A stretch of 27,759 nucleotides of DNA, taken from contig DASPJR010000027.1 in the NCBI GenBank assembly GCA_035628505.1, positions 1 to 27,759 of the forward strand, given 5' to 3'. Shown one piece after another: positions 1 through 27,759 of the stretch. Made by a program: the position numbers and the translations under genes. How positions within the stretch are numbered: the stretch's first letter is position 1; each line of letters opens with the position of its first letter. The notes under the pieces are model-generated. The model did not search any database, was not told the origin of the DNA, and saw only the letters and a list, made by a program, of their open reading frames with translations. This DNA comes from Planctomycetota bacterium. Lineage in GTDB: Bacteria > Planctomycetota > SZUA-567 > H5-PLA8.

Positions 1-88
1 GGGCCGCCGATACTCGCCGGAGAAGCAGTGTGGGTGCTCTCAGACAAGCAGGGACTTATAGCGATCGGCGGCAAAGACGAGAAGTGAT

Positions 89-433
89 TTAAAATGGCGA
101 GCTGCGCTCGACTTTTGTCCCGCAGTACGCGCACGTGTTCGTCGAAAGCGTGACCGGGCGCTTGCACTTGGGACACGGTTCTGGCGCGCGGACGTAGCGG
201 CCGTCGACTTTGCCATCACGCATGTCGACTTCGCGTACCGCGGCCACCAGATCGGCGTCAGAGAGCTGGCATTTCTGCTTGAGCAGTTCCCAGAGCGCGA
301 CCGTGATGAGGGTCTGATGATCGAGGTCTTCGCGAAGTTTCGCTGCTTCCTGTTGAGCCACGCGCGCGGCATCGGCGGCGTCGCGCGAAGCCTTGCGCGG
401 ATCAGAGCCGTCAGTCGAGGGAAACAACCCCAT
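89..433 (-). CDS. Small hypothetical protein with a C-terminal zinc-ribbon motif (CPKC-x11-CAYC). Start chosen at the second Met (433) because a GGAGG sits 9 nt upstream; the ORF itself runs to 451.
   Basis: Minus-strand ORF 89..451. Has a CxxC...CxxC motif. Sits divergent from the downstream plus-strand gene. Rev-comp of 434-450 reads tgggaggacgcagcact immediately before the ATG. Confidence 0.4.
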   Translation of the reverse strand: MGLFPSTDGSDPRKASRDAADAARVAQQEAAKLREDLDHQTLITVALWELLKQKCQLSDADLVAAVREVDMRDGKVDGRYVRAPEPCPKCKRPVTLSTNTCAYCGTKVERSSPF

Positions 434-507
434 AGTGCTGCGTCCTCCCATCGCAATGTGTGGAGCGTGCGGCCAAGTTTACGTGAAGACCGCCGCGAGG
501 TCATGTC

Positions 508-3282
508 ATGATTTCGCCCGCCACGGAACAAGCTGAGCGCGGTTCGCCGGTGATCGTTCCAGCGCAGCCGAGCCTCACGCATATCCATTTCTTCGGCGGA
601 CCGAACACAGTCGTCGCAAGCGATACGATCCTCGGTGGCAAAGGTTACAGCCTGGCGATGATGAGCAAAGCCGGCCTGCCGGTGCCGCCAGGCTTCACGA
701 TCTCCGCCGAATGTTGCCGCACATTCCACGCAGAAAAAAAGTGGCCCGACGCGCTGGCCGCTGAAGTGGAGCAGGCCGTCGGATGGCTGGAAGCGATGAC
801 GCACTCGAGCTTCGGGGCCGGTGAGCGTCCGCTGCTGGTGGCGGTGCGCAGCGGCGCGGCCGTCTCCATGCCTGGCATGATGGATTCGGTGCTGAACGTC
901 GGTTTGCGTCCTGAGATCGAAAACGCGGTGCCCGGCTTCTGGGACAAGTACCGTGATTTCATCCGTCACTATGCCGAGATCGTTGCTGGCGTCTCGGAAG
1001 AAGTCTTCGAGAAAGCCGCGCCCGGCAAACCCTCCGCATCGAAAGAGCAGGCGCAAATTTTTCTCAAGGCCTTCCGCGAAGCGGCAGGGCGCGAATTCCC
1101 GACTGATCCGCGCGAGATGATTCGCGAAGCGATCAACGCGGTGTTCAACTCGTGGAACAGCGAGCGCGCGGTCAAATACCGCCAGCGCAACAACGTCCGG
1201 AATCTGCCGGGCACGGCGGTGAATGTGCAGTCGATGTGCCCGTCGGAGCTCTCCGGCGTACTGTTCACTGAAGATCCCAATCAACCCGAAGCGCGCCGCA
1301 TTCTCATCGAAGGCACGGTGGGCCTCGGCGAGGCGCTGGTTCTTGGCCATGTAGAGCCCGACGTTTTTGTGATCGACCGCACGACGATGAAAGTCGTCGA
1401 GCGCAGCCTGTCGGATGTGCCGCACCATCTCAGCGATGCGCAGATCGATGAACTCGCCCAGCTCGGCATGAACGTCGAAAAATTTTTCGGCTTCCCTGTC
1501 GACATCGAATGGGGCCATGCCAACGGAAAATTCTCGCTGCTGCAGAGTCGCAAGATCCGCGGACTGGACATTGGCGTCGATGTTCCAATCGCGCGCGCGG
1601 ATGAAATCGAGCGGCTGAAGAGAAAAGCGGGCGAGGAGAAGACAGCCTGGGCGCTGCACAACCTCGGTGAAACGCTGCCCGCGCCGACGCCGCTGACGTG
1701 GGATTTCATCGGCAATTTCATGAACCGCGGCGGCTTTATTACGCTTTATAAAGACCTCGGGTTCATGCCCTCCGCGCGGGTTCAAAAAGAAGGCTTCCTT
1801 GAGCTGATCTGCGGAAAAATCTACGCCAACGCGCAGCGAGCGGGCGAACTCTTCTACGACGATTACCCGCTCGACTACGACCTCAGCGAAGGCAAAGCCG
1901 AACAGTTGCTCGGGCCGCCCTCGAAGTTCAACTTCGAACGCGCCGGCGGCGGATTCCTGCTGAAGCTGCCGTACTTCCTGTTCAAGATGTGGCGCTCGGG
2001 AAAGATTCAACGCAAGCTCGCTTCGCACTGCATTGAGGACTTCGAGCAGCGGTACCTGCCGGCGTTCCTGGAGTACTCGAAAAAAGCACGCGCAAAAAAA
2101 TTGAGCGAGCTCTCGGACGCGGCGCTGCTGGCGGAACTGGAGGAGCGCGACCGCATTGCGCTAAATGATTTTGGCGCTGAGACGCTCAAGCCCGGCTTCC
2201 TGGCTGCCTATTTCCACGATAAGCTCTCCCAGACATTCCAGCAAGTTTTTGGCAAGGAAGAAGGCAGTGCAACGCTCGCCCGGCTGCTGCGCGGGCTGGA
2301 CGGCGACAAGACTGTTGAAATCAACATTGCTCTTTACGAAGTTGCCTGCGGCCGCTTCTCCATGCATCACTTTCTCGAGAATTTCGGCCATCGCGCCGTT
2401 AATGAATTTGAGCTCGCTGAAAAGCGCTGGCGTGAGGACAACAACTACCTGCAGCAGATCATTTCCAACTACAAGCGCGCAGAATCGGCCGAGGCAGGAA
2501 AGCCGCACGCGGAGCCGTCCACGCCTAAGGAACTGCATGAAAAGCAACGCGCCGAACGCGAGCAGGCCGAACGGCAGCTCAGCGCGCAGCTCAAGGAAAA
2601 CGGCGCCTCGTCGCTTGAAGAGGAAATCCTTTCCGAGCTGCGCCTGGTCCAGCGTTACCTGCCTTATCGCGAGACCGGCAAGCATTACTTCATGATGGCC
2701 ATCGCGCTGCTCCGCGAGGTGCTCGAAGAATTCGCTGAGCGTTTCGACCTGGGCAAGGACGCATATTTTCTACATCGCGAAGAGCTCGCGCAGTTCGCCA
2801 CGCGCGGCGAGGAGCTGCGGAAAACAATCGTACAGCGCAAGATCCGGTGGCAGGCCTTCCAGCGGGTGGAAGTGCCAGAAGTTGTTTATTCGGACAAGCT
2901 CGATGCCATCGGCCGCGCGACTTCAACCGCCAAGTCCGAAGGCGGCGTGCTCGAAGGCGTCGGCGTCTCCGCCGGAATCGGCACCGGCACCGCGCGCATC
3001 GTCCGCTCGCCAAGTGAAGCCGGCGACCTGGGCACTGGATATGTATTGGTGTGCCCGACAACCGACCCCAGCTGGGCTCCGCTCTTTGTTCACGCGCGCG
3101 GACTGGTTGTCGAGCGCGGCGGCGTGCTTTCACACGGCGCGATCGTCGCGCGTGATTTCGGCATTCCCGCAGTGGTCTTGAAAAATGCGTCGAAGTTGAT
3201 TCCAAACCGAGCGAGCGTCAAAGTGGATGGCAACAAAGGCCGCGTGGAAGTCATTCACGCTGGCGGTGGGAAAACGCCATGA
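508..3282 (+). CDS. PEP-utilising enzyme family protein, PpsA-like or rifampicin-phosphotransferase-like. Has an N-terminal PPDK_N/ATP-grasp nucleotide-binding domain, a long helical insert and a C-terminal phosphohistidine swivel domain. No TIM-barrel PEP-binding domain is visible.
   Basis: 924-aa ORF. N-terminal GGKGYSLAMMSKAGLPVPPGF matches the pyruvate phosphate dikinase N-domain. C-terminal ...VVERGGVLSHGAIVARDFGIPAVV is the PEP-utilisers mobile His motif. The ORF ends right after the swivel domain. Confidence 0.8.
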   Translation: MISPATEQAERGSPVIVPAQPSLTHIHFFGGPNTVVASDTILGGKGYSLAMMSKAGLPVPPGFTISAECCRTFHAEKKWPDALAAEVEQAVGWLEAMTHSSFGAGERPLLVAVRSGAAVSMPGMMDSVLNVGLRPEIENAVPGFWDKYRDFIRHYAEIVAGVSEEVFEKAAPGKPSASKEQAQIFLKAFREAAGREFPTDPREMIREAINAVFNSWNSERAVKYRQRNNVRNLPGTAVNVQSMCPSELSGVLFTEDPNQPEARRILIEGTVGLGEALVLGHVEPDVFVIDRTTMKVVERSLSDVPHHLSDAQIDELAQLGMNVEKFFGFPVDIEWGHANGKFSLLQSRKIRGLDIGVDVPIARADEIERLKRKAGEEKTAWALHNLGETLPAPTPLTWDFIGNFMNRGGFITLYKDLGFMPSARVQKEGFLELICGKIYANAQRAGELFYDDYPLDYDLSEGKAEQLLGPPSKFNFERAGGGFLLKLPYFLFKMWRSGKIQRKLASHCIEDFEQRYLPAFLEYSKKARAKKLSELSDAALLAELEERDRIALNDFGAETLKPGFLAAYFHDKLSQTFQQVFGKEEGSATLARLLRGLDGDKTVEINIALYEVACGRFSMHHFLENFGHRAVNEFELAEKRWREDNNYLQQIISNYKRAESAEAGKPHAEPSTPKELHEKQRAEREQAERQLSAQLKENGASSLEEEILSELRLVQRYLPYRETGKHYFMMAIALLREVLEEFAERFDLGKDAYFLHREELAQFATRGEELRKTIVQRKIRWQAFQRVEVPEVVYSDKLDAIGRATSTAKSEGGVLEGVGVSAGIGTGTARIVRSPSEAGDLGTGYVLVCPTTDPSWAPLFVHARGLVVERGGVLSHGAIVARDFGIPAVVLKNASKLIPNRASVKVDGNKGRVEVIHAGGGKTP

Positions 3283-4235
3283 TTGAATTTCTCACACATG
3301 TAGTTTTGCCGATCGTGAACGTTCTGTTCATCCCATTCGACATCGCTCTCGGATGGGTGACGGTCTTCGGCTCGCTCGGTGCGCTGATCGCCGTGGGCGC
3401 CCTGACCGGACTGGCGGTCAATCTCTTCCAGAAATTCTGCAGCAACCAGGATCTGCTCGGCCGGCGGCGAGCCGATCTGGAGCGTCTCAAGACCCTCATG
3501 CGCGAAGCCAAGCAGGCCAACGATATAGAGAAGCACGCGCGCCTGTCGGGACTCACCAGCCAGATCAGTTCAAAATACGCGCTCGAATCGCTGCGTCCGG
3601 CTTTTTTCAGCGTGCCTCCGCTCTGCATTCTGGCCATGTGGGTCGGTTCACGCTTAAGTTTTGAACCGGTCCGACCCGGCGACGTCATCGAGGTAGTTGG
3701 AACATTCGAAGAAGGCGCGAGCGGTTTCAGCCACGTCGTGCCGAATGATGGGCTAACAGCCGTCAGCTCACCGATCTCGACAATTGAGTTCAGGAAGTCC
3801 GCGGCAGTCCCGGTATCCGAACCGGCCGCTGAGAATTCTGCGCCTGCTGGAAACATCGCGCAGAAGACGGCTCCTCCATCAACTGCCGATGTGAAACCCA
3901 TTGTGGCTGCTGTCGCGGAAGAACCCACTGCACCCGAAGCACGCTGGAAAATCCGGGCCGAGAAAGAGGGCGAGTTCGCGCTGCAAGTCCGGCATGGCGA
4001 GGATAGCTACGTGCTGCCTGTTCCAGTGCACGCCAAGGGCGGCCGCCCGCCTGAACCCGCTACCGTGTTCCGCACCGACTCGCCAACGCGCGACAAACTG
4101 CTGGCGATCGAATTGAAATTGCGCGAGCCCGTTGCGCCGGCGTGGTGGAACATTTGGATGCAGGCAATGGGATTTTACCTCGTCGTCGCACTTGCGTTCG
4201 GTCTAGGTCTGCGACGCGTCATGGGCATTCAATAG
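3279..4235 (+). CDS. Integral membrane protein of unknown function. Layout is N-terminal TM segments, a charged coiled-coil segment, another TM, a Pro/Ala-rich low-complexity linker and a C-terminal TM.
   Basis: ATG overlaps the upstream stop (ATGA at 3279-3282). Hydrophobic stretches at residues about 5-50, 105-125 and 295-315, with a RRRADLERLKTLMREAKQANDIEKHARL helix between them. Confidence 0.6.
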   Translation: MIEFLTHVVLPIVNVLFIPFDIALGWVTVFGSLGALIAVGALTGLAVNLFQKFCSNQDLLGRRRADLERLKTLMREAKQANDIEKHARLSGLTSQISSKYALESLRPAFFSVPPLCILAMWVGSRLSFEPVRPGDVIEVVGTFEEGASGFSHVVPNDGLTAVSSPISTIEFRKSAAVPVSEPAAENSAPAGNIAQKTAPPSTADVKPIVAAVAEEPTAPEARWKIRAEKEGEFALQVRHGEDSYVLPVPVHAKGGRPPEPATVFRTDSPTRDKLLAIELKLREPVAPAWWNIWMQAMGFYLVVALAFGLGLRRVMGIQ

Positions 4236-4243
4236 CGCGGCGT

Positions 4244-4624
4244 ATGCAAAATCGACGCACGTTCAATGCGCTTCTCGTTCCCCTTTTGACGACCGCACTA
4301 TTGGCGGCCGCGTCTCCTGCCGGAGAAGCTCCGCCCGCGAAGGAACCACTCGGTCGCATACATTTACTGATCAGCGGCCGAGTGCAAGGCGTGGGTTTCC
4401 GTGCCTTCACGCAGGCTCATGCGAAAAAACTTGGCCTCAAAGGCTGGGTACGCAATCTTTCGACCGGCGATGTCGAGCTGGAAGCCGAGGGCAGCGAAGC
4501 AGCGTTGAAAGCGCTCGAGGAAAAAGTGAAGACCGGTCCCGAAGGCTCGCGCGTCGACAAGATTGAACGCAAAGCAGCCTCAAGCGAGGCACTCGGCGAG
4601 TTCGAGATCCGCAAGAGCGATTAG
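4244..4624 (+). CDS. acyP: Acylphosphatase with a roughly 35-residue N-terminal signal-peptide-like extension.
   Basis: Canonical acylphosphatase motifs IHLLISGRVQGVGFRAFT and GLKGWVRNLSTGDVELEAEG. Start placed at ATG 4244, downstream of the upstream stop at 4235. N-terminus MQNRRTFNALLVPLLTTALLAAASPAGEAPPAKE is hydrophobic. Confidence 0.8.
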   Translation: MQNRRTFNALLVPLLTTALLAAASPAGEAPPAKEPLGRIHLLISGRVQGVGFRAFTQAHAKKLGLKGWVRNLSTGDVELEAEGSEAALKALEEKVKTGPEGSRVDKIERKAASSEALGEFEIRKSD

Positions 4625-4676
4625 CGTTCCGGTCTACGCAGCGCAAAACGCCGAGTACGCGGCGCAGCACGATTAT

Positions 4677-4760
4677 AAGGGGTGTTTCAACGTTAAGCAG
4701 TTACCCCTCATCCCGCGTTCGCTTCGCTCACGTCGGCCCTCTCCCCTGAGGGGGGAAGGA
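4677..4760. repeat. REP/MITE-like palindromic intergenic element, copy 1. Homologous to the element at 26150-26295.
   Basis: taaggggtg...gttacccctcatccc and ggccctctcccctgaggggggaagg match the core of the 26.2 kb copy (gttacccctcaccccg...cgctcgctcggccctctccccggaggggagaggg). Confidence 0.55.
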
Positions 4761-4761
4761 A

Positions 4762-5112
4762 TCATACGCCGCGCTCGAATTGCTGGCGTGCCCAACTCCA
4801 CGCTGCGACTGTTTTCGGAAAGCCGACCGTATTCATGGCGAGCAGAATGGCTTGTTCAATCTCATGCTCGCTCGCGCCATTTTGCATCGCGCGGCGAACG
4901 TGGCTGCGCGTGGCTGATTCAAGTCCTGCGCCGACGCAGATTCCGATTTTAATTAACGCGCAGCTTTTTGCATCAAGAGGCCCGGCGGCCTCGACCGCTT
5001 TGGCGACATCCTCGTGAGCCTTCCCGAGTGCGGGAAATTTTGTGACGAAGTCCTTGTACGTTCCCGGCAGCTTCGCGGGCTCTGTCAATTTTTTGTTTCG
5101 GCCTGATGCCAT
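4762..5112 (-). CDS. Carboxymuconolactone decarboxylase family (AhpD-like) protein.
   Basis: 116 aa. CMD-family signature region LIKIGICVGAGLESATRSHVRRAMQNGASEHEIEQAILLA. Lies immediately downstream of mobA on the minus strand. Confidence 0.7.
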   Translation of the reverse strand: MASGRNKKLTEPAKLPGTYKDFVTKFPALGKAHEDVAKAVEAAGPLDAKSCALIKIGICVGAGLESATRSHVRRAMQNGASEHEIEQAILLAMNTVGFPKTVAAWSWARQQFERGV

Positions 5113-5114
5113 GT

Positions 5115-5765
5115 CTATTCTCCCTGCGAGCTGTGTTCGAGAAATCTTTTGAGGGCCTCTGGTGTGTTAACCTGGACGGCACGCGACCAATCGGGCGGCA
5201 ATGCTAGCGCAAAGGGTGAGCTTCGCTCGATCAGGCGCCACATTGCCCGCTGATTCAATGCAATGGCAGCCTCAACGTTAGCGGCAACCCCCACATGATA
5301 AAGGGCCAGCAGCGGCTCCCAGTTTTCACCTTTGAATGCGACGACTTGAGCTCGGTCTGTGCGCGCCTGCATCAACTGAGAAATCCATTCTGGCCGCACC
5401 CCGGCCCAATCGCACGAGACCAGCAGCAGCCATTCCTGTGCGGAATTCCGCGCGGTGCAGTCGCTTAGTGCCGTCTTCAAACCACCCATCGGGCCAAGAC
5501 CCGGAACAGCGTCGGCAATTGTTTCAAAGCCCAGCGAAGCATATTTATCATTTCGATCCGCAACCACGATCAACGAGGACGCAAGCGGGCGCAGCGTGGT
5601 GGCAAGCGACTCCAAAAGCGTGTGCCCGCCGACGCGGGCAAGCGCCTTGTCCGCGCCGAAGCGTGAGCTTTTACCGCCTGCGAGGATGTAAATCGGAAGA
5701 GGTTCGTTCACGCACACAGCGTAATCTGAAAAAGAGGCGGCGGCAACGTTCGTCATTCTCAGCAT
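5115..5765 (-). CDS. mobA: Molybdenum cofactor guanylyltransferase (MobA-like nucleotidyltransferase). True start may be the internal Met at about 5753.
   Basis: IYILAGGKSSRFGADKAL is the MobA/NTP-transferase glycine-rich motif. About 200 aa. Confidence 0.7.
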   Translation of the reverse strand: MLRMTNVAAASFSDYAVCVNEPLPIYILAGGKSSRFGADKALARVGGHTLLESLATTLRPLASSLIVVADRNDKYASLGFETIADAVPGLGPMGGLKTALSDCTARNSAQEWLLLVSCDWAGVRPEWISQLMQARTDRAQVVAFKGENWEPLLALYHVGVAANVEAAIALNQRAMWRLIERSSPFALALPPDWSRAVQVNTPEALKRFLEHSSQGE

Positions 5766-5840
5766 GCTTTTAAAAATCGTGTATGATGCGGGCTCAACGG
5801 TTAAAACTTTTTCGCAGAGCGCGGGCGGGAGAACGGGCGA

Positions 5841-6497
5841 GTGGCGGGAGGCGTCAAAGGTCTGGCGGCAGAGACCACAGCCGGCGCCGGTTCAAACGGC
5901 GGCGCGCCCGTGAACTGGCGCGCGCTGGACGAAGGCCGCCTGCTCAGCGCGATGGCCGAGGGCCACTCCGGCGCCTTCGACGAACTCTTCTCGCGCCACA
6001 GCGGCGCGGTGCTCGCTTTTCTCTCGCGGCTTACGACAACCAAGTGCGATCCCGAAGATCTTCTGCAGGAAACATTTTTACGCGTGCTGACGCATGCCCG
6101 GGATTTCCGGCCCGGCGCGGCGTTCCGGCCGTGGCTCTTCACGATTGCCCGTAACGTCGCATACAATTCCCTGCAGAAACGAAAACTTCGCGCTGAAGTG
6201 GAAGTGCAGACCGATTTCCGCAGCCCGGCCGTGCCGCCTTCAGTCCATGCATCCTCGGCCATGAGCGCCAGCAGCGACCCCAGCGCACGTATGCAATCCC
6301 AGGAACAGAAAACGAAGCTGCTGAAGGCCCTGGAAGAACTGCCGGACGCGCAGCGCGAAATTCTCGTGCTCATCGTTTTCGACAACTTTTCGTATGAGGA
6401 AGCCGCTGCCATAACAGGTGACAGCGAAGGAACGCTGCGCTCGCGCGTGTTCCATGCACTGAAAAAATTACGCGACCGTTTGAAGGAGCCAGTGTAA
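5841..6497 (+). CDS. ECF (sigma-70 family, group 4) RNA polymerase sigma factor. The start could instead be the downstream Met at 5952.
   Basis: Region 2: DLLQETFLRVLTHARDFRPGAAFRPWLFTIARNVAYN. Region 4: LPDAQREILVLIVFDNFSYEEAAAITGDSEGTLRSRVFHALKKLR. Confidence 0.8.
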   Translation: MAGGVKGLAAETTAGAGSNGGAPVNWRALDEGRLLSAMAEGHSGAFDELFSRHSGAVLAFLSRLTTTKCDPEDLLQETFLRVLTHARDFRPGAAFRPWLFTIARNVAYNSLQKRKLRAEVEVQTDFRSPAVPPSVHASSAMSASSDPSARMQSQEQKTKLLKALEELPDAQREILVLIVFDNFSYEEAAAITGDSEGTLRSRVFHALKKLRDRLKEPV

Positions 6498-6582
6498 GCG
6501 ATGGGTGGCCATCACATTTTTCTGATTCCGGACATGTATGTGTCTGCACGTGCAGACCGGTGGCGCTGACAACGAGTGCTCG

Positions 6583-7545
6583 ATGAATAACGATGACGTT
6601 ACACTTCAGGAATTGATCGTCCGCGCGCTCACCGGCCGCGACCATGGCGCGCGCAGCACGCTAGAGGCCGCCGCCGCGGGCGATCCGGAACTCATGCGTT
6701 TCTGCGCGGAACTCGAAGACGTCGTCAGCATGCTGCATGGCTCGCCCGACTGGCGCGCCGCCGCACCGAGCGCAGAACTCACCGCAAAAATCCGCCAGGC
6801 TGTCGTCTCGAAGCTCCCGGCCGCGCCTCCGCACTTCCGCACAGTGATGCTTGAAGCCGACCTGGGCCGCCGCCGTGCGACGCGCAACCTGGTCATCATC
6901 TCGCTGCTCCTGATCGTTGCGCTGATCGCGGCGATTGCCTCGTGGCCCAAGCCGAAAAGCGAAGGCGAACGCCTGAAGCTCAGCGGAAAACTTCTGAGCG
7001 AAGCCGCGTTGAAGGCCGGCGAGCCGCTCAGTGCGTGGACGTTTGCGCGCGAGGAGAAATGGGAAATCCGCGGAGAAGGCCTGCACAGTTCAGGCGGTGA
7101 AGACGCCGGCGCGGCGTTCCTGAAAGAAGCGCTCAGCGCAGACGCCGCGCTGGCGATGAATGTGGACGTTCACGTGCCGGAGCTGGGTGACCGTTCGAAT
7201 GTCACGATTTTCCTGACCGATGCCGAAGGCGAAACAGGCCCGTCGTTTGATGCCGCATCCCGTCCCCGTTCGGCACTGGCGCTGGAGATCGCCGCAGACG
7301 GCCTGGTTCTGAACGGCCCGGGCCGCTCGCTGCTGCACTCCAAGCCCGACAGCAACGCAGACGGCCGCTTTTACCGCATCCGCATGGAATACCTGGGCCG
7401 CTTCGCGCGCGTGCTGATCAACAACGAGACGTTTTTTGATGGTCCCATCCCCCAGCCCATGCGTGGGCCGCTCTATGCCGGCGTCCGCGTCGCCGGGCCG
7501 AAGAAGAACGATATTTTCTTCAACACTGTCCGCCTTGAGCGGTAA
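6583..7545 (+). CDS. Putative anti-sigma factor. Cytoplasmic N-domain, a single TM helix and an extracytoplasmic C-terminal domain of roughly 200 aa.
   Basis: Lies directly downstream of the ECF sigma gene. TM helix NLVIISLLLIVALIAAIASW. Start taken at ATG 6583, since the ORF-track start at 6538 precedes a plausible MNNDDVTLQEL N-terminus. Confidence 0.55.
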   Translation: MNNDDVTLQELIVRALTGRDHGARSTLEAAAAGDPELMRFCAELEDVVSMLHGSPDWRAAAPSAELTAKIRQAVVSKLPAAPPHFRTVMLEADLGRRRATRNLVIISLLLIVALIAAIASWPKPKSEGERLKLSGKLLSEAALKAGEPLSAWTFAREEKWEIRGEGLHSSGGEDAGAAFLKEALSADAALAMNVDVHVPELGDRSNVTIFLTDAEGETGPSFDAASRPRSALALEIAADGLVLNGPGRSLLHSKPDSNADGRFYRIRMEYLGRFARVLINNETFFDGPIPQPMRGPLYAGVRVAGPKKNDIFFNTVRLER

Positions 7546-7605
7546 CTCCAGCACAAGACAGGTCCTGCTAAAAACCACAACCGGCATTTATTCGGAGCTT
7601 TCAGC

Positions 7606-8643
7606 ATGAGCGCAGAAGCGGCGAAGACAGAAACCGGCGGAGCGACGAAGGATGAGCTCGCCCTTGCGGAGAAACTCGCCGAGGCGCGCGACGTTCTCTC
7701 CGAGGAAGTTCACAAGCTGATCGTCGGCCAGGACGAAGTGATCGAGCAGCTTCTGCTGGCTGTCTTCTGCAAGGGCCACTGCCTGATGGTTGGCGTACCC
7801 GGCCTTGCGAAAACCGCGCTGGTCAACACGCTGGGCAAAGCGCTGAGCCTGAAATTTTCGCGTATTCAATTCACGCCAGACTTGATGCCCAGCGACATCA
7901 CCGGCACGGATATCATCCAGGAAGATCCCGAGACCGGCCGCCGGCGCAACGAATTCCTCCCCGGACCAATTTTCAATAACCTGGTCCTGGCTGACGAAAT
8001 CAACCGCACACCGCCCAAGACGCAGGCCGCGCTGCTCGAAGCGATGCAGGAACACCGCGTCACCATCGGCTCAAAAACATACAAGCTGCCCGAGCCCTTT
8101 TTCGTTCTCGCGACACAAAACCCAATCGAGCAGGAAGGCACCTACCCCCTGCCGGAAGCGCAGCTGGACCGCTTCATGTTCCTGGTGAAAGTGGGCTATC
8201 CGACGCGCGAAGATGAAATCGACATCATGCGCCGCACCACGAGCGCCTATAGCGCCAAGGTCGCGCCCGTCTTCAGCGGAGAAGAGCTCAGCGGTTTGCA
8301 GGAAATCGTCCGCAAGGTCCCGGTCGCCGACCACGTCTACGCGTTCGCCGTGGACCTGGTTCGCGCCACGCGCATCTCCGAAGACTACGCCGCGCCCGAA
8401 GTAAAACGCTGGCTCGACTGGGGCGCCGGCCCGCGCGCGTCGCAGTACCTGCTGCTCGGCGCCAAGGCTCGCGCGCTGCTGCACGGACGCTTCCACGCGA
8501 CCGTCGACGACATCATCGCGATCGCCAAGCCGGTTCTGCGTCACCGCATGGTCCTGAACTTCGCGGCCGAGAGCGAAGGGCTGACGACCGATCTCATCAT
8601 TGAAAAGCTTCTCGAAAACGTCCAGGCCGCCTCGAAGAAATAA
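7606..8643 (+). CDS. moxR: MoxR-family AAA+ ATPase.
   Basis: Walker A GVPGLAKT. Sensor/arginine-finger region typical of MoxR ([17 protein letters not shown]; Walker [25 protein letters not shown]). Upstream SD ggag. Confidence 0.9.
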
Positions 8644-8688
8644 ATTCGTTGTGTCTTCGAGTCTTCGTGTTGAAGAAAGACGCCGCAA

Positions 8689-9582
8689 ATGCCTGAAGCC
8701 CGCGAACTGATTGACGACCGTGCCATGCAGCGCATCAGCAAGCTGCGTCTGGTGGCGCGCACCGTCGTTCAAAGCTTCATCTCCGGCCAGCACCGCAGCG
8801 TCTACAAGGGCTTCAGCGTCGAATTCGCGCAGCATCGCCAGTACGTGCGCGGCGACGAACTGCGCCACATCGACTGGAAAGTCTTCGCCAAAAGCGACCG
8901 CATCTTCGTCAAGCAGTACGAAGAAGAAACAAATCTGCGCGCCACAATCGTTCTCGATGCCAGCGGAAGCATGCTCTATAAGGGTGCAGGCGAGCAGAAA
9001 TTCGAGTACGCGCGCAAGCTCGCCGCTGCGTTGAGCTACCTGATGGTCGGCCAGTGCGACTCGGCCGGGTTGGTCACGTTCGACACCGAGGTCCGCTCGC
9101 ACATTCCCGCGCGCTCCACCAGTGGCCATCTCAACACGCTGCTGAACGTGCTCTCTGAAACCGAGCCGCGCGGCGAAACGAACCTGGCGCCGATCCTGCA
9201 GAACCTCAGTGCGCAGCTCAAGCGCCGCGGACTGGTGATCATTCTTTCTGATTTCTTCGCGCCGGTCGAAGAACTCACCAAGGCTCTGGGCCATTTTCAC
9301 CACAAGCGCCATGAAGTGATCCTGTTTCAGATCCTCGATCCGAACGAAGTCACGTTCCCGTTCGACAATGTCGCCGAGTTCCGCAGCCTCGAGAACAGCA
9401 ATATCAAGCTGCGCCTCGACGCGCCGCGCGTGCGCAAGCTGTACCTGGAACGGCTCGAAAAATTCACGCAGAAGCTTCGCGAGTCCTGCCACCGCTTTCA
9501 TTACGACCACGTCATGCTGCAGACCGACAGCCCGTATGACGCCGCGCTCAGCCACTATCTCATGAAGAGGCACGAGCGATGA
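8689..9582 (+). CDS. DUF58-family protein (vWA-like), the usual MoxR partner.
   Basis: YKGFSVEFAQHRQYVRGDELRHIDWKVFAKSDRIFVKQYEEE is the DUF58 signature. Sits 45 nt after moxR. Confidence 0.85.
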   Translation: MPEARELIDDRAMQRISKLRLVARTVVQSFISGQHRSVYKGFSVEFAQHRQYVRGDELRHIDWKVFAKSDRIFVKQYEEETNLRATIVLDASGSMLYKGAGEQKFEYARKLAAALSYLMVGQCDSAGLVTFDTEVRSHIPARSTSGHLNTLLNVLSETEPRGETNLAPILQNLSAQLKRRGLVIILSDFFAPVEELTKALGHFHHKRHEVILFQILDPNEVTFPFDNVAEFRSLENSNIKLRLDAPRVRKLYLERLEKFTQKLRESCHRFHYDHVMLQTDSPYDAALSHYLMKRHER

Positions 9583-9608
9583 ACCCGCGCGCGCGAGGAA
9601 ACAGCTGA

Positions 9609-11831
9609 ATGGTATTCCTCAACCTCCTGCTCGCCGGCGGTCTGCTCGCTGTCAGCGCGCCGATCATCATCCACCTGCTGCACCGCAGCAAGGTGATGCC
9701 CTACGACTGGGGCGCGATGATGTTCCTGGAAGAGCTCATGGCCGAGCGCGCGCGGCGGCTGCGCATGCAGGAGATCCTGCTGCTGATCGTGCGCGCGCTG
9801 ATCGTTGCCTGTCTCGCCTTCGCACTGATGCGCCCTGCAATCAAGTCGCCGACCGCCGGCGTGCGCTCAGCCGATACGCACACCAGCGCCGTCGTTTTGC
9901 TGGACGATTCCTACTCCATGAACACCGGACACAACCGCAAAGCCTGGCAGGACGCCTGCGACGCGGCGATTAAGTACATCGGCACGCTGCAGAGCGGCGA
10001 TGACGTCTCGGTGATGTTCACCTCGTCGGCCGGAAAAGTTCCGCCGCCCGCAGCGCTGTACGATCACGAACGCGCGCGCGAAATCATCCGCAAGGCCACG
10101 CCACAATACGATAAGACAGATATTCCGCGCGCGCTCTCCGCCGCGCTGCAGCAGCTCGACAGCCAGCACAATCCGCGCCGCGAACTGGTCCTGTTTACCG
10201 ACATGCAGGCCAGCGGATGGGAACTGGCCGACGGCGCGCGCTGGTCGTTCATTGCTGGAACAGTGCGCTCGGCGCGCGTGCGGCCGAACATTATTCTCGC
10301 GGCCACGCCCGAGCTCAAACCGAACAACCTGGCGCTGCTGAAAATCGAACCCTCGCGGCAGGTTGTAGACAGCTTCACGCCCGTCACGTTCAACGTCACG
10401 GTCGCGAATGAAAGCCCCGAGGCCATGCGCGACGCAACGGTAACGTTCATCGTCGACAACGTCGCCAAAGCCACGCGTTCCGTCAAACTCGATCCGGGCG
10501 GACGCGAAGTCGTTGCCTTCGAACATAAATTTGAGCGGCCGGGCTCGCATTATGTCGCCTGCCGCGCACGTTCCTCACAGGACATGCTGGAAGACGATAA
10601 CGAGCTCAATCACAGCGTTGTGGTGATCGACCGCTTGCCGGTGCTGCTCGTCGACGGCGACAAGAAAGACAGGCCGCTGGGCAGCGAGACCGATTTTCTG
10701 CGGCTGGCTCTTTCGCCGCGAGACCGTGACGATCCCAACTGGCGCACCGTTATTGATACTACCGTGATCGACAGCACCGACCTGCGCTATACCGATCTTT
10801 CGAAATTCCGCGTCGTCGTGCTGGCCAATGTCGCTGCACTGCCTGCGGCCGCCGTTTCAGAAATTGAACGCTTTGTCGTCGCGGGCGGCGGTCTGATGAT
10901 CGCGCTCGGCAATAATATACGGCCTGATGCTTACAACCGTGATCTGTTCCGGCAGGGAGCGGGGCTGCTTCCGGTTGCACTGAAGCGGATTGAAGGGGCA
11001 ACGCTGCAGAATGAAAGCTCCGGCGCCGTGCGCCTGGTCGCAGCGGGTTCGTCCGCGCCAAAGCCGGCGCAGCAGGGCCCCGATCCCGTGCATCTGGCCA
11101 GCATCGTCTCCAACGCGCCGGCACTCGATCTCTTCCGCCCGGAAAAGGGGCAGGACTGGTCGCGCGCGCGCGTGCGCAGCTATTTCTCTGTCGCGGCGCC
11201 CGGTGACGGCGTTCGCGCGCTTGCCGCATTTTCGAATGGCGATCCGGTGCTGCTGCAGAAGCGCCTGGGCGAGGGCCGCGTGCTGCTCTTTACCTCGGCG
11301 ATAGACATGGACTGGTCAGATCTGCCCATTCACCCCTTCTATGTGCCGCTCATGCAGAATCTCGTCTTTGATCTGGCTTCTGCCGTTATCCCGCCGCGCA
11401 ATGTTCCCGTCGGGCAAACCATCGCCTACGTCGCCACGGGGCCGAATGCGCTCAAGCCGCACATCCTGATTCCGCCGGGCGGCGAACCGATCACGCTGAA
11501 GACGCAGCGCCAGGGGCAGCTTTCGATCTTCACGCACGAAAACACAAAGACGCCCGGGCTTTACTCGATTGCTCCCGAAGGCGCGCCGCCGGACGAGCGT
11601 GTGTTTTACACCGTGACGGCTGACCGTTCGGACTCCGTGCTCGACCGTCTTGAGCGCGAAGACACCGAAAAACTAGAGCGCGATCTGGGCGCGCACATCG
11701 CCTCGGACTGGAGCGCCATGGCGAGGCTGCTGATGCTGGACGCCGGGAGCTTTGAAATCTCGAAGTATCTATTGATGGCGGCAATCGTCTTCTGCTTCGT
11801 TGAAATCTGGCTCACGCGGAGGTGGGCATGA
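9609..11831 (+). CDS. BatA-like membrane protein: N-terminal double-TM BatA_N domain, vWA domain, GATase1-like/DUF4159-like domain and a C-terminal TM.
   Basis: MVFLNLLLAGGLLAVSAPIIIHLLHRSK is the BatA N-terminal motif. vWA MIDAS motif VVLLDDSYSMN. VVVLANVAALP...FVVAGGGLMIALGN resembles a class-I amidotransferase-like fold. SD gagga upstream. Confidence 0.8.
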   Translation: MVFLNLLLAGGLLAVSAPIIIHLLHRSKVMPYDWGAMMFLEELMAERARRLRMQEILLLIVRALIVACLAFALMRPAIKSPTAGVRSADTHTSAVVLLDDSYSMNTGHNRKAWQDACDAAIKYIGTLQSGDDVSVMFTSSAGKVPPPAALYDHERAREIIRKATPQYDKTDIPRALSAALQQLDSQHNPRRELVLFTDMQASGWELADGARWSFIAGTVRSARVRPNIILAATPELKPNNLALLKIEPSRQVVDSFTPVTFNVTVANESPEAMRDATVTFIVDNVAKATRSVKLDPGGREVVAFEHKFERPGSHYVACRARSSQDMLEDDNELNHSVVVIDRLPVLLVDGDKKDRPLGSETDFLRLALSPRDRDDPNWRTVIDTTVIDSTDLRYTDLSKFRVVVLANVAALPAAAVSEIERFVVAGGGLMIALGNNIRPDAYNRDLFRQGAGLLPVALKRIEGATLQNESSGAVRLVAAGSSAPKPAQQGPDPVHLASIVSNAPALDLFRPEKGQDWSRARVRSYFSVAAPGDGVRALAAFSNGDPVLLQKRLGEGRVLLFTSAIDMDWSDLPIHPFYVPLMQNLVFDLASAVIPPRNVPVGQTIAYVATGPNALKPHILIPPGGEPITLKTQRQGQLSIFTHENTKTPGLYSIAPEGAPPDERVFYTVTADRSDSVLDRLEREDTEKLERDLGAHIASDWSAMARLLMLDAGSFEISKYLLMAAIVFCFVEIWLTRRWA

Positions 11832-14632
11832 GCGACTCAACGGTGGGCAATGCCGTCAACCTTGTCCTGACCGGCTACGCCTGGTGGCTGATGATTCCCG
11901 CATCGGCCGTGCTTGGCGTGCTGATCGCTCGGCTTTACATGAAGGAGACAGAAGGCTTCGGCAACGGCGGAATGTGGCTGCGCATGCTGCGTGCGGCCGT
12001 GGTGGTGATCCTGGTGTTGCTGCTCTCGCAACCTATTATTCACCGTGTGACAGCGCTGCACGAACCGCCTGTCGTGATCGTGCTGCGCGACCAGTCGACG
12101 AGCATGAGCGTCAAAGATACGCACGAGCCGATCGAGAAGAAAGTTCGCGCCGCAGTGGTGCTTGGCCTGCTCGATGGCAAACTTCGCGATCTTAATGCCG
12201 AGAACGCCGTGACATCCCTGACGTCGGCACTCACAGCGCTCGAGTCCGCAACAGGGGGCGTGCGGCAGGCAATGCAGCAGCTGCAGGAAAGCGGCGAAAG
12301 TTCAGCGGGCATCCAGGAGCGCCTGACGCAGGCGCGAAAGTACCTTTCCACTCTTGCTGCCGAATCGCGCAAGGCCGCCGATCTTCTCGCAGCGGCGCCG
12401 CTGGTTCAGCCGCATCAGAAACCCGCCGCCCTGAAAGCCGCCGAAATGGCCGCGGCTCTGGACAAGGACCTGAGCGAGGTTCCGCTGAAAAATGCGGACG
12501 CGCGCAAGTTCCTCATGGATAAGAGCCAGTCGCTTAAAGCACTCAAGCAGGATCTCACCCGCGTCACCGCCGATGCGCGCAAGCTGCAGGATCGCGTCGA
12601 TCGGGCGCTGGGCGAAAGCGGCAAGCAGCCGGTCAAGACTGCCATTGAAGCGATCGATAAGATGGACCGCATCACCTTCACGACGGCCATTCTGGACAAG
12701 TCCACGACGGAGCTTGGCGGCGAGCAGGCCCGGATCGTCAGCTACAATATTGATACGGATCTGCGCAGCCCGGACGGAAAATTTCTCGAACGCGAACCGG
12801 ACAAGAACGAGAGCAAGGACGCGAAGCCTGAAAAGCGCACCGACGCGCGCCAGACGCGCGCAGATACGGACCTCGCAACGCCGCTGCTTCGCCTGCTTGA
12901 AAAACACGCGCACGACACGGTCACATCTATTGTCCTCTGCAGCGACGGCCGCCACACCAGCGGACCGGCGCCAGAAGACGCCGCACGCGCCATCGCGGCG
13001 CGCGGCATCACCCTGCACTCGCTGGGAGTTGGCAGCACGGAAGCGCCGCCGGATATCTGCGTCGCACGCCTGGACGGCACGCTCTCGGTGTTCCTTGAAG
13101 AAACCATTCGCCTCACCGCGCAGATCAAATGCACGGGCTTGAAGAATCAGAAGTGTAAGCTCGCGCTGAAGTCGGGCGACAAAACGATCCAGGAACGCGT
13201 GCTCGCCATCGGTTCTGACGGCTGGCTCACCGAAACATTTGAGCTCACCGCAACGAAGAGCGGGCCCAATGCGTTCACGGCATCGATTGAACCACTGCCG
13301 GGCGAGGCGCTCACGACAAACAACAGCGCCGATGCCGTTGTCGATGTCGCCAACGACCGGCTGAAAGTCCTGGTTGTCGATGAACTTCCGCGCTGGGAAA
13401 CGCGTTATGTCGCCAGCCTCCTGCGCCGCGAGCGCAAAATGGAACTGAAAGAACGCTGGCTGATCAGCGGCGACGGAATGGGCCCACGGCCAAAGGCTCT
13501 GCCGGAAGAACAGAAAGGACTGGAAGAATACGACATCATTGTGCTGGGCGACGTAATGGCAGAACGGCTCGACGATGCCGCGCAGAAGCGCCTCGCGCGC
13601 TATGTCGCGGACAACGGCGGCTTTTTGGTCGTCATCGCCGGAAATAAAGCCATGCCGCGCGCGTACCCAAGTGGTCCGCTCGCCGATCTGCTGCCGATCA
13701 AGCAGCAACTCACGACCGGCGCTGCGGCAATGCTGACAGCCGATGCCACCGCCGGCGCGCGCGTGAAACTCGACGCGGACGGCAGCCGCAGCGAGATCGT
13801 ACGCGTTCTGCGTGATCCGGCGCTGAACGAGCAGCTCTGGCCGGCGCTTCCGGAACTGACCTGGATTGCGCGGCCCGCTTTCGCAAAGCCAGGCGCGACG
13901 ACGCTCCTTTATGCCGACGACGCGCGAAAGGATGCGGTCGTCGCCGTGCACAGCTACGGCGCGGGGCGTGTGCTTTATATCGGATCGGACAACACCTGGC
14001 GCTGGCGCTATAAAGTTGGCGACCGCGTGCACGCTGTCTTCTGGTCGCAGGCAATGCGCTGGGGTACCAGCAACCGCCTGACCGGCAATCCGCGGCTGAA
14101 AGTCGGGCTCGACCGCCGCCAGATCCGCCCCGGAGAGAACCTCGAAGTAATTGCGCGGCCGCGCGACAGGGCGGGCGCAGCCGTCGCCAATGCATTGGTC
14201 ATTGCCGAGCTCGAAGACCGCACGCGCCAGCAGCACGTTCAGCTTCAGCCGGTGGCCGACAGCGGCGGGCTGTACCGCGGTGTGCTGCAGAACATCGGCG
14301 CCGGCGTGCACTCGATCAAGATCAAAGTTCAGTCCCCCGACTTCGAAGGCATCGAAGAAACCCTGCAGGTCATTTCGCGCGAAGTGACCGGCCAGGAAGG
14401 CGTGGAACTTTCACGGGATACGGCGCGGCTCGCATCCCTGGCGCAGGCCGGCTCCGGCCGCAGCCTTGATATCCTGGAAGCGCGTCAGCTCTTCAAAGAA
14501 CTCGCCGGCCAGGGAAAGATCCGCACGGTCGAGTCCTCTTACGAACTATGGTCGTCGTACTGGGCGCTGCTGCTCGTGGTGGCGCTGCTGGCTGCCGAGT
14601 GGCTCCTGCGCAAAAAGATGGGCATGGCCTGA
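11828..14632 (+). CDS. Second BatA_N-type membrane protein (BatB-like). N-terminal double TM, a long coiled/extended region, a vWA-like segment (IVLCSDGRHTSG) and a GATase1-like domain (YDIIVLGDV...GGFLVVIAGN).
   Basis: ATG at 11828 overlaps the upstream stop (ATGA). SD ggaggtgg at 11816-11823. 935 aa. Confidence 0.7.
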   Translation: MSDSTVGNAVNLVLTGYAWWLMIPASAVLGVLIARLYMKETEGFGNGGMWLRMLRAAVVVILVLLLSQPIIHRVTALHEPPVVIVLRDQSTSMSVKDTHEPIEKKVRAAVVLGLLDGKLRDLNAENAVTSLTSALTALESATGGVRQAMQQLQESGESSAGIQERLTQARKYLSTLAAESRKAADLLAAAPLVQPHQKPAALKAAEMAAALDKDLSEVPLKNADARKFLMDKSQSLKALKQDLTRVTADARKLQDRVDRALGESGKQPVKTAIEAIDKMDRITFTTAILDKSTTELGGEQARIVSYNIDTDLRSPDGKFLEREPDKNESKDAKPEKRTDARQTRADTDLATPLLRLLEKHAHDTVTSIVLCSDGRHTSGPAPEDAARAIAARGITLHSLGVGSTEAPPDICVARLDGTLSVFLEETIRLTAQIKCTGLKNQKCKLALKSGDKTIQERVLAIGSDGWLTETFELTATKSGPNAFTASIEPLPGEALTTNNSADAVVDVANDRLKVLVVDELPRWETRYVASLLRRERKMELKERWLISGDGMGPRPKALPEEQKGLEEYDIIVLGDVMAERLDDAAQKRLARYVADNGGFLVVIAGNKAMPRAYPSGPLADLLPIKQQLTTGAAAMLTADATAGARVKLDADGSRSEIVRVLRDPALNEQLWPALPELTWIARPAFAKPGATTLLYADDARKDAVVAVHSYGAGRVLYIGSDNTWRWRYKVGDRVHAVFWSQAMRWGTSNRLTGNPRLKVGLDRRQIRPGENLEVIARPRDRAGAAVANALVIAELEDRTRQQHVQLQPVADSGGLYRGVLQNIGAGVHSIKIKVQSPDFEGIEETLQVISREVTGQEGVELSRDTARLASLAQAGSGRSLDILEARQLFKELAGQGKIRTVESSYELWSSYWALLLVVALLAAEWLLRKKMGMA

Positions 14633-14708
14633 AGCGGCAGCGATTTCAGTCAACGGCAGTTCCGCATAGCGGTAGAAGCAGGCAGCACAAGGGGCTGGTT
14701 CAACGACG

Positions 14709-17700
14709 ATGAGCGAACCGGAAATTCTCGAAGAGGAGGCGCCGCCGGTACTGGAAGTCCCGGCTCCGGTCGCCAGCGCTCTGCAGCGCTTCGCCGACGA
14801 GACGCGCCGTCTGGCCATTCGCGAGTGCTTTGCCTGGGCAGCGGTCATCCTGATCGGGCTCTTTACGCTGCTGGCGTTTGCCGATTTCCTGCAGCTCTTC
14901 GGCGATGGCGCCCGCAAGACCCTCGCAGTTCTGTTTTACGCAATTGTTGCAGGCATCACGGGATTTCTCCTGTCGCGCGCACTGCGGCGCCGCACTCCAA
15001 CCGAAATCGCACTGGCTCTTGAGGAGCGCGTGCCGGACGGGGCACTGGAGGAACGCGTCTCAACGACCGTCGAGCTGGCTGAACGGTATGCGTCAGGAAC
15101 CGTACAGGACGACGAAGGCGTATCGGACGCCCTGATCTCACGCGTGGCCGACGAGGCCGCGGTGCTGATCGAGCGCATTAATGTCGAAGAACTCACCGAC
15201 CGCACAGGCTCCCGGCGCTCCGCGCGGGCGGCACTGGCGTCCTTCGCCGTGGCGGTACTGCTTTGTCTCATTCCCGTTCTGCATATGCCCGTGCTTTACG
15301 CCCGCGCATTTTTTCCCTGGCAGAAGCTGCAGCGGCCAAGCGAAACGCTGATCGCCGTGCTGCCGGGAGATTCGCGCATCGTTGAGGGCGCGCCGTTAAA
15401 AATTGAGGCGCGTCTGAGCGGCAAGCTCGTTAAAGAGGCCGCGGTCGAAATGCGCGATCACAACAGCTCGGCCTGGGTCTCGACAGAAATGAAGGCCGAT
15501 CCTACTTCGCCCGAGCGCTTTGAATTAACGCTGTCCTCTGTCCGCGCGCAGGCCGACTACCGCATTCGCGCCGGTGACGGATTGACAGCCGAGTACCACA
15601 TCCAGGTGCTGCCGCGCCCGGAGATCACCGGCCTGAAGATGGTGGTAACCTACCCCGTCTACGCCAACAAACCGCCGGAAACGTTCGAACGCATCAGCGG
15701 CGACCTGTCGGTGCTGAAGGGTTCGAAAGTGCAACTGAGTGTCACATCGAACACGGATCTTTCAGCCGCAGTCATCGAGTTTTCAAACGACCGCCGCGTC
15801 TCGATGTCACTGGGGCAGAAGTCGGCCTCGGCGTCCTTTGATATCACGGAAGACAGCCAATACCGAATCCAGCTTCGCTCGACGGATGGCGTGAGCAATC
15901 CCGATGCGCCGCTGTTTGCCATTCACGCCGTTCCGGACAAGGCGCCGCAGGTCGCCGTGCACAGCCCGGGCTCTGATGATGCGACAGATCCGGCTACGCT
16001 GCTGAACCTGGAAACGCGCGCGGAGGACGATTTCGGAATCACCTCCATGCGGCTGGTCGTGAAGACCGAACAGCGCGCAAAGCCCGTGACGGTTCAGCTG
16101 CAGAAACCCGAAGATGCCGGCAAGGTCTGGCTCGTTTCACAACCCTGGGACCTCGCCGGGCTTTTCTTGAAAGATGGCGAAATTGTCACGTACCGCGTCG
16201 AAGCGGTAGACACGTCGGGCTCGGTGGGCAAGAGCGATGAGCGGCGGCTGCGCATCGAAAGCGGTCAGAAACATCCCTCTGTCAAAGTGCTGTCTGAACT
16301 GGAAAGAGTGCAGAAGCACGTCGATGGCGCGCACCGGCTGCTGACAACGGCTCGGAACGACATCGCCGAAATGCGCCAACTGTTCCGCCCTGAAGACGTT
16401 GAATATCAGGCCGCTGAGCGCCTGCTGCTTGAAGAGACGCTGCGCCGCATCCGCCGGGAGACGCAGAGCGCGTCGGCGCTGCTGGAAGCCGTCACGCCTG
16501 ATGCGGAAACTGGATCGATGCGCACGCTGGTACAGGCGCTGACAAACGCGCTGGCGCGCTTCAGTTCCACTGAACTCCATCCGCTGCAGAGCAACGCCAC
16601 GCGCGCGCGCTCCAATGGCAGCGCCGCGGTCGCCGCGGGCCTTGAAGTGCTGATGGTCCAGGCGCCGAAAGTGGAAGAGCGGCTGAACATGCTGCATGAG
16701 GCGCTCACCGCCGCCCACCGGTACGCCGGAGCAACGGTGCTGAACGAGCGCGCTGAGGATATTCGCAAATCGCAGAAGAAGATTTCGCCGATACTCCTCG
16801 GCGCTGCGGCGTGGAGCCCGAAGGGCAACTTCACACCGGGTCTTGCGGCTGAATACTACAGGGGCACAAATTTCGAGCAGCTCGTGCGCCGCACGGTCGA
16901 GAACAATCTGGATCTGAAGAACCAGGATCTCCCCGACGTGGGCCGCGAGAATTTTACAGTCCGCTGGAAAGGACAGGTGCTCGCCCCGCGCGCCGGCCGC
17001 TACACCTTCCGTGCCACGGCCGATGACGGCGTGCGCCTGACCGTCGCTGGAAAGAAGCTCATCGATGAATGGCGCATGCAGGCCGCGACGCCGTTCGAAG
17101 CGGCGATCGAGCTTAAAGAAGGCTGGAGCGACATTGTTCTGGAGTTCTTGCAGGGCTCGGGCGGCTATGAGCTCAACCTCGTTCGCTCCGGGCCGAAGAT
17201 TGCAACCGCGCCTATTCCGCCCGAGCACCTCCGCACCACCGGTACGACCATTGCCGTGAATCCAGACACAGTCAAAGCCGCCATGGTTGAGAGCGCCAGC
17301 GACGCCGCCGTTCAGCAGTCGCTCGTGCGCCTGCAGACGATGCTGCAGGCTTCGCAGCAGCTTGCGCCCGAATACACGCGCCTGAGCAAGCTTCCTCCCA
17401 CAGCCGACGAGGAAGGCGTGAAGCAGAGCGCCGAGTGGGGCCGCGAACTGATCAAGAACGTCGGCGAACTCGTCGGCGTCAAGACACTGTCGCCCGGACT
17501 GGCCGTTCCACTCATGCAATGGCAGGAACACACGCGCGGAATCGATCATCGTTACCGTGAACTGCGCGCGCGCTACAAGGCGAAGGTCGACGAATGGGCA
17601 AAGAAATTCGCTGCGGATATTTTCGAAGCCACGGCAAAACTCAAAGATCTTCAGCAGAATGCCGAGAACGCGCGCAAGGCTTTCGAGACGCTCATCCAGG

Positions 17701-20700
17701 CATCCAAGCAGCCGAAAGACGAAAAGCGCGAAGCAGCGATGCAGCAGGCCGACGCGATGGTGCGTTCCATGGCCGAGGATCTGCAGACGCAGGCCAAGGA
17801 GATTGCCGCGGAATTCGCCAAGGCAGCCGAGGACGTCAACCGCCCACTCGACGAACGCCGCATCCTCAAAGCGCTCGAGCACAAAGCTGAAATGATGGCG
17901 CTTGAGCCCGCCGGCACACTGGCCAAGCGGCTTGAAGACGCAAAGACGCCGGAGGAACTGGCGAAGACGGAGCAGAAGGTTCCGAACTTCGGAACGAAGG
18001 CCGCCGAGCTGAGCCAGAAAGCCGCCGCGCTGGCACAGGCGACGGAAAAGATGGAACGCGCCGTGGCGCTGCGTGAAGCACTCGAGGAGCTTGCGGAGAC
18101 TGAGCAGGAAGCCCGCGAGGCGCTCGCCGAAGCACCCACGGCAGAGAATGCCGCCAAACAGCAGGAGGCCGCGGCGGAATTGAAGGAGCAGGCCGCGGAG
18201 CTCAAGCACGCCGTCGAGCTGGCGCGCAACAACGTTGACAACAACACGCTGAACCAGGCAGCGCAGCTCGCCGATCGGGCGCTTGCAACCAATGCTGCCG
18301 ATCTTCTGAAAAAGCGCGCGGAACAGGCGCTTGCGGGGGAGCTTGATCCGAAGAAAGATTCCGCGAACGCTCCGGCTCGAAAGGCTGCAGACAAAGATCT
18401 GGCTGAGCAGGCAAAGAAAGCGTCTGAGACCGCAGCCGCTATCAATAAAGAATTAGCGCAGCAGGCCGCGCAGCTCAATGGCGATGTTGCCAACACGCTG
18501 CGTGAAGCCGCGAAAGATCTGCAGGCCAGCTCACAGGCACTCGAAGCCGCCAAGCAGCCGGCCGAGGCTGCCGCGGCGCTTGACCGGGCCGCCGACAAGG
18601 CGATCGAAGCGCAGGCTGAAGCGGCCAATGCCGCCGAGCAGATCGCGCTGAACGCCGAGGCCATGCGCCGCGCCGCGAAGACGGACGCGGAACGCGCGCG
18701 CGCCGATGATATGGTGCGCCTGGCTGCAGCCATTCACAACGAAGTGGAAAAGCAGATCGCGCCACTGGCCGAGCAGCTTGATCGCGCGGAGAAGAACCCC
18801 GATGCCGTCCCCGTGCCGGCTGACGCGCAGGAGCAGGGAAAGAACGAAGCCGCAAAGCTGAACAAGCTCGCCGACATCGCCGCGCAGTTGCAGTCGCCAG
18901 ACGCCAACCAGCAGAAGGCAGCGCACGACGCGATCAATAAGGTGCTCGCCGAGCAAGGCGCGGCCAAGGACGTCGAAGAAGCGCTCAAGCAGGCGCAAGC
19001 GCTCGAGACGGCGGCGGAGCATCTCGAGAAAGCCGAAGCTGCCGCGGCAGCAGGCGCGGAGGCCAAGACCGGTGAAAAGGGCGCTGACAAAGCCGGCGAA
19101 AAAGCCGGAGAGAAGGGCGGCGAGAAAGGCGCAGACGCCGCCGCGAAGCAGGAAGCGGAATTGAAAGCCGCCGAGGCGGCGCTCGCTGAAGCGGTGAAAG
19201 CCGATGCTGCCGAGGCAGGGAAAGAGGCGCTCGCCGAAAGGCTGGGCGAGATGGCCGGTGAGCTGCGCCAGCAAGCCGAGGAACAGCGGCAACTGGCAAA
19301 TCACCTCAACCAGGCGGCTGGGCTCGAGCAGCAGGCGCGCGAGAACCTGAAGAAGGAGGCCCCTGCCCTCGCCCAGTCACTGCGCGACGCACAGAAGAAT
19401 GCGGCCAACGCGGCCAAGGGAAAAGCTCCTGACATCGCGCAGCCGCTCAATAATGCGCAGCAGGGATTGGCGAAGTCCGCCGAAGCATTGCAGGCTGAAG
19501 CTGCAAAGGCAGACGGAACTCCGCTGGAGCAGCTTGCGGCAGATCTTGAAAAAATTGCCAAGGACATCGAGGCGCCCATCGGCGAGCTTGCCGCGGCGCT
19601 GAATAAGGGCGCTGAAGGAACGCAGGATATCCAGCGCGCCGGACGCGAAGCGCGAAATGCCGCCGGACGCGCAAAGGAACTTGCCGCTGAGATGCAACGC
19701 GCCGAACGCGCAGCGGATCTGGCCGCAGCCGAGGCGCAGGAAGCCCAGGGCGAGCGGGCCGATCTGGAAGCGCAGGTCAAGGCAGCGATTGCTGCGCTTG
19801 AAAATCAGGGCGGCGCGCCCGAAGCGGAATTGGCGGCGCTGAAAAAGGCTGCTGCATCCGGCGAGCCGAAGAGCGCTCAGGGAAATCCCGAGGGAGGAGA
19901 AAAACAGGCGCAAAGCGGAGCGCAGAAAGGCGAAGCGTCCGCCCAGAATCCGAAAAGCGGACAGAATCTACAAAGCGGGCAGAATCCACAAAGCGGGCAG
20001 AACCCGCAAAGCGCCCAGAACGCGCAGAATCCAGGGCAAAATGCCCAGCACGGTCAAACTCCGCAGAGTGCTCAGAATCCCCAGAGCGGCCAAAATCCGC
20101 AGAGCGGCCAGAATGCCCAAAGCGGGCAGAAGAGTGCTCAAAGCGGACAGAGCGGACAGAAGCCCTCCTCTGCTGCGGCTGGCGAGCCTACGCAGGAATC
20201 CATGCAACTCGAAGCCGAGCGCGCGCGCGCCGACAGCGAACGCCTGCAGCAGATGGCCGCGCAGATGGAAAAAATCGCTGCATCGCTGAGCCCGGCCGGC
20301 GCGCAATCGTCGCAGAAGCCTGCATCGGACAAGGCCAGTACCACACCTGCGGCCGATGCGCTTGAAGCAGTCGAAGACGCCAAGGCAGCGCTGGCGACCG
20401 GCGATAAAGCCGGCGCGGCCGAAGCGATCAATGAAGCGCAGGAATTTCTTGAGCAGGCTGCCGAGGCCGCTCGCGCGGAAGCGACTGGAATGAAAACGCC
20501 GGGCAAGTCGGAAGCCGAAGCGCTCGCCGACGGCGAACCGAGCCCCAAGAGCAAAGGCACGGGACAAGGCAAGAGCCAGGCGCAGGGACAGGGCCAGGGC
20601 AAGACGCCCGCGCAGAAAGCCGCTGCCCAGCAGTCCAAAGGCGCGCTCGCTCCCGAACCGCCGGCTGGAATTCCGATCGACAAGGCCACGTGGAACCGCC

Positions 20701-20822
20701 TGCCCGACAATCTGCGGCGCGATCTGCTGAACGCGGCCGGCGGGCGCTTTCCGGCGGAATACGAAAGCAGCATCAAGCGTTACTTCAAAAACGTGGCCTC
20801 GACCAAGGATGAGAAACGCTGA
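14709..20822 (+). CDS. Giant 2037-aa protein. Two N-terminal TM helices, beta-rich Ig-like regions, a PA14 domain (about nt 16821-17213) and then about 1000 residues of Ala/Glu/Lys/Gln-rich coiled coil with low-complexity repeats.
   Basis: PA14 signature YYRGTNF...FTVRWKGQVLAPRAGRYTFRATADDGVRLTVAGKKLIDEW. N-terminal hydrophobic helices at residues about 40-90. C-terminal half is continuous heptad-like AEAAKLNK/AELKA sequence. Confidence 0.75.
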   Translation: MSEPEILEEEAPPVLEVPAPVASALQRFADETRRLAIRECFAWAAVILIGLFTLLAFADFLQLFGDGARKTLAVLFYAIVAGITGFLLSRALRRRTPTEIALALEERVPDGALEERVSTTVELAERYASGTVQDDEGVSDALISRVADEAAVLIERINVEELTDRTGSRRSARAALASFAVAVLLCLIPVLHMPVLYARAFFPWQKLQRPSETLIAVLPGDSRIVEGAPLKIEARLSGKLVKEAAVEMRDHNSSAWVSTEMKADPTSPERFELTLSSVRAQADYRIRAGDGLTAEYHIQVLPRPEITGLKMVVTYPVYANKPPETFERISGDLSVLKGSKVQLSVTSNTDLSAAVIEFSNDRRVSMSLGQKSASASFDITEDSQYRIQLRSTDGVSNPDAPLFAIHAVPDKAPQVAVHSPGSDDATDPATLLNLETRAEDDFGITSMRLVVKTEQRAKPVTVQLQKPEDAGKVWLVSQPWDLAGLFLKDGEIVTYRVEAVDTSGSVGKSDERRLRIESGQKHPSVKVLSELERVQKHVDGAHRLLTTARNDIAEMRQLFRPEDVEYQAAERLLLEETLRRIRRETQSASALLEAVTPDAETGSMRTLVQALTNALARFSSTELHPLQSNATRARSNGSAAVAAGLEVLMVQAPKVEERLNMLHEALTAAHRYAGATVLNERAEDIRKSQKKISPILLGAAAWSPKGNFTPGLAAEYYRGTNFEQLVRRTVENNLDLKNQDLPDVGRENFTVRWKGQVLAPRAGRYTFRATADDGVRLTVAGKKLIDEWRMQAATPFEAAIELKEGWSDIVLEFLQGSGGYELNLVRSGPKIATAPIPPEHLRTTGTTIAVNPDTVKAAMVESASDAAVQQSLVRLQTMLQASQQLAPEYTRLSKLPPTADEEGVKQSAEWGRELIKNVGELVGVKTLSPGLAVPLMQWQEHTRGIDHRYRELRARYKAKVDEWAKKFAADIFEATAKLKDLQQNAENARKAFETLIQASKQPKDEKREAAMQQADAMVRSMAEDLQTQAKEIAAEFAKAAEDVNRPLDERRILKALEHKAEMMALEPAGTLAKRLEDAKTPEELAKTEQKVPNFGTKAAELSQKAAALAQATEKMERAVALREALEELAETEQEAREALAEAPTAENAAKQQEAAAELKEQAAELKHAVELARNNVDNNTLNQAAQLADRALATNAADLLKKRAEQALAGELDPKKDSANAPARKAADKDLAEQAKKASETAAAINKELAQQAAQLNGDVANTLREAAKDLQASSQALEAAKQPAEAAAALDRAADKAIEAQAEAANAAEQIALNAEAMRRAAKTDAERARADDMVRLAAAIHNEVEKQIAPLAEQLDRAEKNPDAVPVPADAQEQGKNEAAKLNKLADIAAQLQSPDANQQKAAHDAINKVLAEQGAAKDVEEALKQAQALETAAEHLEKAEAAAAAGAEAKTGEKGADKAGEKAGEKGGEKGADAAAKQEAELKAAEAALAEAVKADAAEAGKEALAERLGEMAGELRQQAEEQRQLANHLNQAAGLEQQARENLKKEAPALAQSLRDAQKNAANAAKGKAPDIAQPLNNAQQGLAKSAEALQAEAAKADGTPLEQLAADLEKIAKDIEAPIGELAAALNKGAEGTQDIQRAGREARNAAGRAKELAAEMQRAERAADLAAAEAQEAQGERADLEAQVKAAIAALENQGGAPEAELAALKKAAASGEPKSAQGNPEGGEKQAQSGAQKGEASAQNPKSGQNLQSGQNPQSGQNPQSAQNAQNPGQNAQHGQTPQSAQNPQSGQNPQSGQNAQSGQKSAQSGQSGQKPSSAAAGEPTQESMQLEAERARADSERLQQMAAQMEKIAASLSPAGAQSSQKPASDKASTTPAADALEAVEDAKAALATGDKAGAAEAINEAQEFLEQAAEAARAEATGMKTPGKSEAEALADGEPSPKSKGTGQGKSQAQGQGQGKTPAQKAAAQQSKGALAPEPPAGIPIDKATWNRLPDNLRRDLLNAAGGRFPAEYESSIKRYFKNVASTKDEKR
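19941..20165. repeat. In-frame degenerate 21-nt tandem repeat inside the giant gene, encoding about 12 copies of the heptapeptide QSGQNPQ.
   Basis: Example unit cagagcgggcagaatccacaaagcgggcagaacccgcaaagcgcccagaac. Protein reads ...QNPKSGQNLQSGQNPQSGQNPQSAQNAQNPGQNAQHGQTPQSAQNPQSGQNPQSGQNAQSGQ... Confidence 0.85.
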
Positions 20823-21898
20823 TGAAAACGCATTGGCTCAGCTTTGTCATCACAGCGAGTTTTCTCGGCTGCGCAGCGCTAGGGGGTGACAAGCCCGTCG
20901 CCCGCGCGGCAACGGCGGCCGAAGACGAGGCAGCCATTCTGCGCAAGTTGCAGGACCGCGGCCCGCGCGACGCGGCGATCGAGAAGGCCGTCAACTTCCT
21001 GATTTCCACACAGAACAAGGACGGCAGCTTTGGCGAGAAACACAAGAATGCGCTCACGGGGCTGACCGTGATGGCGCTGATGGCGGCCGGCCATACGCCT
21101 GACTCTCCGCAGAATGGGCCCAAGATCCGCAACGCGCTCAACTTTATTCTTTCCCAGATGCGCAATGACGGGTACCTGGGGCACAGCGACCATTCGCGCA
21201 TGTACGGCCATGGAATCTGCACGCTGATGCTCACCGAAGCGGCGGGCATGACACGCGATGATGCACTTGAAAAACGGCTGATCGATGCCTGCCGCCGCGC
21301 CGTGGAGCTGATCCTGAAAGCACAGGCCGTGAAAAAGCAGGGGCATCACAATGGCGGCTGGCGCTACGAACCCAATAGCGGCGATAGTGATCTGTCGCTC
21401 ACCGGCTGGCAGACCATGTCGCTGCGCTCAGCTAAAAATATCGGCATCGATGTTCCGGGCACCGCGATTACGGCTGCAACCAACTACATCCGCGCGATGG
21501 CGCGCGATGGCGAGTTCTCTTACGAAGGCGGCGGCGGCCAGCCGACGTTGCGCGGAATCGGCCTGCTGGCGTTGCCTGTCTGCGGAGTATACGACGCGCC
21601 GGAGCTGGCAAAGGCGACGGCGAATATGCTGAAAGACCCGCCGAAGTGGCAGGGCCCCTGGTTCTATTACCGCCTTTATTACTCCACGATGGGCATGTAC
21701 CAGATGGGCGACGAGGCCTGGAACCGTTTCCATCCCATCGTCGACGACGTTTTGCTCAAGCAGCAGAAACCCGACGGAAGCTGGCCTGATCCTCCAGGGA
21801 ATAACGAGCAGGAGGCCGGCGGCGCGATCTATTCGACCAGCATGGCGATCCTTGTGCTCGCGGTGCACTATCATTTGCTTCCAATTTATCAGCGTTGA
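20822..21898 (+). CDS. Secreted or lipid-anchored prenyltransferase / squalene-oxidase-repeat (terpenoid-cyclase-like alpha/alpha-toroid) protein.
   Basis: Signal peptide MKTHWLSFVITASFLGCAALGG. Repeats GGWRY..., DGSFGEKHKNALTGLTVMALMAAG and KPDGSWPDPPG are typical of the PTase/SQCY repeat fold. Start overlaps the giant gene stop (TGATG). Confidence 0.75.
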   Translation: MKTHWLSFVITASFLGCAALGGDKPVARAATAAEDEAAILRKLQDRGPRDAAIEKAVNFLISTQNKDGSFGEKHKNALTGLTVMALMAAGHTPDSPQNGPKIRNALNFILSQMRNDGYLGHSDHSRMYGHGICTLMLTEAAGMTRDDALEKRLIDACRRAVELILKAQAVKKQGHHNGGWRYEPNSGDSDLSLTGWQTMSLRSAKNIGIDVPGTAITAATNYIRAMARDGEFSYEGGGGQPTLRGIGLLALPVCGVYDAPELAKATANMLKDPPKWQGPWFYYRLYYSTMGMYQMGDEAWNRFHPIVDDVLLKQQKPDGSWPDPPGNNEQEAGGAIYSTSMAILVLAVHYHLLPIYQR

Positions 21899-22056
21899 GA
21901 GTTTGCAAAAAAAGTTTTACGCCCTGTTTGCAGCGGAAGCGCATCGCCGCGGCTTCACTTTTTAGCCGCTGCCACGTACTCGCCGAAATTTCGTAAGCAG
22001 CAACTGGAAAAAGCAGAGCCCGCTTTAGATCCAGAAATTTTCTGCGCCTCAAAAAT

Positions 22057-22085
22057 TTGACATCCTGGAAACCAGGTGGTTAGTT
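22057..22085 (+). promoter_or_regulatory. Sigma70-like promoter candidate: -35 TTGACA at 22057-22062, a 17-nt spacer, and a weak -10 ttagtt at 22080-22085.
   Basis: Perfect -35 hexamer preceded by an A-tract (aaaaat). Located about 160 nt after the toroid gene stop. Confidence 0.4.
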
Positions 22086-22089
22086 CGTA

Positions 22090-22339
22090 ACACAGTTAGT
22101 TAGGAGAGTAGCAATTCGATGAACTGGGTCATGGCACAAATAAGCGGACATACACAGTACCTGTCCTATGCGGATCAGCGGACGGGTATCGTCGTATCGT
22201 TTAGTTTGCCGTGCCTCGGTCGTAAAGCTGAAAACAATCTGAACGCCCCCGAGACCGGGAGGCCCGCACCCTAGAAGGTTGAGTTCATGTGGAGATTCCA
22301 CAAACCTTCCAGGGTGCAAGCTCTGGAAGGTTTTTTTTT
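22090..22339 (+). ncRNA. Candidate small RNA of about 250 nt with unassigned family. Relatively AT-rich and ends at an intrinsic terminator.
   Basis: No ORF of at least 60 aa on the plus strand here (track minimum). Bounded by a promoter-like site and by terminator ccttccag-ggtgcaagct-ctggaagg followed by T8 (22304-22339). GC content is visibly lower than the flanking DNA. Confidence 0.4.
22304..22339 (+). terminator. Rho-independent terminator. 8-bp GC-rich stem CCTTCCAG/CTGGAAGG, a 10-nt loop, then TTTTTTTT.
   Basis: Perfect inverted repeat 22305-22312 / 22323-22330, followed by a T8 run at 22331-22338. Confidence 0.75.
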
Positions 22340-22500
22340 ACCCGAGCGAAAAGGAGTTCAACATGCAGGTACGTGCTGACTAAACAGTAGTTCCTGATTT
22401 CGACTCGCGATGAAACGTGAAAACGCAGCGACTGGCGTTGCCGCGAGAGGAGTGTTGTTGTCACTTTTCTAAGGAGGTTCATGCAGTCGCCGTTCGGTTT

Positions 22501-22574
22501 GCGGATGTAGCTCAGTGGCAGAGTACGAGCATGCCAAGCTCGAGACGCGGGTCCGATTCCCGCCTTCCGCACCA
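22501..22574 (+). tRNA. tRNA-Gly(GCC). CCA is encoded. T-loop TCCGATT is non-canonical (C55).
   Basis: Cloverleaf: acceptor GCGGATG/CTTCCGC, D-arm GCTC-AGTGGCA-GAGT, anticodon arm CGAGC-aTGCCAa-GCTCG. Confidence 0.7.
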
Positions 22575-22634
22575 AGCTCAGCTTCACTCACCGGGGAGAC
22601 GCGGAGGCGCTGAGAACAGATTGGAAAAGTTCGG

Positions 22635-22705
22635 GCCGCGGTGTGAGGGTCACGCGCCTCTCCCGTAAAGAGGCTGAGCAGGTTCAACTCCTGCCTGCGG
22701 CTCCA
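22635..22705 (+). pseudogene. Degenerate tRNA-like element related to Cys, with a truncated D-arm. Has acceptor GCCGCGG/CTGCGGC, discriminator U, CCA and T-arm GCAGG-TTCAACT-CCTGC.
   Basis: Anticodon-like hairpin CCTCT-CCCGTAA-AGAGG has C33. The D region is only 15 nt. Its 3' end, CTGCGGC-T-CCA, mirrors that of the Cys tRNA at 25014. Confidence 0.35.
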
Positions 22706-22712
22706 AACAGAT

Positions 22713-22740
22713 GTGACGGGTGACGGGTGGCGGGTAACGA
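22713..22740. repeat. Tandem heptamer repeat, GTGACGG family x4.
   Basis: gtgacgg gtgacgg gtggcgg gtaacga. The same family recurs at 26109-26142. Confidence 0.7.
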
Positions 22741-22777
22741 CACCCAGACTCAAGACTCCCGACTCATGACTATTGTT

Positions 22778-22848
22778 TGCGGTGTCGCGTAATGGTAGCG
22801 CGCCTGCCTGTTAAGCAGGAAGTAGAGGTTCGAATCCTCTCTCCGCAG
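22778..22848 (+). tRNA. tRNA-Asn(GTT).
   Basis: U1-A72 acceptor TGCGGTG/CTCCGCA, discriminator G73. Anticodon arm CCTGC-cTGTTAa-GCAGG. T-arm AGAGG-TTCGAAT-CCTCT. Confidence 0.65.
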
Positions 22849-22856
22849 TGTGAAGT

Positions 22857-22931
22857 GGGGCGATGGTGAAATCAGGATCATACGACGTTCGCATCGTCGC
22901 GTCCCGGGTGCAACTCCCGGTCGCTCCACCA
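22857..22931 (+). tRNA. tRNA-Ala(CGC)-like. Has G3:U70, A73 and CCA, but a non-canonical T-loop TGCAACT (G55) and an unusual D-arm. Possibly non-functional.
   Basis: Acceptor GGGGCGA/TCGCTCC. Anticodon arm CGACG-tTCGCAt-CGTCG. T-arm CCGGG-TGCAACT-CCCGG. Total 75 nt. Confidence 0.45.
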
Positions 22932-22940
22932 GAGAAAAAC

Positions 22941-23013
22941 GCCTTCGAGGTGTTAGCGGCAGCACAGCGGGTTCTTACCCCGTGAGGTGGAGGTTCAAGT
23001 CCTCCCGGAGGCA
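22941..23013 (+). tRNA. tRNA-Lys(CTT).
   Basis: Acceptor GCCTTCG/CGGAGGC, discriminator A73. D-arm GTGT-TAGCGGCA-GCAC. Anticodon arm GCGGG-tTCTTAc-CCCGT. T-arm GGAGG-TTCAAGT-CCTCC. Confidence 0.7.
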
Positions 23014-23021
23014 TGGAAGGC

Positions 23022-23093
23022 AGCTCTTAGCTCTTGGCTGTTGGCTCTTGGAGTTGCGTTGCAATGTCTGTTCCAAGAGCCAAGAGCTAAGAG
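23022..23093. repeat. Hairpin built from GGCTCTT-family heptamers.
   Basis: 5' arm gctcttagctcttggctgttggctcttgga, an 18-nt loop, 3' arm tccaagagccaagagctaagagc. Confidence 0.7.
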
Positions 23094-23111
23094 CCTAGAG
23101 CCGCAACAGCC

Positions 23112-23184
23112 GCGTTCGTAGCTCGAGCGGCAGAGCAGCCGCCTTTTAAGCGGCAGGGTGTGGGTTCGAGCCCCACCGGACGCA
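23112..23184 (+). tRNA. tRNA-Lys(TTT).
   Basis: Acceptor GCGTTCG/CGGACGC, discriminator A73. D-arm GCTC-GAGCGGCA-GAGC. Anticodon arm GCCGC-cTTTTAa-GCGGC. T-arm GTGGG-TTCGAGC-CCCAC. Confidence 0.8.
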
Positions 23185-23190
23185 TGAAGA

Positions 23191-23261
23191 TGCCGGGTCG
23201 TCCAGCGGCAGGACGCCTGACTCTGAATCAGGAAAGCGAGGTTCGAATCCTTGCCCGGCAA
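23191..23261 (+). tRNA. tRNA-Gln(CTG).
   Basis: U1-A72 acceptor TGCCGGG/CCCGGCA, as in bacterial Gln. D-arm GTCC-AGCGGCA-GGAC. Anticodon arm CCTGA-cTCTGAa-TCAGG. T-arm CGAGG-TTCGAAT-CCTTG. Confidence 0.75.
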
Positions 23262-23282
23262 TGGAAGGGCCAGTAGGCGGAA

Positions 23283-23372
23283 GGCAGTGGGCAGGAGGCA
23301 GTGGGCAGGGAACAAAAGAAGACTGAGTGGACGGTGCAGAACGCTGAGCCTCACTCCTGGCTCAGTTTTCCG
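23283..23372. repeat. GGCAGTG/GGCAGGA heptamer tandem at 23283-23310, followed by a terminator-like hairpin GCTGAGCC-tcactcct-GGCTCAGT plus TTTT at 23344-23372.
   Basis: ggcagtgggcaggaggcagtgggcaggg, then gctgagcctcactcctggctcagtttt. Confidence 0.5.
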
Positions 23373-23398
23373 TACTGCTCATTCAGAGGGAACGCAGG

Positions 23399-23469
23399 TG
23401 GCCTGTCGTCCAATGGGAGGACGGCGGACTTTGAATCCGCCTATCGAGGTTCGAATCCTCGCGGGCCAG
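23399..23469 (+). tRNA. tRNA-Gln(TTG).
   Basis: U1-A72 acceptor TGGCCTG/CGGGCCA, discriminator G73. D-arm GTCC-AATGGGA-GGAC. Anticodon arm GCGGA-cTTTGAa-TCCGC. T-arm CGAGG-TTCGAAT-CCTCG. Confidence 0.8.
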
Positions 23470-23517
23470 TAACGCGCGTTGCGAACTCGCGGGGGCAGTG
23501 CTGACGGAGAGCGACAG

Positions 23518-24072
23518 ATGAAAACGCCATTTTTAATTGGAGATCGCATCTGCCTGCGGCCGCTGGAGCGCGAGGACGCGCGCGTGCTGGAGTTTTACAT
23601 CAACGATCCGGATGTCACACGCACGCTGCAGGCATACCGCCCGATGAATCTGCAGATCGAGGAAGACTGGATCGCGGATCTCTACAAGAAGGAAAGCGAC
23701 ATCGTGCTCGGTATCGCGATCAAGAGCAGCGACAAGCTGATCGGTGCGACCGGTCTGCATCGACTGGAATTCAAAGACAGGCGCGCGGAGTTCGGAATCA
23801 GCATCGGCGCGAAGGAAGAGTGGGACAAAGGTTACGGCACCGAGGCCACGCGGCTAATCGTCGGCTACGGCTTCGAGACGCTGAACCTCAACAGGATCAG
23901 CTTGCGCGTGTACGAGCACAATCCTCGAGCGCAGCGCGCGTACGAGAAGGCAGGCTTCAAAAAGGAAGGCGTGCTGCGCAAGGAAGTCTACAGGCTCGGC
24001 CGCTATTGGGACACGATCGTGATGGGCATATTGCGCGAGGAATGGGACGCCCTCGCGGCAAGCAAGAAGTGA
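23518..24072 (+). CDS. GNAT N-acetyltransferase of the RimJ/RimL-like (Acetyltransf_3) family, embedded in the tRNA array.
   Basis: 184 aa. WDKGYGTEATRLIVGYGFETLNLNRISLRVYEHNPRAQRAYEKAGFKKEGVLRKE matches the RimJ/L core. SD ggaga sits 8 nt before ATG 23518. Confidence 0.8.
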   Translation: MKTPFLIGDRICLRPLEREDARVLEFYINDPDVTRTLQAYRPMNLQIEEDWIADLYKKESDIVLGIAIKSSDKLIGATGLHRLEFKDRRAEFGISIGAKEEWDKGYGTEATRLIVGYGFETLNLNRISLRVYEHNPRAQRAYEKAGFKKEGVLRKEVYRLGRYWDTIVMGILREEWDALAASKK

Positions 24073-24076
24073 GGAC

Positions 24077-24107
24077 GTGGGGCAGCGCGAACGAACGCCT
24101 GCCCCAC
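24077..24107 (+). terminator. GC-rich stem-loop immediately after the GNAT stop codon. No U-tract follows, so it may be a terminator or a processing hairpin.
   Basis: gtggggcag-cgcgaacgaacgc-ctgccccac. Confidence 0.35.
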
Positions 24108-24119
24108 GCAGGGCGCGAG

Positions 24120-24190
24120 CGGGCGTTAGTGCCGGTGGCACTGGCGAGTCTTATAAACCCGCTGGCCGGGTTCAACTCCCGGGCGCCCGA
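24120..24190 (+). pseudogene. Degenerate tRNA-like element. Acceptor CGGGCGT/GCGCCCG, T-arm CCGGG-TTCAACT-CCCGG, a tight GTGC-CGGTG-GCAC D hairpin and an anticodon-like loop CTTATAA with a mismatched stem.
   Basis: Manual fold; the D-arm and anticodon stem are irregular. Its T-arm is closely related to that of the Ala-like tRNA at 22857. Confidence 0.3.
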
Positions 24191-24202
24191 CTGAACTGAT
24201 GA

Positions 24203-24274
24203 GCCGGGATGGCGTAGGGGTCTGCGCGTCCGCCTGAAGAGCGGAAGGTGATCGTTCGACTCGATCTTCCGGCA
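24203..24274 (+). tRNA. tRNA-Phe(GAA).
   Basis: Acceptor GCCGGGA/TTCCGGC, discriminator A73. Anticodon arm TCCGC-cTGAAGa-GCGGA. T-arm GATCG-TTCGACT-CGATC. Confidence 0.75.
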
Positions 24275-24284
24275 TGTGAACGAC

Positions 24285-24365
24285 GGTTTCTGGTTTGAAG
24301 TTTCTGGTCTCTGGCTAATTGCAGCTTGCACTGAACCAGAAACTAGAAACCAGAAACCTGAAACC
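24285..24365. repeat. Hairpin built from CCAGAAA/GGTTTCT heptamers.
   Basis: 5' arm ggtttctggtttgaagtttctggtctctgg. 3' arm ccagaaactagaaaccagaaacctgaaacc. Confidence 0.75.
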
Positions 24366-24373
24366 GAATTTAA

Positions 24374-24446
24374 CGGGGCGTAGCGTAGCGGCTAACGCGC
24401 CTGCGTCGGAAGCAGGAGAACGTCGGTTCGAATCCGGCCGCTCCGA
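24374..24446 (+). tRNA. tRNA-Pro(CGG).
   Basis: C1-G72 acceptor CGGGGCG/CGCTCCG, discriminator A73, as expected for Pro. D-arm GCGT-AGCGGCTA-ACGC. Anticodon arm CCTGC-gTCGGAa-GCAGG. T-arm GTCGG-TTCGAAT-CCGGC. Confidence 0.75.
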
Positions 24447-24460
24447 TGGGAGAACGACGG

Positions 24461-24547
24461 CTTCTGGTTTGAGGTTTCTAGTTTCTAGTTAACTGCTGAT
24501 CGCGCGAAACCAGAAACAGGAAACCAGAAACCAGAAACAGAGGTTTG
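24461..24547. repeat. Hairpin built from CCAGAAA/GGTTTCT heptamers.
   Basis: 5' arm cttctggtttgaggtttctagtttctagtt. 3' arm gaaaccagaaacaggaaaccagaaaccagaaacag. Confidence 0.75.
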
Positions 24548-24622
24548 CGGGACGTAGCTCAGCTTGTTGAGAGCGCCTGGTTTGGAACCAGGAGGTCGCA
24601 GGTTCAAATCCTGCCGTTCCGA
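24548..24622 (+). tRNA. tRNA-Pro(TGG).
   Basis: C1-G72 acceptor CGGGACG/CGTTCCG, discriminator A73. D-arm GCTC-AGCTTGTTGA-GAGC. Anticodon arm CCTGG-tTTGGAa-CCAGG. T-arm GCAGG-TTCAAAT-CCTGC. Confidence 0.8.
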
Positions 24623-24670
24623 TTATGCAAAAACGTCAGCAGCAACCGACAGCGGCTGAGGTGAACTGGA

Positions 24671-24745
24671 CGGACGGTGTTGTAGGGGGCTGCAGATCTG
24701 CCTGATAAGCAGAAGGTGGAGGTTGGACTCCTCCCCGTCCGACCA
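24671..24745 (+). tRNA. tRNA-Ile(GAT)-like. CCA is encoded. Unusual C1-G72 acceptor and a non-canonical T-loop TTGGACT (G56).
   Basis: Acceptor CGGACGG/CCGTCCG. Anticodon arm TCTGC-cTGATAa-GCAGA. T-arm GGAGG-TTGGACT-CCTCC. Confidence 0.55.
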
Positions 24746-24760
24746 GAAAGGAGCGAAGAC

Positions 24761-24832
24761 GTCTCTGTCAGCTAGTGGCAAGCTACCGCGCTTTCAACGC
24801 GGCAACCGTGGGTTCGATTCCCCGTAGAGACA
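24761..24832 (+). tRNA. tRNA-Glu(TTC). T-stem is imperfect (GTGGG/CCCCG).
   Basis: Acceptor GTCTCTG/TAGAGAC. D-arm AGCT-AGTGGCA-AGCT. Anticodon arm CCGCG-cTTTCAa-CGCGG. T-loop TTCGATT. Confidence 0.6.
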
Positions 24833-24833
24833 T

Positions 24834-24907
24834 GTGTCCTGGGTGTGACGATTGCACGCGAGAATGTGAGTCTCGTAGAGCCGGTTTGACTCCGGCAGGA
24901 CACCCCA
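24834..24907 (+). tRNA. tRNA-His(GTG). CCA is encoded and the discriminator is C73. Starts 1 nt after tRNA-Glu. The -1 position is T, so G-1 is not encoded.
   Basis: Acceptor GTGTCCT/AGGACAC. D-arm GTGT-GACGATT-GCAC. Anticodon arm CGAGA-aTGTGAg-TCTCG. T-arm GCCGG-TTTGACT-CCGGC (non-canonical T56). Confidence 0.6.
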
Positions 24908-24913
24908 AAGGTG

Positions 24914-25001
24914 TGGTTTCTGGTTTCGAGTTTCTGGTTTCTGGTTTCTGGTTAAGGGCCGATTGCACTGAACCAGAAACCAGAAACTAAGAACCAGAAA
25001 C
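24914..25001. repeat. Hairpin built from CCAGAAA/GGTTTCT heptamers.
   Basis: 5' arm tggtttctggtttcgagtttctggtttctggtttctggtt. 3' arm aaccagaaaccagaaactaagaaccagaaacc. Confidence 0.75.
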
Positions 25002-25013
25002 CGTAGTCAGGAG

Positions 25014-25088
25014 GGCCGCGTGGCCGAGCACATAGGCACCCGCCTGCAGAGCGGGGCAACGCAGGTGAAAATCCTGCCGCGGCCTCCA
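25014..25088 (+). tRNA. tRNA-Cys(GCA). U73 discriminator and encoded CCA. T-loop TGAAAAT is non-canonical.
   Basis: Acceptor GGCCGCG/CGCGGCC. Anticodon arm CCCGC-cTGCAGa-GCGGG. T-arm GCAGG-TGAAAAT-CCTGC. Three-bp D-stem. Confidence 0.6.
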
Positions 25089-25206
25089 GATGTTCTGAGG
25101 TGGGCGATCGCGATCTGGATAGCGCTGTTTGTGGTCAGCATTGTAAGTGCGATTTGCGCGATGTTTTGAGGAAGCGCCCGATGCGAGCAGAGCTCGCATT
25201 CGGGAG

Positions 25207-25285
25207 GGCTGCGTGGCTGAGCAGCGAAGGCAACCGTTGAAATGTCAACGGGAGAGGTTGGGTGCAATTCCCTTCCGCAGCCTCA
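25207..25285 (+). pseudogene. Cys-related tRNA-like pseudogene. The anticodon arm is replaced by a 7-bp stem with a tetraloop.
   Basis: Acceptor GGCTGCG/CGCAGCC, then U and CA. Same D-region as the Cys tRNA (GCTG-AGCAGCGA-AGGC). Hairpin CCGTTGA-aatg-TCAACGG is not a 7-nt anticodon loop. T-arm is degenerate. Confidence 0.35.
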
Positions 25286-25294
25286 GCCGAAAAT

Positions 25295-25368
25295 GCTCTC
25301 GAAGGCGAAGCAGTGGAGCCGCCACTCTGTCGAAGTGGATGAAGCCGGTGCGACTCCGGCCGGGAGCG
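25295..25368 (+). tRNA. tRNA-Asp(GTC). Discriminator G73. T-loop TGCGACT is non-canonical (G55).
   Basis: Acceptor GCTCTCG/CGGGAGC. Anticodon arm CCACT-cTGTCGa-AGTGG. T-arm GCCGG-TGCGACT-CCGGC. Confidence 0.55.
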
Positions 25369-25373
25369 TGAAA

Positions 25374-25437
25374 CGATTGCGGATTGCGAATTTCGGATTG
25401 CGGATTGGCTTTCAATCCCAAATCCGCAATCCGAAAT
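25374..25437. repeat. Hairpin built from CGGATTG/CAATCCG heptamers.
   Basis: 5' arm gattgcggattgcgaatttcggattgcggattgg. 3' arm cccaaatccgcaatccgaaat. Confidence 0.7.
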
Positions 25438-25442
25438 AAAGA

Positions 25443-25515
25443 AGCGGGTGGCTAGGCCTGGGGGTCTGGCGGGTCTCATAAGCCTGCAATGGCGGTTCGA
25501 TTCCGCTGCCCGCAA
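25443..25515 (+). tRNA. tRNA-Met(CAT) candidate. Has a 1:72 mismatch, an A73 discriminator and an initiator-like D-loop (GCCTGG), but the D-stem is irregular.
   Basis: Anticodon arm CGGGT-cTCATAa-GCCTG. T-arm GGCGG-TTCGATT-CCGCT. 3' end GCCCGCA-A resembles the bacterial initiator 3' end. Confidence 0.4.
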
Positions 25516-25523
25516 TGGGAATG

Positions 25524-25596
25524 GGTTTCTAGTTTCTGGTTTCTCGTTTCTGGTTCAGTGCAGTCGCCGTTAACCAGAAACCAGAAACCAGAAACC
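25524..25596. repeat. Hairpin built from CCAGAAA/GGTTTCT heptamers.
   Basis: 5' arm ggtttctagtttctggtttctcgtttctggtt. 3' arm aaccagaaaccagaaaccagaaacc. Confidence 0.75.
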
Positions 25597-25704
25597 GCAG
25601 TTTAGAGAGGCTGAGCTGCCGGGGCCAGCGGCGCCCGGGACCTTGCGTGAGCAATCGGTCTCGTGTGTTCCGAACATGGCATGTGACGAAGGCGGCGACG
25701 CGAG

Positions 25705-25781
25705 CGCCATATAGCTCATCTGGATAGAGCATCGGTCGAAAGAACCGACGGTAGTGGGTTCGACTCCCACTATGGCTACCA
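25705..25781 (+). tRNA. tRNA-like gene with canonical D- and T-arms and an encoded CCA, but a non-canonical anticodon loop CGAAAGA (G33; formal anticodon AAA) and a C1:U72 mismatch. Identity is unresolved and it may be a pseudogene.
   Basis: D-arm GCTC-ATCTGGATA-GAGC. Anticodon stem TCGGT/ACCGA. T-arm GTGGG-TTCGACT-CCCAC. 3' end TATGGCT-A-CCA. Confidence 0.4.
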
Positions 25782-25805
25782 CTGGCAAGGGTCTGAAAAA
25801 CCCGA

Positions 25806-25829
25806 GCAGGTTCAAATCCTGCAACCGCC
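25806..25829 (+). other. Orphan tRNA 3' fragment. Its T-arm GCAGGTTCAAATCCTGC is identical over 17 nt to the T-arm of tRNA-Pro(TGG) at 24598-24614.
   Basis: No upstream acceptor, D-arm or anticodon arm can be folded. Confidence 0.6.
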
Positions 25830-26108
25830 TGTTAAGCGGATCGAGGCTGAAGGGGGGCGAGAGTTGCGACTGACCGGCTGACGCGAAGTGCTCAGATAGA
25901 TTTCACGCAGCAGCACGAGAGGGCGCTTTGCAGCGCGCGGATTCGCTGAGGAACAAACCGCCGGACGCCCGGCGAACTCGACGGCTGGCCTGTACTGGAG
26001 CCGCACGAGGACGCCGCCGCCGAACGCGGGAGTAGCCGCAGCTCAAGTATCGCTCCGCGCCCGACGTGTGGACAGCACAGCAACTCGCCTCCTGGATGCC
26101 ATTACTGC

Positions 26109-26142
26109 TGTGACGGGTGACGAGTGGCGGGTGACGGGTGGC
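26109..26142. repeat. Tandem heptamer repeat, GTGACGG family x5.
   Basis: gtgacgg gtgacga gtggcgg gtgacgg gtggc. Confidence 0.7.
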
Positions 26143-26149
26143 AATCGCG

Positions 26150-26295
26150 GAAGAGTTTCCCTCTCCCCTCCGGGGAGAGGGCGGACATGAGCGGAGCGAA
26201 TGCCGGGTGAGGGGTTCGCGTTTGCTGCAAGAGACGGTTACCCCTCACCCCGGACTCGCTGCGCTCGCTCGGCCCTCTCCCCGGAGGGGAGAGGG
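26150..26295. repeat. REP/MITE-like nested palindromic element, copy 2. Two CCCTCTCCCC-nnn-GGGGAGAGGG palindromes flank a GGGTGAGGGGT...ACCCCTCACCC palindrome.
   Basis: Palindromes at 26165-26187, 26208-26263 and 26271-26293. Core is homologous to 4677-4760. Confidence 0.6.
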
Positions 26296-26344
26296 ATCGC
26301 CGGGTGCACGCAAGTTTGGTAACGAAGCAGGAGGGGAGGAAACG

Positions 26345-27454
26345 ATGATGGCTATGCGCAAGTTCAAGATCGGCACGCACGAACGCGGCCTGCTGTTCGA
26401 AGAAAACGAGTTCAAGGTGATGCTCGACCCGGGCCGCCACTGGTTCTTCGATCCGCTGTGGAAGCTTCGCGTGGACAAGGTCTCTGTCCGCGAGGCGCAG
26501 CTTCGCCACAAGGACCTGGACGTCATCGTGAAGTCCGGCGCGCTGAAGGACGTGGCGAAGGTCGTCGACCTGAAGGATCACGAACGCGCGGTGGTGTGGG
26601 TTGACGGCCGCGTGGAAACGGTTCTGAAGCAGGGCCTGTACGCCTTCTGGACGGTCTTCCACGACGTCCGCGTGGAAGTCTTCGACGCGCGCGAAGTCCG
26701 CTTCGAGCACGCCGAGCTTCCGGCGATCCTGCAGGCGCGCGACGCCGGCACGCCGCTTGACGTCTACACGGTTGAGGTCGGCTACACGGGCCTCTTCTTC
26801 AAGGACGGCGAGTTCAAGTCGGCGCTGAAGCCGGGCACGCATGCGTTCTGGAAGGGCGTCAACCGCGTGCGCATCCACAACGTGGATCTGCGCGAGCAGG
26901 TCTGCGACGTGGCGGGCCAGGAAATCGTGACGGCCGACAAGGTCACGCTGCGCCTGAACGCCGTCGTGACGTACCGCGTAGCGGACGCGCTGAAGGCGGT
27001 GACGACGGTGGATGACTACAAGCAGGCGCTGTACCGCGAGGCGCAGCTTGCTCTGCGCGCGGTGGTCGGTACCCGCGAGCTCGACACGCTGCTGAGCGAG
27101 AAGGACAGTGTGGCGAAGGAGCTGGAAGGCCTGCTGAAGAACCGCGCGACGGCGTTCGGCGTGGAAGTGAACACGCTGGGCATCAAGGACATCATCCTGC
27201 CGGGCGAGATGAAGGACTTGATGAACAAGGTGACGGAAGCGAAGAAGGCTGCTGAAGCCACGCTCATCACGCGCCGCGAAGAAACGGCCGCGATGCGCAT
27301 GCAGGCCAACACGGCCAAGATCCTCGAGAACAACCCGACGCTCATGCGCCTGCGTGAGCTCGAAGTGCTCGAGAAGATCTCGGAAAAGTCGAACCTGAAG
27401 GTTGTGCTCGGCGACCAGAAGGGTCTCGTCGACCGTGTGGTGAAGGTGCTGTAA
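26345..27454 (+). CDS. SPFH/band-7 (stomatin/prohibitin/flotillin-like) domain protein.
   Basis: 369 aa. SPFH core ...VTADKVTLRLNAVVTYRVADALKAVTTVDDYKQALYREAQLALRAVVGTRELDTLLSEKDSVAKELEG... SD ggaggggagga before ATG 26345. The longer upstream ORF extension, which runs through the REP element, was rejected. Confidence 0.8.
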   Translation: MMAMRKFKIGTHERGLLFEENEFKVMLDPGRHWFFDPLWKLRVDKVSVREAQLRHKDLDVIVKSGALKDVAKVVDLKDHERAVVWVDGRVETVLKQGLYAFWTVFHDVRVEVFDAREVRFEHAELPAILQARDAGTPLDVYTVEVGYTGLFFKDGEFKSALKPGTHAFWKGVNRVRIHNVDLREQVCDVAGQEIVTADKVTLRLNAVVTYRVADALKAVTTVDDYKQALYREAQLALRAVVGTRELDTLLSEKDSVAKELEGLLKNRATAFGVEVNTLGIKDIILPGEMKDLMNKVTEAKKAAEATLITRREETAAMRMQANTAKILENNPTLMRLRELEVLEKISEKSNLKVVLGDQKGLVDRVVKVL

Positions 27455-27485
27455 AGCGCCGGGTTCGCCCGGTGCCAGGAAGACA

Positions 27486-27552
27486 AGCTGCTGCTGGTTG
27501 CCGGAGCTATGAGCTCTCGCGAGGGCGCGACGGATCGCCCGGCAACCAGCAG
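27486..27552 (+). other. Long stem-loop. The 15-bp stem GCTGCTGGTTGCCGG/CCGGCAACCAGCAGC has a 34-nt loop, no U-tract follows, and it sits between the SPFH gene and tRNA-Leu.
   Basis: Perfect inverted repeat 27489-27503 / 27538-27552. Confidence 0.5.
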
Positions 27553-27561
27553 CGCTCCGAA

Positions 27562-27647
27562 GCTCTCGTGGCGGAATTTTTGGAAGACGCGGCCGGCTCA
27601 AACCCGGCAGGCCCTGGGCCGTGGAGGTTCGAATCCTCTCGAGAGCA
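27562..27647 (+). tRNA. tRNA-Leu(CAA), type II with a long variable arm.
   Basis: Acceptor GCTCTCG/CGAGAGC, discriminator A73. D-region GTGGCGGAATTTTTGGAAGACGCG is Leu-like. Anticodon arm GCCGG-cTCAAAc-CCGGC. Variable hairpin GGCCC-tg-GGGCC. T-arm GGAGG-TTCGAAT-CCTCT. Confidence 0.8.
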
Positions 27648-27650
27648 TGG

Positions 27651-27686
27651 TGTTGGCTCTTGGCTCTTGGCTCTTGGCTCTTGGAG
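27651..27686. repeat. Tandem GGCTCTT heptamer x4-5 immediately 3' of tRNA-Leu. Same module as after tRNA-Lys(CTT) at 23036-23053.
   Basis: tgttggctcttggctcttggctcttggctcttggag. Confidence 0.8.
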
Positions 27687-27759
27687 AACGACGAGATTAA
27701 TGGGCAGGCTCTTGTGGCGGAAATGGGAGACGCGGCCGTTTTAAACACGGCTGGCCTGT

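Follow-up and report, generated by a model that had tools for sequence, protein, structure and literature searches.

A conserved MoxR-vWA operon encoding a DUF4175-family giant and an exported toroid, a putative cell-envelope system of Planctomycetota and Verrucomicrobiota

Gene organization of the locus

The window analyzed here is a stretch of 27,759 nucleotides from a Planctomycetota metagenome-assembled genome (MAG). An initial annotation had placed six genes on its forward strand, and we found all six open reading frames with exactly those boundaries and with all of the domains that had been named (Table 1). It had also proposed that the genes are translationally coupled, and direct reading of the sequence bears this out. 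The stop codon of gene 3 overlaps the start of gene 4 in gcATGAgc (11828-11831), with a GTG at 11822 as a possible alternative start of gene 4, while the giant and toroid genes meet in cgcTGATGaaa (20820-20824). The remaining intergenic gaps are 45, 26, and 76 nt. A terminator-like hairpin lies approximately 400 nt past the toroid stop codon and probably marks the 3' boundary of the transcription unit; synteny with related genomes stops at the toroid gene. A tRNA array also adjoins the operon in the source genome, but it is missing from the relatives and is therefore unrelated to the operon.

Table 1. Features of the operon and its immediate flanks in the window
Feature	Coordinates	Strand	Details
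ECF-type sigma factor	5841..6497	+	218 aa; Sigma70_r2 5.6e-17, Sigma70_r4_2 7.5e-15
Putative anti-sigma factor	6538..7545	+	335 aa; weak NCBIfam anti-sigma match, 0.0049
MoxR-family AAA+ ATPase (gene 1)	7606..8643	+	345 aa
DUF58 protein (gene 2)	8689..9582	+	297 aa
BatA-type membrane protein (gene 3)	9609..11831	+	740 aa
Second vWA membrane protein (gene 4)	11828..14632	+	934 aa
DUF4175-family giant (gene 5)	14709..20822	+	2037 aa
Toroid protein (gene 6)	20822..21898	+	358 aa
Intrinsic-terminator-like hairpin, strong	22302..22343	+	14-bp stem and T-run; top site in terminator scan

In the clade of the source genome the unit exceeds these six genes, which are immediately preceded by a conserved ECF sigma/anti-sigma pair. 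An orthologue of the sigma factor precedes MoxR at the equivalent place in eight of nine related genome loci (46-71% identity), and the anti-sigma factor lies between the two in all nine (38-61% identity), although locus L005 covers only its C-terminal part. The spacers between anti-sigma and MoxR genes measure ~40-130 nt in the related loci other than L005. A hydropathy scan of the putative anti-sigma factor identified one TM helix (residues 118-136), followed by a periplasmic C-terminal domain of ~200 aa. The ECF sigma factor is probably the regulator of the operon. Among the more distant loci that were examined, none showed the sigma factor beside the cassette; the link has been seen in one clade only.

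Domain architecture of the encoded proteins

The first two products are cytoplasmic. The MoxR ATPase matches AAA_3 (2.6e-62) and AAA_lid_2 (2.9e-16), and its translation contains intact Walker A (GVPGLAKT) and Walker B (LADEINR) motifs; it is 82-88% identical to its counterparts in relatives and 61-65% identical to those of distant loci. The DUF58 protein, the usual partner of MoxR, matches DUF58 (2.5e-47) and VWA_2 (1.3e-12), folds like a vWA domain, carries a DxSxS MIDAS motif (LDASGSM), and showed no TM segment in a TM scan. The MIDAS motif is intact in all three vWA proteins of the operon, namely DUF58, BatA, and the gene 4 product.

Genes 3 and 4 encode bitopic membrane proteins that had both been described as BatA-like. 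For gene 3 this holds at the level of the domain itself, with matches to BatA-N (2.3e-13), TIGR02226 (NCBIfam, 1.6e-17), VWA_2 (5e-12), and CARDB (3.7e-5). The protein has an N-terminal double-TM domain (6-24 and 56-74) enclosing a K/R-rich loop (25-55), a periplasmic vWA domain with the MIDAS sequence DDSYS, CARDB/Ig and GATase1-like domains, and a C-terminal TM helix (713-731). Gene 4 is BatA-like in architecture, with TM helices at 16-34, 53-71, and 909-927, but it has no BatA-N or TIGR02226 match even at E<=10. Its Pfam matches are DUF7408 (2.2e-8) and a weak VWA, and the vWA domain is interrupted by a helical insert of ~250 aa while retaining invariant MIDAS residues (D88/S90/S92 of DxSxS, T347, and D373). 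Ig-like and GATase1-like (DUF7408) domains follow before the C-terminal TM helix. Profile searches against the PDB returned the GATase1-like structure 3rht (5e-10) and, for the vWA domain, 4rck, BatB 3ibs, and BatA 4jdu. The similarity between the two proteins is confined to the GATase1-like part.

The giant encoded by gene 5 is not an orphan, a possibility that we rejected because it is a member of the large DUF4175 family (PF13779; 5.6e-14, 51.6 bits against a gathering score of 27.3). It also matches PA14 (6.8e-16). A TM scan predicts a hairpin at 40-89 and a third helix at 175-193, with a conserved cytoplasmic helical domain of ~85 residues (~90-174) between TM2 and TM3. The periplasmic part begins with three Ig-like beta-sandwich domains (214-516), a long-helix bundle (523-689), and the PA14 domain (710-794), for which the RsgI3 PA14 domain (6qe7) is nearest; the AF2 model has a pLDDT of ~90 across residues 20-520, and Foldseek matches are to tandem Ig/MG-like folds. 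The region from ~1000 to 1700 is Ala/Glu/Lys/Gln-rich and heptad-periodic. The giant had been called a coiled-coil protein, a description that fits only residues ~1200-1700, where hydrophobicity has a periodicity of 3.5 residues (z = 6.7-7.6 against shuffles), and not residues 1700-2000, which are Q/G/S/P-rich low-complexity sequence with ten copies of SGQNPQ. The C-terminal motif W..LP..LR..L....P.EY...I..YF is common to homologues from Verrucomicrobiota, Pirellulales, Myxococcus, and Latescibacteria. A DUF4175-annotated protein of Myxococcus stipitatus, for example, shares the N-terminal TM helices, the beta-rich core, and the terminal P.EY...I..YF. Compared with other DUF4175 proteins, the giant has roughly double the length, carries an inserted PA14 domain and the 1000-residue Ala/Glu/Lys/Gln-rich region, and sits in a MoxR cassette, whereas the homologues in Myxococcus, Latescibacteria, and L099 have no MoxR gene nearby. 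The sole lead on this family in the literature is a 'DUF4175' annotation on the N-terminus of AdvA, an essential division protein of A. baumannii (PMC7481262).

The toroid protein matches SQHop_cyclase_C (1.1e-7) and is predicted to be a Sec-exported, soluble, single (alpha/alpha)6 barrel. The nearest folds are the beta-domains of class II terpene cyclases (squalene-hopene cyclase, oxidosqualene cyclase, drimenyl-PP synthase, and MstE). Prenyltransferase beta subunits and alpha2-macroglobulin/C3-family TED domains are also comparable, but even the best structural matches have only 13-17% identity. A secreted alpha-alpha toroid, as first described, is what we find, but a reading of it as a prenyltransferase or squalene cyclase was rejected, given the single barrel, the lack of DxDD, and the Sec export. 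A motif check for the thioester CxEQ was also negative, and none of the catalytic motifs of (alpha/alpha)6 enzyme families could be recognised in the sequence. The protein has signature motifs of its own (DxSRMYGHG, GGWRYxP...DSDLS, and C-terminal LPIYQR) and invariant polar and aromatic residues (R126, H130, E139, K172, R181, D190, and several Tyr). Its identity between phyla is ~45%, and within the operon only MoxR and DUF58 are better conserved.

Conservation of the six-gene arrangement

The genes from MoxR through gene 4 are kept in all nine related genome loci, and the giant and toroid are both present in all five that reach far enough and have the two side by side. In one relative (L004) the cassette is retained and the pair is not downstream. 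Metagenome loci were collected with the toroid as the query, and in 51 of the 70 informative ones a DUF4175-type giant ends at the toroid start. Gene 4 lies upstream in 20 of the 26 with enough upstream sequence, joined by BatA and DUF58 in those loci whose sequence extends far enough. The series BatA-gene 4-giant-toroid recurs in Verrucomicrobiota (L010), a GC162 Planctomycetes MAG (L013), Pirellulales (L014), and L097, and a distant contig of 71% GC (L098) has the full order from MoxR to toroid. Toroid paralogues also occur directly beside MoxR in other orders (2xVWA/GATase1-like-MoxR-toroid and toroid-MoxR-DUF58-BatA-g4), and this survival of the MoxR-toroid linkage through rearrangement argues for a functional relationship. 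In a variant from metagenomes, a PQQ_2/BamB-like propeller, which is not a methanol dehydrogenase (MDH), comes after the toroid.

The synteny test proposed with the initial annotation, in which lack of conservation would point to chance adjacency, thus came out in favor of the linkage. That the giant and toroid genes just happen to follow an ordinary MoxR cassette can be set aside as the least probable reading: the cassette and the pair can occur apart (L004, L012, L046, L072), but co-linearity persists from 90% down to ~25% protein identity and extends over at least two phyla, the giant and toroid genes repeatedly meet in a stop/start overlap, toroid and MoxR are independently adjacent in other gene orders, and conservation in many independent genomes takes the arrangement far beyond chance. 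Because the six genes stay together across Planctomycetota and Verrucomicrobiota, the operon is predicted to be a conserved, uncharacterised cell-envelope system of these phyla.

Comparison with known MoxR-vWA systems and proposed function

The initial annotation had called this a Bat-type cassette. The operon resembles the BatI operon of Bacteroides fragilis and its homologues in spirochaetes and Flavobacteriia, in which an MRP-type MoxR gene (AAA_3) comes first and DUF58 second (PMC5700661, PMC11834572), followed by a BatA protein with double TM and MIDAS vWA, all tightly packed on one strand. Unlike BatI, it has no BatC/BatE TPR protein, SH3, or BatD (Pfam found neither BatC/E TPR nor BatD among the six proteins), and its second vWA protein combines the lack of a detectable BatA-N with the large helical insert and GATase1-like and Ig domains. 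It further adds the giant, the exported toroid, and, in the source clade, the sigma/anti-sigma pair. A second relative is the methylotroph system MxaR-MxaS-MxaA-MxaC-MxaK-MxaL, which likewise combines a cytoplasmic MoxR and DUF58-type vWA protein with membrane vWA proteins (its vWA proteins being MxaS, MxaC, and MxaL) and is the sole such cassette with a defined biochemical output, the insertion of Ca2+ into the periplasmic methanol dehydrogenase (PMC12276312). Its client is a PQQ beta-propeller enzyme of the same cluster, whereas the candidate clients here are the DUF4175 rod and the (alpha/alpha)6 toroid; no MDH, MxaJ, or MxaK-like genes were present by Pfam.

By analogy with Mxa, MoxR, DUF58, BatA, and gene 4 might load a metal or cofactor into the toroid as an enzyme, with the giant as scaffold or tether. 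The precedents of MDH (PMC12276312) and NorQD (PMC9976466, PMC13036017) and the intact MIDAS metal sites are consistent with this, as is the toroid itself, which is by far the best conserved of the four envelope proteins (~45% against ~25% between phyla), rich in invariant polar and aromatic residues, and the non-cytoplasmic part that most often adjoins MoxR, which it does in three different gene orders, at times with no giant present. We nevertheless regard cofactor insertion as rather unlikely: the toroid has neither a recognised catalytic motif nor an identified metal site, its structural matches are distant, and the giant-toroid junction, the tightest linkage of all, is not required if the toroid is purely a client enzyme.

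Less likely still, and in our view improbable, is the classical Bat function of aerotolerance or oxidative-stress protection, such as by a reduced periplasm as proposed for Bacteroides and Riemerella, with the giant and toroid as lineage-specific accessories. MoxR, DUF58, and the BatA-N/vWA protein are common to bat operons, Riemerella survived oxidative stress less well once batA was lost (PMC11834572), and there is the original B. fragilis phenotype as cited in PMC5700661. However, BatC/E and BatD are missing, Pfam and NCBIfam identified no redox domain in any of the six proteins, the PVC-specific components have structural or binding rather than redox folds, and deletion of bat genes in Leptospira gave no oxidative-stress phenotype (PMC3557215). 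A role in phage defense was raised in passing in the initial annotation. Such a module, in which the giant would act as a surface sensor or decoy, is very improbable: MoxR-vWA ternary systems with conflict roles are known (PMC7159879), MoxR has a secondary match to a bpMoxR model (7.3e-13), and the tRNA array is adjacent, but none of the six proteins matches a PADLOC model, Pfam found no nuclease, protease, or TIR effector domain, and the syntenic, housekeeping-like context in nine relatives and other phyla is unlike that of a variable defense island.

What stands of the initial interpretation is that the giant and toroid belong with the MoxR cassette, but not full Bat membership, cyclase identity, or phage defense. 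From what is shown here, namely which genes are present, how their products are predicted to fold and cross the membrane, that the ATPase and MIDAS motifs are intact, and that the linkage is conserved through repeated reshuffling, we lean toward the view that the six genes form one functional unit, in which a PVC-group Bat/Mxa-type chaperone cassette serves a giant-toroid payload. The MoxR hexamer and MIDAS-bearing DUF58 would dock onto the cytoplasmic faces of the membrane components, namely the K/R-rich loop within the double-TM domain of BatA and the conserved TM2-TM3 domain of the giant. The products of genes 3 and 4 would reach into the periplasm with their MIDAS vWA, Ig-like, and GATase1-like domains, a location also known for the vWA domain of the BatA-type protein BB0173 (PMC5700661), and would bind and mature or position the payload there. 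This payload would comprise the inner-membrane-anchored giant, with an Ig-like stalk, a glycan-binding PA14 domain, and a helical rod of ~500-700 residues, and the soluble toroid, whose conserved pocket is a likely ligand-binding or catalytic site. An envelope-spanning structure may thereby be assembled or maintained, under ECF sigma/anti-sigma control in the source clade. The envelope location suggested in the initial annotation agrees with predicted topology and signal peptides, and a large structure may be assembled there.

Several observations weigh against this chaperone-and-payload reading. The module is separable, with the cassette alone in L004 and stand-alone giant-toroid pairs in seven loci (L012, L034, L046, L049, L050, L072, and L095); in two of these, L046 and L072, the pair is immediately preceded by genes of opposite orientation. 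The distant DUF4175 proteins are not near any MoxR gene, the sigma factor link is limited to one clade, and the Leptospira deletion had no phenotype. A precedent in favor of the reading is the MoxR-headed 'broadly conserved operon' RL3499-RL3502 of Rhizobium leguminosarum, which by its published description encodes MoxR, DUF58, and two membrane proteins; it is described as four genes, and a giant or toroid is not mentioned in that description. It has been reported to matter for both cell morphology and the integrity of the membrane (Vanderlinde 2011, as cited in PMC3893208 and PMC5700661), and this phenotype of the MoxR gene RL3499 is of the class predicted for the operon described here.

Operon organization and boundaries

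The six genes assigned to 7606-21898 in the initial annotation lie on the plus strand at exactly those coordinates, and the claimed overlaps are present in the sequence (ATGA at 11828 and TGATG at 20820-20824), while the remaining intergenic gaps of 45, 26, and 76 nt agree with the range of 26-76 nt given for them. The first four genes, hereafter the cassette, encode a MoxR protein, a DUF58 protein, a BatA-type vWA protein (gene 3), and a second vWA membrane protein (gene 4), and they are followed by a pair consisting of a giant protein of 2037 aa (gene 5) and a toroid protein of 358 aa (gene 6). The window comes from a Planctomycetota MAG, and its gene-4 product is 100% identical to a database protein. 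An ECF sigma factor and a putative single-pass anti-sigma factor are encoded directly upstream, and the gene next upstream of the sigma factor is on the opposite strand. The spacers between anti-sigma and MoxR genes are ~40-130 nt in close relatives, with the exception of one locus in which ~3.4 kb separates the anti-sigma gene from MoxR and ~2 kb separates MoxR from DUF58 (L005:554-6925), suggesting that genes were inserted within an otherwise compact unit. At the other end, synteny stops at the toroid gene even in comparison with the closest relative, L017, whose toroid is 90% identical, and a strong terminator-like hairpin lies downstream. By eye, the aligned intergenic regions upstream of the sigma and MoxR genes showed no convincing shared ECF-type promoter motif, and a sigma-70 promoter scan gave nothing useful. 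The ~400-nt spacer between the toroid stop codon and the terminator (21899-22343, plus strand) contains a 51-codon ORF at 22119-22274 and a TTGACA box at ~22057, and could hold a small gene or sRNA that is expressed from a promoter of its own; no Rfam family reached its gathering score there. Opposite the operon, long minus-strand ORFs (8071-9573, 12302-14311, and 16137-18209 among others) were treated as GC-rich shadow ORFs.

Features of the operon and its boundaries, with profile matches (E-values) or context
Feature	Position	Strand	Matches or context
ECF sigma factor	5841-6497		Order kept with the cassette in the close clade
Anti-sigma factor, single-pass	6538-7545		Order kept with the cassette in the close clade
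Gene 1, MoxR	7606-8643	+	AAA_3 (2.6e-62, profile covered in full), AAA_lid_2 (2.9e-16)
Gene 2, DUF58	8689-9582	+	DUF58 (2.5e-47), vWA core
Gene 3, BatA-type	9609-11831	+	BatA-N (2.3e-13), TIGR02226 (1.6e-17), VWA_2 (5e-12), CARDB
Gene 4, second vWA	11828-14632	+	DUF7408 only (Pfam)
Gene 5, giant	14709-20822	+	PA14 (6.8e-16), DUF4175 (5.6e-14)
Gene 6, toroid	20822-21898	+	SQHop_cyclase_C (1.1e-7)
Terminator-like hairpin, strong	22302-22343		Downstream of the toroid

Conservation of gene order

The giant and toroid had been proposed to be linked to the MoxR cassette, a proposal that chance adjacency would have overturned, and our synteny analysis found this linkage conserved in both close and distant loci. 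The close relatives are nine Planctomycetota MAG loci in which gene 4 shares 49-64% identity; a search with a 7-sequence gene-4 alignment reached one clade only. All nine have the same order of anti-sigma, MoxR, DUF58, BatA, and gene 4, and eight also have the ECF sigma factor. The giant and toroid then follow in the five close loci that are long enough (L001, L003, L005, L006, and L009). Three of the nine are cut by contig ends, and in L004 the cassette, from the sigma factor to gene 4, is followed by opposite-strand genes of 242, 485, and 1089 aa that are not the giant or toroid (L004:12806-18455).

More distant toroid homologues, with 42-46% identity, occur in a Verrucomicrobiota chromosome (L010) in the order BatA(723)-922-1752-toroid (protein lengths in aa), in another Planctomycetes MAG (L013) as BatA-1108-2177-toroid, with a PA14 domain in the 1108-aa protein, and in a Pirellulales MAG (L014) as BatA-850-1885-toroid, while L012 has the giant-toroid pair alone and L011 a lone toroid paralogue. 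A tblastn comparison confirmed the homology of these large proteins to genes 3, 4, and 5, with identities of 24-30%. Two further loci were found via homologues of the giant: L097, with the order BatA-795-1478-toroid, and L098 (GC 0.71), with the full MoxR-DUF58-BatA-vWA-giant-toroid order. The source names of the toroid homologues are all Planctomycetota or Verrucomicrobiota.

A metagenome scan seeded with the toroid yielded 80 loci, which were analyzed by profile searches of six-frame ORFs, and 70 of these were informative. A DUF4175 giant ends at the toroid start in 51 of the 70, MoxR directly adjoins the toroid with no giant in six, and neither a giant nor an adjoining MoxR is present in 13. 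Where enough upstream sequence was available, gene 4 precedes the giant in 20 of 26 loci, together with BatA and DUF58 where these could be reached. Among the six that lack it, L046 and L072 have opposite-strand genes upstream, and the pair forms a two-gene operon there. These results show that the giant-toroid pair is the tightest link, and that it is usually, not always, fused to the cassette. Because the synteny is conserved, chance adjacency of the giant and toroid, one of the less likely explanations, is excluded.

A Pfam check showed that the six MoxR-adjacent loci represent two other gene orders, and the association between toroid and MoxR has survived several rearrangements. In the first order (L029, L031, L037, and L047; e.g., L037:856-7974), two VWA domains and a GATase1_like domain are combined in one protein of 1030-1180 aa, which is followed by MoxR and a toroid paralogue that overlaps the MoxR stop codon, and these loci have no DUF58, BatA-N protein, or giant. 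A PQQ_2/BamB-like beta-propeller comes next in L037; the toroid-propeller pair also occurs without MoxR (L045:9830-12463), and FG-GAP propeller proteins flank the toroid genes in L011 and L014. In the second order, the toroid lies upstream of MoxR-DUF58-BatA-gene 4, and both contigs end before any giant that might follow (L053:8408-11404 and L055:4688-10698).

Proteins of the cassette

The Walker A (GVPGLAKT) and Walker B (LADEINR) motifs of MoxR are intact in the translation. The product of the DUF58 gene, 45 nt downstream, is soluble and has the DxSxS signature of a MIDAS, the metal site of vWA domains. Gene 3 belongs to the BatA type by its profile matches, and a K/R-rich loop connects its two N-terminal TM helices (residues 6-24 and 56-74), while a further TM helix lies at the C-terminus (713-731). 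Its vWA/CARDB/GATase1-like body is predicted to be periplasmic, based on the positive-inside rule and on the topology that experiments established for BB0173, a BatA-type protein (PMC5700661).

Gene 4 has the same topology (TM helices 16-34, 53-71, and 909-927) and invariant MIDAS residues (D88, S90, S92, T347, and D373) that are split by a helical insert of ~250 residues. GATase1-like (PDB 3rht, 5e-10) and Ig-like domains follow the vWA domain. Profile comparison against the PDB matched BatB (3ibs, 8e-4) and BatA (4jdu, 0.016); gene 4 also carries large extra domains, and BatA-N was not found in it even at E<=10. Gene 4 resembles gene 3 solely in the GATase1-like part. The earlier description of two BatA-like proteins therefore holds for the architecture of gene 4 and fails for its domain membership.

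The giant and the toroid

The giant matches DUF4175 (PF13779) over residues 311-590 with 51.6 bits against a cut-off of 27.3. It begins with a TM hairpin at 40-89 (helices 40-58 and 71-89), followed by a conserved helical domain at ~90-174 that is predicted to be cytoplasmic and a third TM helix at 175-193. The AF2 model, with a pLDDT of ~90 over residues 20-520, contains three beta-sandwich domains (214-516) and then a bundle of long helices (523-689). Foldseek returned only generic tandem Ig/FN3/MG folds, and an alpha2-macroglobulin-like identity was rejected on these grounds, as the C3 MG matches reflect generic tandem beta-sandwiches with TM scores of ~0.1. The PA14 domain (710-794) is closest to that of the anti-sigma factor RsgI3. 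Residues ~1000-1700 contain 27-35% Ala and 50-70% A/E/K/Q, and a hydrophobic periodicity of 3.5 residues at 1201-1700 (z = 6.7-7.6) makes a heptad-type helical rod plausible there. A Q/G/S/P-rich stretch at 1700-2000 includes ten SGQNPQ repeats, and the last ~45 residues carry the motif W..LP..LR..L....P.EY...I..YF, which is common to all homologues examined, including the DUF4175 protein of Myxococcus stipitatus (P0169, locus L015). With its N-terminal TM helices, long low-complexity C-terminal part, and shared C-terminal motif, the giant is a bona fide, greatly expanded DUF4175 member.

An exhaustive HMMER search gave the true size of this family, 9,460 clusters at 50% identity (E<=1e-3); a word-indexed search with the N-terminal 860 aa had returned 15 matches and missed full-length orthologues. 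More distant DUF4175 proteins (Myxococcus, Latescibacteria, and L099) are not near MoxR. Given the size of the family and the location of these members, linkage to the cassette is a property of a subfamily centred on PVC bacteria, the group that includes Planctomycetota and Verrucomicrobiota. DUF4175 proteins in general may be paired with a coupled periplasmic partner, which in PVC bacteria would be the toroid. The stand-alone DUF4175 gene of M. stipitatus overlaps by 4 nt with a downstream gene encoding TPR and Peptidase_MA_2 domains (L015:13147-14892). In L009, the DUF4175 N-terminal profile matches another ORF as well, which starts ~1 kb beyond the toroid gene and runs off the end of the locus (L009:20744-22744). 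The gene-4 homologue of L013 carries the PA14 domain that its giant lacks (L013:123-3449), so the position of PA14 shifts among the components.

The toroid was modeled as a single (alpha/alpha)6 barrel (358 aa, pLDDT 88), the fold of the beta-domain of class II terpene cyclases. We rejected squalene cyclase, prenyltransferase, and thioester domain (TED) as identities for this protein on the basis of its single barrel, missing motifs, and sub-threshold scores. DxDD is absent throughout the 358 aa, with a conserved D188-S-D190-L-S at an ordinary repeat position; there is no two-barrel (beta-gamma) architecture, and TIGR01507 scored 35 bits against a cut-off of 431. Prenyltrans repeats (PF00432) reached 15.8 bits against 26.5 and TED_complement 19 against 22, none of the four Cys residues precedes xEQ to form a CxEQ motif, and structural matches to TED are weaker than those to cyclases. 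An ordinary Sec signal peptide that lacks a conserved Cys forms the N-terminus, as it does in 24 homologues, and the protein is therefore predicted to be soluble in the periplasm; a lipoprotein was rejected because the orthologues do not share the Cys found at residue 17.

Relationship to known systems and possible function

To our knowledge, few bacterial operons that still lack a mechanism are as widespread as the MoxR-DUF58-BatA cassettes, and the methanol-dehydrogenase Mxa set is the only member of this type that we know of with a defined output. The PVC variant encodes presumptive substrates in cis, in the form of the exported toroid and the DUF4175 giant, and the conservation of their linkage across phyla and gene-order rearrangements makes the question of what Bat cassettes do testable. 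It also provides a genomic context for part of DUF4175 (>9,000 sequence clusters) and a possible envelope-architecture factor in bacteria with unusual cell plans. In the literature searched, we found no paper on this extended six-gene operon, nor any tying MoxR/DUF58/BatA to Planctomycetes or to DUF4175 (PF13779), DUF1355, or TIGR02226; the PVC gene-content study of Kamneva (2012) concerns other clusters, and database annotations treat the parts separately as “hypothetical”, “PA14 domain-containing”, and “prenyltransferase/squalene oxidase repeat-containing”.

Rather than a new kind of system, the operon is a cassette of the MoxR-vWA/Bat type whose payload is conserved throughout the lineage. 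The arrangement described in the initial annotation is real and the linkage is conserved; its interpretation was broadly right, with corrections concerning Bat membership, gene 4, the giant, and the toroid. MoxR, DUF58, and the BatA-N/vWA protein of gene 3 are shared with Bat operons, whereas the TPR proteins BatC and BatE, as well as BatD, are missing from the six genes, in which no TPR, SH3, or BatD families were detected (Pfam, E<=0.01). Without these accessory proteins, which define Bat operons, it does not count as a canonical one. Among systems whose output is defined, the closest is the Mxa set (MxaR/S/A/C/K/L), where the loading of Ca2+ into periplasmic methanol dehydrogenase depends on MoxR, a DUF58-type vWA protein, and membrane vWA proteins alike (PMC12276312). 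NorQ/NorD illustrates a general principle of MoxR-vWA remodelling (PMC9976466, PMC13036017), and the Rhizobium RL3499-3502 operon, as cited in PMC3893208 and PMC5700661, connects a cassette of this kind with the integrity of the membrane and the shape of the cell.

From the parts, motifs, predicted locations, and linkage that we observed, we infer each contact and the physiological role by analogy to these three systems and from the anatomy of the proteins. MoxR-DUF58 would act on the cytoplasmic faces of membrane components, while genes 3 and 4 would present MIDAS sites in the periplasm. The payload that they service would be the giant together with the toroid, a structure that spans the envelope, binds glycans through PA14, and has a conserved pocket in the toroid. 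The main rival retains the same machine and takes the toroid to be a cofactor-dependent enzyme and its sole client. Classical aerotolerance is less likely: the resemblance to Bat operons would favor it, and the literature on oxidative-stress phenotypes of bat genes is inconsistent (PMC3557215 versus PMC11834572), with PMC3557215 counting against it, as do the lack of redox domains in the six proteins and the missing BatC, BatD, and BatE. A role in phage defence is also less likely, as none of the six proteins matched a PADLOC-DB 2.0 model at E<=0.001, and relatives share the locus in synteny, which is unlike a defence island.

A bolder version of the payload mechanism, which we consider a long shot, is that the operon encodes a PVC-specific, ATP-serviced apparatus spanning the periplasm. 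In this view, the giant would extend from its anchor in the cytoplasmic membrane as a rod of ~75-100 nm, and PA14 and the toroid would make up a distal head that binds glycans or polyprenoids. Such a structure might tether, measure, or organize the unusually wide, convoluted periplasm and envelope of Planctomycetota and Verrucomicrobiota, with MoxR-DUF58 and the two vWA proteins acting as an assembly or tension-resetting motor. If true, the PVC cell plan would have one of its structural determinants in this apparatus, which would also provide the first mechanistic handle on cassettes of the Bat type.

Region downstream of the operon

Sixteen tRNA genes (ARAGORN; 15 by Rfam) are packed into ~3.3 kb at 22501-25781 (plus strand), including the unusual anticodons Ile-tat and Phe-aaa, and a GNAT acetyltransferase ORF is embedded among them at 23479-24072. 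GC skew is positive in this region, and GC content is lower. None of the relatives checked, among them the one with a 90% identical toroid, has the array, the GNAT gene, or the Band_7 gene beyond it downstream of the operon, and a phage-database search gave generic single-tRNA matches only; we therefore rejected the ideas that the array belongs to the unit or derives from a phage. Further downstream, long ORFs overlap on opposite strands at 26102-27748 (minus) and 26138-27454 (plus). The Band_7/SPFH match (3.8e-36) is on the plus-strand ORF only, and its minus-strand counterpart of 548 aa is therefore probably a shadow ORF of GC-rich sequence.

Follow-up and report, generated by a model that had tools for sequence, protein, structure and literature searches.

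Operons of the Bat (Bacteroides aerotolerance) type, compared here from B. fragilis, Borrelia (BB0170-BB0176), Leptospira, Francisella, Riemerella and R. leguminosarum (RL3499-RL3502), encode MoxR (AAA_3), DUF58 and then membrane vWA proteins with a BatA-N double-TM region, and envelope or stress phenotypes are reported for them in some species. Deletion of moxR or batA changes stress tolerance in Riemerella (PMC11834572), and the title of Vanderlinde et al. 2011 (cited in PMC5118466) ties the RL3499-RL3502 operon to cell morphology and envelope integrity. Such a role is not general, because Leptospira biflexa showed no phenotype when its Bat genes were completely deleted (PMC3557215). The planctomycetal operon in our window, the whole 27,759-nt stretch analysed, has the same MoxR, DUF58 and BatA-type vWA arrangement. 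Unlike the Bat-type operons, it carries a giant DUF4175 protein and an alpha/alpha-toroid protein after its two membrane vWA proteins; a DUF4175 component is unmentioned in the Bat operon descriptions of PMC5700661, PMC3557215 and PMC11834572. No BatD (oxygen-tolerance) or TPR BatC/BatE family was matched when the operon proteins were scanned.

The operon, which is conserved and consists of tightly coupled genes, runs in the order ECF sigma factor, anti-sigma factor, MoxR, DUF58, BatA-vWA, vWA/DUF7408, DUF4175 and exported alpha/alpha-toroid (Table 1). The genes of the two membrane vWA proteins, each with a pair of TM spans at the N-terminus and a single one at the C-terminus in a TM scan, overlap by 10 nt. 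The toroid gene is predicted to be translationally coupled to the giant gene, because the stop of the latter and the start of the former overlap in TGATG; its product begins with MKTHWLSFVITASFLGC and is probably a lipoprotein. Three Planctomycetota MAG loci (L003, L004, and L005) span the operon completely, and in all three the eight genes keep the same order. The shorter or rearranged loci L002, L006, L007, and L008 hold consistent parts, and the closest relative (L084) runs from DUF58 through the toroid gene. Across the orthologous loci, MoxR is 82-88% and DUF58 66-81% identical, and the toroid gene (63-72%) adjoins the giant gene in every case. Of two distant loci, L001, whose giant protein is 29% identical and PA14-less, keeps the MoxR-to-toroid core, with no sigma-factor gene called within 3.2 kb upstream of its MoxR, and in L032 the genes from MoxR to the giant gene are present before the contig ends. 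The MoxR/vWA context suggested in a preliminary description is thereby borne out: Pfam places MoxR, DUF58, and BatA-vWA genes upstream of the giant gene, which remains co-linear with this set in all of the orthologous loci examined as well as in L001 and L032. However, the DUF4175 genes of Myxococcus and a Latescibacteria MAG do not adjoin MoxR, so this link is lineage-specific and not a rule of the DUF4175 family. The giant protein is best explained as the largest subunit encoded by a Bat-like MoxR-vWA envelope operon that is conserved in Planctomycetota.

Table 1. Features of the operon and of the giant DUF4175 gene (nucleotide positions in the window; residue numbers refer to the protein concerned)
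Feature	Position	Strand	Basis or remark
ECF sigma factor	5841-6497	+	Pfam Sigma70_r2/r4; heads operon
Putative anti-sigma factor, single-pass	6538-7545	+	weak NCBIfam anti-sigma match; TM at residues 118-136
MoxR AAA+ ATPase	7606-8643	+	Pfam AAA_3 2.6e-62
DUF58 vWA-like protein	8689-9582	+	Pfam DUF58 2.5e-47
Membrane vWA protein, BatA-N + VWA_2 + CARDB	9609-11831	+	Pfam, TIGR02226
Membrane vWA-like + DUF7408 protein	11822-14632	+	Pfam
Whole giant gene: DUF4175-family protein with PA14 insert	14709-20822	+	ORF, Pfam, orthologues
TM1 (residues 40-58), short outside loop, TM2 (residues 71-89): N-terminal helical hairpin	14826-14975	+	hydropathy, AF2
Arg-rich helical loop TM2-TM3 (residues 90-174), inferred cytoplasmic	14976-15230	+	charge, AF2 helices
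TM3 (residues 175-193)	15231-15287	+	hydropathy 2.36
Three tandem Ig-like beta-sandwich domains (residues 213-516), conserved DUF4175 core	15345-16256	+	AF2, Foldseek
Four long helices (residues 523-702), predicted up-down four-helix bundle	16275-16814	+	
PA14 domain (about residues 705-850)	16821-17258	+	Pfam, 6qe7
Ala/Glu/Lys/Gln-rich, mostly helical, segmented tail (residues 866-1717)	17304-19859	+	composition, AF2
Disordered Gln/Gly/Ser/Asn/Pro-rich stretch (residues 1718-1828)	19860-20192	+	TRF, AF2 coil
Short helical segment (residues 1829-1925)	20193-20483	+	AF2
Second disordered linker, Gly/Gln/Pro/Lys-rich (residues 1926-1991)	20484-20681	+	AF2 coil, pLDDT about 30
Conserved C-terminal motif (residues 1992-2037): WNRLPDNLRRDLLNAAGGRFPAEYESSIKRYFKNVAS	20682-20819	+	orthologue alignment, phmmer
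Exported alpha/alpha-toroid (squalene-cyclase/prenyltransferase-repeat-like) protein	20822-21898	+	Pfam SQHop_cyclase_C 1.1e-07
Terminator-like hairpin, 14-bp stem + T-run, downstream of operon	22302-22333	+	consensus match only

The giant gene is a single ORF of 2037 aa and, judged by comparison, is a real, conserved gene rather than a chance ORF, because full-length orthologues with 44-78% identity (78% in the closest) occupy the same operon. With a Pfam DUF4175 (PF13779) score of 51.6 bits against a cut-off of 27.3, the protein is an ordinary member of this uncharacterised membrane-protein family, which neighbours MoxR/vWA genes in many Planctomycetota. In the Pfam/NCBIfam scan it matched no S-layer or flagellar family, nor any other well-characterised one. 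A search with the protein matched 20,845 representatives at E<=1e-3, many via PA14 alone. The architecture, initially described as atypical, recurs in 27 of the 44 other family members, which combine three TM spans, an Ig-like region, a helical bundle, PA14 in the same position, and an Ala/Glu/Gln-rich tail of 500-1640 aa, with a C-terminal FPAEYxxSIRRYF motif in most; one is from the cultured Kolteria novifilia (Pan216 WP_145255443.1, 1891 aa), and NCBI already names the orthologues "DUF4175 family protein" or "PA14 domain-containing protein". The wider family, such as Myxococcus stipitatus P0012, shares with the giant protein the N-terminal TM region, the Ig-like core, in which the invariant Pro, Asp, and Gly residues occupy matching positions, and a low-complexity long helical tail with an EYxxxIxxYF-type C-terminal motif. 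In contrast, short members such as those of Myxococcus, at about 1050-1150 aa, have no PA14, their tails of about 480-600 residues contain less Ala, and their MoxR linkage is not obligatory.

Three spans of the protein pass the hydropathy threshold, one more than first reported, and form the N-terminal membrane anchor (Kyte-Doolittle 19-aa window values of 2.44 for TM1 and 2.07 for TM2). AF2 builds the TM1/TM2 hairpin from helices at residues 19-62 and 66-92 with a pLDDT of about 90. The loop between TM2 and TM3 contains 13 K+R, with RALRRR right after TM2 and RTGSRRSARA right before TM3. Three hydrophobic spans are present in 33 of 45 family members, and the positive-inside counts across 33 relatives are 4.2 / 1.9 / 6.6 per 30 / 1.7. 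By hydropathy and the positive-inside rule, the N-terminus and this loop would be cytoplasmic, on the same side as MoxR and DUF58, and all of the protein beyond TM3 would be periplasmic, like the exported toroid protein and the large domains of both BatA-type vWA proteins. The signal-peptide/lipobox-like N-terminus of the downstream protein supports the outside placement, and experiments on the Borrelia BatA homologue BB0173 place its vWA domain in the periplasm (PMC5700661). We infer that the giant protein is probably an inner-membrane-anchored, periplasm-facing scaffold or tether subunit of a Bat-like MoxR-vWA envelope complex, bearing a lineage-specific glycan-binding insert.

The PA14 domain lies where the preliminary description had put it, and the Ig-like region that it named is confirmed. 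The three Ig-like domains are modelled by AF2 with a pLDDT mostly >90, their Foldseek matches are tandem Ig/MG/FN3 arrays, and P304, P316, G338, D410, P413, D440, D441, and D501 are invariant in 45 relatives. The best fold-level matches of the helical bundle that follows are de novo designed bundles, so the match is generic; the bundle also resembles the periplasmic sensor domains of histidine kinases and chemoreceptors (ranks 48, 51, and 55), and its likeness to the helical-bundle chains of the talin rod and vinculin tail is at the fold level only (6-14% identity). The PA14 domain is, on sequence grounds, genuine and of the sugar-binding type: Pfam PF07691 matches residues 710-794 with 58.8 bits (cut-off 24, E=6.8e-16), and residues 711-827 align over 117 residues to the closest solved PA14 sequence, the PA14 dyad of Clostridium thermocellum RsgI3 (6qe7, E=8.4e-24). 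AF2 models the domain poorly, as it was present in just 3 of the 16 rows of the alignment. A Golvesin_C domain is recorded in two orthologues, P0022 and P0169, and is nested within PA14 in P0022. PA14 is best read as a lineage-specific insert with predicted glycan binding.

RsgI3, a membrane-anchored anti-sigma-I factor, uses its extracytoplasmic PA14 to sense polysaccharides, and the giant protein, with a PA14 predicted to lie outside, has a sigma/anti-sigma pair encoded nearby. Such a likeness could mean that the giant protein is a periplasmic glycan or envelope sensor, in which ligand binding at PA14 would signal to the co-encoded anti-sigma factor, either directly or via the complex, and would thereby control the ECF sigma factor. 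The retention of the pair at the operon head in L002-L005 and the resemblance of the bundle to sensor domains are in keeping with this. We nevertheless consider a sensor unlikely: RsgI3 is itself the anti-sigma factor and has two C-terminal PA14 copies, whereas the giant protein has a single mid-protein PA14 and the anti-sigma factor is encoded separately, with an external domain of its own (~200 aa). In addition, the PA14-less L001 has the MoxR-to-toroid core with no sigma-factor gene called in the 3.2 kb upstream, the bundle matches are generic, and a tail of 1,170 residues would have no obvious role.

The tail had been described as about 1000 residues of uninterrupted, SMC- or tropomyosin-like coiled coil. 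Its Ala/Glu/Lys/Gln-rich composition is confirmed, with 20-35% Ala per 100 aa between residues 1000 and 1700, but its continuity is not: residues 860-2037 contain 49 prolines, and the longest Pro-free and Pro/Gly-free runs are 154 and 67 aa. In the heptad test, the tail reaches a best-register a/d hydrophobic occupancy of 0.37, a mean z of 1.15, and z>=2 in 24% of 42-aa windows, against 0.56-0.75, 3.1-6.3, and 67-100% in tropomyosin and Lpp control sequences. The periodicity peak of 3.6 residues, instead of 3.5, is that of a plain amphipathic helix. AF2 predicts 27 helices of 4-95 residues separated by loops, about 20 of them with breaks in residues 866-1717, and coil at residues ~1718-1828 and ~1926-1991; since this model is single-sequence with a low mean pLDDT of 51, helix boundaries and packing are uncertain. 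Residues 866-1717 align to orthologues at 35-50% identity with few gaps except at 1451-1500, and no internal repeats were found there by self-BLASTP of the protein. The first disordered stretch, with 1-3% hydrophobic residues, a pLDDT of about 30, and 32-65% gaps in the orthologue alignment, includes an (SGQNPQ)n repeat at residues 1746-1808 (nt 19944-20131; TRF period 18, 10.3 copies), and the second linker has a 24-nt TRF repeat at 20546-20602. The helical segment between them (model residues 970-1066) is the part of the tail that AF2 predicts most confidently, with pLDDT values of 82-89 in places. Identity over 9 orthologues is higher in the last 37 residues, at 76%, than anywhere else in the protein; in phmmer, the C-terminal motif ends about 22 of 44 relatives, including P0012, and several further relatives end in an EYxxxIxxYF-type sequence. 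The tail is best read, from these models, as a chain of helical segments and flexible linkers rather than a rigid coiled-coil fibre, and dimeric or trimeric coiled coil may form over some segments, as 21-24% of the windows reach z>=2.

A related proposal, that the C-terminal half is an extended coiled-coil rod of >100 nm, a ruler or fibre assembled by the MoxR/vWA machinery that spans the enlarged planctomycetal periplasm or protrudes from the cell, seems to us quite improbable. The tail is indeed long, mostly helical, and amphipathic, with some heptad-like bias; residues 900 to 1700 align with few gaps, tail length is 960-1180 residues in all close orthologues but one, and the conserved C-terminal motif could serve as a distal docking site. 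Against this stand the prolines, the weak heptad signal, the two disordered stretches (about 110 aa and 65 aa), and the adjoining helical region predicted to fold back as a four-helix bundle. Tail length also varies: PA14-bearing relatives whose records are complete have tails of about 510 to 1640 residues, and even the shortest tail, if extended, would be longer than a normal periplasm is wide. The lengths are compatible with a spacer role but do not establish one.

A cell-surface fibrillar adhesin that offers PA14 to external carbohydrate is very unlikely. PA14 is common as an adhesive domain, and Ig-like stalk domains are present, but the protein has a three-span membrane anchor in place of a cleavable signal peptide, PA14 lies close to this anchor rather than at a distal tip, the stalk lacks tandem repeat domains, no secretion or surface-anchor domain was matched in the Pfam/NCBIfam scan, and the operon partners are inner-membrane and periplasmic proteins. 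A membrane-tethered cytoplasmic SMC- or tropomyosin-like coiled coil of the opposite topology, for which only the Ala/Glu/Lys/Gln composition and the length speak, is barely credible, given the failed heptad test, the typically extracytoplasmic Ig-like and PA14 domains, the positive-inside rule that puts the bulk of the protein outside, and a Pfam/NCBIfam scan that matched no SMC head or hinge, tropomyosin, or other coiled-coil family.

The scaffold or tether reading has a possible analogue in TolA, which possesses an inner-membrane anchor, an Ala/Lys/Glu-rich helical domain II, and a small C-terminal docking domain. The overall plan would be TolA-like, with an anchor, a long Ala/charged periplasmic helical spacer, and a small conserved C-terminal piece. 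The giant protein differs in having about five times the length of TolA, three TM spans, disordered linkers, and domains of the Ig-like and PA14 types; it gave no sequence or family match to TolA in the Pfam/NCBIfam scan and is not genetically linked to TolQR or Pal. As a membrane-anchored periplasmic scaffold or tether, the protein would place its Ig-like and bundle base at the inner membrane alongside the vWA proteins, and its PA14 module would bind a glycan, either of the envelope or imported. Through the long flexible tail, with its helical bundles and linkers, the conserved C-terminal motif would reach a partner; candidates are the vWA proteins, the wall, and the toroid lipoprotein. The cytoplasmic MoxR/DUF58 pair may assemble or remodel the complex, and the ECF sigma/anti-sigma pair may couple its expression to envelope stress.

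The sole mention of DUF4175 in our literature search is a passing label on Acinetobacter baumannii AdvA, a membrane protein with two predicted TM helices (PMC7481262). Unlike the giant protein, AdvA is a much smaller cell-division protein whose DUF4175 region precedes or overlaps the TM helices, and its likeness to the Ig-like core of the giant protein may be no more than a low-complexity match. Finally, the long antisense ORFs across the giant gene, attributed from the outset to composition, include one of 690 aa and arise because TTA, CTA, and TCA, which read as stops in the in-register antisense frame, make up just 13 of 2038 sense codons; the 690-aa ORF starts exactly at the last such codon ahead of a 772-codon gap.

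The giant gene, correctly placed in the preliminary description, is a single uninterrupted ORF, and its product of 2037 residues (hereafter the giant protein) is a member of a known but uncharacterised family. Two Pfam families exceeded their curated thresholds, PA14 and DUF4175 (PF13779; 51.6 bits against a cut-off of 27.3, E = 5.6e-14), the latter aligning residues 311-590 with positions 188-461 of the 825-position profile. The giant protein also displays the architecture of DUF4175 proteins, comprising N-terminal TM spans, an Ig-like core, a helical low-complexity tail, and a C-terminal EY..I..YF motif. NCBIfam returned no family at E ≤ 0.01 for the 2037 residues, including TIGR02302, which we take to be the alphaproteobacterial low-complexity DUF4175 equivalog. 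An exhaustive HMMER search with residues 1-900 against 1.84 billion cluster representatives matched 20,845 proteins at E ≤ 1e-3, many via PA14 alone, and 8,115 representatives at E ≤ 1e-10, some via PA14 alone; the full-length relatives in this search have 1744-2226 residues and 44-66% identity, and a profile search added a relative of 1939 residues (P0164) that is 78% identical.

We surveyed 44 other DUF4175-like representatives (45 sequences with the giant protein) and found PA14 at the equivalent position, approximately residues 670-890, in 27 of the 44; the tails examined are rich in Ala, Glu, Gln, and Arg. Nine residues (Ala101, Pro304, Pro316, Gly338, Asp410, Pro413, Asp440, Asp441, and Asp501) are invariant in the alignment with the 44 relatives. 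The orthologues all come from Planctomycetota MAGs and carry the NCBI names "DUF4175 family protein" or "PA14 domain-containing protein", and one PA14-bearing relative with the same architecture belongs to a cultured strain, Kolteria novifilia Pan216 (WP_145255443.1, 1891 aa). This architecture is found repeatedly in Planctomycetota and already bears a label in public annotation; the giant protein is not a categorically new feature and reveals no new kind of system. Literature searches on DUF4175, and on MoxR with Planctomycetes or PA14, returned no study of this protein type and no experimental work on this architecture.

The hydropathy scan revealed three candidate membrane spans at residues 40-58, 71-89, and 175-193 instead of the two TM helices proposed previously, and three N-terminal spans are common to 33 of the 45 family sequences, the giant protein included. 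AlphaFold2 (AF2) with a 16-sequence alignment modelled residues 1-700 reasonably well. The TM and helical N-terminus has a pLDDT of ~90, followed by three β-sandwich domains (residues 213-516, pLDDT mostly >90), which bear out the predicted Ig-like region, and by four long helices (residues 523-702, pLDDT 55-84). The N-terminus and the helical 90-174 loop are probably cytoplasmic and everything after residue 193 probably periplasmic, because positive charges cluster ahead of TM1 and at either end of the 90-174 loop (RALRRR, RTGSRRSARA), while few occur in the TM1-TM2 loop or after TM3; the same pattern is seen in the giant protein and in the average of 33 relatives. Such a placement agrees with the typically extracytoplasmic location of Ig-like and PA14 domains, with the export of the coupled α/α-toroid protein encoded downstream, and with the vWA domain of the BatA homologue BB0173, which is periplasmic by experiment (PMC5700661).

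The giant gene lies in an eight-gene operon, all on the same strand and separated by at most 76 nt or overlapping.

Features of the operon and of the region downstream of it
Feature	Position	Strand	Remarks
ECF sigma factor	5841-6497	+	heads the MoxR operon
putative anti-sigma factor, single-pass, 335 aa	6538-7545	+	external domain of ~200 aa without a Pfam match
MoxR AAA_3	7606-8643	+	Pfam AAA_3, E = 2.6e-62
DUF58	8689-9582	+	Pfam, E = 2.5e-47
BatA-N/TIGR02226 + VWA_2 + CARDB protein	9609-11831	+	BatA 2.3e-13, TIGR02226 1.6e-17, VWA_2 5e-12
vWA-like/DUF7408 protein, 936 aa	11822-14632	+	DUF7408 above threshold
giant gene	14709-20822	+	DUF4175 + PA14
exported α/α-toroid protein	20822-21898	+	squalene-cyclase/prenyltransferase-type repeats, lipobox-like N-terminus
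terminator-like hairpin	22302-22333	+	14-bp stem and seven T's
tRNA array	22501-25781	+	~16-18 genes in 3.3 kb, no long ORFs
SPFH/Band 7 gene	26138-27454	+	Pfam, E = 3.8e-36
antisense ORF, 548 aa	26102-27748	-	no family match

The MoxR/vWA setting assigned to the giant gene is supported by the closely spaced AAA_3, DUF58, BatA, and VWA_2 genes, and the presence in one operon of MoxR AAA_3, DUF58, and vWA protein(s) with the BatA N-terminal double-TM domain makes it Bat-like. The BatD (oxygen tolerance) and TPR BatC/BatE families of Bat-like operons, however, had no Pfam matches in any of the operon proteins, and PADLOC, consulted for known anti-phage MoxR-vWA systems, assigned no defence family to any of six operon proteins. 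The 936-aa vWA-like protein, whose gene overlaps the preceding BatA-type gene by 10 nt, matched VWA and Glyco_hydro_42M weakly and shares with the preceding protein an arrangement of two TM spans at the N-terminus and one at the C-terminus. The toroid gene has its start inside the stop codon of the giant gene (TGATG). The toroid protein is a candidate partner of the giant protein, because its conservation (63-72%) is higher than that of the giant protein and its gene always adjoins the giant gene. An α2-macroglobulin-like pairing, raised by a weak TED_complement match of the toroid protein (E = 8e-4, 25 residues) and MG-like Foldseek matches of the Ig domains, was rejected as a generic α/α-toroid repeat match.

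Scanning one genome for each GTDB species returned 80 loci, most of which matched through PA14 alone in unrelated proteins (from Xanthomonas, Chloroflexota, and other groups) and were left out, and yielded seven orthologous loci in unclassified Planctomycetota MAGs with 45-58% identity. By tblastn, the three loci that cover the operon whole keep the full eight-gene order, and the other four hold the parts allowed by their contigs and gene content. Across these loci, the identity falls from 82-88% in MoxR to 37-59% in the C-terminal half of the giant protein. The closest relative (locus L084) keeps the DUF58-to-toroid stretch covered by its contig; of two distant, PA14-less loci, each ~29% identical, L001 keeps the MoxR-to-toroid core and L032 keeps the genes from MoxR to the giant gene, at which point the contig stops. 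The linkage of DUF4175 to MoxR is strong in Planctomycetota but not universal, since the DUF4175 gene does not adjoin MoxR in Myxococcus and in a Latescibacteria MAG. The ECF sigma/anti-sigma pair is kept at the operon head in four of the orthologous loci (L002-L005).

From the predicted topology and the exported or periplasmic neighbours, we infer that the giant protein would serve as the scaffold or tether within a complex of the inner membrane and periplasm, partnered by the two BatA-type vWA proteins and the toroid lipoprotein. In the cytoplasm, MoxR and DUF58 would service this complex, whose expression would be under an envelope-responsive ECF sigma factor; PA14 may bind a glycan, and the tail may work as a flexible string of helical segments and linkers, holding out the C-terminal motif to a partner. 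The phenotypes of related MoxR-vWA operons are mixed: a title cited in PMC5118466 names envelope and morphology defects for RL3499-RL3502 of R. leguminosarum, stress tolerance changes in Riemerella upon deletion of moxR or batA (PMC11834572), and removal of all Bat genes left Leptospira biflexa without a phenotype (PMC3557215).

The PA14 domain (PF07691) was identified by Pfam at residues 710-794 (58.8 bits against a cut-off of 24, E = 6.8e-16), and a 181-residue fragment around it matches the solved PA14 domain of Clostridium thermocellum RsgI3 (6qe7, E = 8.4e-24) and a second solved PA14 domain (6qdi, E = 2.4e-17). The Pfam match and the similarity to solved domains therefore confirm both the PA14 assignment and the position originally proposed for it. 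In the AF2 model of residues 1-900, with its shallow alignment, the fold was not recovered and the PA14 part has a pLDDT <50, because the domain is present in just 3 of the 16 sequences in the alignment. Golvesin_C (PF25275) is on record in two orthologues (P0022 and P0169); in P0022, it occupies residues 788-920, nested inside PA14 (residues 696-786 and 925-998), which marks the PA14 position as a candidate ligand-binding site at which further domains can accrue. A PA14-based sensor feeding the ECF sigma/anti-sigma pair is plausible in view of the similarity to RsgI3 and of the regulators being conserved, but such a role leaves the tail unexplained and is weakened by L001, which retains the core operon and shows no sigma-factor gene call within 3.2 kb upstream of its MoxR.

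The tail begins at approximately residue 866 and is rich in Ala, Glu, Lys, and Gln, with Ala reaching 20-35% per 100 residues, in accordance with the composition described earlier. The claim of about 1000 residues of uninterrupted coiled coil, by contrast, is wrong. Residues 860-2037 contain 49 prolines, and the longest runs free of Pro and of Pro/Gly are 154 and 67 residues. We compared the best-register a/d occupancy with shuffled controls in 42-residue windows: the tail reaches 0.37 (mean z 1.15, z ≥ 2 in 24% of windows), against 0.56 (z 3.1) for tropomyosin and 0.75 (z 6.3) for Lpp, both control sequences being entered by hand. The hydrophobic periodicity of the tail peaks at 3.6 residues, as in a plain amphipathic helix, instead of the sharp 3.5 of tropomyosin, and the continuous heptads over hundreds of residues that characterize tropomyosin or SMC arms are lacking. 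The single-sequence AF2 model of residues 860-2037, of low confidence (mean pLDDT 51), shows 27 helices of 4-95 residues with loops between them and leaves residues ~1718-1828 and ~1926-1991 as coil; the first of these stretches holds a hexapeptide repeat, (SGQNPQ)n, which is encoded by a tandem repeat of 18 nt (nt 19944-20131). The heptad test, the prolines, and the AF2 model thus count against an extended coiled-coil ruler or fibre, a disfavoured reading that may still hold for parts of the tail.

A surface fibrillar adhesin lacks its defining features here, for the protein has three N-terminal TM spans, a PA14 domain close to the anchor instead of distal, no Pfam or NCBIfam match to a surface-anchor or secretion domain, and, by self-BLASTP, no larger internal repeats in the tail beyond (SGQNPQ)n. 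A cytoplasmic SMC-like protein fails likewise, as neither SMC_N, SMC_hinge, nor another ATPase family was found in the giant protein by Pfam at E ≤ 1 or by NCBIfam, and the heptads are missing. A spectrin-like organisation of the tail was not shown, because self-BLASTP gave no internal repeats, and the only Pfam match of the isolated tail, a sub-threshold one to Apolipoprotein A1/A4/E (17.6 bits against a cut-off of 90), probably reflects amphipathic-helix composition, not homology.

Residues 900-1700 of the tail are 35-50% identical to nine orthologues with few gaps, and the alignment is gappy at 1451-1500 and 1701-1850. Among PA14-bearing relatives whose records are complete, the tail measures between ~510 and 1640 residues; in the close orthologues, it measures 960-1180 with a single exception. 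Conservation within the giant protein is highest over its last 37 residues (76% among the nine orthologues); its C-terminal motif reads RFPAEYESSIKRYFKNVAS. By phmmer, the motif occurs in about half of the 44 relatives, including the PA14-less Myxococcus stipitatus protein (P0012; DUF4175 per NCBI/UniRef), which was also matched through its Ig core. A homology search with the 55-aa C-terminal motif found one partial planctomycetal fragment (P0163), the word index being sparse for so short a query, and Pfam on the isolated C-terminal 84 residues gave no match for the motif, nor was the DUF4175 model matched by that piece alone.

The scaffold or tether reading can be extended, as a long shot, to a length-tuned periplasmic tether, in which the helical tail, together with the conserved C-terminal motif, would bridge the enlarged periplasm of planctomycetes between the inner membrane and the wall or outer membrane. 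The polysaccharide held by PA14 would be imported or part of the envelope, and the cytoplasmic MoxR/DUF58 ATPase would extend or withdraw the tether via the three-TM anchor. If true, this would be an energy-dependent envelope-spacing or glycan-handling device without a characterised counterpart. Bat-like MoxR-vWA operons are widespread, and PMC5700661, PMC3557215, and PMC11834572 offer no agreed molecular function for them; in this Planctomycetota lineage, the largest operon product belongs to the DUF4175 family. The analysis provides a usable domain map, running from three TM spans through three Ig-like domains, a four-helix bundle, and PA14 to a segmented helical tail and, at the C-terminus, a conserved motif. 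It also names a cultured organism with the same architecture, K. novifilia Pan216. The giant protein is a reasonable target for work on Bat-like MoxR-vWA systems or the planctomycetal envelope.

The terminator-like hairpin is strong and lies ~400 nt past the last operon gene, just before the tRNA array. ARAGORN and Rfam counted 16 and 15 tRNA genes in the array in partly different sets, with modest Rfam scores of 44-71 bits. Lys, Gln, Pro, Ile, and Phe are each present twice, the anticodons Ile-TAT and Phe-AAA are odd, and the GC content is 0.545-0.567 against ~0.62. The array looks like a lineage-specific insertion, since neither five orthologous loci nor the closest relative have it downstream of the operon; a phage-database search with it gave only generic single-tRNA matches.

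The long antisense ORFs that had been ascribed to composition are real and arise from codon usage, which leaves few TTA, CTA, or TCA codons, the in-register antisense stops (13 of the 2038 codons of the giant gene). A 690-aa antisense ORF has its start precisely at codon 477, after which no further codon of this kind occurs until codon 1249. The SPFH/Band 7 gene is likewise shadowed by a longer ORF of 548 aa, another GC-rich antisense ORF in the window.

Follow-up and report, generated by a model that had tools for sequence, protein, structure and literature searches.

A dense tRNA gene array with an embedded acetyltransferase gene lies behind an apparent leader-peptide switch in an uncultured planctomycete

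The stretch of DNA analyzed here, 27.8 kb in full and referred to below as the window, contains a tightly packed and genuine tRNA array of about 20 genes. ARAGORN at default settings identified 16 tRNA genes, all on the plus strand, between positions 22501 and 25781, and the Rfam model RF00005 at its gathering score identified 15 tRNAs with scores of 43.8-70.7 bits. Taken together, the two give 18 tRNA genes and 2-3 degenerate or tRNA-derived elements, spanning 22501-25835 on the plus strand. The genes are Gly-GCC, Thr-CGT-like, Asn-GTT, Ala-CGC, Lys-CTT, Lys-TTT, Gln-CTG, Gln-TTG and Ile-TAT, followed by Phe-GAA, Pro-CGG, Pro-TGG, Ile-GAT, Glu-TTC, Cys-GCA, Asp-GTC, Met-CAT and one member whose anticodon loop is aberrant. 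A relaxed ARAGORN threshold adds His-GTG (24834-24907), and the degenerate elements are a Cys-like paralogue (25207-25284) and a tRNA 3' fragment (25782-25835). ARAGORN found no tRNA in the window outside the array. Independent support comes from the Logan assembly contig L002, which is 100% identical to the window across 23210-24598. The features of the array and its associated genes are as follows.

22501-22574, plus: tRNA-Gly(GCC); ARAGORN, Rfam 64.8 bits; CCA encoded
22635-22705, plus: tRNA-Thr(CGT)-like; ARAGORN only, under the Rfam threshold
22777-22849, plus: tRNA-Asn(GTT); ARAGORN, Rfam 68.1 bits; canonical, without CCA, U74
22857-22931, plus: tRNA-Ala(CGC); Rfam 49.1 bits, ARAGORN at relaxed threshold; G3:U70, T-loop TGCAACT, CCA
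22941-23013, plus: tRNA-Lys(CTT); ARAGORN, Rfam
23020-23104, plus: heptamer hairpin between the Lys tRNAs
23112-23184, plus: tRNA-Lys(TTT); ARAGORN, Rfam
23191-23261, plus: tRNA-Gln(CTG); ARAGORN, Rfam
23399-23469, plus: tRNA-Gln(TTG); ARAGORN, Rfam
23518-24072, plus: GNAT acetyltransferase, 184 aa, Acetyltransf_3, SpeG-like; Pfam 1.8e-28
24120-24191, plus: tRNA-Ile(TAT); ARAGORN; short D-loop, without CCA
24203-24274, plus: tRNA-Phe(GAA); ARAGORN, Rfam
24285-24365, plus: hairpin between Phe and Pro(CGG)
24374-24446, plus: tRNA-Pro(CGG); ARAGORN, Rfam
24453-24545, plus: hairpin between the two Pro tRNAs
24548-24622, plus: tRNA-Pro(TGG); ARAGORN, Rfam
24671-24745, plus: tRNA-Ile(GAT); ARAGORN/Rfam; T-loop TTGGACT, CCA
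24761-24832, plus: tRNA-Glu(TTC); ARAGORN/Rfam
24834-24907, plus: tRNA-His(GTG); relaxed ARAGORN; T-loop TTTGACT, C73, CCA, no G-1
24915-25002, plus: heptamer hairpin; GGTTTCT units in one arm, AGAAACC units in the other
25014-25088, plus: tRNA-Cys(GCA); ARAGORN, Rfam 49.4 bits; T-loop TGAAAAT, U73, CCA
25207-25284, plus: Cys-like paralogue; ARAGORN at ps80 only; 8-nt anticodon loop, T-loop TGCAATT
25295-25368, plus: tRNA-Asp(GTC); Rfam 43.8 bits; T-loop TGCGACT, G73, without CCA
25376-25437, plus: heptamer hairpin; GCGGATT units in one arm, AATCCGC units in the other
25443-25515, plus: tRNA-Met(CAT)-like; ARAGORN; 8-bp D-arm hairpin, 4-nt loop
25524-25596, plus: heptamer hairpin
25705-25781, plus: tRNA-Arg(TCT)-derived tRNA-like element; ARAGORN, Rfam 49.3 bits; CCA encoded
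25782-25835, plus: tRNA 3' fragment; read from sequence; variable-arm-like hairpin, T-arm, acceptor-like strand
26345-27454, plus: SPFH/Band_7 gene; Pfam 1.6e-36

A preliminary description, made from the sequence alone, had proposed a dense single-strand array that contains isoacceptor pairs and non-canonical members, has very short spacers and encloses an enzyme gene; ARAGORN (the 16 genes above), Rfam and Pfam confirm this. Every tRNA that it named was recovered by at least one tool, but it had missed the Thr-CGT-like and Ile-TAT members. Its finer readings agree with the sequence and the ARAGORN structures: the spacers (Glu to His, 1 nt; Asn to Ala, 7 nt; Ala to Lys, 9 nt; Lys to Gln, 6 nt), the identity elements (G3:U70 in Ala, U1:A72 in both Gln and C1:G72 in both Pro tRNAs), the discriminators (U73 in Cys, C73 in His, G73 in Asp) and the deviant T-loops (TGCAACT in Ala, TGCGACT in Asp, TGAAAAT in Cys, TTGGACT in Ile-GAT and TCCGATT in Gly).

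The closest solved structures to the GNAT protein are SpeG spermidine N-acetyltransferases, with 28-36% identity and query-normalized TM scores of 0.75-0.81. Flanking genes are 63-82% identical to those of Planctomycetota MAGs; the array is chromosomal, and its host is a bacterium of the Planctomycetota that has not been cultured. GNAT homologues with 64-70% identity lie within an equivalent ordered array in five other lineages (L074/75/76, L158, L159, L160 and L161). The array with its embedded GNAT and downstream SPFH genes is found, with gene order kept, in at least six GNAT lineages of one planctomycete clade. The SPFH gene follows GNAT and the array in L075 and L159, and it likewise lies downstream of GNAT in the array-less L071 and in the P0018 contig. 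In a rough neighbor-joining tree of the 184-residue proteins, the three GNATs that lack the array group as a nested subclade, indicating that this locus can do without it. This answers in part whether the cluster is a sole, core copy kept in all relatives: it is conserved in many of them and absent from the nested subclade. The best explanation is that the array has grown within a small conserved operon of this uncultured clade.

The preliminary description had likened the array to horizontally mobile ones. This is locally unsupported, as gene order is conserved in at least six planctomycete lineages and the anticodons fit host codons, matching the preferred GGC, ACG, GCG, AAG, CAG and CCG. 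No integrase, transposase or phage genes were found in the flanks, collections of phages and plasmids gave no match at the level of the array, and neither did one scan of IMG/VR for conserved motifs. Given the planctomycete flanking genes and this lack of an array-level match, we rejected a phage or plasmid as the host.

Several members had been taken for decayed or non-canonical tRNAs. Most of these are not decaying: their identity between lineages is 85-97%, and their stems have changed in a compensatory manner. Across the array, orthologous tRNAs are 81-97% identical between lineages, whereas GNAT is about 70% identical in amino acids and 70-75% at the nucleotide level, and spacers are 38-67% identical. 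Members of the Cys, His, Met and Ile-TAT types show compensatory pairs. The Ile(TAT) gene lies directly 3' of GNAT in every case, and it shares 89-94% identity with its orthologues in L074, L158 and L159, with two such pairs. The His-like family has three pairs between lineages; the Cys tRNA has four and keeps U54-G55 in three lineages. The Asp tRNA, 97% identical to that of L159 and 90.5% to that of L074, has two compensatory changes in its anticodon stem, and the Met(CAT)-like member, whose best Rfam match is tRNA-Sec at a sub-threshold 31 bits, is 96% identical to its L074 orthologue with four pairs. The Thr-like member has a miniature D-arm (4-bp stem, 3-nt loop), C33, U73 and CCA, and the odd D-arm recurs in the L074 orthologue (84% identical). 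The TGC T-loop and CGC anticodon of the Ala tRNA are kept in L074 and L158. Stems kept through compensatory changes, together with tRNA identity, indicate that the array tRNAs, non-canonical ones included, are selected RNAs and not decay products. In addition, 11 of the 13 CCA-less members carry U74, a pattern that fits maintained 3' processing better than decay. The TGC/TGN T-loop kept by the Ala-, Asp- and Cys-type members resembles that of staphylococcal non-proteogenic tRNAGly. Other T-loop changes are specific to the window (Gly U55C, Ile-GAT C56G, His C56U) and could reflect relaxed selection in its lineage; the Gly orthologue in L074, for example, is 90% identical and has a canonical TTCGATT loop.

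Upstream of the first tRNA lies a leader with the following features.

22057-22085, plus: promoter-like site, TTGACA, 17 nt, TTAGTT, inside conserved GGTTAGTT; recognized by conservation only
22102-22106, plus: Shine-Dalgarno AGGAG; equal distance to the uORF in four lineages
22119 (ATG) to 22274 (TAG), plus: leader uORF, 51 codons, ending RPAP-stop; a 51-aa gene to gene callers
22266-22317, plus: antiterminator, GCACCCTAGAAGG (22266-22278) pairing with CCTTCCAGGGTGC (22305-22317); RNAfold
22302-22342, plus: intrinsic terminator, 14-bp stem and T9 run; terminator scan

We compared the attenuator in four lineages (the window, L074, L071 and L077), the L158-L161 contigs stopping short of their 5' ends. 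The promoter-like site, which a generic sigma-70 scan did not score, is invariant in the alignment of the window, L074 and L071 and is present in L077. In all four lineages the uORF has 41-51 codons and an Ala-Pro-TAG end; the remaining peptide is not conserved, and runs of regulatory codons are absent from the uORF. A 53-aa gene also precedes the P0018 GNAT. The antiterminator helix, which encloses a small hairpin, is predicted in all four (-23.3 to -30.9 kcal/mol by RNAfold, on RNA without the terminator 3' arm), and its 5' strand GCACCCTAG is invariant. GCACCCTAGAAGG contains the uORF stop codon and CCTTCCAGGGTGC is the 5' arm and loop of the terminator, and the two structures are mutually exclusive. 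The terminator has energies of -21.1 to -25.6 kcal/mol in the four lineages, and in the window a G:C pair is replaced by A:U in a compensatory manner. In array-less relatives the leader stands directly in front of GNAT, whose start codon lies about 25 nt (L071) and 34 nt (L077) past the T-run. A promoter would not fit into so short a distance, and GNAT can therefore be expressed there only by read-through. We found no other strong plus-strand terminator and no other consensus promoter from 22342 to the SPFH gene, although planctomycete promoters are poorly known and an internal one could be missed. The order is promoter, leader-peptide attenuator, eight tRNAs, SpeG-like GNAT, about 12 tRNAs or tRNA-likes and SPFH, and the array, GNAT and SPFH are presumably co-transcribed.

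The array and acetyltransferase gene look as if they lie behind a translation-sensing leader-peptide switch. With such a switch in front of it, the array may serve as a reserve set of tRNAs that is turned on as protein synthesis slows. From its loss in a subclade and the terminator that precedes it, we infer that the array supplements housekeeping tRNA genes located in other parts of the genome. Our best reading, which we consider about equally likely to be right or wrong and whose regulatory logic we infer, is an inducible supplementary tRNA operon that is read through upon slowed translation. Transcription would start at the conserved TTGACA-N17-TTAGTT site and a ribosome would translate the 51-codon uORF. 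A ribosome keeping pace with the polymerase would reach Ala-Pro-UAG, where slow termination is to be expected after proline, and would cover GCACCCUAGAAGG; the downstream CCUUCCAGGGUGC would then be free, the terminator would form and transcription would end ahead of the first tRNA. Slowed translation anywhere in the uORF, possibly caused by ribosome-targeting compounds, tRNA shortage or damage, or excess polyamine, would instead let the antiterminator form and the polymerase read through the array, GNAT and the SPFH gene. The tRNAs would be cut from the polycistronic RNA by probable routes that differ with the 3' end: CCA-less tRNAs with U74 by an RNase Z-type route with subsequent addition of CCA, and CCA-encoding ones by exonucleolytic trimming. 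The outcome would be an inducible extra tRNA pool fitting the host's preferred codons. A precedent for an inducible array is the long tRNA array of Anabaena 7120, which is silent and induced by ribosome-targeting antibiotics (PMC8421152). The locus had been thought undescribed; two surveys already list long tRNA arrays for Planctomycetes (PMC4758250, PMC8421152), but we found no description in the literature of the architecture of leader-peptide attenuator, GNAT and SPFH.

The Arg-derived element has a degenerate anticodon loop, CGAAAGA, with G33. Its L159 orthologue is a normal tRNA-Arg(TCT) of 74.9 bits, and in L074 and the array-less L071 the loop is scrambled and the body kept; in the window ORFs, AGA accounts for 0% of the codons for Arg. 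The Cys-like paralogue (25207-25284) has no orthologue in L074 or L159 and is thus specific to the window's lineage, and a block similar to the tRNA 3' fragment lies at 4613-4670 in L074. The spacer between the two Gln tRNAs is structured, with GGCAGTG repeats. The GCGGATT/AATCCGC heptamer family occupies an equivalent position in L074 and L159, and the window and an ENA contig of the same population differ in one 7-nt unit of the hairpin at 25524-25596.

Using ARAGORN, we detected 16 tRNA genes in the window, all of them on the + strand between positions 22501 and 25781, and no tRNA gene outside that stretch. The Rfam tRNA model at its gathering score recovered 15 tRNAs from the same stretch with scores of 43.8-70.7 bits, the canonical members scoring 58-71 bits, and the union of the two sets is 18 tRNA genes. 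The members that were added by one method beyond the other, or that ARAGORN reached at relaxed thresholds, are as follows.

Array members added by one method or reached at a relaxed threshold
22635-22705, + strand: Thr-CGT-like gene, added by ARAGORN beyond Rfam
22857-22928, + strand: tRNA-Ala-CGC, added by Rfam (49.1 bits) beyond ARAGORN
24120-24191, + strand: tRNA-Ile-TAT, added by ARAGORN beyond Rfam
24834-24907, + strand: tRNA-His-GTG, ARAGORN at a relaxed threshold
25207-25284, + strand: Cys-like element with an 8-nt anticodon loop, ARAGORN at a threshold lower than that for tRNA-His-GTG
25295-25368, + strand: tRNA-Asp-GTC, added by Rfam (43.8 bits) beyond ARAGORN
25443-25515, + strand: tRNA-Met-CAT with an 8-bp D-arm hairpin, added by ARAGORN beyond Rfam

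A total of 20-21 is reached only when the His-like element, the Cys-like paralogue and a fragment are counted. With 18-20 genes in 3.3 kb that also include a 555-nt protein-coding gene, the density is approximately 6 per kb, and the spacers of 1-137 nt between members that all lie on the + strand are compatible with co-transcription. Leu, Ser, Tyr, Trp, Val and a functional Arg are absent from the array as annotated by ARAGORN. An independently assembled Logan contig is 100% identical to the window over 23210-24598. All 17 tRNAs named in the preliminary description were recovered by ARAGORN or Rfam, and the spacers it had reported (1 nt between Glu and His, 6-9 nt for others) are present in the sequence. 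Likewise, the sequence and the ARAGORN structures agree with its identity elements (G3:U70 in Ala, U1:A72 in Gln, C1:G72 in Pro), its Cys, His and Asp discriminators, and its five deviant T-loops.

Approximately 160 nt before the first tRNA lies a 14-bp hairpin followed by T9 (22302-22342). We aligned four leaders, namely those of the window, of the array-bearing relative L074, and of L071 and L077, two contigs whose related loci lack the array. The aligned upstream regions share an invariant TTGACA-N17-(GG)TTAGTT, and in all four lineages AGGAG stands 12-13 nt ahead of the putative start codon of an upstream ORF (uORF) of 41-51 codons. The uORF peptide is unconserved except at its end (RPAP, APAP, KAAP or GAAP), where a C-terminal Ala-Pro precedes UAG, and it contains no run of regulatory codons. 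The stop codon is included in an invariant GCACCCTAG, which can base-pair with the 5' arm and the loop of the terminator. When the terminator 3' arm is left out, a predicted antiterminator forms in the four lineages (-23.3 to -30.9 kcal/mol) with the uORF stop codon inside its 5' strand, and the terminator itself (-21.1 to -25.6 kcal/mol) is conserved with compensatory change. In the array-less L071 and L077, the start codon of the GNAT acetyltransferase gene lies approximately 25 and 34 nt past the T-run, respectively, indicating that expression there is possible only via read-through. Judged from these conserved features, the leader has the predicted anatomy of a ribosome-dependent attenuator.

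A generic sigma-70 scan of 21800-26400 returned no promoter and a TTGACA-N15-19-TANNNT pattern scan returned no match; it is by conservation alone that TTGACA-N17-TTAGTT is identified as a putative promoter. In the stretch from the leader to the gene for the SPFH protein, we found neither a further consensus promoter nor a strong terminator on the + strand. The leader was not recognized as a known RNA: no Rfam family reached threshold for the window, L074 or L071, and the microRNA matches that Rfam returned are heptamer hairpins scoring far under threshold. Two mini-ORFs, each with a strong Shine-Dalgarno sequence, separate the terminator from tRNA-Gly. One, at 22350-22385 (AAGGAG-N6-ATG, 6 codons), may be what is left of the site where GNAT translation originally began; the other, at 22470-22510 (AAGGAGG-N3-ATG, 9 codons), extends into the first tRNA-Gly bases.

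In the mechanism that we propose, a ribosome on the uORF stop codon would mask the antiterminator and the terminator would form. Termination after proline is slow, and this would prolong ribosome occupancy of the stop codon. A ribosome delayed earlier in the uORF would leave the antiterminator free, and transcription would continue. Slowed leader translation would in this way release a supplementary tRNA set together with the SpeG-like acetyltransferase and the SPFH protein. We consider it most likely that the array is such a conditionally transcribed supplementary tRNA set, with a silent state and induction under translational stress being suggested by the attenuator at the level of sequence only. 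The simplest reading of what the uORF would sense is a general slowing of elongation. For the ancestral SpeG-like operon, we speculate that excess polyamine, by inhibiting translation, would close a feedback loop.

Five further GNAT lineages, with GNATs 64-70% identical to that of the window, lie inside the same kind of array. The array is thus present in six GNAT lineages, and it is absent from three that have both the GNAT and the SPFH gene.

GNAT lineages related to that of the window (P handles) and the contigs that carry them (L handles)
P0003, contigs L074, L075 and L076: array present
P0006, contig L158: array present
P0002, contig L159: array present
P0010, contig L160: array present
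P0008, contig L161: array present
P0007, contig L071: GNAT and SPFH genes, array absent
P0009, contig L077: GNAT and SPFH genes, array absent
P0018: GNAT and SPFH genes, array absent

As far as each relative's contig extends, the shared order is ...Lys, Gln, (Gln or Gly), GNAT, Ile-TAT, (Phe), Pro, (Pro), Ile-GAT in the 5' part, continuing from Ile-GAT with His, Cys, Asp, Met, (Val), an Arg-TCT-derived element and then the SPFH/Band_7 gene in the 3' part. L071 retains just the last tRNA-like element of the array. In a rough neighbour-joining tree, the three array-less GNATs form a subclade nested among the array-bearing ones, and the distribution of the array follows the tree, a pattern that would be better explained by a single gain and a single loss than by repeated transfer. 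Given that this subclade keeps the leader, GNAT and SPFH without the array, the tRNAs appear to be dispensable at this locus. The most economical history would be that the attenuated GNAT-SPFH operon came first, that tRNA genes then accumulated between the terminator and GNAT and between GNAT and SPFH, and that one subclade later lost them.

Two observations concern changes within the arrays of relatives. L074 (2522-2597) and L076 (2522-2802) encode an identical GNAT protein and differ by one Lys tRNA unit (approximately 205 bp), with L074 carrying an apparent Lys-CTT/Lys-TTT recombinant; this difference suggests that gain and loss of units within the array is ongoing. In L158, a repeat of approximately 95 nt (GGCGGTGTGCCACCGC...GCGGCGCC) interrupts three tRNA genes (Ala-like, a Lys and a Pro), with copies at 55-150, 460-580 and 1495-1600 in both orientations. 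The repeat has the appearance of a miniature mobile element for which tRNA genes are either a target or a tolerated site.

The window belongs to an ENA metagenome contig of 30 kb. Encoded upstream are a PEP-utilising enzyme, MoxR, DUF58, BatA/VWA proteins, a 2037-aa PA14 protein and a prenyltransferase-like protein, the last of which is 82% identical to one Planctomycetota MAG and 63-69% identical to three others. Since no phage match was found, we conclude that the window is planctomycete chromosome and not phage. A phage origin had first been suspected from the 2037-aa ORF and was rejected: the ORF has PA14 and DUF4175 domains and sits downstream of the BatA/MoxR/DUF58/VWA operon, and megablast against phages was empty. 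That operon, a complete MoxR (AAA_3), DUF58 and BatA/VWA set of the aerotolerance type, occupies 7606-14632 together with the PA14/DUF4175 protein that follows it, and these are ordinary chromosomal genes without relation to the array. To examine synteny, we located the upstream gene at 68 loci, which belong to MAGs of Planctomycetota and PVC. At the four closest of these loci, the prenyltransferase-like gene is followed by neither tRNA nor GNAT nor SPFH, indicating that synteny stops at the upstream edge of the locus; the approach revealed only this break.

The array had been described at the outset as horizontally mobile, a claim that we do not uphold. That it was acquired horizontally as a mobile or phage-derived array, compensating codon usage or replacing nuclease-cleaved tRNAs, seems to us very unlikely, even though the gene order shared with the closest MAGs is lost precisely at the locus's upstream edge and the array contains isoacceptor pairs and non-canonical members. 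Typical nuclease targets are also among the array members, namely the tRNAs for Lys, Gln, Glu, Asn, His and Asp. Horizontal spread of long arrays is moreover documented in other phyla (PMC8421152). Against this, there are no mobile-element genes in the flanks of the window, of L074 (which encodes an MBOAT there), of L071 or of L077. Distant BLAST against phages and plasmids matched single generic tRNAs only, with no match at the level of the array, and a motif conserved in the array was not found in IMG/VR. PADLOC returned nothing for the two proteins, the leader-GNAT-SPFH backbone is common to the array-less relatives, the array follows the GNAT tree, and host codon usage fits the anticodons.

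Comparison of the tRNAs, with three or four sequences per family, revealed that orthologues are 81-97% identical between lineages, as against 70-75% nucleotide identity for the GNAT genes and 38-67% for the spacers. Compensatory stem pairs were observed in the Cys (4), His (3), Met (4) and Ile-TAT (2) types, and in the Asp type there are two in the anticodon stem. On this comparative evidence, the array tRNAs, odd ones included, are under selection. T-loops without U55 or C56 occur in 7 of the 20 members, and in the Ala, Asp and Cys families a non-canonical T-loop is kept in every lineage compared.

T-loops of three tRNA families, each in three lineages
Ala-CGC: TGCAACT, TGCAACT, TGCGAAT
Asp-GTC: TGCGACT, TGCGACT, TGCAACT
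Cys-GCA: TGAAAAT, TGTAATT, TGAGACT

These three families also keep their anticodons and their identity elements (G3:U70, G73 and U73, respectively). The changes in Gly (U55C), Ile-GAT (C56G) and His (C56U) are, by comparison, private to the window, since the orthologues are canonical. The preliminary description had regarded several members as degenerate. This holds for a few true remnants, namely 25207-25284, 25782-25835 and the scrambled anticodon loop of 25705-25781, while the rest are conserved, selected non-canonical tRNAs or carry recent point changes. The view that the whole array is a decaying, non-functional relic of tRNA gene duplications could draw on these remnants (the scrambled anticodon loop, the 3' fragment and the Cys-like copy, whose anticodon loop has 8 nt), on the window-specific point mutations in the Gly, Ile-GAT and His T-loops, and on the repeats inside three tRNA genes of L158. 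We find it hardly credible, given that the tRNAs are 81-97% identical where spacers are unalignable, that their stems carry compensatory substitutions, and that CCA has been replaced by U74 in a manner that is systematic and not random.

The 25705-25781 element is orthologous to a normal tRNA-Arg(TCT) of L159 (74.9 bits). Its counterparts lie at 6849-6923 in L071, 4542-4612 in L074 and 1898-1973 in L159, always just upstream of the SPFH gene, and in three lineages, including an array-less one, the body is kept and the anticodon loop is scrambled. The AGA codon has 0 uses among 6843 window codons, which may explain why only the body of tRNA-Arg(TCT) has been retained, even in the array-less L071. 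The element may be a putative RNA-processing signal before the SPFH mRNA rather than a decoder. Immediately downstream, at 25782-25860 in the window and 4613-4700 in L074, a conserved block resembles the 3' half of a class II tRNA for which we could find no 5' counterpart. It comprises a hairpin like a variable arm, a T-arm (GCAGG-TTCAAAT-CCTGC) and an acceptor-like strand, and a small hairpin comes next. No tool supported reading approximately 25600-25860 as a split or permuted tmRNA or as a class II tRNA with an inserted tRNA, and we have kept the block as a tRNA 3' fragment.

In the staphylococcal non-proteogenic tRNAGly, replacement of TTC by TGC or TGT in the T-loop accompanies poor EF-Tu binding, and non-proteogenic tRNAs have so far been reported only for this staphylococcal case (PMC7826273). 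The Ala, Asp and Cys members of the array resemble it in their TGC/TGT-type T-loops, in the retention of aminoacylation identity and in the clustering of the genes, and they differ from it in isotype, in phylum, in having no Fem-type transferase nearby and in being known here from sequence alone (PMC7826273). In T-loop and identity, they thus have the putative signature of a non-proteogenic tRNA. It is conceivable, though unlikely, that Ala-CGC, Asp-GTC, Cys-GCA and the Cys-like paralogue are charged normally, are kept from EF-Tu and the ribosome, and feed a non-ribosomal acceptor in the cell envelope, a lipid or a natural product, a reading compatible with our main explanation for the other members. 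The conservation of the TGC/TGN T-loop across three lineages per family, with identity kept and stems co-varying, speaks for it, as does the same TTC to TGC/TGT replacement in the EF-Tu-weak staphylococcal tRNAGly (PMC7826273). It is weakened by there being only three sequences per family, by the absence of any Fem, MprF, L/F-transferase or cyclodipeptide-synthase-like gene from the window and related loci, and by the SpeG-like rather than Fem-like nature of the embedded GNAT. With similarly low confidence we entertain a two-part device, in which the canonical members would form a reserve set by leader translation speed and the TGC/TGN Ala-CGC, Asp-GTC and Cys-GCA tRNAs would be non-proteogenic carriers to a non-ribosomal acceptor. 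If true, translation speed would feed back directly on tRNA supply.

The 3' ends of the array tRNAs differ between lineages. In the sequences of L074 and L159, CCA is encoded by nearly every array tRNA, while 13 members in the window lack it, 11 of which have a U right after the discriminator. In B. subtilis, U74 favours cleavage by RNase Z and CCA blocks it. Given this behaviour, the 3' ends in the window seem to reflect a changed processing route and not decay. CCA is kept in 5 of the 7 members with deviant T-loops and in 2 of the 13 canonical ones (Fisher exact p = 0.022); such retention would be sensible if enzymes that read the elbow handle deviant tRNAs poorly. The preferred codons matched by array anticodons are GGC (64%), ACG (51%), GCG (41%), AAG (64%), CAG (87%) and CCG (52%), suggesting that the tRNAs are fitted to this host.

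This match of anticodons to the most-used codons is also what would be expected of an ordinary housekeeping tRNA operon, transcribed constitutively from an unrecognised promoter and merely adjoining a separately terminated small gene or sRNA and GNAT. Such an operon would agree with the conservation of array order in six lineages, with the very good conservation of the canonical members (58-71 bits) and with the lack of mobility signs. We nonetheless judge it rather improbable. The array stands directly behind a 14-bp, T9 terminator without a later consensus promoter, and the nested subclade of L071, L077 and P0018 keeps the leader, GNAT and SPFH but no array. In addition, the loss of U55 or C56 from 7 of 20 T-loops would be unusual for sole-copy elongator tRNAs, and Leu, Ser, Tyr, Trp, Val and a functional Arg are missing from the array.

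The embedded GNAT (23518-24072) is of the Acetyltransf_3 type. When a predicted model (pLDDT 84) was used for structural comparison, the closest solved structures were SpeG spermidine N-acetyltransferases (28-36% identity, query-normalised TM 0.75-0.81). The protein scores 71 bits against the NCBIfam SpeG equivalog, for which the cut-off is 218; it is probably a SpeG relative, with membership not confirmed. GNAT homologues of 55-72% identity are very many and come from several phyla. Among 80 more distant GNAT loci in a JGI metagenome scan, the array occurred only in a known contig (L078, which equals L076), indicating that membership of the GNAT family does not in itself imply an association with tRNAs, and the leader is absent from outgroup GNATs. 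We rejected a tRNA-acetylating toxin or defence gene as an identity for this GNAT, having found no PADLOC match, no antitoxin-like neighbour and SpeG proteins as its nearest relatives.

Long tRNA arrays are widespread, and their function is known essentially for Anabaena, where the array is repressor-controlled under translational stress. The trn operon of Anabaena PCC 7120 is silent and is induced by any ribosome-targeting antibiotic, its control being exerted by a repressor that acts on direct repeats (PMC8421152, PMC10272220). Like the Anabaena array, the array described here consists of approximately 20-26 tRNA genes that lie close together on one strand, some of them unusual, and it is absent from some close relatives. 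The Anabaena array is induced when translation is impaired, and the leader suggests, by analogy, the same here. Unlike the Anabaena array, the present one is chromosomal without mobility genes, is interrupted by a protein-coding gene and lies behind a leader-peptide terminator/antiterminator. Tran et al. (2016) define a tRNA array unit as at least 20 tRNA genes at a density of at least 2 per kb, and Planctomycetes are among the phyla with rare arrays in their survey (PMC4758250). The density here falls within that definition and the count is borderline, at 18 solid genes or 20-21 with degenerate elements. Neither a regulatory leader nor an embedded enzyme gene is described in their survey (PMC4758250); the present locus has an embedded enzyme gene and a putative regulatory leader. 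With the L-array of Santamaria-Gomez et al. (2021), our array shares same orientation and co-transcription-compatible spacing, while the horizontal-transfer hallmark of mobile context and homing endonuclease is absent (PMC8421152).

The leader resembles those of the trp/his/pheL type and of B. subtilis yxjB in having a promoter, an SD, a short uORF and mutually exclusive helices, and in the overlap of the uORF end with the antiterminator (PMC6851288). It differs from them in having no regulatory codon run and in that the controlled genes are tRNAs and a SpeG-like GNAT. Our literature search returned no tRNA operon reported to be controlled by leader-peptide attenuation. New at this locus are the putative leader-peptide attenuator before the array, the conserved embedding of a GNAT gene with its SPFH partner, the sister lineages without the array, in which the backbone is exposed, and the conserved Ala, Asp and Cys tRNAs without U55/C56. 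The locus, which is vertically maintained in an uncultured planctomycete clade, would be a second and mechanistically different solution, an attenuator coupling tRNA transcription to ribosome speed, and it offers testable sequences in the uORF with its Ala-Pro-UAG end, the antiterminator and the terminator. Array-bearing and array-less lineages on one backbone illustrate how an existing regulated operon can come to hold an array. A natural tRNA set that breaks the near-universal U55/C56 rule with identity elements kept probes the role of the tRNA elbow, and helps to ask whether tRNAs dedicated to non-ribosomal roles exist beyond staphylococci.

The spacers of the array contain long hairpins (23020-23104, 24285-24365, 24453-24545, 24915-25002, 25376-25437 and 25524-25596), in which one arm consists of 3-6 tandem heptamers and the opposite arm is complementary (GGTTTCT/AGAAACC, GCTCTTG/CAAGAGC and GCGGATT/AATCCGC), as well as one-armed heptamer runs (22713-22771, 23271-23309, 26110-26140 and 27653-27684). 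The period-7 repeats of the window are all confined to this non-coding stretch. Similar heptamer repeats with other units are intergenic in L071, L074, L159, L160 and L161, suggesting a clade-wide intergenic feature that is not specific to the array. The hairpins have no U-tracts, and their length is sufficient for RNase III substrates. Between the window and L001, an ENA contig of the same population, there are 5 SNPs and one indel. The indel (25576/25577) corresponds to precisely one 7-nt unit and falls within the right arm of the hairpin that follows tRNA-Met, indicating that heptamer arms change between strains by gain or loss of units; one SNP lies in another heptamer arm (24352) and one in the D-loop of tRNA-Asn (22793). 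Intergenic heptanucleotide tandem repeats are known as the cyanobacterial STRR and the Beggiatoaceae TAACTGA repeats, and the present ones likewise are tandem 7-nt units restricted to intergenic DNA with lineage-specific heptamers (PMC4679880). Unlike those, they form hairpins of n units in one arm and n complementary units in the other, lie between tRNA genes and vary in heptamer from spacer to spacer. Finally, within the spacer of approximately 560 nt before the SPFH gene, 26158-26296 contains nested near-perfect palindromes (TCCCTCTCCCCTCCGGGGAGAGGG... paired with ...CCCTCTCCCCGGAGGGGAGAGGGA, with a second inverted repeat inside) that resemble REP-like intergenic elements.

Follow-up and report, generated by a model that had tools for sequence, protein, structure and literature searches.

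Heptamers are the most abundant class of long SSRs in most bacterial genomes, and slippage has been put forward to explain them (PMC4679880, PMC4692102). In the bacterial heptameric long SSRs surveyed by Mrazek and co-workers (2007), as at the locus described here, period 7 is specifically over-represented and the repeats are intergenic (PMC4692102, PMC4679880). These repeats and the GGGAATC repeats of Xanthomonas share further traits with our locus: they typically comprise about four units, differ greatly in length from one close relative to another, form some inverted stem-loop pairs (inverted GGGAATC pairs among them, PMC4692102) and have been attributed to polymerase slippage (PMC4692102, PMC4679880). 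Xanthomonas, however, has a single dominant G-rich family with G-quadruplex potential, whereas here five or six families lie side by side, most of them as hairpins. In cyanobacteria, 7-bp STRR hairpins are found between hupS and hupL, where transcript stabilisation was suggested (PMC2670836), and in heterocystous cyanobacteria STRRs are also reported as insertions within the gene for RNase P RNA (Vioque 1997). Cyanobacterial STRRs resemble the present elements in their 7-nt units, in having several unrelated families per genome, in their intergenic position within transcription units and in inverted runs that make intercistronic hairpins (PMC2670836); they differ in their repeat units, and our locus belongs to a G+C-rich genome of the Planctomycetota, with the repeats concentrated in a tRNA array. 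The TAACTGA repeats of Beggiatoaceae, cyanobacteria and Bacteroidetes are also an intergenic heptamer common to phyla far apart, without an evident means of transfer, but, unlike the repeats described here, almost all are direct and sit just upstream of start codons (PMC4679880). The tRNA arrays of Entamoeba have comparable microsatellite-like, strain-variable spacer repeats (PMC2652664, cited in PMC4758250), although in a eukaryote whose Pol III genes are transcribed individually, with other unit sizes and no reported hairpin architecture.

The STRR / long-SSR heptamers form a widespread, little understood class that lies in the non-coding gaps of many bacteria. What was known already concerns heptamer microsatellites between ordinary genes; the locus described here is a dense local case inside a tRNA array. 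REP/BIME, ERIC and the Correia elements of Neisseria are transcribed intergenic hairpins that alter mRNA stability, some of them being cut by RNase III. By analogy, they may be the closest match for how the present hairpins work, as both are dispersed extragenic palindromes with stems of RNase III length, and those elements are co-transcribed within operons as the present hairpins should be. Those elements, however, follow a family consensus and move by transposition, through RAYT transposases or IS-type enzymes, while here the arms are microsatellites of unrelated sequence and no transposase is in evidence.

The DNA analysed, called the window throughout, is a stretch of 27,759 nt (assembly GCA_035628505.1, contig DASPJR010000027.1, positions 1-27,759, forward strand) from a Planctomycetota bacterium, an uncultured organism. 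Its tRNA array (22501-27647) contains 16 tRNAs detected by ARAGORN and three detected by Rfam only (22857-22928, 25295-25368, and 27562-27647), all on the + strand, and is interrupted by a GNAT gene (start about 23519, end 24072) and an SPFH gene (start about 26345, end 27454). The original prediction listed runs of several sequence-unrelated heptamer families with one common architecture, which was borne out. Tandem Repeats Finder returned period-7 arrays at each of the listed places: GTGACGG at 22713-22739 and 26110-26140, GGCTCTT/CCAAGAG at 23023-23051 and 23073-23102, GGCTCTT at 27653-27684, GGCAGTG at 23283-23308, GGTTTCT/AGAAACC at 24334-24365, 24474-24490, 24506-24539, 24914-24953, 24971-25002, 25524-25555, and 25572-25596, and CGGATTG/AATCCGA at 25375-25407 and 25414-25437. 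An AGACTCA array at 22746-22771 was additional to that list. The repeats are not an assembly artefact, since an independent Logan assembly matches the window at 100% identity across 23210-24598, a segment that covers two of the hairpins.

A separate repeat scan counted 12 period-7 runs in 22500-27759, compared with a mean of 0.015 and a maximum of 1 in dinucleotide shuffles (n = 200), while the same scan found no run of periods 4-6 or 8-12 in this region. Because period 7 alone is enriched, we identify the elements as heptamer SSRs, and we consider it reasonably probable that they belong among the heptanucleotide microsatellites of STRR / long-SSR type, generated by slippage and local duplication and present as co-transcribed spacer hairpins. 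The first 22.7 kb of the window contained no period-7 run, and neither did the window's other non-coding sequence (roughly 0.85-2 kb), which counts against this explanation. All 12 runs fall inside the array (p about 0.0003 if spread uniformly under the gene model used, or, by our estimate, about 0.02 if the uncertain 4625-5840 region is coding, the runs not being independent in either case). This confinement speaks for a rival reading, the main idea of the original prediction, in which the elements are dedicated punctuation of the array and would be under selection as RNase III/RNase E processing sites or as insulators of folding between neighbouring tRNAs, a reading that we nonetheless regard as unlikely on the evidence given below.

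The elements had been described as usually arranged in inverted pairs; this was true of six of the ten spacers, which fold into hairpins with stems of 23-37 bp (z -3.7 to -7.4 vs shuffles), and not of the other four, which hold unpaired runs. All six hairpins were annotated on the + strand. The GGCTCTT/AAGAGCC hairpin (23020-23104, 34 pairs, z -6.05) takes up the spacer that separates tRNA-Lys(CTT) from tRNA-Lys(TTT), and the CGGATTG/CAATCCG hairpin (25375-25437, 23 pairs, z -4.5) lies directly 5' of tRNA-Met. The remaining four are GGTTTCT/AGAAACC hairpins: H1 between tRNA-Phe(GAA) and tRNA-Pro(CGG) (24284-24366, 30 pairs, z -6.2), H2 between tRNA-Pro(CGG) and tRNA-Pro(TGG) (24452-24547, 34 pairs, z -3.65), H3 5' of tRNA-Cys (24912-25005, 37 pairs, z -7.35), and H4 3' of tRNA-Met (25524-25596, 26 pairs, z -5.9). 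On at least one side, each comes within 2-11 nt of the flanking tRNA, and this close filling of the spacers is what punctuation would call for. RNase III generally needs a stem length that 23-37 bp satisfies, another point on that side. On the other hand, an arm with its unit order permuted folded as well as the real one, which gives no indication that mirrored variants are selected for.

Long stable stems could also be intrinsic terminators or attenuators that split the array into separate transcription units. In other phyla the arms come in the reverse order, (AGAAACC)n-loop-(GGTTTCT)n, with the U-rich arm last and the hairpin near gene ends, and one of this type occurs at a convergent gene junction in L145, a related, tRNA-free Planctomycetota contig (72% identity in the neighbouring gene). 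In the window, however, the G+T-rich arm comes first in all six hairpins, as it does in five hairpins of relatives, so that no U-tract follows the stem, and the next tRNA begins 2-11 nt past it. The terminator scan flagged no heptamer hairpin stem, its sole nearby match being a separate 5-bp stem (24900-24914) whose tail consists of the first GGTTTCT units of H3. We thus consider termination extremely improbable.

The unpaired spacers (22713-22771, 23271-23309, 26109-26142, and 27651-27686, all + strand) folded no better than shuffles (z >= 0). The first holds a G-rich GTGACGG run of about four units 3' of tRNA-Thr(CGT) (22713-22740; spacer z +0.34), followed by 3.7 AGACTCA units 5' of tRNA-Asn (22746-22771), the motif of which recurs in the homologous spacer of contig L233 and as the unit of an operon hairpin in L145. 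The second is a G-rich run of alternating GGCAGTG and GGCAGGA, with period 7/14, 3' of tRNA-Gln(CTG). The second GTGACGG run (26109-26142, 4.4 units, z +0.9) adjoins no tRNA; the SPFH gene begins about 200 nt downstream of it. The perfect GGCTCTT run of 4.6 units (27651-27686) stands 3' of tRNA-Leu and is followed by GAACGACG; about 70 nt beyond it both the contig and the window stop. This linker adjoins heptamer runs at 24278, 24452, and 27686, preceding H1 (24278-24285) and opening H2, although its total count across the window was not above chance. The module that tRNA-Lys(CTT) and tRNA-Leu were said to share in their 3' flanks was recovered with 82% mean column identity over 78 alignment columns.

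A linker common to three heptamer elements and a GGCTCTT module at two sites 4.6 kb apart would suit a small non-autonomous mobile element (REP/BIME, Correia, or another MITE-like type) inserting between tRNAs, and so would the homologous loops in both orientations among the four GGTTTCT hairpins, those of H1, H3, and H4 being homologous, with H4 the same element as H1/H3 in opposite loop orientation. A flipped loop would, however, equally result from recombination between arms; no sequence relationship links the five or six families, arm length changes in 7-nt steps, and loops of GGTTTCT hairpins in other genomes are not conserved. Inspection of the sequence showed neither target-site duplications nor terminal repeats beyond the heptamer runs, and the scanned window proteins include no transposase or RAYT. 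We therefore find a mobile element quite improbable. In terms of heptanucleotide microsatellites, the loops shared among H1-H4, flipped in H4, and the module shared by the Lys and Leu flanks indicate local spread of modules.

Two homologous arrays, from the same locus or a related one (L149/L150/L151 and L233), also have heptamer elements in their tRNA spacers. All three arrays with DNA to compare, the window's included, thus contain them, in favour of punctuation. The CGGATTG family occupies the homologous position upstream of tRNA-Met in L149, where the hairpin has about two units per arm instead of the four to five in the window, and the loops differ. The 3' arm together with tRNA-Met is 92.7% identical, the best conserved DNA segment of the pair; at the level of sequence this retention hints at constraint, which counts against the microsatellite explanation and again agrees with punctuation. 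Between tRNA-Thr(CGT) and tRNA-Asn, the heptamer families differ among the window, L149, and L233. The varying unit number at tRNA-Met and the varying families in this spacer point to slippage and turnover, and the shared generating mechanism of this kind proposed by the original prediction is likely.

The repeats might instead act at the DNA level, as substrates for recombination by which tRNA modules are shuffled, duplicated, or deleted. Unrelated tRNAs adjoin shared modules, the array is present (L233, P0131 contig) or absent (L143, L231, L145, L146) at the same locus among close relatives, and L151 and the 99.8% identical L149 differ by one extra tRNA-Lys(TTT) module. No heptamer run was seen at this last difference, however, the ends of which appear to lie within the Lys/Gln tRNA region, and the L145 operon hairpins are not tied to gene shuffling within the 21 kb seen. 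As recombination is a side effect of any repeat, it is not evidence of function, and we judge such a role very improbable.

The claim that the family is linked to tRNAs was not supported. (GGTTTCT)3 occurs across many phyla, at more than 119 loci in genomes and at 21 in viruses; among 140 loci fetched, five had any tRNA and only one had a tRNA within 200 nt, leaving 139 without one nearby. Two control heptamers of matched composition were nearly as common (11 and 18 loci vs 21 for GGTTTCT), whereas in the TAACTGA study heptamers related to that unit seldom occurred as repeats (PMC4679880). (CGGATTG)n, like (GGTTTCT)n, is present in distant phyla, and there are tRNA-free contigs with 11-13 runs of six to nine families per 13-15 kb. 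In L145, four gaps of a protein-coding operon hold heptamer hairpins of the same design (G+T-rich arm first, z -6.3 to -8.8), several preceding a Shine-Dalgarno-like sequence; its runs match the window units CCAAGAG and AGACTC exactly, and its AAATCCG is one mismatch from CGGATTG. Outside this genome, the repeats are thus largely widespread and without a tie to tRNAs. The same architecture and units between protein genes, the GGTTTCT loci away from tRNAs and the non-folding runs all argue against punctuation, as do the numerous tRNA pairs, both in the window and in L149, that lie only 6-15 nt apart with no hairpin, which implies that hairpins are unnecessary for processing. The related contigs L143, L146, L231, and L232 have 0-2 runs in 12-21 kb, a point against the microsatellite explanation, so that a genome-wide spread in the window's organism is at most putative.

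Under the microsatellite explanation, runs would arise and change length through replication slippage in 7-nt steps in this Planctomycetota lineage, some would turn into inverted pairs, and whole hairpin modules would then multiply locally through duplication or recombination. The repeats would not be bound to tRNAs per se; they may have built up in the array because it offers a long, co-transcribed stretch that is gene-dense and non-coding. Lying within a same-strand array, the runs should be transcribed in the polycistronic precursor, where every inverted pair would fold independently into a 23-37-bp stem occupying nearly the entire spacer. With the G+U-rich arm always first and no U-tract after the stem, transcription is expected to continue past the hairpins. 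These would plausibly be trimmed off when the tRNAs are freed by RNase P together with RNase Z or some other 3' processing activity, and their stems are also long enough for putative RNase III substrates. Any putative benefit, such as preventing mispairing of neighbouring tRNAs or shielding precursor ends, is probably modest.

A hairpin of another family, CATTGGT/ATGACCA, was seen directly after the GNAT gene in contig L147, another sign that the class is not specific to tRNAs. STRR2, which we take to be TTGGTCA, would equal the unit of the CATTGGT/GTCATTG family of L145 and L147.

The window makes up almost the whole of a 30-kb metagenome contig (ENA ERZ27257313, k141_952527). Upstream of the tRNA array, the first 22 kb of the window encode on the + strand a PPDK-like kinase, a MoxR-DUF58-BatA-VWA operon, a 2037-aa protein and a prenyltransferase-like protein. 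A phage origin of this DNA was ruled out by the kinase and the operon upstream of the array, by the lack of PHROGs structural genes and by the source, a Planctomycetota MAG. The array occupies the + strand from 22501 to the window end, with 16 tRNA genes detected by ARAGORN and three more by Rfam (22857-22928, 25295-25368, and 27562-27647), and is broken by a GNAT acetyltransferase gene and an SPFH/band-7 gene. Nothing except tRNAs exceeded the gathering threshold when the window was screened against Rfam. The CCA end is encoded in some of the tRNAs (Gly, Ile-GAT, Cys, and Phe-AAA), while those preceding heptamer elements mostly have no encoded CCA and continue with TGG or TGT. Odd members of the array are located at 24120-24191, 25195-25290, 25295-25368, 25705-25781, and 25785-25830; they include Ile(TAT), Phe(AAA) and a partial T-arm-like piece, as well as low-scoring tRNA-like sequences detected by Rfam alone or by eye.

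Tandem Repeats Finder returned 17 period-7 rows in the window, recovering every heptamer run that had been located from the sequence alone and adding an AGACTCA run (22746-22771) absent from that list. A simple periodicity scan found 12 period-7 runs in 22500-27759, compared with a mean of 0.015 in 200 dinucleotide-preserving shuffles. It detected no runs of any other period between 4 and 12 in the same segment, and the initial 22.7 kb are free of period-7 runs. The runs have the properties of heptanucleotide simple sequence repeats, i.e., contiguous 7-nt units, at least about three per run and far more numerous than chance predicts, and all of them sit in non-coding gaps between tRNA genes or ORFs. 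CRISPR arrays, with repeats of 25–40 nt and unique spacers of similar length, do not match these contiguous 7-nt units, nor do G-quadruplexes of the GGGNATC heptamer type, which need four or more G3 tracts spaced 7 nt apart, as each GTGACGG run holds three GGG tracts.

The original prediction had these runs usually arranged as inverted pairs that fold into hairpins, which stood for six of the ten spacers (23020-23104, 24284-24366, 24452-24547, 24912-25005, 25375-25437, and 25524-25596). Their stems comprise 23–37 pairs, with folding energies 3.7 to 7.4 SD below those of shuffled sequence, whereas the other four (22713-22771, 23271-23309, 26109-26142, and 27651-27686) are unpaired runs whose folds are no more stable than those of shuffles. 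The hairpins fill out the spacers, so that at one or both ends 2–11 nt separate them from a tRNA, and the segment 23210-24598, which includes two of them, is identical in an independent Logan assembly. With the pairing corrected to six of ten spacers, the observation is therefore confirmed by repeat detection, periodicity scan, folding and independent assembly. Mirrored or compensatory variant units between the two arms received no support: when the units of one arm were permuted, the folds equalled that of the real order, which ranked 6/24, 19/24, 36/120, 4/24, 3/6, and 6/6 among the permutations. There is hence no sign of variant matching between arms, and it is the repetition of one unit in both arms that keeps the stems together. 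Against Rfam, the hairpins matched miRNA precursor families below threshold on both strands; these matches are generic long-hairpin similarity, and annotators should be aware that such spacer hairpins yield spurious hits of this kind.

As the genes of the array lie close together on one strand, its spacers would be transcribed along with the tRNAs, and each inverted pair would then fold locally. RNase P together with a 3' endonuclease would release the tRNAs from such a transcript, and stems of this length suffice for RNase III. The predicted stems, with few mismatches, reach the length of about two helical turns or more on which RNase III acts, and on structural grounds could be candidate substrates. 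Such hairpins cannot be required for processing, since many neighbouring tRNAs in the window and in the homologous array of a related contig (L149) lie just 6–15 nt apart with no hairpin between them. Between 24334 and 24490, the 3' arm of the GGTTTCT hairpin at 24284-24366 is complementary to the 5' arm of the next one (24452-24547), with tRNA-Pro(CGG) in between, so that an alternative long-range stem around this tRNA, resembling rRNA processing stalks, is possible; the local hairpins should form before it during transcription.

The order of the arms is uniform in the array, as the G+T-rich arm comes first in all six window hairpins and also in five hairpins of relatives, the 3' arms being A+C-rich. 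None of the heptamer stems was called in a terminator scan and no U-tract follows them, while intrinsic terminators combine a G+C-rich stem with a U-tract directly after it; the sole nearby match was a separate 5-bp stem at 24900-24914. The reverse order, with the U-rich arm last, is common in Acidobacteriota loci and was found at a convergent gene junction in a relative (L145), and such hairpins look like bidirectional terminators. Arm order was compared with gene context for 64 hairpins from G+C-rich loci: A+C-first hairpins lay in 12 co-directional, 1 convergent, and 4 divergent contexts, and G+T-first hairpins in 13, 4, and 1, respectively. These counts come from a GC3-based strand caller contradicted by eye in at least one case; a separate ORF-based classification was noisy as well, the repeats being free of stop codons.

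Contigs of relatives were reached via close homologues of the gene directly upstream of the array. The array is absent at this locus in a 90% relative (L143/L144), an 80% relative (L231), L145 and L146, and present in a 77% relative (L233); a further 80% relative, contig P0131, with a GNAT gene, gene-poor gaps and an HNH endonuclease gene, probably carries it too. When present, it occupies the same chromosomal site, right after the prenyltransferase-like gene, and includes the GNAT and SPFH genes, so to judge by this comparison of contigs it behaves like an accessory island. A homologous array with the gene order of the window was found in L149, L150, and L151, the common order being Gly, Thr, Asn ... 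Lys, Gln, GNAT, Ile(TAT), Pro, Ile(GAT) ... Cys ... Met ... SPFH. Searching metagenome contigs via the GNAT gene gave 80 loci and one further array only (L151), near-identical to that of L149. These two arrays are 99.8% identical yet one tRNA module apart (L151 2596-2732): L149 has Lys(CTT) only, L151 has both Lys(CTT) and Lys(TTT), and the L150 fragment starts with Lys(TTT), which indicates that tRNA modules are gained or lost between near-identical strains.

Heptamer elements also occupy the spacers of related arrays. L149 carries a CGGATTG hairpin directly upstream of tRNA-Met, homologous to the one at 25375-25437, AATTTTG hairpins 3' of two Thr tRNAs and a GGTTTCT-like run after Ile(GAT), and the spacer from Thr(CGT) to Asn holds the AGACTC motif in both L233 and the window. 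Between the window and L149, no DNA segment is better conserved than the 3' hairpin arm together with tRNA-Met (92.7% identity). The proposed comparison of copy numbers showed that this hairpin has about 2 units per arm in L149 vs. 4–5 in the window, with different loops, and homologous spacers not only differ in copy number but also have one family replaced by another. Both the copy-number differences and the family turnover fit slippage in 7-nt steps, the kind of generating mechanism originally proposed.

Besides slippage, whole modules seem to have spread, and features expected of mobile hairpins of the REP/BIME or MITE type were also looked for. The four GGTTTCT/AGAAACC hairpins (24284-24366, 24452-24547, 24912-25005, and 25524-25596) have homologous loops, of which the last is alignable to the first and third in reverse orientation only, compatible with insertions in either direction and also with a loop inverted by recombination between the arms. 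Loop sharing is limited to these four and was seen neither in the other families nor in GGTTTCT hairpins of other genomes. In addition, one module is common to the 3' flanks of tRNA-Lys(CTT) and tRNA-Leu, and GAACGACG adjoins three elements. The flanks, read by eye, contain no target-site duplications, and no transposase domain was present in the 10 window proteins scanned.

The heptamer hairpins extend beyond tRNA arrays. L145, a 471-kb contig of a relative with 72% identity in the neighbouring gene, has no tRNA within the 21 kb fetched, and in its same-strand sugar-metabolism operon most of the longer gaps hold heptamer runs, four of them with inverted-pair hairpins (GGAGTCT/AGACTCC, GTCATTG/CAATGAC, GAGTTCT/AGAACTC, and GAGGCTT/AAGCCTC; z −6.3 to −8.8). 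Downstream of several of these come a Shine-Dalgarno-like sequence and then the next start codon; the runs of this contig are mostly intergenic, two lying inside a giant ORF. Two of its units match the window exactly, CCAAGAG (GGCTCTT in the window) and AGACTC, while AAATCCG is one mismatch from the CGGATTG of the window; by our own estimate, rather than a tool output, about 0.04 exact unit matches are expected by chance among ~1170 unit classes. In L147, which has the GNAT-SPFH module and one tRNA, a CATTGGT/ATGACCA hairpin comes right after the GNAT gene. Both contigs point to different heptamers in the same hairpin design as a trait, in this group, of intergenic gaps inside transcription units, and not of tRNAs. 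Run abundance varies between genomes, as L143, L146, L231, and L232 have 0–2 runs per 12–21 kb.

Other genomes were surveyed with three exact GGTTTCT units as the query and one genome per species. At least 119 genome loci were obtained, to which a viral collection added 21, and the listed hosts were Acidobacteriota (many Thermoanaerobaculia), Planctomycetota, Bacteroidota, Verrucomicrobiota, Omnitrophota, and other groups. Many of the listed loci are inverted pairs within ordinary intergenic gaps. ARAGORN detected a tRNA in 5 of the 140 listed loci and within 200 nt of the repeat in one; with the same design present in the tRNA-free operon of L145, the idea of a tRNA-linked family is not supported. 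The spread beyond tRNAs was read from L145, L147, and these 140 loci, the organism of the window being represented by one contig. GGTTTCT is not a special cross-phylum heptamer either, as composition-matched controls were nearly as frequent in viral contigs ((GTGTTCT)3 in 11 loci and (GTTGTCT)3 in 18, vs. 21 for GGTTTCT and 21 for GGCTCTT); CGGATTG, with 61 viral loci, was somewhat above the other heptamers. Certain tRNA-free contigs carry 11–13 runs of 6–9 families per 13–15 kb, a density resembling that of the window array. Four G+C-rich IMG/VR contigs classed as viral (L290, L300, L278, and L294, from samples 3300050028, 3300032053, 3300031772, and 3300050015, respectively) have about one heptamer run per kb, with many families, CGGATTG dominant, and run lengths clustering around 32 nt (~4.5 units). 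These contigs may represent phages of the same lineage or bacterial DNA placed in the wrong class, and may share a study with P0131, whose sample number (3300050046) is near theirs.

Comparable repeats are known from other organisms. Heptamers are described as the most abundant class of long simple sequence repeats in the majority of bacterial genomes, and polymerase slippage has been put forward as their origin (PMC4679880, PMC4692102). Xanthomonas GGGAATC repeats are intergenic, typically of four units, variable among close relatives and sometimes inverted (PMC4692102), and TAACTGA repeats are common to distant phyla (PMC4679880). The cyanobacterial short tandemly repeated repetitive heptamers (STRR) form hairpins between hupS and hupL, for which transcript stabilisation or translational coupling was suggested (PMC2670836), and in Entamoeba, short tandem repeats separate the genes of tRNA arrays (PMC2652664). 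A limited literature search turned up no earlier description of these repeats from Planctomycetota or from the tRNA arrays of bacteria. Compared with these, the window extends a known yet unexplained class to a new lineage and, with the tRNA array of a bacterium, to a new setting, and of the original prediction structure, periodicity and slippage stand, while tRNA specificity does not.

A more general reading, which we consider rather improbable, is that heptamer hairpins punctuate polycistronic RNAs in some Planctomycetota, in tRNA arrays as well as protein operons, following a rule of arm order. Under such punctuation, they would take the role of REP/BIME elements while being generated by microsatellite expansion instead of transposition; a G+U-rich first arm would give a read-through, processing or stability signal and an A+C-rich first arm a U-rich end acting as bidirectional terminator, and the small shared repertoire of units would be kept by selection or by a heptad-reading protein. 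The locus and its relatives offer a compact study case, with several families side by side, homologous spacers differing in copy number and, in the operon of a relative, the same hairpin design between protein genes. They could be used to test hairpin processing (e.g., by RNase III), the stabilising or insulating of parts of polycistronic RNA, and whether arm order sets read-through vs. termination. Such spacer hairpins may also fragment metagenome assemblies at tRNA arrays.

Several other structures were observed in and around the array. The 600 nt of leader that separate the first tRNA from the last protein gene contain a block of ~100 nt (22240-22345, core 22258-22355) near-identical in L233 (~11430-11535), the rest of the leader aligning far less. 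This block closes with a strong terminator-like hairpin carrying a nine-T run (22302-22343, z −4.5) and had no Rfam match; a small RNA or an attenuator preceding the array is a possible role for it. Within the array, a non-heptamer hairpin (23323-23386, z −3.4) separates tRNA-Gln(CTG) from tRNA-Gln(TTG); its inner stem, GCTGAGCC...GGCTCAG, is followed by TTTT, and it may be an internal terminator or attenuator. Within the 2037-aa ORF, an imperfect 18-nt tandem repeat of ~10 copies (19944-20160), located in a region of very strong AT skew, presumably encodes a 6-residue protein repeat and has no relation to the heptamers. Upstream of the SPFH gene lies a near-perfect palindrome of ~140 nt (26158-26296, MFE −118.7 kcal/mol, z −10.2), whose ends are small palindromes, CCCTCTCCCC-NNN-GGGGAGAGGG; this motif occurs twice in L232 and looks like a second, non-heptamer repeat family of the lineage.

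Follow-up and report, generated by a model that had tools for sequence, protein, structure and literature searches.

A gene for a GNAT N-acetyltransferase that is enclosed by tRNA genes raises the question of why it lies there and whether its product acts on those tRNAs. The gene was found in a 27,759-nt stretch of a Planctomycetota contig (DASPJR010000027.1; referred to here as the window), where a sequence-only reading had taken it for a RimJ/RimL-type enzyme that might modify the tRNAs of the array or counter a tRNA-directed activity. Long tRNA arrays are widespread, but experimental work on what they do comes essentially from a single organism, Anabaena.

The GNAT gene and the array in the window

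The GNAT ORF (23518..24072, + strand) is intact from its ATG start to its TGA stop and encodes a SpeG-like member of Pfam Acetyltransf_3 of 184 amino acids; an identical protein is recorded from a Planctomycetota MAG contig. Spurious ORFs are numerous in this sequence of 61% GC. Nevertheless, a chance ORF was excluded because the protein gave a full-length match to Acetyltransf_3 (PF13302; residues 10-148 on profile positions 1-138; E 1.8e-28; 100.4 bits, above the gathering cut-off of 25.4) and has more than 2,100 homologues in the sequence search. Since these homologues begin with MK(T/N)PFLIG, the ATG at 23518 is favoured over an upstream TTG at 23479. A Shine-Dalgarno sequence, GGAGA (23506..23510, +), was read from the sequence 7-8 nt 5' of the ATG, and the equivalent sites of relatives are AAGGAG (L087) and AAGGAAAG (L178). 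The Pfam match, the GGAGA and the tRNAs on both sides confirmed the earlier description: the GNAT gene is genuine, carries a ribosome-binding site of its own and lies inside a same-strand tRNA array.

A GC-rich hairpin follows the stop codon (24076..24108, +; -28 kcal/mol, z = -2.9), and an equally good one was obtained in 1 of 200 shuffles. It is not an intrinsic terminator because it has no T-run; terminator prediction did not call it, and it is missing in L087, L091 and L178, so that it was also rejected as a conserved signal. The hairpin described earlier at the gene end is therefore present in the window but is not conserved; in relatives the next tRNA either follows the stop codon after 5-9 nt or contains it. 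It is a lineage-specific spacer hairpin, which possibly protects the 3' end of the mRNA.

The GC3 of the GNAT gene (0.78, against 0.70-0.80 in neighbouring genes) indicates a host-like composition. The best plasmid homologue was 39% identical and the best match in phage records 36%, none of them close, and the IMG/VR search returned four weak matches, all of 37% identity or less. A phage or plasmid origin was rejected because homologues there are distant and both GC and GC3 are host-like. A link to cyanobacterial plasmids was rejected as well; the sole cyanobacterial plasmid match among the 40 listed (Scytonema, 33% identity) lies in a prophage-like region and not in a tRNA array.

Upstream of the tRNAs, a small ORF of 51 aa (22119..22274, +; called as a gene on the source contig) has a Shine-Dalgarno sequence and an ATG and ends with ...AP-stop in the invariant CACCCTAG. 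ORFs of 51-54 aa ending at this motif were found in five lineages, each with different flanking genes upstream, and the ORF may encode a leader peptide at the 5' edge of the module. A strong intrinsic terminator with a 14-bp stem and a T-run (22302..22333, +) lies between it and the first tRNA, and its sequence was kept in all five arrays compared.

The 5' tRNA block (22501..23469, +), called by ARAGORN, Rfam and relaxed ARAGORN, comprises Gly(GCC), Thr(CGU), Asn(GUU), a degenerate Ala(CGC)-like tRNA (22857-22928/31, +), Lys(CUU), Lys(UUU), Gln(CUG) and Gln(UUG), the last of which (23399-23469, +; ARAGORN) is directly 5' of GNAT. The order of this block agrees with that in L178, L181, L173 and L087. 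On the other side of GNAT, ARAGORN called an Ile(UAU)-like tRNA with a non-canonical D-arm (24120..24191, +), which scored under the Rfam tRNA threshold; its cloverleaf is preserved by 5 compensatory pairs across 5 loci. The middle block (24203..25781, +) continues with Phe(GAA), Pro(CGG), Pro(UGG), Ile(GAU), Glu(UUC), a degenerate His(GUG)-like tRNA (24834-24907, +), Cys(GCA), a tRNA detected by Rfam only (25295-25368, +), Met(CAU) and Phe(AAA), and its spacers hold long hairpins built of heptamer repeats.

A slipin (SPFH/Band_7) gene (26345..27454, +; 369 aa by Pfam-supported annotation and on the contig) follows, and after it a class-II, Leu-CAA-like tRNA (27562..27647, +; Rfam 48.6 bits; Leu(CAA) by relaxed ARAGORN). 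Because this tRNA is 3' of the slipin gene, slipin is a second embedded protein gene, and the array runs on to the window end. The description of GNAT as the only protein gene in the array thus holds within 22501-25781 but not for the array as a whole.

The tRNA-like genes of the window consist of 16 called by ARAGORN with default settings, 3 by Rfam only and 1 by relaxed ARAGORN with synteny support. Relaxed ARAGORN also gave obvious false positives (inside the GNAT ORF, on the opposite strand), and only calls backed by Rfam or synteny were kept. The density is 19-20 tRNA-like genes in 5.15 kb, or about 3.7-3.9 per kb, on a contig that ends within about 2.5 kb of the window end. A tRNA array unit as defined by Tran et al. 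(2015) has at least 20 tRNA genes at no fewer than 2 per kb; the relatives L181 (34 in about 5.7 kb), L178 (31 in about 7.5 kb) and L173 (30 in about 6.0 kb), at about 4-5 tRNAs per kb, all qualify.

A conserved Planctomycetota module with an optional GNAT

Comparison with related loci revealed that the array is a conserved Planctomycetota module, in which the 5' tRNA block is followed by the GNAT slot after Gln(UUG), a tRNA block usually opening with Ile(UAU), slipin, Leu/Arg tRNAs and an HNH endonuclease. Slipin adjoins tRNAs in all nine Planctomycetota loci compared, more constantly than any other protein gene associated with the array; Leu tRNAs come after it in L172, L173, L178 and L181. 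The HNH gene is located past the last tRNAs in L173, L178 and L181, a position before which the window contig ends, and in L170 an RtcB gene comes after the tRNAs. The genes flanking the array (about 10 kb per locus) vary between lineages, but the composition is host-like.

GNAT occupies one slot across four array lineages, the slipins of which are only 61-81% identical. In the window and in L091/L172 it lies between Gln(UUG) and Ile(UAU)-Phe-Pro-Pro-Ile, in L087-L089 between Gln(UUG)-Gly(UCC) and Ile(UAU)-Pro-Ile, and in L178 between Gln(UUG) and Ile(GAU)-His-Cys, in each case followed by slipin; in most arrays Ile(UAU) is the tRNA immediately 3' of the slot. Two reduced loci (L083 and L174) consist of GNAT, 1-3 tRNAs and slipin. 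GNAT and slipin diverged in parallel, their respective identities to the window proteins being 76% and 81% in L172 (120 aligned aa), 69% and 74% in L087/L088, 70% and 70% in L083, and 60% and 62% in L178.

By contrast, in the arrays L173 and L181 Gln(UUG) is followed by Ile(UAU) after 40 and 31 nt, respectively, and no GNAT was found anywhere in these two full homologous arrays. Together with L170, GNAT is missing from three of the nine array or slipin loci, which could mean that it has no functional tie to the array at all. That GNAT was ancestral and then lost is suggested by a neighbour-joining tree of 10 slipin sequences, computed without support values. The co-inheritance with the array that had been supposed earlier is thus borne out by the common slot in four lineages and by the two reduced loci, but not by L173 and L181, where the gene is missing at the exact slot.

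The packing of the slot is tight. The distance from the tRNA 3' end to the GNAT ATG was 12 nt in L087, 17 nt in L178, 30 nt in L091 and 48 nt in the window, and that from the GNAT stop to the next tRNA was 9 nt, 5 nt, a 10-nt overlap and 47 nt, respectively. Neither a promoter-like site nor a terminator was predicted between the tRNAs and GNAT. Judging from this spacing, GNAT is probably co-transcribed with the flanking tRNAs because the spacers are too short. The gaps would leave no space for a separate GNAT promoter, and the gene would be transcribed within the tRNA precursor, from which its mRNA may be released by 3' processing of tRNA-Gln(UUG) and an RNase P cut at the next tRNA, and it would then be translated from its own Shine-Dalgarno sequence. 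Being wired into the array transcript, GNAT would be made whenever the array is switched on.

Outside the array, a tRNA within 1 kb of a family member was found at 5 of 12 loci at identities of at least 65%, at 1 of 36 at 50-55% and at 0 of 64 at 40-50%. A family-wide association with tRNAs was accordingly rejected; it is limited to the closest relatives. Members from Acetothermia and Binatia are 61-63% identical to the window GNAT, against 60% for the array-borne copy of L178, and members of comparable identity stand alone in many phyla, Asgard archaea included. At about 30 Chloroflexota loci the order is B12-binding mutase subunit, MeaB, GNAT, PRPP synthetase (Prs) and Fpg, and the neighbours in Binatia and Asgard archaea are PabB-like, luciferase-like and a second GNAT. 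No conserved neighbourhood revealing the substrate was found in other phyla, where only clade-specific housekeeping synteny was seen. Taken together, the co-inheritance of GNAT with the array is real and old, yet the array can do without the gene, and the enzyme is not one specialised for arrays, as the GNAT-free arrays L173 and L181 and the tRNA-free members in other phyla indicate. On balance, in one clade of Planctomycetota GNAT has probably long been carried as optional cargo in an extended and partly degenerate tRNA array, with its expression coming from the tRNA precursor.

A possible, though not probable, alternative is that GNAT is a pure hitch-hiker, a housekeeping enzyme unrelated to tRNAs, slipin or stress, around which tRNAs accreted or were duplicated in an older GNAT-slipin neighbourhood and whose transcription is borrowed from them. 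The unrelated metabolic contexts in other phyla, the many homologues without nearby tRNAs, the loss from L173, L181 and L170 and the reduced loci agree with it, as does L006, in which GNAT comes after two ordinary tRNAs amid housekeeping genes (e.g. GDSL lipase, GATase and IspD). However, one slot was kept across deep divergence with very tight packing, and the array, HNH, slipin, GNAT and RtcB families recur as a single Anabaena regulon, described below. In addition, the separate lineage L161 has a GNAT homologue beside 3 tRNAs and an HNH gene of the array HNH family. The passenger option kept open by the earlier reading was in any case rightly retained.

Family and likely chemistry of the GNAT protein

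The predicted structure of the protein (pLDDT 82.9) has the beta-alpha topology of the GNAT fold, and the model includes the acetyl-CoA pyrophosphate-binding loop and the conserved Tyr. W102, G105, Y106, G107 and Y142 were invariant in 26 family sequences. SpeG ranked first in the PDB sequence search (E 5e-21), and the profile search gave 110 bits for SpeG, 93 for AAC(6'), 70 for YdaF, 40-51 for RimJ/L-type chains and 39 for MccE. The top 40 Foldseek matches of the model on PDB were all SpeG (e.g. PDB 3tth, 4jjx and 3wr7; 28-37% identity, Foldseek E about 1e-14, TM about 0.75-0.83). SpeG is thus the best sequence, profile and fold match; it is likewise a single domain of equal size with the Acetyltransf_3 fold and a Tyr in Y(E/R)KxGF. 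By these comparisons, the closest characterised relatives of the window GNAT are the SpeG polyamine acetyltransferases.

The Tyr of the ...YEKxGF motif, which is invariant across the family, aligns with that of SpeG IY(R/K)KxGF, and its role is presumably catalytic, as in SpeG. Unlike in SpeG, a conserved xxYRPxN is found in place of the acidic WFEEPYE, presumably the polyamine-binding/allosteric segment of SpeG. In the NCBIfam search with GNAT no curated family cut-off was reached, the scores being 71.4 against an equivalog cut-off of 218 for SpeG (NF011709), 26.5 against 190 for RimJ (NF008072), 15.7 against 184 for RimL (NF007539) and 21 against 86.4 for RimI (TIGR01575). The earlier assignment to the RimJ/L clade therefore agrees with Pfam Acetyltransf_3 and COG-style naming, but not with the NCBIfam scores or with the PDB sequence, profile and fold searches, in which SpeG came first.

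These scores bear on the view that GNAT is a RimJ/RimL-type N-terminal acetyltransferase of ribosomal proteins, placed in a tRNA operon for co-expression with the translation apparatus. RimJ/RimL and the C-terminal domain of MccE share the Pfam family and the COG-style naming on which many automatic annotations are based, and many homologues are annotated at source as RimJ/RimL or S5-alanine acetyltransferase. In E. coli, thrU-tyrU-glyT-thrT-tufB forms a mixed tRNA-mRNA operon in which tufB, encoding a core translation factor, is last. As in that operon, the window GNAT would be transcribed with tRNAs and freed by tRNA processing; it differs in its internal position, with tRNAs 5-48 nt away on either side, and in a product that has no established translation role. 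Mixed tRNA/protein operons also exist in the phylum itself, as Planctomycetes have a canonical Trp-EF-Thr-Gly-Tyr-Thr cluster (PMC4807772 S2 Text). Nevertheless, a ribosomal-protein acetyltransferase is quite unlikely, given the scores far under the equivalog cut-offs, solved RimJ/L-type structures that rank well below SpeG and AAC(6'), non-ribosomal neighbours in other phyla and an array of the degenerate, accessory type instead of a canonical cluster.

A role in resistance or detoxification is unlikely too. The substrate of GNAT would then be a translation inhibitor with an amine group (an aminoglycoside or a microcin C-type aminoacyl-nucleotide) or polyamines accumulating on stalled translation, within an antibiotic-tolerance island with spare tRNAs. 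Among solved structures, AAC(6') and SpeG are the nearest relatives, MccE was detected too, and several NCBIfam AAC(6') models matched at E 1e-10 to 1e-7. The stress induction of Anabaena long arrays and their importance for survival, as given in the available text of PMC8421152, would fit, and so would an Acidobacteriota slipin homologue whose next gene encodes a 1,041-aa spermine-synthase-domain protein. Against this, these matches were all far below the family cut-offs, the acidic motif of SpeG is not retained, plasmid and phage homologues are as distant as described above, and a family with about 60% identity between bacteria and Asgard archaea resembles a core-metabolism enzyme more than a resistance gene.

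Very unlikely is a tRNA-directed enzyme, whether it acetylates aminoacyl-tRNA like TacT/AtaT/ItaT, modifies array tRNAs or neutralises a tRNA-targeting attack. GNAT is physically embedded among tRNAs, and array-borne members are slightly more basic (pI 7.7-8.9, against a family median of 6.9); the toxins share the GNAT fold and the small size. However, no TacT, AtaT, ItaT or KacT chain occurred among the 43 sequence and 56 profile matches in PDB, PADLOC defence models gave no match, and no antitoxin gene adjoins GNAT, since in four lineages tRNAs lie 5-48 nt from both ends with no ORF between. A TacT/AtaT-like toxin or defence gene was rejected on these grounds; the window GNAT differs further in being solitary and widespread. 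The earlier remark that GNAT is not TacT-like was correct. A TmcA-like enzyme was rejected because the protein is a single domain of 184 aa, compared with about 670 aa with helicase/ATPase and GNAT parts in TmcA. For the proposal that GNAT acts on array tRNAs the evidence is split: the tRNA-free family loci (0/64 and 1/36), including the solitary members of similar identity, and the arrays L173 and L181, which function without GNAT, speak against it, and the slot kept in four array lineages and the two reduced loci speak for it.

In the favoured reading, GNAT would be an acetyl-CoA-dependent N-acetyltransferase of a widespread, highly conserved SpeG-like branch of Acetyltransf_3. Its acetyl acceptor would be an amine, on a small molecule or at the N-terminus of a protein, and this would be the acceptor used by the family in array-less phyla and not the array tRNAs.

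Relation to the Anabaena regulon and to known planctomycete clusters

According to the available text of PMC8421152, translational stress induces the long arrays of Anabaena PCC 7120, which are then important for survival. As far as described in the available portions of PMC10272220 and PMC8421152, the TrcR regulon comprises the trn array, the HNH gene all8564, RtcB, the slipin gene alr0740 and the GNAT genes all0768 and alr1537, of which all0768 is the most strongly derepressed gene of the regulon. The planctomycete arrays resemble these L-arrays, so far as those portions describe them, in the length of the same-strand tRNA array, in the protein genes linked to it or embedded in it, in the homologous HNH beside them and in the RtcB of L170, and the regulon holds a slipin and two GNATs. 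The linked HNH homing-type endonuclease that characterises L-arrays (Santamaria-Gomez et al. 2021) was found in the relatives L173, L178 and L181, and that of L173 is homologous to the HNH beside the trn array of Anabaena (Nostoc 7120), with 34% identity and E 3e-21.

The two systems also differ. The slipin and GNAT genes of Anabaena are elsewhere on the chromosome and tied by a repressor, whereas in planctomycetes both are physically inside the array; HNH is upstream of the array in Anabaena and downstream in planctomycetes; and no TrcR-type regulator was seen at the planctomycete arrays, which have the conserved small ORF and terminator upstream instead. Common ancestry of the arrays by tRNA order was rejected, as the orders are unrelated. 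The alr1537 gene is 1,176 nt, about twice the length of the window GNAT, and has a different architecture. No named cyanobacterial protein was among the matches to the 501-aa slipin, and plasmid searches with slipin were uninformative.

By this analogy, a common role for the array, HNH, RtcB, slipin and GNATs is suggested, with GNAT and slipin linked to the Anabaena genes by family name only. Switching on of the array would then probably be a translation-stress response. A tentative and rather doubtful extension is a translational-stress island in which array, GNAT, slipin, HNH and (in one relative) RtcB would be physically joined, as the counterpart of the dispersed cyanobacterial TrcR regulon. 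In such an island GNAT would be the All0768 equivalent, acetylating a translation-related target or a translation inhibitor, and the conserved 51-aa Pro-stop leader ORF and terminator upstream of the arrays would act as a ribosome-sensing attenuator that controls expression of the whole unit.

Gene families that are co-regulated with the array in Anabaena are built into the planctomycete array itself. Orthology of the proteins would make this independent genomic evidence from another phylum that they work jointly, and GNAT and slipin would then be the partners to test. The otherwise collinear arrays with and without GNAT provide natural controls. If the Anabaena link is spurious, GNAT would be an ordinary gene in an unusual but harmless location.

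Degenerate clusters of 2-28 partly degraded tRNAs have been described in Planctomycetes, with a single tRNA-Ile(UAU) that occurs solely inside such clusters (Kim et al. 2016, PMC4807772). The window array is similar, being also planctomycete and having several sub-threshold tRNAs and one Ile(UAU). It differs in its embedded protein genes, which PMC4807772 does not mention, and in its Ile(UAU), since the published copies scored as canonical, whereas that of the window is non-canonical and falls below the Rfam tRNA threshold.

GNAT gene and family

The GNAT ORF at 23518-24072 (+) was intact in the window, which is part of a 30,264-nt contig from a Planctomycetota metagenome-assembled genome. It encodes 184 amino acids beginning with MKTPFLIG as in its homologues, GGAGA lies 7-8 nt 5' of the ATG, Acetyltransf_3 covers the protein end to end (Pfam, E 1.8e-28), and more than 2,100 homologues were found in databases. 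These results confirmed the intact gene within a tRNA array and the Shine-Dalgarno sequence described in the sequence-only reading. The hairpin noted there 3' of the stop codon was also present (24076-24108; -28 kcal/mol, z = -2.9, without a T-run); it received no terminator score in the window scan, and is one among many lineage-specific spacer hairpins, not a conserved signal.

The protein had been called RimJ/RimL-type. SpeG ranked best in NCBIfam (71 bits, cut-off 218), followed by PseH, and RimJ (26.5), RimL (15.7) and RimI (21) were all far under their cut-offs. SpeG was also top in the PDB sequence search (3tth, E 5e-21) and in the PDB search with the family profile (SpeG 110 bits, AAC(6') 93, YdaF 70, RimJ/L-type 40-51, MccE 39), and the best 40 Foldseek matches of the predicted AlphaFold structure (pLDDT 82.9) were all SpeG structures. 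Therefore, "RimJ/RimL-type" is valid as a Pfam/COG label only. Orthology with SpeG was rejected, given the score of 71 against 218 bits and the HMM alignment, in which the conserved xxYRPxN of the GNAT family replaces WFEEPYE, the acidic polyamine-site segment of SpeG. The earlier placement outside the TacT clade agreed with the PDB sequence and profile matches, among which there was no TacT, AtaT or ItaT chain, and with the PADLOC defence models, none of which matched. Conservation of the family is unusually high: identity was 58-72% among aligned matches, including proteins source-named Gemmataceae, Acetothermia, Rokubacteria and Thermodesulfobacteriota, and 41-48% for Chloroflexota and Asgard archaea members.

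Reference genomes and metagenomes supplied 160 homologous loci, which were scanned for tRNAs; three more, added through close-homologue look-ups, brought the non-redundant total to 163. A tRNA lay within 1 kb of the GNAT homologue in 5/12 loci at an identity to the window GNAT of at least 65%, 2/26 at 60-65%, 2/25 at 55-60%, 1/36 at 50-55% and 0/64 at 40-50%. The association is thus limited to the closest relatives; outside these, homologues occur in unrelated housekeeping contexts, such as B12-binding mutase subunit - MeaB - GNAT - PRPP synthetase - Fpg in about 30 Chloroflexota loci.

The tRNA array and the GNAT slot

ARAGORN detected 16 tRNA genes in the window, all on the same strand (22501-25781), and Rfam added tRNAs at 22857-22928, 25295-25368 and 27562-27647. 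Because the last, a class-II, Leu(CAA)-like tRNA, lies 3' of the slipin gene (26345-27454), the array extends past slipin, and the GNAT, taken earlier for the sole protein gene, is therefore one of two embedded ones. The order is Gly Thr Asn (Ala) Lys Lys Gln Gln(UUG), GNAT, Ile(UAU) Phe Pro Pro Ile Glu (His) Cys Met Phe, slipin, (Leu). The array is undergoing decay in the window lineage. A tRNA-Phe carries the unnatural anticodon AAA, and sub-threshold copies (Ala-CGC-like, His-GUG-like) occupy the places of intact genes in relatives (these sites being 25705-25781, 22857-22931, 24834-24907 and 25295-25368).

Maps of relatives were drawn from the contigs of the closest GNATs and of slipin homologues, scanned for tRNAs. 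The loci L091/L172 read Gln(UUG), GNAT, Ile(UAU) Phe Pro Pro Ile Cys Met Val Arg, slipin, Leu x5, Arg x2, with a GNAT 70-76% identical to that of the window and a slipin 81% identical in L172, L091 having only a 60% N-terminal fragment. L087-L089 carry 10 tRNAs ending in Gln(UUG) Gly(UCC), then GNAT (69%), Ile(UAU) Pro Ile His Cys Phe Met Val and slipin (74%). On the 2.6-Mb contig L178, 12 tRNAs ending in Gln(UUG) are followed by GNAT (60%), 12 tRNAs, slipin (62%), 6 tRNAs, HNH and Ser. Reduced versions were Asn, GNAT, Lys Lys, slipin (L174) and GNAT, Ile(AAU), slipin (L083). GNAT and slipin identities drop in parallel across loci. The array is a conserved module in which the GNAT holds a fixed slot.

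Retention of the GNAT in orthologous arrays was partial: it is kept in the window, L091/L172, L087-L089 and L178. L173 (30 tRNAs) and L181 (34) have the same tRNA order with slipin and HNH, a Gln(UUG)-to-Ile(UAU) gap of 40 and 31 nt, respectively, at the slot, and no GNAT throughout the loci; L170 (Lys, slipin, 8 tRNAs, RtcB) also lacks it. When the slipins were placed in a neighbour-joining tree without support values, with an Acidobacteriota sequence as the root, GNAT-bearing loci occupied the deepest branch and crown branches, interleaved with GNAT-less loci, and the simplest reading would be an ancestral GNAT with about three losses.

The tRNA-Ile(UAU) next to the slot (window 24120-24191; L087 3341-3411; L091 714-784; L173 6211-6281) has a 5-bp D-stem, lacks the usual D-loop G18-G19 and falls under the Rfam tRNA threshold, whereas planctomycete tRNA-Ile(UAU) was canonical in earlier work; the copy at the slot nevertheless retains a cloverleaf, with five compensatory pairs across lineages. 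Inter-tRNA spacers form long imperfect hairpins of short tandem repeats, (GGTTTCT)n against (AGAAACC)n and (GCTCTTG)n against its complement (window 24285-24365, 24459-24545, 24915-25008, 25524-25602, 23020-23104, 27655-27685, 22707-22739 and 26104-26136). Identical repeat types occur 5' and 3' of the GNAT and downstream of slipin, and their weak microRNA-like Rfam scores are artefacts. L170 (8001-9506 and 11878-13386) carries a 501-aa slipin with a duplicated N-terminal region, near in size to Anabaena alr0740 (1,527 nt), and after it 8 tRNAs and RtcB.

Expression and the possible upstream leader element

The distances from the upstream tRNA 3' end to the GNAT ATG and from the stop to the next tRNA were 48 and 47 nt in the window, 12 nt (AAGGAGCAGGGC, immediately past the tRNA CCA end) and 9 nt in L087, and 17 and 5 nt in L178. 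In L091 the upstream spacer is 30 nt, and in L091/L172 the stop falls within tRNA-Ile(UAU), with a 10-nt overlap. Such spacers would leave no space for a GNAT promoter. The window scan detected no sigma-70-like site or terminator between the tRNAs and the GNAT; a strong terminator lies 5' of the first tRNA (22302-22333). With short spacers and neither signal in between, the GNAT message would most likely be excised from the tRNA precursor through 3'-end maturation of the upstream tRNA and RNase P cleavage, and once released could be translated from its own Shine-Dalgarno sequence. The tRNA-Ile(UAU) gene of the L091/L172 lineage takes in the TAG stop and the two final codons of the GNAT (L091 714-723; L172 ~382-391), and RNase P cleavage of the precursor would strip the stop codon from the message.

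An ORF of 51-54 aa with a Shine-Dalgarno sequence and ATG precedes the array in 5/5 arrays compared, followed by a variable hairpin and by a strong terminator whose sequence is conserved, CCTTCCnGGG...CCnGGAAGG with a T-run (window 22119-22345; L087 1208-1436; L173 3978-4202; L178 5430-5664; L181 6055-6280). The peptide is poorly conserved, and its length and end are kept (invariant CACCCTAG, peptide end (A/T)P-stop). Since the upstream flanking genes differ in 5/5 loci, the element belongs to the array module. The 3' arm of the terminator is repeated as AGAAGG/AGGAAG at the ORF stop codon, so that the element may be an attenuator of the leader-peptide type. All five arrays have a TGTTGTC-like motif about 30-60 nt 5' of tRNA-Gly(GCC), with which they begin (window ~22455-22470); TTGTC is common to them (L087 CATTGTC, L173 TTTGTC), and the motif may be a component of the array promoter or an operator.

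Role and relation to known arrays

The array had looked mobile. The flanking genes of the module differ in every lineage compared; however, recent import was rejected, as GC3 of GNAT and slipin is host-like and searches of plasmids, phages and viral contigs gave no close GNAT homologue. The array is an old, resident module. Window 7606-14632, 5' of the array, is ordinary planctomycete chromosomal context, a MoxR AAA ATPase - DUF58 - BatA/VWA operon; after this operon come a protein of 2,037 aa lacking any annotated domain and a secreted protein with squalene-cyclase repeats.

Modification of array tRNAs by the GNAT, as proposed earlier, is unlikely because family members of equal similarity function away from arrays, some arrays lack the GNAT, and there is no resemblance to TacT or TmcA. 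Both kinds of locus held to speak against it, homologues at unrelated tRNA-free loci (none of the 64 at 40-50% identity having a tRNA nearby) and arrays without the gene (L173/L181), were found. The gene encodes a SpeG-like GNAT of ordinary appearance and is most likely a long-standing, dispensable cargo of the planctomycete long tRNA array, with which, judging from its position, it is probably expressed.

Degenerate tRNA gene clusters of Planctomycetes comprise 2-28 genes with one tRNA-Ile(UAU) each, with no mention of embedded protein genes (PMC4807772); a GNAT and slipin at fixed slots within a long tRNA array are apparently undescribed. Long arrays (L-arrays) are known from several phyla, Planctomycetes among them, and have links to an HNH endonuclease and RtcB; translational stress induces those of Anabaena (Nostoc sp. 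PCC 7120) (PMC8421152). There, the repressor TrcR governs the trn array along with HNH all8564, RtcB, the alr0739-alr0740 (slipin) operon and the two GNATs all0768 and alr1537, of which all0768 is the most derepressed gene of the regulon (322-fold) (PMC10272220). The planctomycete array HNH is homologous to that abutting the Nostoc 7120 trn operon (34% identity, E 3e-21), which carries 24-26 tRNAs on plasmid delta. By analogy, it is plausible that GNAT, slipin, HNH, RtcB and spare tRNAs serve one translational-stress response, although the Anabaena GNATs and slipin are likened to the planctomycete ones by family name only, alr1537 (1,176 nt) clearly differs in architecture from the window GNAT, and tRNA orders are unrelated.

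In an Acidobacteriota genome (L179/L180, 10001-14253), a slipin homologue (61% identical) has a single tRNA-Asn upstream; directly 3' of it comes a protein of 1,041 aa whose spermine/spermidine synthase domain could tie the SpeG-like GNAT to polyamines. CUA-anticodon (amber-reading) tRNA genes adjoin GNAT homologues in a Gemmataceae genome (L007 7394-7467, -) and in a sediment contig of a separate lineage (L161 6021-6093 and 6199-6270, +), where a tRNA-Met brings the tRNAs to three, side by side with the GNAT homologue and an HNH from the family that accompanies the arrays.
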